Positions 1-37,500 of a stretch of DNA of 37,500 nucleotides are shown here, piece after piece. The notes under the pieces were generated by a model. The model worked only from the letters and a program-made list of their open reading frames with translations. It did no database searches and was not told the origin of the DNA. Origin of the DNA: Burkholderiaceae bacterium (GTDB lineage: Bacteria > Pseudomonadota > Gammaproteobacteria > Burkholderiales > Burkholderiaceae_C); assembly GCA_031398015.1 (NCBI GenBank), contig JANNMP010000158.1, forward strand, positions 1 through 37,500, given 5' to 3'. The position numbers and the translations under genes were made by a program. Numbering within the stretch: position 1 is the stretch's first letter; each line of letters begins with the position of its first letter.

Positions 1-419
1 TCCTGGTTCATCAGCAGCCAGCGGAACAGGCGTCGGTAGAAGTCCAGGGCCGGCCGGTAGACGACATGTTCAACATCGAGTTTCTCAACGGCGCGGTGGA
101 TGTTGGACCAGGCGACCTCACCGATGTCGATGTCGGTGGTGTGCGCGAGCACACGCAACCCATAGTCCACTTTCAACTTGTGTGCCAAATAGACACTGTC
201 TTTGCCGCCTGACAATGCCACCAGGCAGTCGTACTGGCGCCCTTTGCCACGGCAGTGCGCGATGGCACGCTCGAGGTCAGCCTCTCGTGCCTGGCGCAGC
301 GACTCCACGGCGGCCACGTCCACCGGCTTGGACTCGCGGCACAGCCGGCAGACCAAATTGGCGTCGAGATCGGCCCCCCGCGCGGCGGCCGGCAACAGGC
401 ATTTGCGGCAGGATTTCAT
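1..419 (-). CDS. N-acetyl sugar amidotransferase (WbpG/WbuX-like PP-loop ATPase), 5' part; runs off the left edge
   Basis: Not in the ORF track. Manual translation from ATG at 419 gives MKSCRKCLLP...VCRLCRES...QYDCLVALSGGKDSVYLAHKLKVDYGLRVLAHT, i.e. two N-terminal CxxC motifs followed by the YDC..xSGGKDS PP-loop typical of this family; frame open to the window edge. Confidence 0.85.
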   Translation of the reverse strand, partial: MKSCRKCLLPAAARGADLDANLVCRLCRESKPVDVAAVESLRQAREADLERAIAHCRGKGRQYDCLVALSGGKDSVYLAHKLKVDYGLRVLAHTTDIDIGEVAWSNIHRAVEKLDVEHVVYRPALDFYRRLFRWLLMNQ

Positions 420-607
420 CAAGGCATTGTCTGGCAGCAACCGGTGGGTGTGTAGGCATCCGAAGCCAGACGTCCCAGTGCCGACCACAATGTTGCGCCA
501 GTCCGCATGCCCTCATTGCTTGGATCATGCTGGCTCGACCCTGCCTGCTCTGACGATCATGCAACGCTGGCGCGAAGCACCCTGAGGTCGACCATCAACT
601 GTGCCTC

Positions 608-626
608 CGCGCAACGATGATGCGCG
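608..626. promoter_or_regulatory. Inverted repeat, possible enhancer (bEBP binding site)
   Basis: CGCGCA-N7-TGCGCG perfect 6-bp arms, about 90-110 bp upstream of the putative -24 box; GC-rich, so could be chance. Confidence 0.25.
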
Positions 627-717
627 AAAAACCGTGAACTCTTCGTGACCATGCCGCGCCGCATGCCGTGCAGGGTTGGCGTTGGGAGTTTTGGCTGTGC
701 GATCATTGAAAGCTTGC

Positions 718-733
718 TGGCAAGTGCGCTGCA
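718..733 (+). promoter_or_regulatory. Putative sigma54 (-24/-12) promoter of the XrtA/EPS operon
   Basis: TGGCAAGTGCGCTGCA vs consensus TGGCAC-N5-TTGCW: invariant GG and GC with exact 10-nt spacing, about 80 nt upstream of the first start codon. PEP-CTERM systems are known to be linked to sigma54/PrsR. Confidence 0.55.
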
Positions 734-815
734 TCCTGGTTTTCAGAGCTGCTTGCCCACCGCTTTTTTCAACAGGCCCGAGCAGCCATCGCCAACCCAC
801 TCTCAAGGAGTCAAG

Positions 816-1448
816 GTGACAAAGCCCAAATTCAGTTCTTTGCGCCTGTGCGTCGGTGCCGTGCTCGGCGGCGTTATGTTGCTGGCAGGCTGCGCCTCCG
901 GCCCCGCCCACCCGCCCGCCCCCAACAGCGCCGGCACCTCCGACAGCTACACCTACCTCATCGGCGCCGGCGATTCGCTGAACATCATCGTCTGGCGCAA
1001 CCCCGAGCTGTCGATGGCGGTGCCGGTGCGGCCCGACGGCAAGGTGGCCGCGCCGCTGGTCGAAGAGATCATCGCCCAGGGCAAGACGTCCACCCAGTTG
1101 GCGCGTGACATCGAGTCGCAGCTGGGCAAGTACGTGCGTGACCCGGTGGTCACGGTGTTGGTGACCAGCTTCGTCGGCCCCTACAGCGAGCAAATTCGCG
1201 TCGTGGGTGAGGCGGCCAAGCCGCAGTTCCTCAACTACAAGAAGAACATGACCCTGCTTGACGTGATGATCGCCGTCGGCGGGCTCACCGATTTTGCCGC
1301 CGGCAACAACGCGTCGATCCTGCGCACCAGTGATGGCGGCAAGCAGTACGCGGTGCGGCTCAAGGACTTGATCAAGCGCGGTGACATGTCGGCCAATGTC
1401 GAGGTCAAGCCGGGTGATGTGCTGGTGATCCCGCAGAGCCTGTTCTGA
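816..1448 (+). CDS. wza: XrtA/PEP-CTERM system polysaccharide export lipoprotein (short Wza/OPX; TIGR03027-like)
   Basis: AAGGAG SD at 805-810 before GTG 816; lipobox LAGC; Poly_export motif YLIGAGDSLNIIVWRNPELS..VPVRPDGK; SLBB domain ending PGDVLVIPQSLF. Confidence 0.92.
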   Translation: MTKPKFSSLRLCVGAVLGGVMLLAGCASGPAHPPAPNSAGTSDSYTYLIGAGDSLNIIVWRNPELSMAVPVRPDGKVAAPLVEEIIAQGKTSTQLARDIESQLGKYVRDPVVTVLVTSFVGPYSEQIRVVGEAAKPQFLNYKKNMTLLDVMIAVGGLTDFAAGNNASILRTSDGGKQYAVRLKDLIKRGDMSANVEVKPGDVLVIPQSLF

Positions 1449-1494
1449 GTGCGCCCGCCGCTGCCCCCCACCCAACACTGCAGAGCCTGAGACG

Positions 1495-3084
1495 ATGGAA
1501 GAGCTGATCGCGCAAGTCGCATCGATCGCCCGCGGGATGTGGCGGTTCCGCTGGACCGGCCTGATCGTGGCCTGGATCGTGGGCGCCCTGGGGGCGGTGG
1601 TGGCCTTCAAGGTGCCTGACCGCTACGAGGCCATGGCCCGCATCTTCGTGGACACCCAGTCCATCCTGAAGCCGCTGATGTCGGGCCTGGCGGTGCAGCC
1701 CAATGTCGACCAGCAGGTGACGATGCTCAGCCGCACGCTGATCAGCCGGCCCAACATCGAGAAGCTGGTGCGCATGGCCGATCTCGACTTGAAGAGTGAG
1801 TCCAAGGCGCAGCAAGAGGGCCTGATCGAAACCTTGATGAAGACGGTTGAGATCAAGAGCACCGGCCGCGACAACCTGTATTCACTGACTTACGTCGAGG
1901 CCGACAAGGACAAGGCCAAGCGGGTGATCCAGTCGATGGTCTCGATCTTCGTCGAGTCCAGCCTGGGCGCCAGCCGCAAGGACACCGATTCGGCCAAGGT
2001 CTTCCTCGACGAGCAGATCAAGACTTACGAAGGCAAGCTCGAAGAGGCCGAGGGCCGATTGAAAGATTTCAGGCTCAAGAACATCGACTTGCAGACCGGC
2101 GATGGCAAGGACTCGGCATCCCGCCTTCAGGAGATCTCGCAGGCGCTGGAAAACGCCAAGCTGCTGCTGCGCGAAGCCGAGCAATCGCGTGAGGCCGCCA
2201 AGAAGCAGATGACGCTGGAGAGGACCGGCGGCAGCAGCGACGGTGTCACCCAGAGCTTGCTGCAGGAATCGGCTGTCAACGTGGCCACGCCCGAGATCGA
2301 TGCCCGCCTGGAAGCCCAGCGCCGCAGCCTGGACGGCCTGCTGCAGCGCTACACCGATCAACACCCCGACGTGGTCAGCACCCGCCGCCTGATCACTGAG
2401 CTGGAAAAGCAGAAGGCCAAGGAAGTGGCCGAGTTGCGCCGCGCCGCATTGGCGCTGCCGGCCAATGGCGCCACCGGCAGCAACACCAGCCCGGCGGTGC
2501 AAGAGCTGGCCAAGGTGCTGGCCACGTCTGAGGTGCAGGTGGCGTCACTGCGGGCCCGGGTTTCCGAGTTCCAGTCGCGCTATGTGCAGGCGCGTGCGCT
2601 CACCCGCACCTCGCCGCAGATCGAGGCCGAGGCCGCCCAGCTGAACCGCGACTACGCCATCGTCAAGAAGAACTACGAAGACCTGGTGGCGCGGCGCCAG
2701 TCGGCGGTGATGTCGGGTGACCTCGACATGGCCTCTGGCGTGGTCGATTTCCGTTTGATTGATCCGCCACGGGTGTCGCCGCGGCCGGTGTTCCCCAACC
2801 GCATGCTGCTGCTGTTGGTGGCCTTGGCTGCGGCGGTGGCTGCCGGCCTGGCCACCGCTTTCGTGGCCAGCCAGGTGCGCCCGGTGTTCAATGATGTGCA
2901 GCAACTGCGCGCCAAGACCGGCCTGCCGCTGCTGGGCGTGGTGTCGATGATCCTGAGTGACGACGACAAGAAGCGCGAGCGCTCCAACCGCCTGCGGTTC
3001 TATTTCGGGACTGGCAGCCTGCTGGCCTCATACCTGGTGGCCATGGTCACCGTGTCCATCATTGCCGCGCGGCAGGTAGGTTGA
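1495..3084 (+). CDS. XrtA system polysaccharide chain-length determinant / co-polymerase (TIGR03007-like)
   Basis: N- and C-terminal TM segments, long coiled coil, YTDQHPDVV and FRLIDPP..SPRPVFPNR motifs; position between exporter and kinase. Confidence 0.92.
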   Translation: MEELIAQVASIARGMWRFRWTGLIVAWIVGALGAVVAFKVPDRYEAMARIFVDTQSILKPLMSGLAVQPNVDQQVTMLSRTLISRPNIEKLVRMADLDLKSESKAQQEGLIETLMKTVEIKSTGRDNLYSLTYVEADKDKAKRVIQSMVSIFVESSLGASRKDTDSAKVFLDEQIKTYEGKLEEAEGRLKDFRLKNIDLQTGDGKDSASRLQEISQALENAKLLLREAEQSREAAKKQMTLERTGGSSDGVTQSLLQESAVNVATPEIDARLEAQRRSLDGLLQRYTDQHPDVVSTRRLITELEKQKAKEVAELRRAALALPANGATGSNTSPAVQELAKVLATSEVQVASLRARVSEFQSRYVQARALTRTSPQIEAEAAQLNRDYAIVKKNYEDLVARRQSAVMSGDLDMASGVVDFRLIDPPRVSPRPVFPNRMLLLLVALAAAVAAGLATAFVASQVRPVFNDVQQLRAKTGLPLLGVVSMILSDDDKKRERSNRLRFYFGTGSLLASYLVAMVTVSIIAARQVG

Positions 3085-3089
3085 ACAGC

Positions 3090-4121
3090 ATGAGCAGCTT
3101 GATCGAACAGGCCGCCGAACGCCTGGCCAAGATCCGCGAAGCCGGCATCGAGTTGCCGGACGTGGCGGGCGATGCCCCGCAGCAGCCGGCTGCTGCTGCC
3201 CGGGCGGCCACCATGCCGGCGTCCAGCCTGGCCACGCCACCCGCTGCCGCCGTGCTGCCGCACGGCCTGTTGTCCAAGCAGGTTGAACTGGACTTGGTGG
3301 CGCTGGCAGCCGCAGGCTTCCTGGTGCCGCTGGCGCCGCGCTCGCACATGGCTGACCAGTACCGGGTGATCAAGCGCCCGCTGATCGCCAACGCCACGGC
3401 CAAGGGCGCCACCCGGGTGACCCACGGCAACCTGATCATGATGACCAGCGCCATGCCGGGTGAGGGCAAGAGCTTCACCTCGATCAACCTGGCGATGAGC
3501 ATTGCCTCCGAACTCGACCACACGGTGATGCTGGTCGATGCCGACGTGGCGCGCCCGTCGGTGTTGAAGAAGCTGGGGCTGGCCGAAGCCCCCGGTCTGC
3601 TGGACCTGCTTGAAGGCAAGGCCGAGATGAGTGATGTGCTGATGCGCACCAACATCGACAAGCTCACCATCCTGCCCAGCGGCCGGCCGCACCCCAAGTC
3701 AACCGAGCTGCTGGCCAGCGACGCCATGCGCCAGCTGCTCAGCGACATGGCCTCGCGCTACGCTGACCGCATCATCATCTTCGATTCGCCGCCGCTGTTG
3801 CTGACCACCGAATCCCGCGTGCTGGCCACCCAGATGGGCCAGGTGGTGCTGGTGGTGCATGCCGGCAAGACTTTGCAGGCCGATGTGGAGCATGCACTGT
3901 CCACCATCGAGCAATGCCCCATCCGCATGATGCTGCTGAACAAGGCCCGCACCGACACCCAAGGTGCCTACGGCTACGGCTACGGTTATGGCTACGGTTA
4001 TGGCTACGGCGAGGGTTACAGCTACGGTTACGGCTACGGTGACCCGCCGGCCGGCGCCGACGGCCAAAGCCCGGCCGCAGCCGCTGCCCCAGGACAGGCC
4101 GATGCCCAGAAGGCGCGGTGA
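3090..4121 (+). CDS. XrtA-associated bacterial tyrosine autokinase (BY-kinase; TIGR03018-like)
   Basis: Walker A SAMPGEGKS, A' LVDAD, B IIFDSPP, C-terminal (YG)n tyrosine cluster. ATG 3090 preferred over TTG 3081. Confidence 0.93.
   Translation: MSSLIEQAAERLAKIREAGIELPDVAGDAPQQPAAAARAATMPASSLATPPAAAVLPHGLLSKQVELDLVALAAAGFLVPLAPRSHMADQYRVIKRPLIANATAKGATRVTHGNLIMMTSAMPGEGKSFTSINLAMSIASELDHTVMLVDADVARPSVLKKLGLAEAPGLLDLLEGKAEMSDVLMRTNIDKLTILPSGRPHPKSTELLASDAMRQLLSDMASRYADRIIIFDSPPLLLTTESRVLATQMGQVVLVVHAGKTLQADVEHALSTIEQCPIRMMLLNKARTDTQGAYGYGYGYGYGYGYGEGYSYGYGYGDPPAGADGQSPAAAAAPGQADAQKAR
3969..4040 (+). repeat. Hexanucleotide tandem repeat (TAYGGY)n encoding the kinase Tyr cluster
   Basis: tac ggc tac ggc tac ggt tat ggc...; 24 codons YGYGYGYGYGYGYGEGYSYGYGYG (11 Tyr). 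Confidence 0.9.
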
Positions 4122-5703
4122 GCGGCCTGGCAGCAAACCCAGCGGCGCAGTCCAGGGCCGTGCCTCGCGCCGGGCGTTGATACCCGGGCCGGGCGTGCTC
4201 GGCCGGCTGTGCCTGGCCGGGGCGTTTGGTCTGGGCCTTGGCATCGGCACGGCCAGCGTGGCGCAAACCGCCGACGCTGCGCCGCAACCGCGCCGGCTGG
4301 CGCTGGAACCCAGCGCCTCGGTGACGCAGACCTTCACCGACAACCATGATCTGCGCAGCAGCAACCCGCAGGCTGACGCCATCACCCGGCTGACGGCCGG
4401 CATCGGCTTTCGGGGCAACACAGGTGCAGTGCGTGGCTATCTCGACTACGCCCTGTCCAGCCTGACCTACGCCCGCCACAGCGAACGCAACAGCCTGCAG
4501 AACGCGTTGAGCGCCAACCTGAGCGCTGACCTGATCGAAGACCGCCTGCAACTGCTGGCAGCCGCGAACATTTCGCGCGTTGCGGTGTCGGCGTTCGGTG
4601 TCCGGCCGGGCGGCGGCGCCGACGCCAACAGCAACACCACTGAGCTGCGCTCGCTCAGGTTGACACCGACATTGCGCGGGCCGCTGGGCCCCGGCCTGCG
4701 CTACACCGCCAGCCTGGCCCACACCATCACCGACAGTGACAGCGCCAGCAATGGCGACGTCACCAGCAACAGCGCCAACGTCCGGCTCGAGCCCAGCAAC
4801 CCGGGCAAGCTGCGCTGGGCGCTCGATGCATCGCACCTAGCGTCTGACTACAAGCGGGGCCGCAGCACCCAGTCTGACCGTGTACTGGGCACGCTGCTGC
4901 TGGACCTGGACATCCTTGACCTGCAGCTCAGCGCCACTGGTGGCTCCGAGCGCACCAACCTGGCCAGCCAGGACGCCCGCAACTACCGCACCTGGGGCCT
5001 GGGCCTGCTGTGGACACCGTCGCCCATCACGCGGCTGAGTGCCGAAGTCGACAACCGCTTCTTCGGCCGATCGCATGCGTTCGGCCTCGAATACCGCACG
5101 CCGCGCACCGCCTGGACGTACCGCAATGCCCGCTCGCTGTCGACCGACGACACCCGGCAACTCGGCTTGCGCGGGCCGGCATCGCAGGTGCTGGGAATCT
5201 TGCTGGGCGTGCCCGACAGTGACCCGCGTGTGAACAGCCTGCTTGACCTGTTCAGCCTCAACGCCGCTGATGTGATCAGCACCGGCTTTTTGCAATCAGC
5301 CGTCTCGCTGCAAAACCAGCAGCAGCTGTCAGCCGCCTGGACGGGCCCGCGCGATGCCGCCGTGCTGGTGGCCAGCCGCAGCAAGACGCGGCGGGTTGAC
5401 ACCTTGTCGAGCGCGTTTGACGACCTGTTGCGCACGGCCGAGGTGCGGCTGACCAGCCTGACACTGAACCTGTCGCACCGGCTCACGCCGTTGTCGGCGC
5501 TGACGGTGGCGCTGTCCACGCAGCACAGCCGCGGCAGCACCGCGCAGTTCTCCAGCCGCCAGGCCCAGGCCGAGCTGCAACTGACCACCCGCCTCACGCC
5601 GCAAAGCGTTGCCAATGTGTCATTGCGCCATGCGCGCTACAAGACCGGCCAGCAGCCCTTCGATGAAACGGCAGTCACTGCCTCTTACGGCATCCGGTTC
5701 TAG
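4102..5703 (+). CDS. PEP-CTERM system outer-membrane beta-barrel protein (TIGR03016-like)
   Basis: Signal-like segment ending ASVAQ, TQTFTDN motif, amphipathic beta strands, C-terminal beta-signal SYGIRF; conserved position. Start uncertain (ATG 4102 or TTG 4177). Confidence 0.85.
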   Translation: MPRRRGERPGSKPSGAVQGRASRRALIPGPGVLGRLCLAGAFGLGLGIGTASVAQTADAAPQPRRLALEPSASVTQTFTDNHDLRSSNPQADAITRLTAGIGFRGNTGAVRGYLDYALSSLTYARHSERNSLQNALSANLSADLIEDRLQLLAAANISRVAVSAFGVRPGGGADANSNTTELRSLRLTPTLRGPLGPGLRYTASLAHTITDSDSASNGDVTSNSANVRLEPSNPGKLRWALDASHLASDYKRGRSTQSDRVLGTLLLDLDILDLQLSATGGSERTNLASQDARNYRTWGLGLLWTPSPITRLSAEVDNRFFGRSHAFGLEYRTPRTAWTYRNARSLSTDDTRQLGLRGPASQVLGILLGVPDSDPRVNSLLDLFSLNAADVISTGFLQSAVSLQNQQQLSAAWTGPRDAAVLVASRSKTRRVDTLSSAFDDLLRTAEVRLTSLTLNLSHRLTPLSALTVALSTQHSRGSTAQFSSRQAQAELQLTTRLTPQSVANVSLRHARYKTGQQPFDETAVTASYGIRF

Positions 5704-5705
5704 CC

Positions 5706-6812
5706 ATGTACGAATCGTTCTACGGGCTCAGCAACAAGCCCTTCCAGCTCAATCCCGACCCCAGCTTCTACTTCGGCAGCAAGCAGCACCGGCGCGCCAA
5801 GGCCTATCTGGACTACGGCGTCTCGCGCAATGAGGGCTTCATCGTCATCACCGGTGAGATCGGTGCCGGCAAGACCACGCTGCTGCGCGCGCTGATCGAC
5901 GGCCTGCACGGCAGCAACGTGGTGGTGGGCCACCTGGTCACCACCCAGCTGGGCGCCGAAGACACACTGCGCATGGTGGGCGCATCGTTCGGCTTCAAGG
6001 TCAAGGACGTTCCCAAGAGCGAGCTGCTGATCACGCTGGAAGCGTTTCTGATCAGCCAGACCACCAAGGGCAAGCGCTGCCTGCTGATCGTCGACGAGGC
6101 GCAGAACCTCACCGCACGCGCGGTTGAAGAGTTGCGCATGCTGTCGAACTTCCAGTTTGGCAACCAGGCGCTGATGCAGAGCTTCCTGGTCGGCCAGCCC
6201 GAGTTCCGTGAGATCCTGCAGCGGCCCGAGATGGAGCAGTTCCGCCAGCGCGTGGCGGCCACCTGCCACATCGGCCCGCTCGACCTGGACGAAACCCAGC
6301 ACTACATCGAGCACCGGCTGAAGTGCGCCGGCTCCAGCGGCCAACCCAGCTTTGCGGCCGAGGCCTTCGAGGCCATCTTCAAGGCCAGCGGCGGCATCCC
6401 GCGGCGCATCAACTCGGTCTGTGACCGGGTGCTGCTGGCCGGCTTTCTGGGCGGCAAGACACACTTGGAGCTGACCGACGTCGACGAAGTGGTGCGTGAG
6501 TTCGCGCTCGAAGCAGCGGTGCCGGTGCGCCGCGCGGCGGGTCATGAAAGCATGCCGGCTGAGCTGGCCAGCGGGCCCACCACAACCGCCGCCGCACTGG
6601 ATGTCGACCTGGGCCAGTTGCAGCTTGACCCGGCTGCCGCAGACACCATGGGGCGCCAGATCACCCGCCTGTCAGCCGACCAGCGCGGTGACCAGATCCA
6701 GCGCCTGGAGCGTGGCCTGCTGCGGCTGGAGCGCAGCAATCTGCAAGTGCTGGCGATGCTGCAGCAGCTGGTGGCGGCGGTGAAGAAGCCGGTCGACGAG
6801 GGGCCGAAGTGA
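5706..6812 (+). CDS. XrtA/PEP-CTERM system ATPase (ExeA/GspA-like; TIGR03015-like)
   Basis: MYESFYGLSNKPFQLNPDP start, Walker A GEIGAGKT, Walker B LLIVDEAQ, SGGIPRRIN. Confidence 0.93.
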   Translation: MYESFYGLSNKPFQLNPDPSFYFGSKQHRRAKAYLDYGVSRNEGFIVITGEIGAGKTTLLRALIDGLHGSNVVVGHLVTTQLGAEDTLRMVGASFGFKVKDVPKSELLITLEAFLISQTTKGKRCLLIVDEAQNLTARAVEELRMLSNFQFGNQALMQSFLVGQPEFREILQRPEMEQFRQRVAATCHIGPLDLDETQHYIEHRLKCAGSSGQPSFAAEAFEAIFKASGGIPRRINSVCDRVLLAGFLGGKTHLELTDVDEVVREFALEAAVPVRRAAGHESMPAELASGPTTTAAALDVDLGQLQLDPAAADTMGRQITRLSADQRGDQIQRLERGLLRLERSNLQVLAMLQQLVAAVKKPVDEGPK

Positions 6813-7729
6813 GGCCTAGCCAGATCAGCAACGCGGCCCCGCAGCCGGTGCACAGCCCGATCACCAACGCGCTGACCATCGACGTGGAAGATTATTTCCA
6901 GGTCTCGGCGATGGCGCCGTACATCCAGCGCAGTGAATGGGACACGCGTGAATGCCGGGTTGAGGCCAATGTCGAGCGCATCCTGGCGCTGCTGGCGCGC
7001 CACCAGACCCATGCCACCTTCTTCACCCTGGGCTGGGTGGCTGAGCGCTACCCGCAGCTGGTGCGGCGCATCGTCGATGGCGGCCATGAGCTGGCCAGCC
7101 ACGGCCACGGCCACCAGCGCGCCACTGACTTGAACCGCACTGAGTTCATGCAGGACATCGTGCGCGCCAAGGGCCTGCTCGAAGACATCGGCGGTGTGGT
7201 GGTGCAAGGCTACCGGGCACCCAGCTTTTCCATCGGTGAGAACAACCTGTGGGCCTTTGACTGCCTGCTGGAGGCCGGCCACCGCTACAGCAGCAGCATC
7301 TATCCGATCAAGCATGACCACTACGGCATGCCTGGTGCGCCGCGGTTTGCCCATGCGGTGCGCGACGGCTTGCTGGAGGTGCCGGTGACCACGGTGCGCC
7401 TGGGTGACCGCAACCTGCCGTCGTCGGGCGGTGGCTGGTTTCGGCTGTTTCCGTATGCGCTGTCGCGCTGGATGATCCAGCGTGTCAACCAGCATGACGG
7501 CGCGGCGGCGATCTTCTATTTCCATCCTTGGGAAATCGATCACGCCCAGCCCCGTGTCCACGGGATCAACTGGAAGACCCGGTTCCGCCACTATGTGAAC
7601 ATCGGACGCACCGAGCAGCGGCTGGAAGCGCTGTTGCGCGACTTCCGCTGGGGTCGCATGGACGAGATTTTTCTGCAACAAGCCATCCCGCCACAGGCTT
7701 CGCCCGGCCGGTTGTTGGCGGCGAACTGA
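6809..7729 (+). CDS. XrtA system polysaccharide deacetylase (TIGR03006-like)
   Basis: NALTIDVEDYFQV, ATFFTLGW, HELASHGHGH, GYRAPSFS, FYFHPWEID motifs; GTGA overlap with the ATPase. Confidence 0.92.
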   Translation: MRPSQISNAAPQPVHSPITNALTIDVEDYFQVSAMAPYIQRSEWDTRECRVEANVERILALLARHQTHATFFTLGWVAERYPQLVRRIVDGGHELASHGHGHQRATDLNRTEFMQDIVRAKGLLEDIGGVVVQGYRAPSFSIGENNLWAFDCLLEAGHRYSSSIYPIKHDHYGMPGAPRFAHAVRDGLLEVPVTTVRLGDRNLPSSGGGWFRLFPYALSRWMIQRVNQHDGAAAIFYFHPWEIDHAQPRVHGINWKTRFRHYVNIGRTEQRLEALLRDFRWGRMDEIFLQQAIPPQASPGRLLAAN

Positions 7730-7743
7730 TTCCACAACGCCCT

Positions 7744-8781
7744 GTGATCGAGATCAAGCGACTGTCTGTCGCGGACGCCGCGACGGCGGCCCGTTGGGAT
7801 GCCTTCGTGCAAGCTTGCCCGCAGGCCACGTTCTTCCACCGCGCCGGCTGGGGCCGCGCGCTGGACCGCGTGTTCCAGCACCCGCTGGCCATGCTGTATG
7901 CCGAGCGTGACGGCGTGATCGACGGCGTGCTGCCGCTGGCCCAGGTCAAGAGCATGCTGTTCGGCCATGCGGTGGTGAGCCTGCCGTTTGCCGTCTACGG
8001 CGGCGTGGCCGCCAACACGCCCGAAGCCGCTGCCGCGCTGCAGGCCGAGGCCGGCCGCATCACCCAGCAACTGGGCGCCCAGCACCTGGAGCTGCGCCAT
8101 GTGCAACGCCAGCATGCCGACTGGCCGCTGCAGGATTTGTACGTCACCTTCCGCAAGCCCCTGCTGGCAGACGATGAGGCCAACATGCTGGCCATCCCGC
8201 GCAAGCAGCGGGCGATGGTGCGCAAGGGCATCAAGAACGGCCTGGTGGCCAAGCTCGACCCAGGCGTGGACCGCTTCTTTGCGCTGTACGCCGACAACGT
8301 GCACCGCCACGGCACACCGGCGCTGCCGCAGCGCTGGTTTCAGACGCTGCGCGACGAGTTCGGCGCCGATTGCGATGTGCTCACTGTCGAAGCGCCCGAC
8401 GGCAAGGCACTGTCGTCGGTGCTGAGCTTCTACTTCCGCGGTGAAGTGCTGGCCTATTACGCCGGTGATGACGAATCGGCGCGCGACCTGGCCTGCAATG
8501 ATTTCAAGTACTGGCAGCTGATGTGCCACGCCACCGCGCGTGGCTGCACGGTGTTTGACTACGGCCGCAGCAAGCAGGGCACCGGGCCCTATGCCTTCAA
8601 GAAGAACTGGGGCTTCGAGCCCACGCCGCTGCACTATGAATACCAGCTCTACAAGCGCGACGCCGTGCCCCAGAACAACCCCAACAACCCCAAGTACAAG
8701 CTGCTGATCCAGACCTGGCGGCGCCTGCCCATCGGCGTGGCCAACCGGCTGGGGCCGATGCTGGTGCGCAACCTGGGCTGA
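7744..8781 (+). CDS. FemAB-like protein of XrtA/PEP-CTERM systems (TIGR03019-like)
   Basis: WDAFV..ATFFH, SLPFAVYGG, RKQRAMVRKG, FDYGRSK..TG..FKKNWGF motifs; start set at GTG 7744 (uncertain). Confidence 0.9.
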   Translation: MIEIKRLSVADAATAARWDAFVQACPQATFFHRAGWGRALDRVFQHPLAMLYAERDGVIDGVLPLAQVKSMLFGHAVVSLPFAVYGGVAANTPEAAAALQAEAGRITQQLGAQHLELRHVQRQHADWPLQDLYVTFRKPLLADDEANMLAIPRKQRAMVRKGIKNGLVAKLDPGVDRFFALYADNVHRHGTPALPQRWFQTLRDEFGADCDVLTVEAPDGKALSSVLSFYFRGEVLAYYAGDDESARDLACNDFKYWQLMCHATARGCTVFDYGRSKQGTGPYAFKKNWGFEPTPLHYEYQLYKRDAVPQNNPNNPKYKLLIQTWRRLPIGVANRLGPMLVRNLG

Positions 8782-8814
8782 GCGCCCGGCACCATCCGCA
8801 CTGAGAACACGCCC

Positions 8815-10101
8815 GTGGCCAAGCTGCTCTATCTGGTGCACCGCCTGCCTTACCCGCCCAACAAGGGCGACAAGCTGCGTTCGTACCACTTGCTCAAGCA
8901 CCTGGCGGCGCGGCACAGCGTGTACCTGGGCACCTTTGTTGATGACCCCGACGACGCCCAGCATGTGCCGCTGGTGCGTGGCCTGTGCGCTGGCCTGTGT
9001 GCCGTGCCATTGGTGCCCCGCGTGGCCAAGTTGCGCAGCCTGGCTGGCCTGCTGCGCGGCGAGCCGCTGACGCTGCGTTATTACCACAGCAGCCGGCTGC
9101 AGCAATGGGTGGCACAGGTCGTGGCCGAACACGCCATCGACGCGGTGCTGGTGTTCTCATCGTCGATGGCGCCATATGCGCTGGCCCACCCGGGCCTGCC
9201 GATGCTGGCCGATCTGGTCGACGTGGATTCGGCCAAGTGGGCCGAATACGCTGTGCGCCACCGCTGGCCGCTGTCGTGGCTGTACCGCCGCGAGGGCGAG
9301 CGCCTGCTGGCCTATGAGCGCACGGTGGTGGCCCGGGCCCGGCGCGCCTTTCTCGTCACCGACAAGGAAGTGGCGCTGTTCACCCAGTTGGCACCCGACA
9401 GCCAGGGCCAGGTGCTGGCGCTTGGCAACGGTGTGGACGCCGACTTCTTTCAGCCCGCTGCCGGGCGTGCCTCGCCGTTTGCGGCCGGCGAACAACCGCT
9501 GGTGTTCACCGGTGCAATGGACTATTGGCCGAACGTCGATGCGGTGTGCTGGTTCGTGGCCCAGGTGCTGCCATCGCTGCGCCAGCGCTGGCCGGGCCTG
9601 CGGCTGCACATCGTTGGCCGTTGCCCCACGCCGGCCGTGTTGGCGCTGGCCGGTGAGGCGGTGCAGGTCAGCGGCACTGTGCCGGATGTGCGGCCCTGGC
9701 TGCAGCATGCTGCGGTGGTGGTGGCGCCACTGCGGCTGGCACGTGGCGTACAAAACAAAGTGCTGGAGGCGATGGCCATGGCCCGCCCGGTGGTGGCTGC
9801 GGCCCACTGCGTCGAGGCCATCGCCGCAACGCCAGGCACCGACATCCTGGCGGCGCATGACGCCCAGTCCTATGTCGAGCACATCAGCGCGCTGCTGGCC
9901 GACCGGGCCCGCGCTGGTGCCATCGGCCAGGCCGGCCGTGTCAGCGTGCTGGCCCATTTCAGCTGGCCGGCCCGGCTGGCCGGCATCGATGCCGAACTTT
10001 CCCATGCGTTGGCGCCCCAAGTGGGCCTGCCAGCCACAACGCACGCCAAGCTGCAAACCGAAAGACCCCCCGCGATGCACCCCGAGGTGACACACCCATG
10101 A
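8815..10101 (+). CDS. GT4 glycosyltransferase, XrtA-associated (TIGR03087-like)
   Basis: HRLPYPPNKGDKLRSY, FTGAMDYWPNVDAV, ARGVQNKVLEAMAM. Confidence 0.92.
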   Translation: MAKLLYLVHRLPYPPNKGDKLRSYHLLKHLAARHSVYLGTFVDDPDDAQHVPLVRGLCAGLCAVPLVPRVAKLRSLAGLLRGEPLTLRYYHSSRLQQWVAQVVAEHAIDAVLVFSSSMAPYALAHPGLPMLADLVDVDSAKWAEYAVRHRWPLSWLYRREGERLLAYERTVVARARRAFLVTDKEVALFTQLAPDSQGQVLALGNGVDADFFQPAAGRASPFAAGEQPLVFTGAMDYWPNVDAVCWFVAQVLPSLRQRWPGLRLHIVGRCPTPAVLALAGEAVQVSGTVPDVRPWLQHAAVVVAPLRLARGVQNKVLEAMAMARPVVAAAHCVEAIAATPGTDILAAHDAQSYVEHISALLADRARAGAIGQAGRVSVLAHFSWPARLAGIDAELSHALAPQVGLPATTHAKLQTERPPAMHPEVTHP

Positions 10102-11684
10102 CAACCCTGGCCTGGTCGCCATCGCAGGTGCGCGAAGCCTGGCGGCTGCCGTTTGCTGTCACCCTGGGCCTGGTGCTGCTGCTGCTGCTGGGCTACCGCG
10201 GCACGGCAGCCGCCATGGTCGAGATCTGGATCCGCTCCGAGACCTTCACCCACGCCTTCGTCGTGCCGCCCATCGTCGCCTGGCTGATCTGGCGCAAGCG
10301 CGGCGAGCTGGCACCGCTGCAGCCCAAACCGCTGCCCTGGGTGCTGCTGCCGATGGCCGGCCTGGCGCTGCTGTGGTGGCTGGGTGACTTGGTGAATGTG
10401 GCCGCCGCCACACAGTTGGCGCTGACAGCCATGCTGGTGGCCAGCGTGCCGCTGGTACTGGGCTGGCAGGTCACACGGGTGTTGGCGTTTCCGCTGGCGT
10501 TCACGTTCTTCGCCGTGCCGATCGGCGAGTTCATGACCCCCACGCTGATGCACTGGACCGCAGAGGCCCTGGTGGCCGGGCTGCGCTTCACCGGCATTCC
10601 GGTCTACCAGGAAGGCCAGCAGCTGGTCATCCCGTCGGGCCGCTGGGCGGTGGTGGCGGCGTGCAGCGGCGTGCGCTACCTGATGGCCACCTTCATGGTT
10701 GGCAGCCTGTTTGCCTATCTCAACTACAGCAGCACCCGAAAGCGCTTGATCTTCGTCGGCATTTCCATCGTGCTGCCCATCCTGGCCAACTGGGTGCGCG
10801 CCTACATCATCGTGATGCTGGGCCATCTGTCGAACAACGAGATCGCCACCGGCGTGGACCACCTGGTCTACGGCTGGGTGTTCTTCGGTGTCGTGATCCT
10901 GGCCTTGTTCTTCATCGGTGCACGCTGGGCAGACGCCGACGACAGCGCGTTGGCCACTGCCACCGCCGTGCAACAAGCCAGCCAGCGCGCTGACCCAGGT
11001 GTTGCCGCCTGGCGCCCGATGGCCATGGCCGCGCTGGCGCTGCTGGTGGTGGCCTGGCCGGCCATGAGCCAGCTGCGCAGCGCGCCAGCGGCCAGCAGCG
11101 CAGCGCTGCAATTGGCCCTGCCCACCACGCTGGGCAGCTGGCAGGGCACGCCGCTGCCAGCGGGGGCCTGGGAGCCGTTCTTCCCCAGCGCCAGCGCGCG
11201 GCCGGCCATGGTCTACCGCGGGCCGCAAGACCAGCAAGTGCGCGTGCACCTGGCCTACCACCGCGGTCAGTCAGGTGATGTCAAGCTGGTCAGCTCGGCC
11301 AACCGCTTCATCGAAGGTGGCGACGAACGCTGGCATGTGCTGGCCGAGGGCAGCGCCAGCACGTTGATCGGCGGCCGCAATGTGCGTTGGCGCCAGGCCA
11401 CGCTGCTGCGCGCTGACGTTGACGAGCGCAGCAGCAGCCAACGTGAGCGCCTCACCGTGTGGCGGCTGTACTGGCTGGGCGGCCCGCTGGCGCACGGCGA
11501 TGTGCAGGCCAAGCTGCTGCAGGCCTGGCAGGCCGTGCGCGGGCAGCCCGATGACGGCGCCGCCATCCACCTGGTGTCCTCGCAGGTCGACGATGCAACC
11601 GCGCAGGCGCAGCTGGCAGCCTTCGTCAGCGAGAACTTCGCCATGCTTGAGCGCAGTTTGGCGCAGGCGCGCGACAGCCGCTGA
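10098..11684 (+). CDS. xrtA: Exosortase A (EpsH domain plus C-terminal EpsI domain)
   Basis: Multi-TM protein with catalytic triad motifs VVAACSGVRY (Cys), ANWVRAY (Arg), DHLVYGW (His), followed by a periplasmic EpsI-like domain. Confidence 0.95.
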   Translation: MTTLAWSPSQVREAWRLPFAVTLGLVLLLLLGYRGTAAAMVEIWIRSETFTHAFVVPPIVAWLIWRKRGELAPLQPKPLPWVLLPMAGLALLWWLGDLVNVAAATQLALTAMLVASVPLVLGWQVTRVLAFPLAFTFFAVPIGEFMTPTLMHWTAEALVAGLRFTGIPVYQEGQQLVIPSGRWAVVAACSGVRYLMATFMVGSLFAYLNYSSTRKRLIFVGISIVLPILANWVRAYIIVMLGHLSNNEIATGVDHLVYGWVFFGVVILALFFIGARWADADDSALATATAVQQASQRADPGVAAWRPMAMAALALLVVAWPAMSQLRSAPAASSAALQLALPTTLGSWQGTPLPAGAWEPFFPSASARPAMVYRGPQDQQVRVHLAYHRGQSGDVKLVSSANRFIEGGDERWHVLAEGSASTLIGGRNVRWRQATLLRADVDERSSSQRERLTVWRLYWLGGPLAHGDVQAKLLQAWQAVRGQPDDGAAIHLVSSQVDDATAQAQLAAFVSENFAMLERSLAQARDSR

Positions 11685-11731
11685 ACCTGCGCCATGGACA
11701 ATTGCGCTCCGGCAAAAGGGCTTCGAACCAA

Positions 11732-13012
11732 ATGACGACAGTTGCGGTGATTGGCCTGGGCTACGTGGGCCTGCCCCTGGTGGTGGAGTTCGGCAAGCGC
11801 CTGCGCACCATCGGCTTTGACATTGCAGTCGACAAGGTGGCGGCCTGCCAGCGCGGCACCGACCCGTCGCGTGAGTTGCCAGACGCCGAGCTGGCTGCGG
11901 CCACGCACGCGGTCTACACCTCTGACGCCGCACTGCTGGGCGAGGCCGACATCATCATCGTGGCCGTGCCAACGCCGGTCGATCAGGCCCACATCCCTGA
12001 TTTCAGGCCACTGATCGGCGCGTCCACCAGCGCCGGCCGGCACCTGAAGAAAGGTGCCACCGTGGTCTATGAGTCCACCGTTTACCCTGGTGCCACCGAA
12101 GAGGTGTGCATCCCGGTGCTCGAGCGCGAATCGGGCCTGACGTGGAAGCGGGACTTCTTTGTTGGCTACAGCCCCGAGCGCATCAACCCAGGCGACAAAG
12201 AGCACACGCTCACCAAGATCCTGAAGATCGTCTCGGGTGACACGCCGGCCACGCTGGACAAGGTGGCCAAGCTCTATGAGCTGATCGTCGAGCCCGGTGT
12301 GCACCGCGCCAGCAGCATCAAGGCGGCAGAGGCGGCCAAGGTGATCGAGAACACCCAGCGTGACCTGAACATCGCGCTGATGAACGAGCTGGCGATCATC
12401 TTCGACAAGCTGGGCATCGACACCAGCGAGGTGCTCGAGGCTGCCGGCACCAAATGGAACTTCCTGAAGTTCAAGCCCGGCCTGGTGGGCGGGCACTGCA
12501 TCGGCGTCGACCCCTACTACCTGACGCACAAGGCCGACATGATCGGCTACCACCCGCAGGTGATTCTGGCCGGGCGGCGCATCAACGACGGCATGGGCAA
12601 ATTCATCGCCGAGCAGACCATCAAGCACATGATTGCATCGGGTGGTCTCGTCAAGGGCGCCAAGGTCAACGTGCTCGGGCTCACCTTCAAAGAGAACTGC
12701 GGTGACCTGCGCAACAGCAAAGTGATCGACATCATCCAAGAGCTGCAGAGTTTTGGCGTCGAGGTGTTTGTCACCGATGCCCAAGCCAAGGCCGACGAAG
12801 CCATGCATGAGTACGGCGTGCGCCTGCTGCCGTTTGAAGAACTGCCGCGTGCTGACGCCATCGTTGCGGCGGTGTCGCACCGCGAGTACGCGGCATTGGG
12901 CACCGACGACATCGGCCGCAAGCTGGTGCAGGGCGGCGCGTTCATCGATGTCAAGGCCGCCTTCGATGCCGTTGCCCTGCAGGGCGCGGGCTTCCGCGTC
13001 TGGAGGCTGTGA
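11732..13012 (+). CDS. Nucleotide-sugar 6-dehydrogenase (UDP-GlcNAc/GalNAc dehydrogenase, TviB/WbpO-like)
   Basis: GLGYVGLP Rossmann motif, VYESTVYPG, GYSPERINPGD, KVIENTQRD, GGHCIGVDP (catalytic Cys), GLTFKENC.DLRNSK. Confidence 0.93.
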   Translation: MTTVAVIGLGYVGLPLVVEFGKRLRTIGFDIAVDKVAACQRGTDPSRELPDAELAAATHAVYTSDAALLGEADIIIVAVPTPVDQAHIPDFRPLIGASTSAGRHLKKGATVVYESTVYPGATEEVCIPVLERESGLTWKRDFFVGYSPERINPGDKEHTLTKILKIVSGDTPATLDKVAKLYELIVEPGVHRASSIKAAEAAKVIENTQRDLNIALMNELAIIFDKLGIDTSEVLEAAGTKWNFLKFKPGLVGGHCIGVDPYYLTHKADMIGYHPQVILAGRRINDGMGKFIAEQTIKHMIASGGLVKGAKVNVLGLTFKENCGDLRNSKVIDIIQELQSFGVEVFVTDAQAKADEAMHEYGVRLLPFEELPRADAIVAAVSHREYAALGTDDIGRKLVQGGAFIDVKAAFDAVALQGAGFRVWRL

Positions 13013-14235
13013 GGTTGCAAGCGCCGCCGCTGGTGGTGGCACACCACCAGCCTGAGCCGGTGGCGGCCAACCGCCAGCCGCCGCTGGTGCTGCACCTGCT
13101 GCACCGGTTCGACACCGGTGGCCTGGAGAACGGCGTCGTCAACCTGATCAACCACATGCCGGGCGACGCCTACCGCCACATGGTGGTGGCGCTGACCGAG
13201 GTGACCGATTTCCGCCAACGCCTGCACCGCCCTGATGTCGACTGCGTGGCCTTGCACAAGGGCCCGGGCCATGGTGTGCGCCTGTACCCGGCGCTGTGGC
13301 GCCTGCTGCGCCAGCACCGCCCGGCCATCGTGCACAGCCGCAACCTGGCGGCGCTGGAGATGCAGGTCGCCGCCTGGGCTGCGCGGGTGCCTGTGCGCAT
13401 CCATGGCGAGCATGGCCGCGACATCGATGACCTGGACGGCAGCAGCCGGCACCACCAGCGGCTGCGCCGCCTGTATGCGCCGTTTGTGCACCACCATGTG
13501 GCCTTGTCGCGTGACTTGCAGGGCTACTTGCGCGGCGCGGTGGGCATCGCGGCGCAGCGCATTGACCAGATCTACAACGGCGTCGATGCAGACCGCTTCT
13601 GCCCCGCTGATGCGCAGCAGCCCGTGCCGCTCAGCGGCAGCCCGTTTGTGCGGCCGGCGCATTGGGTGGTGGGCACGGTCGGCCGCATGGCGGCGGTGAA
13701 GAACCAGCCGCTGCTGGCACACGCATTCATACGCGCCCGTGCGCTGGACGCCGCGTTTGCCGCCCAGGCGCGGCTGGTGCTGGTGGGTGACGGCCCGCTG
13801 CGTGCGGTGGCCCAGGCGGTGCTGCAGCAGGCCGGCGCAGCCGCTGCTGCCTGGCTGCCGGGCGAGCGCGATGATGTGCCCGATGTCATGCGCAGCTTCG
13901 ATTGTTTTGTGTTGCCGTCCTTGGCCGAAGGCATCTCCAATACCATCCTGGAGGCGATGGCCAGTGGCTTGCCGGTGGTGGCCACGGCGGTGGGTGGCAA
14001 CGCCGAGCTGGTGGCTGATGGCCGCAGCGGGCGGGTGGTGCCATCCGGTGATGCCGATGCCATGGCTCACGCTCTGCTGGGGCTGTGGCGCCAGGCCGAC
14101 TGCGGTGCCGGCATGGGCCGCGCGGGGCGCGCCGAGGTCGAGCGCCGATTCAGCCTGCAGGCCATGGTGGCGGCCTACCATGGCCTGTATGACCGGCAGT
14201 TGGCCATGGCTGGGCACGTTGCCAGAAAGCATTGA
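13009..14235 (+). CDS. GT4 glycosyltransferase, XrtA-associated (TIGR03088-like)
   Basis: GGLENGVVNLIN, HGEHGRD, IYNGVD, PSLAEGISNTILEAMASGLPVVAT. Confidence 0.92.
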   Translation: MRLQAPPLVVAHHQPEPVAANRQPPLVLHLLHRFDTGGLENGVVNLINHMPGDAYRHMVVALTEVTDFRQRLHRPDVDCVALHKGPGHGVRLYPALWRLLRQHRPAIVHSRNLAALEMQVAAWAARVPVRIHGEHGRDIDDLDGSSRHHQRLRRLYAPFVHHHVALSRDLQGYLRGAVGIAAQRIDQIYNGVDADRFCPADAQQPVPLSGSPFVRPAHWVVGTVGRMAAVKNQPLLAHAFIRARALDAAFAAQARLVLVGDGPLRAVAQAVLQQAGAAAAAWLPGERDDVPDVMRSFDCFVLPSLAEGISNTILEAMASGLPVVATAVGGNAELVADGRSGRVVPSGDADAMAHALLGLWRQADCGAGMGRAGRAEVERRFSLQAMVAAYHGLYDRQLAMAGHVARKH

Positions 14236-14345
14236 CATGACACCCCAACACTTGCGTCGTTCGCTGCGTCCTGGCCCTGCAAGGGCCCCCTTCGTGGGCC
14301 TGGGAGCGGTCAGTCCCTTCGCAACGGCGGGGCGGTCCTGACATG
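14233..14345 (+). repeat. Small palindromic intergenic element (REP/MITE-like) flanked by TGACATG direct repeats; contains a 34-aa mini-ORF at 14237-14341
   Basis: TGACATG at 14233-14239 and 14339-14345; hairpins GGCCCT-gca-AGGGCC (14273-14287) and GGCCC-N7-GGGCC (14284-14300); ORF MTPQHLRRSLRPGPARAPFVGLGAVSPFATAGRS*. Confidence 0.55.
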
Positions 14346-16259
14346 TGTGGCATCACAGGCATCTTCGACACGCGCGCCGGCCATGCCGTGGCACAGGCGG
14401 TGCTGCAGCGCATGAATGACTCGCAGCTGCACCGCGGCCCCGACGAAGGCAGCTTGCACATCGAGCCCGGGCTCGGCTTCGGCCACCGCCGTCTGTCGAT
14501 CATCGACATCGCCACCGGCCAGCAGCCGCTGTTCAATGAAGACGGCTCGGTGGTGGTGGTGTTCAACGGCGAGATCTACAACTACCAGACACTGATCCCC
14601 GAGCTGCAGGCCTGCGGCCATGTGTTCAAGACCAAGAGCGACACCGAGGTCATCGTGCACGCCTGGGAGCAGTGAGGTGAAGACTGCGTCAAGCGCTTTC
14701 GCGGCATGTTTGCGTTTGCGCTCTGGGACCGCAACAAGCAGACGCTGTTCCTGGCCCGTGACCGCTTGGGTGTCAAGCCGATGTACTACGCGCTGCTCGA
14801 TGACGGCACGCTGCTGTTCGGCAGTGAGCTGAAGTCGCTGCTGGCACACGGCGGTCTGCGCCGCGACATCGACCCACTCGCGCTGGAGGAGTATTTCGCG
14901 CTGGGCTATGTGGCCGAGCCACGCACCATCTTCCGCCAGGCCAGGAAGCTGCCGCCGGCCCACACCCTGGCCATCCGCCGGGGCCAGGCCGTGGGCGAGC
15001 CGCGTGAATACTGGGATGTTCGCTTCACGCTCGACAACCCGATGACCGAGCAGGACGCCGGTGATGAACTGGTACGCCGGCTGCGTGAATCGGTGCAGCT
15101 GCGCATGATTGCCGAGGTGCCGCTGGGTGCATTCCTGTCGGGCGGGGTCGACTCCAGTGCCGTGGTGCAGGCCATGGCCGGGCTGTCTGCCGGGCCCGTC
15201 AACACCTGCAGCATCGCCTTCGACGATCCGGCCTTCAATGAGAGTGAGTTCGCCAAGCTGGTGGCCGACCGCTACCAGACCAACCACCGCGTCGAGACCG
15301 TCAGCAGCGATGACTTCGGCCTGATCGACACCCTGGCCAGGCTGTACGACGAGCCCTATGCCGACAGCTCGGCCATCCCCACCTACCGCGTCTGCCAACT
15401 GGCGCGCAAGCATGTCACCGTGGCGCTGTCGGGCGACGGCGGCGATGAAACCTTTGGCGGCTACCGCCGCTACCAATTGCACCTGATGGAAGAGCGCATG
15501 CGCGCTGCGCTGCCCGAGGGTGTGCGCCGCCCGGTGTTCGGCTTGCTGGGCCGCATCTACCCCAAGGCCGACTGGGCGCCACGGATGCTGCGCGCCAAGA
15601 CCACCTTCCAGGGCATGGCGCGCACCTCGGTCGAGGCCTACTTCCACAGCATGTGCTTCATCCGCGAGCCGATGCGCAGCCGGCTCTACAGCCCGGCGCT
15701 TAAGGCGCAGCTTGGCGGTTACAGCGCCGCCGAGGTGTTTGACCGCCACGCCCGCCGCGCCGGCACCGACGACCCGTTGGCGTTGATCCAGTACATCGAC
15801 ACCCACACCTACCTGGTGGGCGACATCAACACCAAGGTTGACCGCGCCAGCATGGCGCATTCACTGGAAGTGCGTGAGCCGCTGATGGACCACGAGCTGG
15901 TGGAGTGGGTGGCCACGCTGCCGTCGGCATTGAAGCTGCGTGGCAGCAATGGCAAGGCATTTTTCAAGAAGGCGATGGAGCCGCACCTGCCGCATGACGT
16001 GTTGTTCCGGCCCAAGATGGGTTTCTCGGTGCCGCTGGCGCGCTGGCTGCGCGGCCCGCTGCGCCATCGTCTGCGCGGTGCCTTGCTCGAAGGGCCGGTG
16101 TTGGACGGCGGCTGGCTCAACCCGGCCGCGGTGCGCCAGTTGGTCGAGCAGCATGAAGCCGGCCGCGCCGACCACAGCACGCCGCTGTGGACGCTGCTGA
16201 TGTTCGACGCCTTCCTGCGCAACGCCATGGGTGAGGCGCAGCTGCCGGTGGCGGCCTGA
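14343..16259 (+). pseudogene. asnB: XrtA system amidotransferase (AsnB-like, TIGR03108-like) interrupted by an in-frame TGA at 14673-14675
   Basis: The two track ORFs (14343-14675, 14706-16259) share one frame: MCGITG...HRGPD...FNGEIYNY...[30 protein letters not shown]...FLSGGVDSS...LSGDGGDE...RPKMGF. The stop sits where the family usually has Trp (xWG). Confidence 0.85.
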
Positions 16260-16306
16260 GCCGGCCCCGGTGTGATGCCGATCATTGCCCTGCCGATGCG
16301 CCACCG

Positions 16307-17500
16307 ATGAGCCGCCATGTCAGAACCGTGCTGTTCTCGACGCTGTTCCCCAACGCGGCGCGGCCGATGCACGGCATCTTTGTCGAGACTCGGCTGCGTG
16401 AGTTGCTCAAGACCGGCCAGATCGAGACCCGCGTGGTCGCGCCCGTGCCCTGGTTTCCATTCACCGCCGAGCGCTGGGGCGACTACGCCCGCATGGCGCG
16501 TTGCCCCGCGCATGAGCTGCGCAACGGCATCGAGGTGGTGCACCCGCGCTACTTCTTGCCGCCCAAGGTTGGCATGACGCTGGCGCCGTTTCTGCTGGCC
16601 CTGGGTGCGGCACCGTCGCTGCGCCGCTTGCGGGCGTCCGGTTTTGATTTCGATGTCATCGACGCCCACTACTACTACCCTGACGGCGTGGCAGCGGCGA
16701 TCTTGGGTGCCTGCTTCAAAACGCCGGTGACCGTGACCGCGCGTGGCACCGACATCAACCTGATCCCCAGCTTTCACTGGCCGCGCAAGATGCTGCAATG
16801 GGCCGGCTCACGCGCCAGCGCCTCGATCGGCGTCTCGGCCGCGTTGGTCGAGCGCATGCGTGCATTGGCCTTTGACCCCGGCACCCTGCATGTCATGCGC
16901 AACGGCGTCGATCTGGACCGGTTCCAACCCAGTGAGCCGCAGGCCATGCGTCAGGCGCTGGGCATCCATGGTGCGCCGGTGCTGCTGGCAGTGGGCAACC
17001 TGCAGGTGCACAAGGGGCAACGGCTGCTGATCGACGCGCTGGCACAGGTGCGGCGCCAGCATCCCGGCGCCGTGGCGCTGATCGTCGGCGAAGGCCCGGA
17101 CGAAGGCTTCCTGCGTGCCCAGGCCAGTGCACTCGGCTTGCACGACGCGGTGCGCTTTGTCGGCATGGTGCCCAACCAGGATTTGCCGCAGTGGTACAGC
17201 GCGGCCGACATGCTGGTGCTGGCGTCCAGCCGCGAAGGCTGGCCCAACGTGCTGCTGGAGGCCATGGCCTGCGGCACCCCTGTGGTGGCCAGTGACGTGG
17301 GGGGTGTGCGCGAGATCGTGCAGACAGCGGTGGCCGGCCGGGTGGTGGCGCAGCCGAGCGCGACGACCCTGGCCGACGCCATCGACGGCGTGTTGCGTGC
17401 CGGCACCGACCGCGCCGCCGTGCGGGCCTATGCCCAGCAGTTCAGCTGGGAGCGCACCAGCCAGGACCAATTGGCGCTGTTCCAGACGCTGGCCGCCTGA
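16307..17500 (+). CDS. GT4 glycosyltransferase (TuaC-like)
   Basis: HGIFVETRL, DAHYYYPDG, TARGTDIN, SSREGWPNVLLEAMACGTPVV. Confidence 0.9.
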   Translation: MSRHVRTVLFSTLFPNAARPMHGIFVETRLRELLKTGQIETRVVAPVPWFPFTAERWGDYARMARCPAHELRNGIEVVHPRYFLPPKVGMTLAPFLLALGAAPSLRRLRASGFDFDVIDAHYYYPDGVAAAILGACFKTPVTVTARGTDINLIPSFHWPRKMLQWAGSRASASIGVSAALVERMRALAFDPGTLHVMRNGVDLDRFQPSEPQAMRQALGIHGAPVLLAVGNLQVHKGQRLLIDALAQVRRQHPGAVALIVGEGPDEGFLRAQASALGLHDAVRFVGMVPNQDLPQWYSAADMLVLASSREGWPNVLLEAMACGTPVVASDVGGVREIVQTAVAGRVVAQPSATTLADAIDGVLRAGTDRAAVRAYAQQFSWERTSQDQLALFQTLAA

Positions 17501-17508
17501 GGCCGACG

Positions 17509-18858
17509 ATGCGCGACATTCTGTTGACCGTCATCGTCCTGGTGCTGCTGGTGCGAACCTTGCGCCGGCCAGAGACCGGCGCCTACCTCTGGGCTTGGCT
17601 GTCGCTGATGAACCCGCACCGGATGTCGTATGGCTTTGCGTTGAGCGTGCCCTGGGCGTATGCCACGGCGGTGGTCACGCTCGCCAGCATGCTGTTCTCG
17701 AAGTCGCGCAAGCCACTGCCGTTGAATGGCGGCACCGTCGGCTTGCTGGTGCTGTGGGGCTGGATGACGCTGACCTCGGCCGTGTCGATCAACCCGACCG
17801 ACATGGTCTGGGAGCGCTGGACCTTCGTCTCGAAGATCTACGTCATGCTGCTGGCCACGCTGATGGTGATCCGTGGGCGCAAGCAGACCGACACCTTGGT
17901 GTGGGTGGTGGTGGCGTCGATCGCCTTCTTCGGCTTCAAGGGCGGCATCTTCACCATCGCCACTGGTGGCGCCTACCGGGTCTGGGGGCCACCGGGCAGC
18001 ATGGTCGAAGAGAACAATTCGCTGGCGGTTGCGCTGATCATCGTCCTGCCGCTGTTGTACTACCTGCGGCACGTCGCCACCAACCGGTGGCTGCGGCACT
18101 TCCTGGTGTTGACGATGGTGTTGGTCGGCGCTGCCATCCTGGGCTCGCAATCGCGCGGCGCCCTGGTCGGCTTGTTGGTGATGGTCTTTGTGTTGGGCAC
18201 CAAGACCAAGTACCCGGTGCGCTTCAGCATGGTGCTGCTGACCATTGTTGCCATCGGCATCGCCTTCATGCCCGACACCTGGTCGTCACGCATGGACACG
18301 ATCCAGAACTTTGGTGAAGACAGTTCAGCCATGTCACGCCTGTACACCTGGCACACGTTGTGGAACGTGGCTGTGGACCGCCCGCTGGTGGGCGCCGGGT
18401 TCCGCGCCGACACAACCGCGCTGTTTGCCCGCTATGCGCCGACCGGTCAGCAGTACGCGATTTTTCAAGGGGCGTCCTGGGTCGCCCACAGCATCTACTT
18501 CCAGGCGCTTGGCGAGCATGGATTCGTGGGCCTGTTGCTCTACCTCTTTCTATGGGTCTGGGTCTGGGTCACATCGTCGCGTTTGTCCAAGCAGGCTGAA
18601 AAGCTCTCCGAGGTCGATGCCTGGGTGCCGATGTTGCTGCGCATGTGCCAGGTGTCCACGGCTGGGTTCTGCGCCGGTGGCGCATTTTTGTCGCTGATGA
18701 ACTTTGACCTGCCGTTCTATATCCTGGCCTTTGTCACCCTGTGCCAGTGCGCGGTCAAGGATCGGCTGCTCCAAGCGCAGGCGCCGGCGCCCACGCCGGC
18801 TGCGCTGCGCGCAGCTGCCGGCGCGCGTCTGGCCTTGCAACACCATGAGCTACGCTGA
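17509..18858 (+). CDS. Putative O-glycosylation ligase / Wzy-like polymerase, exosortase A-associated (TIGR03097-like)
   Basis: MRD start, WLSLMNPHR, GPPGSMVEENNSLA, SQSRGA, AHSIYFQALGEHGFVG (Wzy_C signature); many TM helices. Confidence 0.9.
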   Translation: MRDILLTVIVLVLLVRTLRRPETGAYLWAWLSLMNPHRMSYGFALSVPWAYATAVVTLASMLFSKSRKPLPLNGGTVGLLVLWGWMTLTSAVSINPTDMVWERWTFVSKIYVMLLATLMVIRGRKQTDTLVWVVVASIAFFGFKGGIFTIATGGAYRVWGPPGSMVEENNSLAVALIIVLPLLYYLRHVATNRWLRHFLVLTMVLVGAAILGSQSRGALVGLLVMVFVLGTKTKYPVRFSMVLLTIVAIGIAFMPDTWSSRMDTIQNFGEDSSAMSRLYTWHTLWNVAVDRPLVGAGFRADTTALFARYAPTGQQYAIFQGASWVAHSIYFQALGEHGFVGLLLYLFLWVWVWVTSSRLSKQAEKLSEVDAWVPMLLRMCQVSTAGFCAGGAFLSLMNFDLPFYILAFVTLCQCAVKDRLLQAQAPAPTPAALRAAAGARLALQHHELR

Positions 18859-19849
18859 CATGGCCGCTGGTCTGGCGGCCAGCGTCGGCATGCGCGGGCT
18901 GTCTCTGGCCAGCGGGCAGCGGCTGTCGATCCTGATCTTCCATCGGGTCCTGGCGGCCCCTGACGCGCTGTTCCCCGCTGAAGTGGACGCAGCGCGCTTT
19001 GACCGCTTGATGGCATTGGTGGCACGCAGCTTCAACGTCTTGACGCTGGCCGATGCCGTGCGGCGTCTGGGCCAGGGCAACCTGCCACCCAGGGCCTTGT
19101 GCATCACCTTCGACGATGGCTATGCCGACAACCACGACATCGCCCTGCCGATCCTGCAACGCCACGGCCTGAGCGCCTGTTTCTTCATCGCCACCGGGTT
19201 CCTCGATGGTGGGCGCATGTTCAATGACTCGGTCATTGAGTGCGTGCGGCGCAGCAGCGCCAAGCGCATTGACCTGGCTGAATTTGGCCTGGGTGTGTTC
19301 GATCTGGGCACGCCCCAGCGCTGTGTGGCGGCGATCTCGACGTTGTTGCCCGTCATCAAGTACATGGGCCCGGCACAGCGCCAGGCTGCCTTGCAACGCT
19401 TGCAGCAGCACTGCCAACCCAGCCCCTTGCCAAACGACATGATGATGACGCGCGCCCAGGTGCGGGCCATGCATGCCGCTGGCATGGAGATCGGTGCCCA
19501 CACGGTGCAGCACCCGATCCTCAACCTGGTCGACGACGCCGAGGCTGAACGCGAGCTGGCCGACAGCCGCAGCCTGCTGCAGAACTTGATCGACCACCCG
19601 GTGGCGCTGTTTGCCTACCCGAACGGCCGGCCCGACAAAGACTATGGCCATCGGCACGCGGTGATTGCCGCGCGGCTTGGTTTTGCCGGCGCGGTGTCCA
19701 CCGCACCAGGTGTGGCAGCGCCAGGCAGTGATGTCTTTCAATTGCCGCGTTTCACGCCGTGGGACATGTCGCCAGTGCCCTGGCTTGCGCGGCTGGTTGC
19801 CAAGCGCCGAGGTGGCCCGTTCCAGATTGCCCGCCCTGCAACCGCCTGA
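18845..19849 (+). CDS. Polysaccharide deacetylase (NodB/CE4)
   Basis: ILIFHRV, ITFDDGYADN, EIGAHTVQHPIL, FAYPNG; start uncertain (18845/18860/18890). Confidence 0.9.
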   Translation: MSYADMAAGLAASVGMRGLSLASGQRLSILIFHRVLAAPDALFPAEVDAARFDRLMALVARSFNVLTLADAVRRLGQGNLPPRALCITFDDGYADNHDIALPILQRHGLSACFFIATGFLDGGRMFNDSVIECVRRSSAKRIDLAEFGLGVFDLGTPQRCVAAISTLLPVIKYMGPAQRQAALQRLQQHCQPSPLPNDMMMTRAQVRAMHAAGMEIGAHTVQHPILNLVDDAEAERELADSRSLLQNLIDHPVALFAYPNGRPDKDYGHRHAVIAARLGFAGAVSTAPGVAAPGSDVFQLPRFTPWDMSPVPWLARLVAKRRGGPFQIARPATA

Positions 19850-19900
19850 TGCCAGCGGCGGGCGGCCCGCATCCATGCCATCACGAGAGCTTTCACCACC

Positions 19901-20641
19901 ATGATTTCGCCGCTTGCCATCCGCCTGCGTGACCGCTACTACAACAACGCCTCGCACCCCTACCGGGTGTTCGAGCGGCATGTGCAGTCCCTGATCGGGC
20001 CACAGACCCAGGTGTTGCTGGACGCCGGTTGCGGCCGGACCATGCCGGTGCTGCAGAAGTTTCAAGGCAAGGTACCGAAGCTGATCGGTGTGGAGCTGGT
20101 TGATTTCACCGATGTGCCGGCCGGCATCGAGGCCCACAACGCCGACCTCGCCCGCCTGCCGGTGGCCGACAGCAGTGTCGACCTGGTGATGTCGCGCAGT
20201 GTGTTCGAGCACCTCACCGACCCCGCTGCGGTGTATGCCGAACTGGCCCGTGTGCTGCGGCCGGGTGGCAAAGTGGTGTTTCTCACCGCCAACTTCTGGG
20301 ACTACGGCACCCAGGTGGCGCGCCTGGTGCCCAACCGCTTCCATGCCAGGGTGGTGCGTGCTGTCGAGGGCCGCCCAGAGGAAGACACCTTCCCCACCGC
20401 CTACAAGACCAACACCCGGCGCGACATCGAGCGCCTGGCCCAGCATGCGCACCTGCAGGTGGCACGCATCGACTACCTGAGCCAGTACCCCAACTACCTG
20501 ATGTTCAGCGGCATCGCGTTTGCGGTCGGCATGGCCTTCGAGCGCCTGGTCAGCCGCTTCAACGCCTTGCGCGGCCTGAGGGGCTGGGTGATGGTCACGC
20601 TGGAAAAGCCCACCACACCCAGCACGGCCACAGCGCGCTAA
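19901..20641 (+). CDS. Class I SAM-dependent methyltransferase
   Basis: LLDAGCGR motif I, VDLVMSRSVFEHL, ARVLRPGG. Confidence 0.88.
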   Translation: MISPLAIRLRDRYYNNASHPYRVFERHVQSLIGPQTQVLLDAGCGRTMPVLQKFQGKVPKLIGVELVDFTDVPAGIEAHNADLARLPVADSSVDLVMSRSVFEHLTDPAAVYAELARVLRPGGKVVFLTANFWDYGTQVARLVPNRFHARVVRAVEGRPEEDTFPTAYKTNTRRDIERLAQHAHLQVARIDYLSQYPNYLMFSGIAFAVGMAFERLVSRFNALRGLRGWVMVTLEKPTTPSTATAR

Positions 20642-21582
20642 GCCAGGCCGGGCTTTCGCGCCACTACAACGCAGGAGACCGCCAGCTTGTGGCGGCGCGC
20701 GCGGTCCAGCGTGGTGCCCGACATCGGGAACGCCTGCAGGTCAATGACTTCGAAGCCCGATTGCCGCACCAGGTCAGCGGCGTGTTCCGGGCCGTTGAAC
20801 AGGAAGATGTGATCAGGCGCCGGGCTGTTGGCCGGCACATGCACATACAAGAGCCCGCCCGGGCGCAGCGCGTTGCCCGCGCTGCGCAACGCTGCCACCG
20901 GGTCTTCCAGGTGTTCGAGGATTTCGCTCATCACCAGGCTGTCAAAGCAGTCATCGGCGGCGGGCGGCGCGGCCAGAAACATGTCCTGCAACGACAGTGT
21001 CGCGCTCAGGCGGGCGCCAAGCCGCGCCAGGGCGTTGCGCGTTTTCTCGATGCTGGTCGGGCTGACATCCCAACCTGCAATGGCCCGCACATTCGGGCTT
21101 TGCGCGGCAAAGTACAGCAGCAGGCCATGCCCGGGGCCAATTTCCAAGTGCCGGCTGTTGGCCGGCAGTTGCGGCAGATACTGCGTCGCAAAGTGCGCGA
21201 AGGCATTGGCATGGTTGGCCCAGAACACGTTCGACAACAGCAGGCCGTTCATGTAGCGGGCCATGTAGCCAGCGTTTGCATAAATCTGTTCGTTGGCCTC
21301 TTTGAAGCTGGACAGTCGGTATTTTCCAGATCGCCGAAAGTGAATTTCCTCGGGCAGGACGATCTCTTCACACAAAAACCGGTAGTCGCTGACGAGTGTG
21401 TGCAGGCCGTCGGCCAGGTCGTCGGCAAGGGCCAGAATCGCTGCTGACAGCGTTTCGGAGACGTCCATGCTGCTTTGCGAGCGGCCGCTGAAGCTTGACG
21501 CCAGAAATTTCTCGTGGTCTGGCCAAGCCGCCAGTTGCTGCGCAACCAGTTTGGCCAGTGACGGGTGGTCGGTCGATATCAT
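20638..21582 (-). CDS. Class I SAM-dependent methyltransferase with N-terminal extension
   Basis: HLEIGPGHG, GWDVS, FDSLVMSEILEHLEDP, ALRPGG; start ATG 21582 or TTG 21588. Confidence 0.87.
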   Translation of the reverse strand: MISTDHPSLAKLVAQQLAAWPDHEKFLASSFSGRSQSSMDVSETLSAAILALADDLADGLHTLVSDYRFLCEEIVLPEEIHFRRSGKYRLSSFKEANEQIYANAGYMARYMNGLLLSNVFWANHANAFAHFATQYLPQLPANSRHLEIGPGHGLLLYFAAQSPNVRAIAGWDVSPTSIEKTRNALARLGARLSATLSLQDMFLAAPPAADDCFDSLVMSEILEHLEDPVAALRSAGNALRPGGLLYVHVPANSPAPDHIFLFNGPEHAADLVRQSGFEVIDLQAFPMSGTTLDRARRHKLAVSCVVVARKPGLA

Positions 21583-21584
21583 GT

Positions 21585-22088
21585 TCAAGGTCCAGGTGAT
21601 GAATCGGGCAGCACGGCAAGCCGATGGTCGCCAAAGGCATGGGCATGCCCAGGCGCCTCGATGAGCTCAATGATCGTGCTCAGCGGGCTGACAAAAAACT
21701 GAACCATGCCATTGCCAAAAGCGATGGCGGTTTGCGGTTTGCCGATCGGCGCGCAACCGGCAGCGCGCATGGCAGCAGTGCTGGCCGCCAGGTCGTGCAC
21801 GCGGTAGGCCACATGGTTGAGCAGGTTCTTGCGGGTTTTCATGGCGCCATACACCGGGCTCGTGGCATCGATCGGTTCAAGCAATTCGTAAACCATGCCA
21901 GCGGGGTCGCGGCCAAACAGAATGTGCACACCATTGACCGGGTCAGTGAAGCTTTGTGTCCAATCGTTGACGCCATGCACGGCAGCCAGCACCTGGCGCC
22001 CCTTGTGCAGGGATTTGACGACCAGGCCAAGGTGGTCAAACTGGGCCTGGGCGAGCGCGGCCAGTGGCATCACGGGGGTCATCGTCAT
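21585..22088 (-). CDS. VOC-fold protein (methylmalonyl-CoA epimerase/glyoxalase-like)
   Basis: FDHLGLVV, YELLEP, LNHVAYRV, IELIE: His/Glu/His/Glu metal-ligand pattern. Confidence 0.85.
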   Translation of the reverse strand: MTMTPVMPLAALAQAQFDHLGLVVKSLHKGRQVLAAVHGVNDWTQSFTDPVNGVHILFGRDPAGMVYELLEPIDATSPVYGAMKTRKNLLNHVAYRVHDLAASTAAMRAAGCAPIGKPQTAIAFGNGMVQFFVSPLSTIIELIEAPGHAHAFGDHRLAVLPDSSPGP

Positions 22089-22121
22089 TGGGCCTTGGTT
22101 GCCAGGTTGCTGGGCGCCAAT

Positions 22122-23447
22122 TCAATGCAGCCGGGCGTTGCCAGGGCAGGCCTGCACGGCGCAGCGGTAGCGCTGGGCATCGGCCAGCGCCTGCGGGTTG
22201 GCGCTGCGCCAGCGCTCACGCGCCTGGCGCACCTGAAAAACCCGCTGTGCCACTGTCTCCGGGCGCAGTTCTGCGCCCAGCGCGGATTCCGATGCCGATG
22301 CCGATGACGCTGTTGGCGCGGCGGGCGCGCCGATCCACGCTGCGGTGATGCGCTGGCCGAGGATGGCGTTGTAGTGCACCGGGTCCCAGAAAGCGGCCAT
22401 TGCTGCGCGCCTGTCACCACGCGCCGGCACCGGCTGCAGGTAATCGGCTTCATAACCGCCAAAGTCCCAGACGGTCACATCCATGCCACGCTGCCGGGCG
22501 TGGTGCGCAGCATCGGCCAAGGCATGTTTCCAACGGTCGAAGTCAGGCCAGTGGCCAAGCGCGTCAATGAGTTCGTGGTGAGAGACATGGGACGGTTGCA
22601 CCGCCATTTTCACCGCCATCTTGTGCTGCGCCGCCAACCCCAGCATTGCCGACACCGCAGCCATGCCGCGGATCGCCCCGTCGGGCGCCACGCCCAACTG
22701 GTGTGGTTTTGCAAAGCGCCGCGCGGTCAGCAGGTGCTTTTGATGGAACAGCGCGCCGGCACCATCGGCCTGTGTCCAGGCCTGCAATTGCCATTCAGAC
22801 GAGTTTCCACCAGGCAGCAGATTGGGCCCCGCAGCACGTTGGCTGGCGCGCAGCGTGGCCAAACTGTCGACCAGTGCTGACACGGTCAGCAACGACGTGG
22901 CCGCATCACGCCACAGCAGGCCTGGCTGCAACAAGCCGCCCGATGTGCGCCGCGCCAGCGCCTGCAACCGCTCGGCTTGCTGCTGATCAGCGTCGTTGGC
23001 AACGGGCTGGGGTGCCGTTGCAGGGCGCACCTGTGACAGAAACGATTCAAAGTCCAGCCCGACCACCAGGGTTGTTGGCAGCCTGTCCGGCTGGCAATGT
23101 GCCAGCAGCATGTTGAGCAACGGCAGGGCATCATGCAGATTGGTGCCGGCAACGCTCAGGTTGTAGACCGGCTGCATCGCTTGCGGCCAGGCAGGCCCGC
23201 TCGGGTCAAGCCCGATGCCCGAACGCGAGCTGCCGATGATCAGCGTCTTGCCGCAGGCACGGCTGGCCTGGTAGGCCTTCATCATCGGCTCGTGGGTGGT
23301 GACAGCTGGCTTGATGTGGTTGAAGCCGGCAAAACGCGCCTGACCGAACACCAGATACGGGTCCACCACCCAGCACAGCGCCGCCGCCAGTGCGGCCAGG
23401 CCCAGTGCCACACCGAATATCCAGCTCAAGAAGCGGCGCTCGGACAT
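22122..23447 (-). CDS. Membrane-anchored SGNH-like periplasmic protein (AlgJ/DltD-like acyltransferase candidate)
   Basis: N-terminal TM followed by VDPY, block I IIGSSRS, block V FWDPVHY (DxxH); directly downstream of an MBOAT. Confidence 0.7.
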   Translation of the reverse strand: MSERRFLSWIFGVALGLAALAAALCWVVDPYLVFGQARFAGFNHIKPAVTTHEPMMKAYQASRACGKTLIIGSSRSGIGLDPSGPAWPQAMQPVYNLSVAGTNLHDALPLLNMLLAHCQPDRLPTTLVVGLDFESFLSQVRPATAPQPVANDADQQQAERLQALARRTSGGLLQPGLLWRDAATSLLTVSALVDSLATLRASQRAAGPNLLPGGNSSEWQLQAWTQADGAGALFHQKHLLTARRFAKPHQLGVAPDGAIRGMAAVSAMLGLAAQHKMAVKMAVQPSHVSHHELIDALGHWPDFDRWKHALADAAHHARQRGMDVTVWDFGGYEADYLQPVPARGDRRAAMAAFWDPVHYNAILGQRITAAWIGAPAAPTASSASASESALGAELRPETVAQRVFQVRQARERWRSANPQALADAQRYRCAVQACPGNARLH

Positions 23448-23450
23448 GGC

Positions 23451-25067
23451 TCAGAACTGCCAATAAAGAAATTCACTGACCTGGTTCAGGCTCATCACGC
23501 CGGCCAGCAAGGTGACGCCGAACACTGTTGCCCAGCGGGCGTTCAAGGACACCGACCAAGGCCCGACAGGTGATGCCTTCTTGCCCAGCGCCGGGTTGAA
23601 CCTGGCCATCAGCTCCAGGGAATTGGGCAAGGTGGTTGCTGCAACCAGCAGCACAACGGCCCAGAGGACCAAGCTGACAAACCCCGTGCCTGAATAGAAA
23701 TCGCCCGAGACACCGGCCGCCTGCAGCCAGGCGCCGGGCGCGCCCAGGCGGCCCAGCACGGCCTGCGGCAGCACGGCGCCGTCCAGCCCCAGCATGGCGC
23801 GCATCATGTGCAGCGCACCGGCGACAGTCTGGCTCTTGAACAACGCCATCGCAAACACCACACAGGCCAGCGTCAGCACAAAGCCAATCGGCCGCATCAC
23901 ACGCTGGTAGCGCTGGCGGTTCCAGCGCGGCCGCCATTGCCGCCAAGCATGGTTGACCACCAGCAAACTGCCATGCAACAGGCCATACAGCACGAACGTC
24001 ATGCCAGCGCCGTGCCACAGGCCCGACAGGAACATGGTGATCAGCGTCGGTGTCGCCACCAGCACAAAAAACGCAGCCGGTCTGGAGCCAGCCGCTGCCA
24101 CCATTGATTTGCCCTGGGCCATGCGTTTGCGTGTCAGATGCAGCGCGATGGGCGCGTAGATGTACGCTGTCAGAAAGCGCGTCAAGGTCATGTGCCATCG
24201 GTTCCAGAAATCGATGATGCTGGTGGCCTTGAGCGGCGAGTCGAAGTTCACCGGCAAGCGAATGCCAAACATGCGGGCCAGCCCGATGGCCATGTCGGAG
24301 TAGCCTGAAAAATCAAAATAAACCTGCAGCGTGAAAGCCAGTGCGCCAAGCCAGGCGTAGAACAACCCAAGTGGCTCACCACGGTCACTCATGGCAAACA
24401 AGCTGCTGGCGTGTGGCGCAATGCCGTCGGCCAGCACAGCCTTTTTGAACAAGCCCATGGCAAACAGGCACAAGCCGATGCACAGATTGTGCAGCTCGAT
24501 TTGCGGTGTGGCCTTTTGAAACTGCGGCACCATCTCGCGGTAGTGCACGATCGGCCCGGCAATCAACTGCGGGAAGAAGGCCACAAAGATCAGAAAGTCG
24601 ACCAGTTCAAACTGCTTGACGTTGCCGACACGCACATCAACCAAGAACGCAATCTTCTGGAAGGTGATGAACGAAATGCCCAGCGGCAGCAAAATCTCCA
24701 ACAGCGGCCATTGCGTCAGAAATACCTGGTTGATGCTGTCGACAAAGAAATTGCGGTATTTGAAGTAACCCAGAAAACAAAGGTTGAAAACGATGCCGGC
24801 AAGCAGCATGGCCGACGCGGTGCGGTCAGGTTGCTTGTGGTTTGCAACGCGGTGCTGCAGGGCACGGGCCAAGAAGTAGTTGACGACCAGCGACGGCGCG
24901 ATGATCAACAGGTTGATCGGGTTCCAGATGGTGTAGAAGACCGCTGAGCAAGCCACCAGCCACCACAGTGGCCAGCGTGCTGTGCCGGCCCGCGCGGCCA
25001 GCAGCGCATAACCCAACAGCACGATTGGCAAGAAGCCGAAGACAAATGCGTAGGAGTTGAACAGCAT
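23451..25067 (-). CDS. MBOAT family O-acyltransferase (AlgI/DltB-like)
   Basis: MLFNS start, LPLGISFITFQ, FFPQLIAGPI, YFDFSGYSDMAIG, FWNRWHMTL, GLWHGA (catalytic His), FLYWQF end. Confidence 0.95.
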   Translation of the reverse strand: MLFNSYAFVFGFLPIVLLGYALLAARAGTARWPLWWLVACSAVFYTIWNPINLLIIAPSLVVNYFLARALQHRVANHKQPDRTASAMLLAGIVFNLCFLGYFKYRNFFVDSINQVFLTQWPLLEILLPLGISFITFQKIAFLVDVRVGNVKQFELVDFLIFVAFFPQLIAGPIVHYREMVPQFQKATPQIELHNLCIGLCLFAMGLFKKAVLADGIAPHASSLFAMSDRGEPLGLFYAWLGALAFTLQVYFDFSGYSDMAIGLARMFGIRLPVNFDSPLKATSIIDFWNRWHMTLTRFLTAYIYAPIALHLTRKRMAQGKSMVAAAGSRPAAFFVLVATPTLITMFLSGLWHGAGMTFVLYGLLHGSLLVVNHAWRQWRPRWNRQRYQRVMRPIGFVLTLACVVFAMALFKSQTVAGALHMMRAMLGLDGAVLPQAVLGRLGAPGAWLQAAGVSGDFYSGTGFVSLVLWAVVLLVAATTLPNSLELMARFNPALGKKASPVGPWSVSLNARWATVFGVTLLAGVMSLNQVSEFLYWQF

Positions 25068-25073
25068 GGCTGT

Positions 25074-27020
25074 TCAAGCGCCGGCCTGGGGCCTGGCCTG
25101 GGCCGCGTCAGCAATTGGTTCAGGCACGGCGCTGGCGGCAATTTGCTGCACCTGGATGTGGCAGTCGCGCGGCGTGAAATTGGCAATGTCCAGCGACCAA
25201 GCCGACGCCTCGCCGTCAGCGCCGGGTTGGCCATTCAGACTGCTGAACCCCAGGGCGGCATAGTGGTCTTGCACCAGGGCATTTTTGGCTGTTGGCAAGA
25301 ACCAGCCGACGATGCGCGTGGCGCCGCGCGCTTGCGCCAACGCCACCAAGACATTGAGCACAGCACGTTCAACCCCACGGTTGAGCACCCGGCAACTCAT
25401 CAGCCAAGTGTCAATCAATACCTCGGCACCGGCTTGTGTGGCAACCACCACGCTGATCATGCCGTTGTCGCCAAAGCGGTCGGTCAGCCGCACTTGCAGC
25501 GTGATGGCCATGGGGTCGTGCTCCAGCGCCTCAACCTCGGCCATGGTGCGCCGGCGGGTGGTGAGGTTGAACTGGTTGGTCTTGTTGATGAGCTGTGTGA
25601 TGCGCGCGCGCCCGACAGCGTCAAACGCCGAGAACTCGGCAACCATGTCGAGCGAGGCCAGATGGCCGTGCAAATCACTGCCGACCACCAGCGCGGCCTC
25701 GCGTGCAGCGTTTTGCTGGTACTGGCCCGCACGCAAGCGGTCATCGTCGGTGAACAACACCGACTCGAAGTAACCCGCCGCCAGCAGCAGCGCCGGATAG
25801 TGCTCGGCAGCGCTGGGCAACTCGGGCACGCCGACTTCGGGCAATGCCTGGCGCACCTGGTGCCGCTCGGTCGGGTTGTCATCGAGCAAGACCAGCGAAT
25901 CAACGCCGATGTTCAAGGCGCCGGCGATGGCCCGCAGGTTGGCGGCCTTGTCCTGCCAGTTGGCGTGGAACGCGGCAATGTGGTGCTCACGCAGCAGCAT
26001 GTCGGGGTGTTCGCGAAACGCTTGTCTGGCCAGTGCATCGTTGTTCTTGGACGAGACCGCCAAGATCACGCCGCGATCACGCAGCGCCAGCGCGCAGGCC
26101 TGCACGGCCAAGAACGCTTCACCCTGGCCGCTGCCTTGGCCCAGCACGATGCCGCCCAGGCCATCGTCGCCAATCACCCCTCCCCACAGCGTGTTGTCGA
26201 GGTCCAGCACCAGGCACTTGCGCGCCAGCCCGCAGCTGGCCATCAGCAAGCGGCAAACATGGTCGGCATACAGAGGCAGCACCTGCGGCGCCATCGCAAT
26301 CTTGCCCACATGCCACAGCCCCGGATGGTGCCAGCGCGTGGCGCCCACTTGCGCCGCGATGCTGGCCACGTCCAGCAGCAGCACGCCAGGCGGCAAACGT
26401 GCGCAGAGCTGCTGGTTGAATTGCTGCAGCAACCAGCGCAAGCTGCCGGGAACCAGCGCGTCCAAGCTGCCAAACAGCGCACCGGTCGGCTCTGCCAAGG
26501 TTTGCACCAGCACCTGGCAGCCGGCGTGTTCAAGCAGCGCTGCCGCTGCCCCCAGCAATTGGTCCACCGCCGCCCTCACGCGCTGCTCGGCCAGCGCCTG
26601 GTTGCCTGGGCAAGGGCTCATGTCAAAGCCGCGCCAATCGACTGCCAGCAGCACGAACTGCGGGCGGGCTGCCGCCGTGCTGGATGCCGGGTCCAGGGCC
26701 TCTTGCATCCAGCTGCCAAATGCCCCGGCCGAAACGTTCAACAGCAGGCCGTGGCGGGGTGCGGTGGCGGCGATGGCCGTGGCGCTGAAGTCCTGGGTGG
26801 CATTGGACAGCAGCCGCAAGTGCAGCACGGTGTCGCCGCTGGTGTTTGCCGCGTGCGCACACGCGCGCGCCAGCACGCTCAGCTGCGATGCATCGAGCCG
26901 GTGCGTGGCCAGCCGCCTGAGAGCCTGGGTATCGGCCGCCGCCGATTGCCGAAACAGCCGCACATCGTCACGAAAGCCGGGCGGCGGCGCTGGCAACCAG
27001 GGCAGTTCAAGCAAGTCCAT
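25074..27020 (-). CDS. FkbH-like HAD-IIIC glyceryl transferase/phosphatase with C-terminal GNAT-like domain
   Basis: KCLVLDLDNTLWGG, SSKNN, LDDNPTER, KTNQFNLT, DRFGDNG, MSCRVL (Cys acceptor). Confidence 0.92.
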   Translation of the reverse strand: MDLLELPWLPAPPPGFRDDVRLFRQSAAADTQALRRLATHRLDASQLSVLARACAHAANTSGDTVLHLRLLSNATQDFSATAIAATAPRHGLLLNVSAGAFGSWMQEALDPASSTAAARPQFVLLAVDWRGFDMSPCPGNQALAEQRVRAAVDQLLGAAAALLEHAGCQVLVQTLAEPTGALFGSLDALVPGSLRWLLQQFNQQLCARLPPGVLLLDVASIAAQVGATRWHHPGLWHVGKIAMAPQVLPLYADHVCRLLMASCGLARKCLVLDLDNTLWGGVIGDDGLGGIVLGQGSGQGEAFLAVQACALALRDRGVILAVSSKNNDALARQAFREHPDMLLREHHIAAFHANWQDKAANLRAIAGALNIGVDSLVLLDDNPTERHQVRQALPEVGVPELPSAAEHYPALLLAAGYFESVLFTDDDRLRAGQYQQNAAREAALVVGSDLHGHLASLDMVAEFSAFDAVGRARITQLINKTNQFNLTTRRRTMAEVEALEHDPMAITLQVRLTDRFGDNGMISVVVATQAGAEVLIDTWLMSCRVLNRGVERAVLNVLVALAQARGATRIVGWFLPTAKNALVQDHYAALGFSSLNGQPGADGEASAWSLDIANFTPRDCHIQVQQIAASAVPEPIADAAQARPQAGA

Positions 27021-27070
27021 AGGTGCACATCAGAGGATGGAGGTGGCCAGGCGAGACAGTCGTCGGCCAA

Positions 27071-27103
27071 GCCTGTGCCTGGGCCTGTGCCTGAGCCTGT
27101 GCC
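27071..27103. repeat. Three GCCTGTGCC copies with 12-bp period in the ACP-FkbH spacer
   Basis: Copies at 27071, 27083 and 27095; adjacent palindrome GCCCGT-ca-ACGGGC at 27101-27114. Confidence 0.7.
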
Positions 27104-27167
27104 CGTCAACGGGCCGGCCAGCCGAGGGGCCAGCGGCAGTCGATGGCAGTGGCTGGTCCAGGCGCGG

Positions 27168-27407
27168 CTACAGCATGCCGGCGACCATGTCGAGCAGTTC
27201 GCCGACGTTCTCGACCGACGTGATCTGGTGCGCGCTGAAGGTCACGCCGAAGGCCTGCTCCAGGGCAATCATGATGCGCACATTGGCCAGGCTGTCCCAA
27301 CCCTCCACATCAGCGGCCGTGGTGGCAGGCGTGAGCTGCAAGCTGTCCAGGTCGAGCTGGTCCTGGATGACCTCCGTCAGCTTCGCCAATATCTGTTCGC
27401 GCGACAT
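27168..27407 (-). CDS. Acyl carrier protein
   Basis: 79 aa, acidic, DVEGWDSLANV phosphopantetheine Ser motif; GGAG/AGGTG upstream. Confidence 0.92.
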   Translation of the reverse strand: MSREQILAKLTEVIQDQLDLDSLQLTPATTAADVEGWDSLANVRIMIALEQAFGVTFSAHQITSVENVGELLDMVAGML

Positions 27408-27561
27408 GCTCACCTGTTGCTCCCATGCAAGTTTTGTTCAGGCGGCATCTTAATTTCAGTTTGCCTGGCACTGCCGCAGCATCCCCCACGGCCTTGACAC
27501 TCAGACCAGGGGGGGCAGGGGGCCGGCGATACGGCGCCACCCGGCCTGCCAAGGCCGCCAG

Positions 27562-29283
27562 TCAGCGCTGCAGTTTCCAGTCTGGTGCATGCGCGCGCAG
27601 CCAGTGCTCCAGCATGATCAGGATCCATGCCATGGTGCCGTAGTAGTGCGGGTGCTGCGGCAGCAACTCGCCCAGCAATTGCTTGATGAATGCCGGCTGC
27701 ACCAGGCCACGCTCGACGGTGGCTGCCAAGGCATCGGCGGCCAGCTTCTTCAGCCCGTCATGGCGCACCATCCACACGCCGAACGGCAAGCCAAACCCCT
27801 GTTTCTGCTTGCTGATCACGCCGTCGGGCAAGAAGCCACGCAGTGCTTCCTTGAAGAACCAGCGCAGTGCATCACCACGCAGTTTGTGGTCGGGCGGCAG
27901 GCGCATCGAGAACGCCAGCAAGGCGTCATCGAGCATCGGGAAGCCCACCGACACGCCCGCCAGTGCGGTGGTGCCAACCACCTTGGGCAAGTCGCACTCG
28001 GCCAGCGTGTAGCGCCAGTCATAAGCCAGGTGGCGGTCGATCTCGTGCGCGGCATCGGCCTCGGCCCACACCTGGCGCTGCTGCAGGTTGACGCTGGCCA
28101 CATCCACCTGTGCCAACAGGGCCGGCGTCAGCACATTGGCATAACCGAGGCGGCGCACCAGGTTGTAGTCCTGGCCGCGGTCGGGCAGCGGCGTGTTGGC
28201 CAGGCGGATGTAGTTCGAGCCCTTCTTCAGCCCGGGGGTGCGTGCCACCACGTCCAGGCCGAAGAACGGCTCCAGCAGGCCCTTGCGCAAGAGCTGCGGC
28301 ACACGTTGGTAGTGGTCGAAGATGCGCCCACCGGCGTAGCGCGAGTTGCCGCCGAACAGCTCGTCGCCGCCGTCGCCAGCCAGCAGCCGTGTCACGCCGT
28401 CGGCACGCGCCTTGGCAGCGCAGTGGTACGACGGCAACGCCGATGAATTGCCGAACGGCTGGTCGTAGGCAGCGGCCACCTGGGGGATGTCGCGCACCAG
28501 GTCATCGGGGGTCACATACAGCTCACGGTGCTCACAGCCGAAATGGCGGGCCGCCATCCGCGCGAACGCCATCTCGTCGTAGCCCTCGGCCTCGAAGCCG
28601 ATCGAGTAGGTGACGGCAGGCTTGCCTGCAGCCAGGCCGATCATGCCGGCCACGGTGGAGCTGTCGGTGCCACCGCTGAGAAAACACGCGGCCGTGCTGC
28701 CGTCCAGTTGCTGCGCCACCGCGCTTTGCAGCAGCGTGCGGAACTCATCGCGCAGCGTCTCGAACGGCGCCACCGGCGCGGGGTTGAAGCGTGGCACCCA
28801 GTAGGGCTGCACGCGCAACTGGCCGGCATGAAACAGCGCAAACTGTCCCGGCGGCAGCCGGTGCACGCCCTGGAACACGGTGCGTGGCGACGGGATCACA
28901 TGGAAGTACAGGTAATCGAACAGCGCTTGTGGGTCGAGATCGGCACCCGCTGACGCCAACGTGTCTGCACGGGCCGCGCAGCGCAGCTGCCCAGCATCGA
29001 TGCGGTAACACAGCGAGCGCACCGCGAAGCGGTCGATCGCCATGAACACGCTGCCATCGTCCAGCGTGAGTGCCACCGCAAAGTCACCCTGCACCAGGCC
29101 CGCCGCGGCTTGTGGGCCATGGCGCCGGATGAGGCGCAGCCAGGCCTGCGCGTGGCCGTCCTGCAGGTCAAAACCGTCAGGAAAGCGGGGCGAGCCAATG
29201 CACAGCGCGGCAGGGTTGCTGGTCATGGCGTTGGCTGCAGGTGGGCGGTTGGTGGCCAAGGGCTTGTCGTGGTCAATGTGCAT
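27562..29283 (-). CDS. Asparagine-synthetase-like ATP-dependent amide ligase lacking the N-terminal catalytic Cys
   Basis: GDFAVAL..IDRFAVRSL (degenerate Ntn domain), FLSGGTDSS PP-loop, LAGDGGDELFGG, KQGFGLP; no MCG start at either candidate ATG (29283 or 29226). Confidence 0.85.
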   Translation of the reverse strand: MHIDHDKPLATNRPPAANAMTSNPAALCIGSPRFPDGFDLQDGHAQAWLRLIRRHGPQAAAGLVQGDFAVALTLDDGSVFMAIDRFAVRSLCYRIDAGQLRCAARADTLASAGADLDPQALFDYLYFHVIPSPRTVFQGVHRLPPGQFALFHAGQLRVQPYWVPRFNPAPVAPFETLRDEFRTLLQSAVAQQLDGSTAACFLSGGTDSSTVAGMIGLAAGKPAVTYSIGFEAEGYDEMAFARMAARHFGCEHRELYVTPDDLVRDIPQVAAAYDQPFGNSSALPSYHCAAKARADGVTRLLAGDGGDELFGGNSRYAGGRIFDHYQRVPQLLRKGLLEPFFGLDVVARTPGLKKGSNYIRLANTPLPDRGQDYNLVRRLGYANVLTPALLAQVDVASVNLQQRQVWAEADAAHEIDRHLAYDWRYTLAECDLPKVVGTTALAGVSVGFPMLDDALLAFSMRLPPDHKLRGDALRWFFKEALRGFLPDGVISKQKQGFGLPFGVWMVRHDGLKKLAADALAATVERGLVQPAFIKQLLGELLPQHPHYYGTMAWILIMLEHWLRAHAPDWKLQR

Positions 29284-30445
29284 GGGCGCGCCGGGCCAGC
29301 AATTCGTCGGCTGCAGCCAAAGCGCGGCGCGCATTGCTGGCCCAGTGGTAGCCGCGCGCTTGCAGCGCCTGGCCTGCCGCAGCACCCAGGCGCTGGCGCA
29401 GGGCGCCGTCGGCCAGCAGCCGGTCGAGTTGGGTTTCGATGCCATTGGCATCGGCGGGGTCGTACATCAGGCAGTCCTGGCCCTCGACCAGCACCTCATG
29501 GTGGTTGGGCTGGTCGGGCGCAAGGATGGCCTTGCCCATCGCCATGTACTCAAACAGGCACAACGGTGATGCATAGGGCACCAGCGCGGTCTGCAGGGCG
29601 ACATCGAATGCCATCGCAGCGGCCGGCACGGCCGAGCGCGGCACCACGCCGGTGAACACGACCTTGTGTGCAATGCCCAGCGTTGCGGCTTGCGATTGCA
29701 GCGCGGCGCGCACCGGGCCGTCACCCACCACCATCAGGCTGGCGCTGTCGTCGGCCGGGCGCCTGGCGATCCAGGCCACGATGCGGTCGAGCTGATCCCA
29801 TTCACGCACAAAGCCGATGAAGCCGATCACCGTGCGGCCCGCCAGGCCGTGGCAGGCCTTGGCTGCGTCGGCACTGGGCAGGCTGGCGAAGTCCTTCGGG
29901 TTGATGCCATTGGGAATGATGCGCAGCCGGTCGGCCTGCACACCCATGCCGACCAGCATGTCACCCAGCACCTGGGTGACCGGAAACACCCGGTCGGCGC
30001 CACGCAAGGTGTAGCGCTCGAAGCGGTCGGCCAGCCAGCCCAGCTTGAGCTGGTCATATTTTCGGCGTTGCAACGCATCGGGCGCATTGACCTCCAGCAT
30101 CAGCGGTGTGTTGGTGCGCCTGCAGGCCCACACACCCGCCGGCTGGTACAGGGCATAACGTTCATAGACCACGTCGGGCTTGAAGCTGCGCATGGCCAAC
30201 ATCAGCCGGCGGTAGGCCACCAGCGAATAGCTGGCCTCGGCCAGCTCATACAGCGCACCGGGCAGGTAACGCTTGAGCCGGCCCACCCAACCCGGGCTGC
30301 CGCCCTGGCCGGAATCTGACTGGTGCACAGCGGGCCCGACAACCTCGACCTGGTGGCCCTGGGCCTGCAGGGCATGCACCATTTCTTCGATGTGCGTGAA
30401 CTGGCCGTCCTTGGACGCAACGCGGTGGTGGTACAGGATGCGCAT
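29273..30445 (-). CDS. GT4 glycosyltransferase
   Basis: MRILYHHR..SKDGQFTHI, VYERY, IPNGI, ASPLCLFEYMAMGK; alternative start 30523 (ATGA overlap) adds a Pro-rich leader. Confidence 0.9.
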   Translation of the reverse strand: MRILYHHRVASKDGQFTHIEEMVHALQAQGHQVEVVGPAVHQSDSGQGGSPGWVGRLKRYLPGALYELAEASYSLVAYRRLMLAMRSFKPDVVYERYALYQPAGVWACRRTNTPLMLEVNAPDALQRRKYDQLKLGWLADRFERYTLRGADRVFPVTQVLGDMLVGMGVQADRLRIIPNGINPKDFASLPSADAAKACHGLAGRTVIGFIGFVREWDQLDRIVAWIARRPADDSASLMVVGDGPVRAALQSQAATLGIAHKVVFTGVVPRSAVPAAAMAFDVALQTALVPYASPLCLFEYMAMGKAILAPDQPNHHEVLVEGQDCLMYDPADANGIETQLDRLLADGALRQRLGAAAGQALQARGYHWASNARRALAAADELLARRAHAH

Positions 30446-30519
30446 GGGATGCAGGGCTGCGGGGTTGGGTGCGGGGTTGGGTGGACGGTGCGGTGGTTCT
30501 TGGCGACGATCGATCGGGC

Positions 30520-31971
30520 TCATCTGGCCGCCAGGCGCCTGATGGCTGGGCCTGCTGCATGCACCACCTCATGCCACAAGGGGTGCCGCATGAATCGCAG
30601 AGACACTGTCCAGCAGAGCAAGGTGAGGCCAGCGCTGAGCAGAATGTGGCGGACGTAATTGTCCTCAGTCGCCGGCAAAGCCACAAAGAGCAGCGCCGCC
30701 GGCAGCAGTGACACCGCCGTCACCTGGAGACTTTTTTGGCACGCTGACCAGAGTTGTCTGCCAGTGAAGCCACAACCCCGGGCCAGATGCCATTGCGACA
30801 GGCCCAGGCCCAGCACAGCCGACGCCAGCAGGCCCCAGCAGGCACCGATCAGGCCGAACGGCAGCACCGCCGCCAGGCCTGCGATCTGGGTGATCTGCAG
30901 CAGCAGCTGCAAGCGTGTGGCCAGCTTGACCAGCCCATGCGACAGCAGTGCCTCCTTGGCCAGGTAGTGCACCATTTCCACCGCGCCGGCAATGCACAGC
31001 ACATGGGCCAGTGGCACCGACGCCAACCACTGGTCGCCGTACATGATGCGGATGGCTGGAAACGCCTCCAGCGCCAGGAAGCCAAGAAACGTCCAACCGA
31101 TGCCGGTGAAGATGGCAATGCTGCGGATGTAGGCGCGGTTCACGCTCTGCTCTTCGCGCACCGATTTGGCAAAGTACGGCAGGCACACCGGCATCACCGC
31201 CTTCAAGACCAGTTGCCTGAACAGCTGCACCAGGCCACCGGCGCGGCTGAAGACGGCCACGTCGGCCATGCCCTGCGCGCGCCCGATGACCAGCTCGGGC
31301 GCACCGCGCCCCAGCTGCGCCAAGACATAGATGCCACTGGCAAAACTGCCGAAGTGCAGCACCTCACGCACACCCTTCAGGCCGGGCCAGCGCGGAAAGT
31401 GAGCCGGCCGGTAGAGCATGGACACCAGCACCGTGACGGCCACACCGGCCAGTGACGACCAGGCCAGGCTCATCGGGCCGAAGCCACGCAAGGCCAGGCT
31501 GATGGCCAGCACCAGTGAGACCGTTTCGGACAACATGCCGCCCACCAGCAGCGGCTTGAAGTTCATCTCACGGCGGAACCAGGCCTGGTTGATGGCGCCA
31601 AACGGGATCAGCAGAAAGTTGAACGCCTGCACCCGCATGACATCGGCCATCACCTCCGAGCGGTAGAAATCGGCGGCCGGGCCGGCGCCCAGAAACATGG
31701 CCAGGCCCATGGCCCATGACATGCCGATGTTGACGGCGAACGCGGCCCGGATGTTGTCGCGGCTGAGCTGCTTGGCCTGGATCAGGTACTCGGCGATGCC
31801 GAAGTCGCGGAAGTTGGTGGCCAGCGCGGCAAACACCGTGGCCACCGCAAACACACCCACATCGGTGGGTGTGAGGATGCGCGACAAGACCACGGTCGAC
31901 ACCAGCTGCAGCGCCACCCCAAAGTAGCTCTGCGCCGCCGCATAAACCAGCGAGCGGCGGACTTCAGCCAT
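30520..31971 (-). CDS. wzx: Wzx-type flippase (PST/MOP family)
   Basis: VLSRILTPTDVGVFA, FRDFGI, RREMNFK, GDQW..SVP; about 12 hydrophobic segments; start MAEVRRS at 31971. Confidence 0.88.
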   Translation of the reverse strand: MAEVRRSLVYAAAQSYFGVALQLVSTVVLSRILTPTDVGVFAVATVFAALATNFRDFGIAEYLIQAKQLSRDNIRAAFAVNIGMSWAMGLAMFLGAGPAADFYRSEVMADVMRVQAFNFLLIPFGAINQAWFRREMNFKPLLVGGMLSETVSLVLAISLALRGFGPMSLAWSSLAGVAVTVLVSMLYRPAHFPRWPGLKGVREVLHFGSFASGIYVLAQLGRGAPELVIGRAQGMADVAVFSRAGGLVQLFRQLVLKAVMPVCLPYFAKSVREEQSVNRAYIRSIAIFTGIGWTFLGFLALEAFPAIRIMYGDQWLASVPLAHVLCIAGAVEMVHYLAKEALLSHGLVKLATRLQLLLQITQIAGLAAVLPFGLIGACWGLLASAVLGLGLSQWHLARGCGFTGRQLWSACQKSLQVTAVSLLPAALLFVALPATEDNYVRHILLSAGLTLLCWTVSLRFMRHPLWHEVVHAAGPAIRRLAAR

Positions 31972-32995
31972 GCCGCCCGGCGCCGACCATGCGGTTGAGC
32001 AGGCAGCGCAGGGTGAACAGCAGCCACTTTGCGCCAGGCGCCGCGCCCAGCGCCTGGGCCGCATAGAAGCTGGCGTCGGCCCAGTTGCCGGTGTCGGCAT
32101 ATTCAAGCGCGATCTTCTTCAAGGCATAGCCCTTGTGTTCGCGCGCGTGGTGCCTGATGCTGGCGTTGCTGCTGCGTGCCAGGGCCCGGTCGAGCACGAT
32201 GCTTTGCAGCAATCGCTTCTCGACCATGCCCAGCGCCGTGGTCATGTTGTTGGCCTTGCTGGGGTCGGGCACGCGGTGGTAGGACACCACGGCAGGGTGG
32301 TGCAGCATCAGCGTGCTGGCCTCGATCAGCTTCAGGAAGAGGTCGCGGTCACATTCCCAGCGGATGCCTTCGTCCATGCCGCCCACGCTGTTGAACAGCG
32401 CACGCCGTACCACCAGGCAGTTCAGGTGGCAAAACCCGGTGCAGCGCATCAGCGCCGGCACGTCAACGCGGTAGGTGCCGAGCGCGTCAGCGCTGTGGCC
32501 GGCGGCCTGCAGCTGCGCTTGCAGCGTGCCCAGCCACAGCGTACCGACAGGCCGGTCGTCGTTGATCCAGGCGGTTTGGTTGGCCATGTACAGGTCGGCC
32601 ACCTCGCCGTTCCCAGCTGCCGCGTCGATGGCGGCGGCGGCGCGTTGCAGGTGCTGCGGGTCGGTCCATTTGTCGTCGTCGTCGAGAAAGCAGAGGTAGT
32701 CACCGCTGGCCTGGGCCGCGCCGAAGTTGATGGCGTAGCTCTGGCCATGGCCTTTGGGCCGGTGCACCAGTGAATGGGCCTGGAACGCTGCGCCGCGCGC
32801 GGCGCTGGCTGCCGCCCAGATGGCGCGATAGGCGTCCAGGCAGGCGGCACTGGAGCCGTCGTTGACAACGATGATCTCGGTGTCTGCATGGGTCTGCGCC
32901 AGCACCGACGCCAGCGCCTCCTCAAACAGCGCAGGCCGGTCGCGGGTGGCCAGAATGACGGAGAAGCGAGGTGCCATGGCTTGCGCTTGGCTCAT
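31964..32995 (-). CDS. GT2 (GT-A) glycosyltransferase
   Basis: FSVILATRDR, IIVVNDGS, CFLDDDD (DxD), GGMDE. Confidence 0.9.
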   Translation of the reverse strand: MSQAQAMAPRFSVILATRDRPALFEEALASVLAQTHADTEIIVVNDGSSAACLDAYRAIWAAASAARGAAFQAHSLVHRPKGHGQSYAINFGAAQASGDYLCFLDDDDKWTDPQHLQRAAAAIDAAAGNGEVADLYMANQTAWINDDRPVGTLWLGTLQAQLQAAGHSADALGTYRVDVPALMRCTGFCHLNCLVVRRALFNSVGGMDEGIRWECDRDLFLKLIEASTLMLHHPAVVSYHRVPDPSKANNMTTALGMVEKRLLQSIVLDRALARSSNASIRHHAREHKGYALKKIALEYADTGNWADASFYAAQALGAAPGAKWLLFTLRCLLNRMVGAGRHG

Positions 32996-33813
32996 GCCCG
33001 CATCGCATGGGTGTCATACCAGCTCACCCAGTCCAGCGTCCTGCGCAGCAGCGGCAGGCGGCGCAACACCCTGGGCAAGAACGTGTTGTCGCCGATGGTC
33101 TTGTAGAGAATGAAGATCGGGATGTACTTGATCAGCGCCTGCCGCTTGCTCAGCCAGGGCCCGCTCAGGTTGTCACCAAAGGGGCCGGTGGCACCACTCT
33201 CGAAGCGGTGCTCGATGTCACCGCCGCCGTGCCGCCGGTAGCGGCCGTTGCGGTGCCGGCGCTGGTCGATGACCTGGTAGTGGGTGTAGCCCAGGCGCTC
33301 GAAGGTGTTGAACTCTTCGACCAGGTCGCGCCATGAGGTCTTGCTCGACTCGACAGACACAAACTTCGGGCGTGCCGCCGGGCTCACCCGCTGCAGTGCA
33401 TGCACACACAGCATGTCGGCACCCTCGATGTCGATCTTGACGTACAGCGGGTGGCCATGGCGTGCCAGCACGTCTTCGAAGCGGATGCATTGCACCTGGA
33501 TTTCTTCGGAGTCTTTGCCCATGCCGGCATTTCGCGCGGCCCATTTCGGGTCGGTTGTGCCCCAGACCGACAGCTTCTTGTTGATGTAGAAGGTGATCAA
33601 TTGGTCGGATTCACCGATGGCGTTGGGCACGATGGTCAGGCGCCCCTGGGCGATTTCTTGCGCGAAGCGCTGGGCCAGCCGCTCGACCAGTTGCGGGTTG
33701 GCTTCAATGGCCACCACGCGGTAGCCCAGCTTCAAGTAGAAATCGCTGTCTTCGCCCAGGTGGGCGCCGACATCCAGCACAAGGCCGTCGTCCAAGGGTG
33801 TTGGGTTCTGCAT
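32992..33813 (-). CDS. FkbM family methyltransferase
   Basis: VLDVGAHLGEDS, VVAIEANP, VKIDIEGAD. Confidence 0.9.
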   Translation of the reverse strand: MQNPTPLDDGLVLDVGAHLGEDSDFYLKLGYRVVAIEANPQLVERLAQRFAQEIAQGRLTIVPNAIGESDQLITFYINKKLSVWGTTDPKWAARNAGMGKDSEEIQVQCIRFEDVLARHGHPLYVKIDIEGADMLCVHALQRVSPAARPKFVSVESSKTSWRDLVEEFNTFERLGYTHYQVIDQRRHRNGRYRRHGGGDIEHRFESGATGPFGDNLSGPWLSKRQALIKYIPIFILYKTIGDNTFLPRVLRRLPLLRRTLDWVSWYDTHAMRA

Positions 33814-33849
33814 GGCGGTGTCTCGGGCTGTGTGTTCAGGTCTGGATGT

Positions 33850-34794
33850 TCAGCGCTGCGGCTGTGGCATCAGGCTGGGTTCGGCCGGGCTGGGTTTGAG
33901 CGGGGCACGGGCGTCGCGCATCCAGGCCAACACCACTGCGTTGACCTCGTCGCGCACGGCCATGGCCGAGAAGGTCTGGTCGGCGTCGGGCAAGTCATGG
34001 CGCTGCAGGTTGCGCGGACGCTGCATCGCTTGCTGCCAGGCAGGGCTTGCGGCCACCAGGCCGTCAAACTCTTTGCTGACCAGGCTGCGCCCGCTCATCA
34101 GCAGCAGCACGTCACCCTTGAAGCGCCCGATGCCATTGCACATGCGCTGTACAAAGTGCAGCGACGGGTTGTCGGCTGCACCTGCAGGCGCCAACCCGGC
34201 CGCGGGTTGGCGGCGCGCCAGCAGCCGCGTGCGCAGCAAACGCCCCAGCACGGCCATGGCCTGCAGCGGGTTGTATTGCAGGCGCAGCGCCTTCAGCCAG
34301 AACGACTTCTCGCGAAATCGCCTGGCGTAATGGTGGCGCACCACCGCTGCGTCGGCGGTGGCTTCGGTGTGCACCCAGGGGTTGCCGGCGATGATGCCGG
34401 TGACCTCGGGGTACTTCCAGGCGTTGATGAAGACGGCGGCTGCGGCGTCGCAGCCACCCCAGAGCACAAACTCGTGCAGCGCGGGCACATGCTGGCGAAA
34501 GGCGGCGATTGCCGCGGCCAGGTCGGCCTCGGCATCCTCGAAGCCACGAAAGCTGCCTTCGCTGTCGCCCAGGCCGCGGTGGTCAAAGCGCATCACCGGC
34601 ACGCCGCCGGCCGCCAGCTCGCGCGCCATCTGCACCTGCAGCCTGGCCACCCCACCACGGTACTGCGGACCACCGGCAACCATGGCAACCATGCCGCGTG
34701 TGCCAATCACTGGCGGCAGATGCAGCATGCCGATGAGCTCACTGCCCTGGCAGTCAAACACGATGGGAAGCTCGCGCACAGTCGTTGTTGGCAT
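33850..34794 (-). CDS. Hydrolase 1, exosortase A system-associated (alpha/beta fold; TIGR03100-like)
   Basis: AGGPQYRGG, RFDHRGLGDSEG, LWGGCDAA, NPWV, ADQTFS. Confidence 0.88.
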   Translation of the reverse strand: MPTTTVRELPIVFDCQGSELIGMLHLPPVIGTRGMVAMVAGGPQYRGGVARLQVQMARELAAGGVPVMRFDHRGLGDSEGSFRGFEDAEADLAAAIAAFRQHVPALHEFVLWGGCDAAAAVFINAWKYPEVTGIIAGNPWVHTEATADAAVVRHHYARRFREKSFWLKALRLQYNPLQAMAVLGRLLRTRLLARRQPAAGLAPAGAADNPSLHFVQRMCNGIGRFKGDVLLLMSGRSLVSKEFDGLVAASPAWQQAMQRPRNLQRHDLPDADQTFSAMAVRDEVNAVVLAWMRDARAPLKPSPAEPSLMPQPQR

Positions 34795-34799
34795 GTCGC

Positions 34800-35720
34800 T
34801 CAAGCCTGGTGTTGTGCGCTGGCTGCGGCGGCAGGCGCTGCGCCGGGCCCACGTGCTGCTGCTGTTGGTGGGTCCAGCGCCTGGGGCGCCTGCAGCAGCG
34901 CCAGCGTGGCGGCCACCAGGGCGGGCGCATCGGCGCGCTCATGCAGCTGCCAGATCATCGGGCAGGCCACCGTGCTGCTGCGCACCGGCAAGCCCTGCGC
35001 CAGCAGTGCATCCAGCACCCGACGGCTGGCCGGCAGCATCGGCTGCTCGGCCTTGGCCACCACCTCCAGCCAGGCCACGCGGGTCGACGTTGGCAGGCCG
35101 CGCCCGTGCAGTTGGCGCGCGCCGATGCTGTCGGCCATGCTGCCGGTGAGCGGGTAGCCGGCCACCTCAATGACCTCACCGGCGGCCAGACGGCTGCGGA
35201 TTTGCTCGGTGGTCTCACGCTCGGTGGCACTGACCATCTGCGAGGCAATGCGCAAGCGCAGGTACTGGTTGATGAACAGCTTGCCATCGACCACCGGCTG
35301 CCACAGCAGCAGTTGCGACACCTGCACTTGTGCGCTGGCGGCCACGTCACAGGCCAGCAATGCGCCGGTGCGCAGGCCCCACACGGTGACGGGCTGCGGG
35401 CCGATGGCGGCCAGCCAGCGCGTGGCGGCGATGGCGTCGTCCAGCCAGAGCTGCCAGTTGGCATCGCTGATGCGCCCATCGCTTTCGCCGGTGCCGAATG
35501 GATCGAGCAGCAGGCAGCGCAGGCCGGTGGCTGCCATGGCACGCGCCTGGGCCACCACATGCGACCGGCAGCGGTTCATCTCTTCGGCGAACGGCGGCAG
35601 GTACAGCACCGCGCCATGGCACGGCCCGGTGGGCTCGATCTGCAAGGCGAACAGGCGCCGGCCGTTCAATGTCAGGAACTGCGGGTGCGATGTGGCGCAG
35701 CGGGTGGCAGTGGCGCTCAT
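34800..35720 (-). CDS. Hydrolase 2, exosortase A system-associated (TIGR03101-like)
   Basis: LPPFAEEMNRCR, DPFGTGESDG, WGLRTGALLA, LWQPV, EVAGY; start ATG 35720 or GTG 35744. Confidence 0.88.
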   Translation of the reverse strand: MSATATRCATSHPQFLTLNGRRLFALQIEPTGPCHGAVLYLPPFAEEMNRCRSHVVAQARAMAATGLRCLLLDPFGTGESDGRISDANWQLWLDDAIAATRWLAAIGPQPVTVWGLRTGALLACDVAASAQVQVSQLLLWQPVVDGKLFINQYLRLRIASQMVSATERETTEQIRSRLAAGEVIEVAGYPLTGSMADSIGARQLHGRGLPTSTRVAWLEVVAKAEQPMLPASRRVLDALLAQGLPVRSSTVACPMIWQLHERADAPALVAATLALLQAPQALDPPTAAARGPGAAPAAAASAQHQA

Positions 35721-35740
35721 GGTGCGGGGTGCTTGGCGGC

Positions 35741-36505
35741 TCACATCAGCATGCAGCGGTCGCTGCCGGCGACCAGCTTGTGCCGCTGCAATCGGTAAGC
35801 GGCGTCGGCCGCCTGCAGCAGTTCAGCGGGCACGGCAACGTCGGAGTAGTCGCTTGCCGCGCCGCTGACCTGGCCCGATTTCAGCCGGTTCGAGTCGTCA
35901 CCACCATTGCCACGCCCGGTGTTCGAGAAGGTGCTGTATTGCGTCGGGATCGGCGAGTCCAATGCCAGCCACGACGACATCGCCGCCAGCGTGGGCGCGG
36001 TGGCGGTGACCAGGCATTCGGCGTCCAGATAAAAATAACGCCGGCCCAGGCCGCTGGCAGTGTCGGCCAGCGTGGCCAGGCGGTCGATGTAGTAGCGCGT
36101 GGCCCCTTCTGCGGTGGCCTCGGGCAGCTCTGGCTTGCGTTGGCGGTACAGCACCATCAGGCTCTTGATCGACTGCTCGGGCGCGCGCAGCATCATCAGC
36201 GTGCGGCTGTTCTCGCGTGTCAGCAGCCCCAGGCCCACATGGTGGCTGTCATGCAGCACCTTGTCGAACATGTAGCAGGAGTTGGGCTTGGCGCGGTGGT
36301 TTGACAGGTACAGGTACTTCTGGCGCCACAGGCTCCTCCAGCTGAAGTACGCGATGTGCATCTCGTAATAGCCTTCAATCTGCGGGTGGCTGCCCATCAG
36401 GTGGCCGAGCAGGCTGGTGTTGGCCCGCATGTGGCTGAGCAGGAAGATGTTGCGGTGCTTCAGCACCAGCGCCGGATTGCTGATCAGTGACTGCAGTATC
36501 GACAT
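35741..36505 (-). CDS. Sulfotransferase family protein (PAPS-dependent, putative)
   Basis: FLLSHMRANTSLLGHLMGSHP resembles the 5'-PSB loop; DKVLH; MMLRAPEQSIKS resembles the 3'-PB R..S motif. Confidence 0.7.
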   Translation of the reverse strand: MSILQSLISNPALVLKHRNIFLLSHMRANTSLLGHLMGSHPQIEGYYEMHIAYFSWRSLWRQKYLYLSNHRAKPNSCYMFDKVLHDSHHVGLGLLTRENSRTLMMLRAPEQSIKSLMVLYRQRKPELPEATAEGATRYYIDRLATLADTASGLGRRYFYLDAECLVTATAPTLAAMSSWLALDSPIPTQYSTFSNTGRGNGGDDSNRLKSGQVSGAASDYSDVAVPAELLQAADAAYRLQRHKLVAGSDRCMLM

Positions 36506-36568
36506 GTTGAAACCTGATTCATCTGTTCTTCGGTGCGGGCTGTCGGCTGCGGCCAACGCCCCAGCGCA

Positions 36569-37500
36569 TCAAGGGCACGCCACTTCGCTGCGCGGCGGTG
36601 GGTCGCTGCGCGACCCGCTCGGGCCCGAGAACCAGCCGTCCACCGCCCGGATCACCTGGTCGGCGGCACGCTCGTAGGCTGCGGTGGCCTGACCGTAGGG
36701 ATCGGCAATCTCGATGCTGTCCAGGCCAGCGCCGCCGGCTGCGCCAAGCAGGTAAGTCTTGCCTCTGGCCGCTGGATGCAGCTGCAGCAGCCGGTCGATG
36801 TGTGCCAGCTCCATCGCCAGGATCACGTCGGCGTCTTGCACCATCTGCTGCGTCAGCGTGCGTGAGCGCCAGGCCTGCAGATCCAGGCCACGCCGCGCCG
36901 CCACGGCCACCATGCTGGCGTCAGCCGGCCTGTCTTGCGGTGCATGGAAGCCGGCCGACATGTAGGCCAGCCGGCCGCCATGGCGGCCCTCGGCATGCGC
37001 CTGTGCCAGTGCACTGCGGTTGATGTTGCCGTGGCACAGGAACAGCACCCGCCGTGCACGCGCCATGGCCTGGCCCGCGCGCCCGGTGCAACGCGCGGCA
37101 CGGCGCTGCTGCGCCAGCCGCCGCCGCCGTTGCAGCACTGCCTGCATGCGCTGCCACTGCTTGCGGGCGATGCGCCACAGGTCGACCAGGCCGGGGCGCG
37201 GGTCGCGCAGCGATTGCACGTCGAAGTGGTGGCGGGGTGAGAACACCAGCAGGCTGTCACGCAGCACCTCGCGCCAGGTGGGCAGCCTGACCAGGTGCGC
37301 CGGCGCGGCGCGGCGCAGCACATGCTCCAGCCAGTCGATGTCGCGGGCCAGCTGGCGGCACACCACGCCGATGCGCGCCGGCGCATGGTCGCGCAGCGCG
37401 CCGGTGGTCAGCAGCTCATGCAGCATGGCGGGAAAGTCAGCCCCGGCTGCCACCGCCAGGGGCAGCGACCCCCAGAAGCGGCCATTGATCTCCATCAGCC
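36569..37500 (-). CDS. ATP-grasp ligase fused to a C-terminal low-molecular-weight protein tyrosine phosphatase domain; 5' end outside the window
   Basis: LMEINGRFWGSLPLAVAAGADFP (ATP-grasp ExN motif), then VLFLCHGNINRSALA (CX5R P-loop, 37013-37036), SAG, and IADPYG general acid; frame open to the right edge. Confidence 0.85.
   Translation of the reverse strand, partial: LMEINGRFWGSLPLAVAAGADFPAMLHELLTTGALRDHAPARIGVVCRQLARDIDWLEHVLRRAAPAHLVRLPTWREVLRDSLLVFSPRHHFDVQSLRDPRPGLVDLWRIARKQWQRMQAVLQRRRRLAQQRRAARCTGRAGQAMARARRVLFLCHGNINRSALAQAHAEGRHGGRLAYMSAGFHAPQDRPADASMVAVAARRGLDLQAWRSRTLTQQMVQDADVILAMELAHIDRLLQLHPAARGKTYLLGAAGGAGLDSIEIADPYGQATAAYERAADQVIRAVDGWFSGPSGSRSDPPPRSEVACP

Follow-up and report, generated by a model that had tools for sequence, protein, structure and literature searches.

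The locus analysed here lies in a 37,500-nt stretch of a Burkholderiaceae genome (GCA_031398015.1, contig JANNMP010000158.1), the whole of which is called the window below. Six adjacent minus-strand ORFs at 20638..27413 encode an ACP, a long FkbH-type protein, an MBOAT protein, a 441-aa protein, a VOC-fold protein and a methyltransferase, and together they stand at the end of an arm of an XrtA/PEP-CTERM EPS locus. The original prediction described them as six contiguous, co-oriented genes with intact motifs inside an EPS locus, and ORF, family and motif checks confirm this description, with catalytic motifs intact in all six. The intergenic gaps, in order from ACP to methyltransferase, are 147, 6, 3, 33 and -4 nt, and a promoter and terminator scan gave nothing above shuffled sequences. 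The features are as follows.

645..20641, plus strand: plus-strand arm of the XrtA/PEP-CTERM EPS locus, with NCBIfam XrtA-system models above cut-off
20638..21588, minus strand: class I SAM methyltransferase of 316 aa, predicted to O-methylate 2-hydroxyacyl groups on the ACP
21585..22088, minus strand: VOC-fold metalloenzyme, 167 aa, predicted C2 epimerase of glyceryl-S-ACP (PF13669)
22122..23447, minus strand: DltD-like SGNH protein, 441 aa, Ser73/Asp355/His358, predicted periplasmic transferase (by fold)
23451..25067, minus strand: MBOAT, 538 aa, His352, fused FXYXXF shuttle with Tyr535 (PF03062)
25074..27020, minus strand: long FkbH-type protein, 648 aa, predicted glyceryl-ACP loader (TIGR01686, PF21211)
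27168..27413, minus strand: ACP, 81 aa, phosphopantetheine Ser41 (PF00550)
27562..37495, minus strand: genes upstream in the same minus-strand arm (family searches)

The plus-strand arm holds genes for export, chain length, a kinase, deacetylases, exosortase A, glycosyltransferases, an amidotransferase and an O-antigen-ligase-like protein. Upstream of the cassette, the minus-strand arm encodes an amidotransferase-like protein, a GT4, a flippase, a GT2, an FkbM methyltransferase, XrtA hydrolases 1 and 2 and a tyrosine phosphatase, together with a weak sulfotransferase match. The amidotransferase gene of this locus reads with an in-frame stop at 14673-14675, so the EPS made here may be altered. 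Profile scans covered the 31 ORFs of the window that are likely genes, out of 194 listed, and among these there is no ketosynthase, adenylation enzyme or FkbI/FkbK-type dehydrogenase, as had been claimed. A PKS extender-unit cassette (methoxymalonyl-ACP, FkbGHIJK) was considered and rejected, since neither FkbI nor FkbK nor a PKS occurs among the 31 ORFs.

Predicted carrier loading and tailoring of the acyl group

FkbH/OzmB enzymes load D-glyceryl from 1,3-bisphosphoglycerate onto an ACP. The ACP of the cassette scores 35.8 bits with PF00550 and carries a DSL motif at residues 40-42 with Ser41 present; a dedicated phosphopantetheinyl carrier protein, which is a feature of the Dlt pathway, is hence part of the cassette, and DltC models are absent among its five best NCBIfam matches listed. 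A phosphopantetheinyl transferase is encoded in the same genome. The FkbH protein reaches 277.9 bits with TIGR01686 (cut-off 146.65), matches PF21211 and combines FkbH_N, HAD-IIIC and a C-terminal Cys domain. It is homologous to BF1531 (PDB 3slr, E 2.5e-53), a solved relative of the long form that is labelled uncharacterized. Its DLDNT and SCRV motifs contain Asp273 and Cys543, which we take to be the catalytic residues. Of 80 FkbH-seeded loci, 75 have an ACP gene next to FkbH.

The VOC protein (PF13669) has the metal ligands His19, Glu68, His92 and Glu141, and the four ligands of methylmalonyl-CoA epimerase are kept in all 20 FkbH-linked VOC proteins compared. This H/E/H/E set is common to methylmalonyl-CoA epimerase and glyoxalase I and is therefore not diagnostic of an epimerase. 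A housekeeping methylmalonyl-CoA epimerase was rejected, because the protein scores 33 bits with TIGR03081, the methylmalonyl-CoA epimerase model with a cut-off of 115, and because FkbH-linked VOC proteins form a clade apart from the true methylmalonyl-CoA epimerases (tree and alignment); all eight FkbH-linked proteins tested fail the model, while four of four from the other clade pass it. The VOC gene shares its locus with the methyltransferase in 6 of 10 VOC loci and occurs with MaoC in 0 of 16 (24 MaoC loci among 99), an exclusion that falls short of significance when only the 80 FkbH-seeded loci are counted (p 0.20). Epimerization of glyceryl-S-ACP is a plausible function for this protein.

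The methyltransferase is a class I enzyme with the motif EIGPGHG and a family-specific helical N-terminal domain, and a fold search with it found generic small-molecule methyltransferases only. In methyltransferase-seeded loci FkbH lies nearby in 7/7 genomes of the window's phylum and on 2/2 plasmids; in another phylum the gene stands by an ACP in 3/3 loci and by FkbH in one of them, the remaining two having LuxE/LuxC, so that the substrate is not always glyceryl. Taken together, an ACP or FkbH is linked to it in 12/12 methyltransferase-seeded genome and plasmid loci. FkbH-methyltransferase and ACP-methyltransferase fusions each exist as a single record, which could be an assembly artefact. 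In 4 of 20 loci the gene is accompanied by MaoC, which would indicate a lactyl route, and it is once fused to a PDH-E1beta-like subunit; both links would count toward the 2-OH as the target, since lactyl and glycolyl offer no other hydroxyl. The earlier suggestion that the enzyme may O-methylate the acyl group is thus better supported now, by gene neighbourhood (FkbH in 7/7 genome loci) and fusion records, than when it was made.

The membrane acyltransferase and its DltD-like partner

The MBOAT (PF03062) has the catalytic His352 and ends in FLYWQF at 533-538, an FXYXXF motif with Tyr535; His352 and Tyr535 are invariant in an alignment of 29 sequences, and the tail is found in 36 of 41 MBOATs of at least 380 aa from FkbH-containing loci. 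According to the available part of PMC12148441, the tyrosine of FXYXXF is covalently acylated in PatA and DltX. The protein aligns to DltB (E 5e-34) and scores 202.9 bits with the DltB model TIGR04091, far below the cut-off of 375. It has no YxxLGG loop and instead an unbroken basic helix at residues 302-315 that aligns to helix HC of DltB, the helix that binds DltC (PMC11035591, available part). We sampled 60 MBOATs by MBOAT homology alone, disregarding their neighbours, and the loop is present in 49 and absent in 11. An ACP gene is near 7 of the 11 loop-less proteins and near none of the 49 with a loop (Fisher p 9e-7, kin not being independent), four loop-less proteins thus having no ACP nearby. 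A counter-case is locus L213, where FkbH lies beside an LGG-type MBOAT. Within 3 kb of FkbH there are 46 MBOAT ORFs, and all 42 readable ones are loop-less (4 fragments set aside). With this stretch left out of the tree, the loop label requires 7 changes, and well-supported branches force 3 of them. The loop-less helix and the gene context point to acyl-ACP as the probable donor of this MBOAT.

The 441-aa protein has no sequence match in Pfam, NCBIfam or the PDB, and its assignment as SGNH is therefore settled by fold, so that the original label holds at the level of structure and not of sequence family. The predicted structure (pLDDT 87.8) retrieves DltD at Foldseek ranks 1-7, with weak E values of 0.009-0.09. 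VIA-align gives Z 10-11 to DltD, PatB and GDSL esterases, and Z 11.1 to the DltD structure 6pfx with 250 aligned residues and an rmsd of 4.8. Ser73 in a GSS motif is invariant in an alignment of 24 sequences, and Asp355 and His358 of a DPVH motif are kept in at least 90% of them. An N-terminal hydrophobic helix would anchor the protein to the membrane. A profile comparison with the neighbour of the S. meliloti MBOAT was not significant (probability 5.6).

Related loci, known systems and alternative readings

The genes recur together beyond what chance would give. ACP, FkbH, MBOAT and an SGNH protein of the window's type occur together in 7 of 80 FkbH-seeded loci; all six genes in the same order are rare, with one locus of the 80 (L001). 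Cultured non-pathogens with relatives include Roseateles aquae APW11, Massilia sp. 9I, Stutzerimonas, Rubrimonas cliftonensis and S. meliloti 2011. VOC and methyltransferase genes are each present in 10 of the 80, and of the 7 genome loci seeded with the methyltransferase, a single one has an MBOAT. These counts rule out a fixed six-gene unit: contrary to the original prediction of a single module, the VOC and methyltransferase genes are optional accessories of the ACP side, which travel with FkbH/ACP and not with the MBOAT. FkbH-ACP also pairs often with partners other than MBOAT, WcbI-like genes in 16 of 80 loci and AAC(3)-like genes, and MBOAT and WcbI are nearly exclusive, occurring together in 2 of 39 MBOAT loci. 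We found no account of the six-gene module in CC-licensed PMC and bioRxiv.

Several known systems resemble parts of the cassette. With the Dlt pathway (DltA, DltC, DltB, DltX, DltD; D-alanylation of lipoteichoic acid) it shares the carrier protein, the MBOAT His and docking helix, the FXYXXF shuttle and a membrane-anchored SGNH protein of DltD fold. In contrast to Dlt, the loader is FkbH and not the adenylating DltA (no AMP-binding match among the 31 ORFs), the MBOAT carries the shuttle at its own C-terminus with no DltX, a VOC protein and a methyltransferase are added, and the whole sits in a Gram-negative EPS locus. PatA-PatB and AlgI-AlgJ likewise combine an SGNH partner with an MBOAT that has a fused C-terminal FXYXXF, and the MBOAT His and the Ser/Asp-x-x-His of the partner are present here too; however, the cassette co-encodes ACP and loader, and its MBOAT is without the YxxLGG loop. 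PatA uses acetyl-CoA, and according to the available part of a 2025 paper (PMC12148441), a carrier protein is absent from MBOAT/SGNH pathways apart from Dlt. FkbH/OzmB loaders and the suomilide NRPS loading module (OMT-FkbH-PCP-sulfotransferase) would share with the cassette a carrier-bound, 1,3-bisphosphoglycerate-derived glyceryl that is then O-methylated; they feed PKS/NRPS, whereas the cassette has no ketosynthase, condensation domain or FkbI/FkbK oxidation to methoxymalonyl. The 2-O-methylglyceric acid of suomilides is proposed to derive from FkbH and O-methyltransferase domains (PMC13122637, available part).

Gellan, Dlt and AlgIJ had been named as precedents, and for the tailoring half a closer one is the Campylobacter flagellin locus for dimethylglyceric acid. 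In C. jejuni NCTC 11168, cj1295-cj1302 (di-O-methylglyceroyl pseudaminic acid) has by annotation an fkbH-domain gene beside an 'epimerase' gene within a glycan locus. The adjoining cj1299 and cj1300 presumably encode an ACP and a methyltransferase. Strains without cj1302 (fkbH) or cj1301 ('epimerase') have no dimethylglyceric acid on flagellin, a correlation that comes from two strains differing in many further genes and from which the authors draw no link in the available part of their paper (PMC7099621). In contrast to the cassette, the Campylobacter acyl group is placed on a sugar of flagellin and depends on Cj1295, by a route that is itself unproven as far as the available text goes, and that part of PMC7099621 reports no MBOAT-SGNH pair for the flagellin locus. 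The Atlas look-alike cluster of the window's methyltransferase is mostly from Campylobacterota. In gellan the glyceryl ester is L-configured. The polymer, from Sphingomonas elodea, shares with our reading a glycerate acyl group on an EPS (PMC10970089, available part), and no gene for its glyceryl ester was found in CC-licensed PMC and bioRxiv.

The same relay could carry another acyl group. Were the VOC protein a glyoxalase-I-type isomerase or eliminase, the product would be lactyl (then 2-methoxypropionyl) or pyruvoyl, and were it only to repair methylglyoxal-blocked ACP, the product would stay D-configured. Its best PDB matches (2qh0 and 3hdp) are labelled lactoylglutathione lyase or glyoxalase I, the ligand set suits both enzyme types, and its never occurring with MaoC/SDR would fit two routes to one product. 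However, the cassette has no reductase, the protein scores on the epimerase model with no listed match to the glyoxalase I model, and a glyceroyl product accompanies fkbH and 'epimerase' in the Campylobacter locus; we regard another acyl group as unlikely. Methylation of a glycan sugar, with plain glyceryl as the exported group, draws on the generic fold matches, on the frequency of sugar methyltransferases in EPS loci and on two further methyltransferases in the window, but linkage to ACP or FkbH holds in 12/12 loci across different glycan contexts, and fusions add to it, which makes this reading very improbable.

As to the acceptor, EPS of the surrounding locus is our prediction, and we think it rather probable. 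The acyl group might be as proposed and be placed instead on a PEP-CTERM protein glycan, LPS O-antigen or a lipid-linked intermediate whose genes lie elsewhere. The locus does encode exosortase A and an O-antigen-ligase-like protein, and GC3 is lower in five cassette genes (0.71-0.81) than in the core EPS genes (0.86-0.88), which would fit an insert. Moreover, in L002 from Roseateles, the closest four-gene relative examined, a scan of 11 neighbouring ORFs showed no EPS genes, and an EPS encoded alongside is thus not a necessary acceptor. Against this, the cassette continues the minus-strand EPS arm, and close homologues of the XrtA-locus amidotransferase or hydrolase adjoin FkbH modules in seven loci (L026, L029, L043, L048, L115, L116, L120); an acceptor other than EPS seems to us improbable. 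Finally, MBOAT and SGNH protein could form an ordinary O-acetyltransferase using acetyl-CoA, with ACP, FkbH, VOC protein and methyltransferase feeding another, cytoplasmic transferase. Described pairs other than Dlt use acyl-CoA (PMC12148441, available part), FkbH-ACP often goes with the non-MBOAT partners given above, and XrtA hydrolases 1 and 2 are nearby. This is nevertheless highly unlikely, as the FkbH, MBOAT and SGNH genes stand 3-6 nt apart, MBOAT and WcbI seldom occur together and the window's MBOAT is of the loop-less type, whose helix goes along with ACP neighbours.

A predicted carrier-fed relay

We therefore favour, by a modest degree of confidence, a carrier-fed relay that would place an O-methylglyceryl ester on a surface glycan, most likely the surrounding EPS. 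FkbH would very probably dephosphorylate 1,3-bisphosphoglycerate at Asp273 and pass D-glyceryl via Cys543 to Ser41 of the holo-ACP, following FkbH/OzmB chemistry. On the next step our judgement is evenly balanced: the VOC protein could take the C2 proton off the thioester and restore it on the opposite face, giving L-glyceryl-ACP. The methyltransferase probably acts on the ACP-bound acid, most likely at O-2. By analogy to DltB/DltX and PatA, we have good confidence that the ACP would dock on the cytoplasmic helix of the MBOAT and that His352 would shift the acyl group to the shuttle Tyr535. The DltD-like protein would then accept it on Ser73 and esterify the glycan in the periplasm. The earlier idea that FkbH replaces DltA in a relay from ACP over MBOAT and SGNH protein to a glycan has gained from co-occurrence, shuttle motif, DltD-like fold and docking helix, the activity itself being predicted.

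A wider reading, which we put forward tentatively, is that FkbH and ACP form a general platform for C3 hydroxy-acyl groups (D- or L-glyceryl, lactyl and their 2-O-methyl ethers), with swappable tailoring by VOC epimerase, MaoC/SDR or the window's methyltransferase family, and with swappable transferases (MBOAT-SGNH, WcbI-like, AAC(3)-like and unnamed families). It would include a second carrier-fed MBOAT class that is read from YxxLGG loss and may have arisen more than once, and it might supply the missing glyceroyl routes for gellan and Campylobacter flagellin.

How a surface polymer gels, how its charge is shielded and how phages or enzymes recognize it are set by its acyl groups. D-alanine on the walls of Gram-positive cells is so far the one case for which a carrier-fed route has been described. 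If our reading is true, the cassette would represent, together with its relatives, a second class of carrier-fed MBOAT/SGNH systems, widespread in Pseudomonadota and Acidobacteriota, and the exported group would be a tailored acid derived from glycolysis, not acetate or alanine. Loss of the YxxLGG loop would offer a simple sequence rule for guessing the donor type of an MBOAT, and the genes named here are offered as candidates for the routes by which bacterial glycans receive glyceroyl and methylglyceroyl groups.

The cassette within its exopolysaccharide locus

The six genes (ACP, FkbH, MBOAT, a 441-aa SGNH protein, VOC and a methyltransferase, minus strand, 20638-27413) were all found as ORFs, contiguous, co-oriented and closely spaced, just as the original prediction had described them. 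An XrtA/PEP-CTERM exopolysaccharide (EPS) locus surrounds them, and they close its minus-strand arm, each with a single copy in the assembly. All except the 441-aa protein, for which Pfam, NCBIfam and PDB sequence searches returned no family, have family matches. GC3 is 0.71-0.81 in five of the six genes, below the 0.86-0.88 of four core EPS genes, and thus the cassette fits an accessory insert. Other features of the window are:

27021-27167: ACP-FkbH spacer, 147 nt, G+C-rich, with short GGCACAGG-like repeats inside; no promoter or terminator was called in it
14343-16259 (+): XrtA-system amidotransferase (TIGR03108) with an in-frame TGA at 14673-14675, which may be a true nonsense change or an assembly error; the frame is open elsewhere
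9176-10090 (+): 304-aa ORF preceding exosortase A, without Pfam or NCBIfam match
35741-36556: weak sulfotransferase match

The MBOAT and its SGNH partner

In PatA and DltX, the SGNH serine receives its acyl group from the tyrosine of an FXYXXF motif, according to the available text of PMC12148441. His352 is intact in the window MBOAT, whose last residues read FLYWQF, and an FXYXXF C-terminus is present in 36 of 41 long MBOATs (380 aa or more) of FkbH-containing loci, the other five being one frameshifted copy, three tail-less proteins and one with a FIYMGY end. For the predicted model of the 441-aa protein (pLDDT 87.8), Foldseek ranks 1-7 are DltD structures, at weak E-values, and structural alignment gave Z scores of 10-11 to DltD, PatB and GDSL esterases. 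By motif and predicted fold, the cassette belongs among the MBOAT-SGNH tyrosine-shuttle systems. It would work like Dlt, yet it is not Dlt, since DltA and DltX are missing and its MBOAT stays below the DltB cut-off.

The same part of PMC12148441 describes MBOAT/SGNH pathways other than Dlt as devoid of a carrier protein. In DltB the carrier binds at helix HC (Met302 to Lys312 and Arg317; excerpt of PMC11035591), with which residues 302-315 of the window MBOAT align. To see if this stretch signals carrier use, we queried 200 genomes using only the MBOAT and retrieved flanks of about 5 kb on either side for 60 matches (the top 40 after the window's own and 20 picked further down the list). A YxxLGG loop occurs at this site in 49 of the 60 (ACP nearby in 0/49, FkbH in 1/49) and an unbroken stretch in 11 (ACP in 7/11, FkbH in 6/11). 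The loop is absent from each of the 42 MBOATs that could be read within 3 kb of FkbH; four fragments were excluded, one being the beginning of a loop-type gene some 3 kb distant. In a quick tree of 77 MBOATs with the loop stretch omitted, the label needs seven changes, three of them forced. Loop-type MBOATs would presumably take acyl-CoA.

A constant FkbH-ACP core with variable partners

An FkbH scan of genome contigs gave 585 confirmed stretches, of which the best 80 were taken; neighbours were counted up to 7 kb from FkbH, and contig ends cut many loci. Among these best 80 of 585, the closest FkbH relatives are Betaproteobacteria, and the neighbours include ACP (75 loci), MBOAT (39), window-type SGNH (7), three further SGNH-like clusters (10, 9 and 4), VOC (10), the cassette's methyltransferase (10), MaoC (13) and WcbI-like genes (16). 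Therefore, FkbH and ACP are the constant core, and tailoring and transfer genes are both variable. Co-occurrence of the genes elsewhere was at issue in the original prediction; the complete ordered six-gene set does recur, though among the best 80 of 585 in one locus (L001) only; another (L063) has five of the six genes and an unclassified ORF following MBOAT. In the window's own genus, FkbH is present in 6 of 36 genomes, and MBOAT was found in none of the seven loci fetched from FkbH-bearing genomes.

In related XrtA loci (L115, L116 and L120, of the window's genus, and L029, L043 and L048), the FkbH module is ACP-FkbH-MaoC(/SDR) with U2, an unnamed family whose proteins have about 290 aa, in place of MBOAT-SGNH-VOC-methyltransferase, likely a lactyl version with another transferase. 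A second family without a name, U1, with members of about 290-440 aa and no Pfam match in those scanned, accompanies FkbH-ACP-methyltransferase/VOC in L012, L020, L022, L030, L032, L097 and L111, with MBOAT in 0/7, and is a candidate new acyltransferase.

Tailoring genes and the predicted product

The methyltransferase is linked to the core. Seeding with it matched 7 of 400 genomes, whose fetched regions hold FkbH (7/7), ACP (5/7), VOC (4/7) and MBOAT (1/7), and both plasmid matches are accompanied by FkbH and ACP. In a second phylum it occurs in 3 of 301 genomes (ACP 3/3, FkbH 1/3, LuxE/LuxC 2/3). Fusions among 150 representatives comprise one FkbH-methyltransferase, one ACP-methyltransferase and one with a PDH-E1beta-like subunit; the two looked up are one record each. 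MaoC accompanies the methyltransferase in 4/20 loci. Lactyl and glycolyl carry the 2-hydroxyl alone, and O-2 is therefore the likeliest methylation site. In L159:8802-12541 and L160:8975-13577, the same methyltransferase family and ACP stand beside LuxE and LuxC homologues, which we read as an alternative loader for the same platform; in L159, AAC(3)-like and DUF4910/DUF2172 genes adjoin this set. A TylF-type O-methyltransferase adjoins ACP-FkbH in L011:8729-9589 and L030:11970-12839, where the cassette's family was not found.

The VOC protein retains four metal ligands. With nine duplicate loci excluded, a supported group in a tree of 43 rows unites 18 of 20 FkbH-linked VOCs with one from a contig-end-cut locus, apart from 22 proteins, the four of these tested being true methylmalonyl-CoA epimerases. 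The methyltransferase is present in 6 of 10 VOC loci and MaoC in 0/16 (p is 0.01 when 99 loci are counted and 0.20 for the 80 FkbH-seeded ones). The best solved relatives, presumably from C. acetobutylicum, carry a glyoxalase I label, and an enediolate intermediate in epimerising a 2-hydroxy thioester is compatible with both epimerase and glyoxalase I chemistry.

Di-O-methylglyceroyl pseudaminic acid decorates the flagellin of C. jejuni 11168 and requires Cj1295 (excerpts of PMC3068675; bioRxiv 10.64898/2025.12.14.694251). Of two strains that do not have this modification, one is missing the fkbH-domain gene cj1302 and the other the 'epimerase' cj1301; the authors draw no connection in the available text, and the strains differ in further genes (PMC7099621). 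For the 2-O-methylglyceric acid of suomilides, FkbH and O-methyltransferase domains are the proposed origin (PMC13122637, in part). Two sulfotransferases flank FkbH-ACP-methyltransferase-VOC in both L012 and L032, recalling the 2-O-methyl-3-O-sulfo-glycerate of these compounds. In the accessible portions, a gellan review names the acyl groups without a gene for them (PMC10970089), and ACP appears solely as possible acetyl donor in PMC8892547; PMC4833937 supplied no more than a citation. The openly licensed PMC and bioRxiv literature, to which our search was confined (subscription journals lay outside its scope), yielded no description of the module.

The core relay alone, in which FkbH loads ACP and MBOAT and SGNH pass the group to a glycan, is probable, and an O-methylglyceryl ester on the EPS as the product is slightly favoured. 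In Sinorhizobium meliloti pSymB (L153:5903-11791 and L152), VOC-MBOAT-unknown-ACP-FkbH lies directly upstream of capsule export genes; 40 Sinorhizobium records carry this FkbH, whose alignment in strain 1021 is split in two, and a 409-aa gene of the module is annotated 'TonB-dependent receptor', yet has no Pfam match. S. meliloti offers a host amenable to genetics for such a module.
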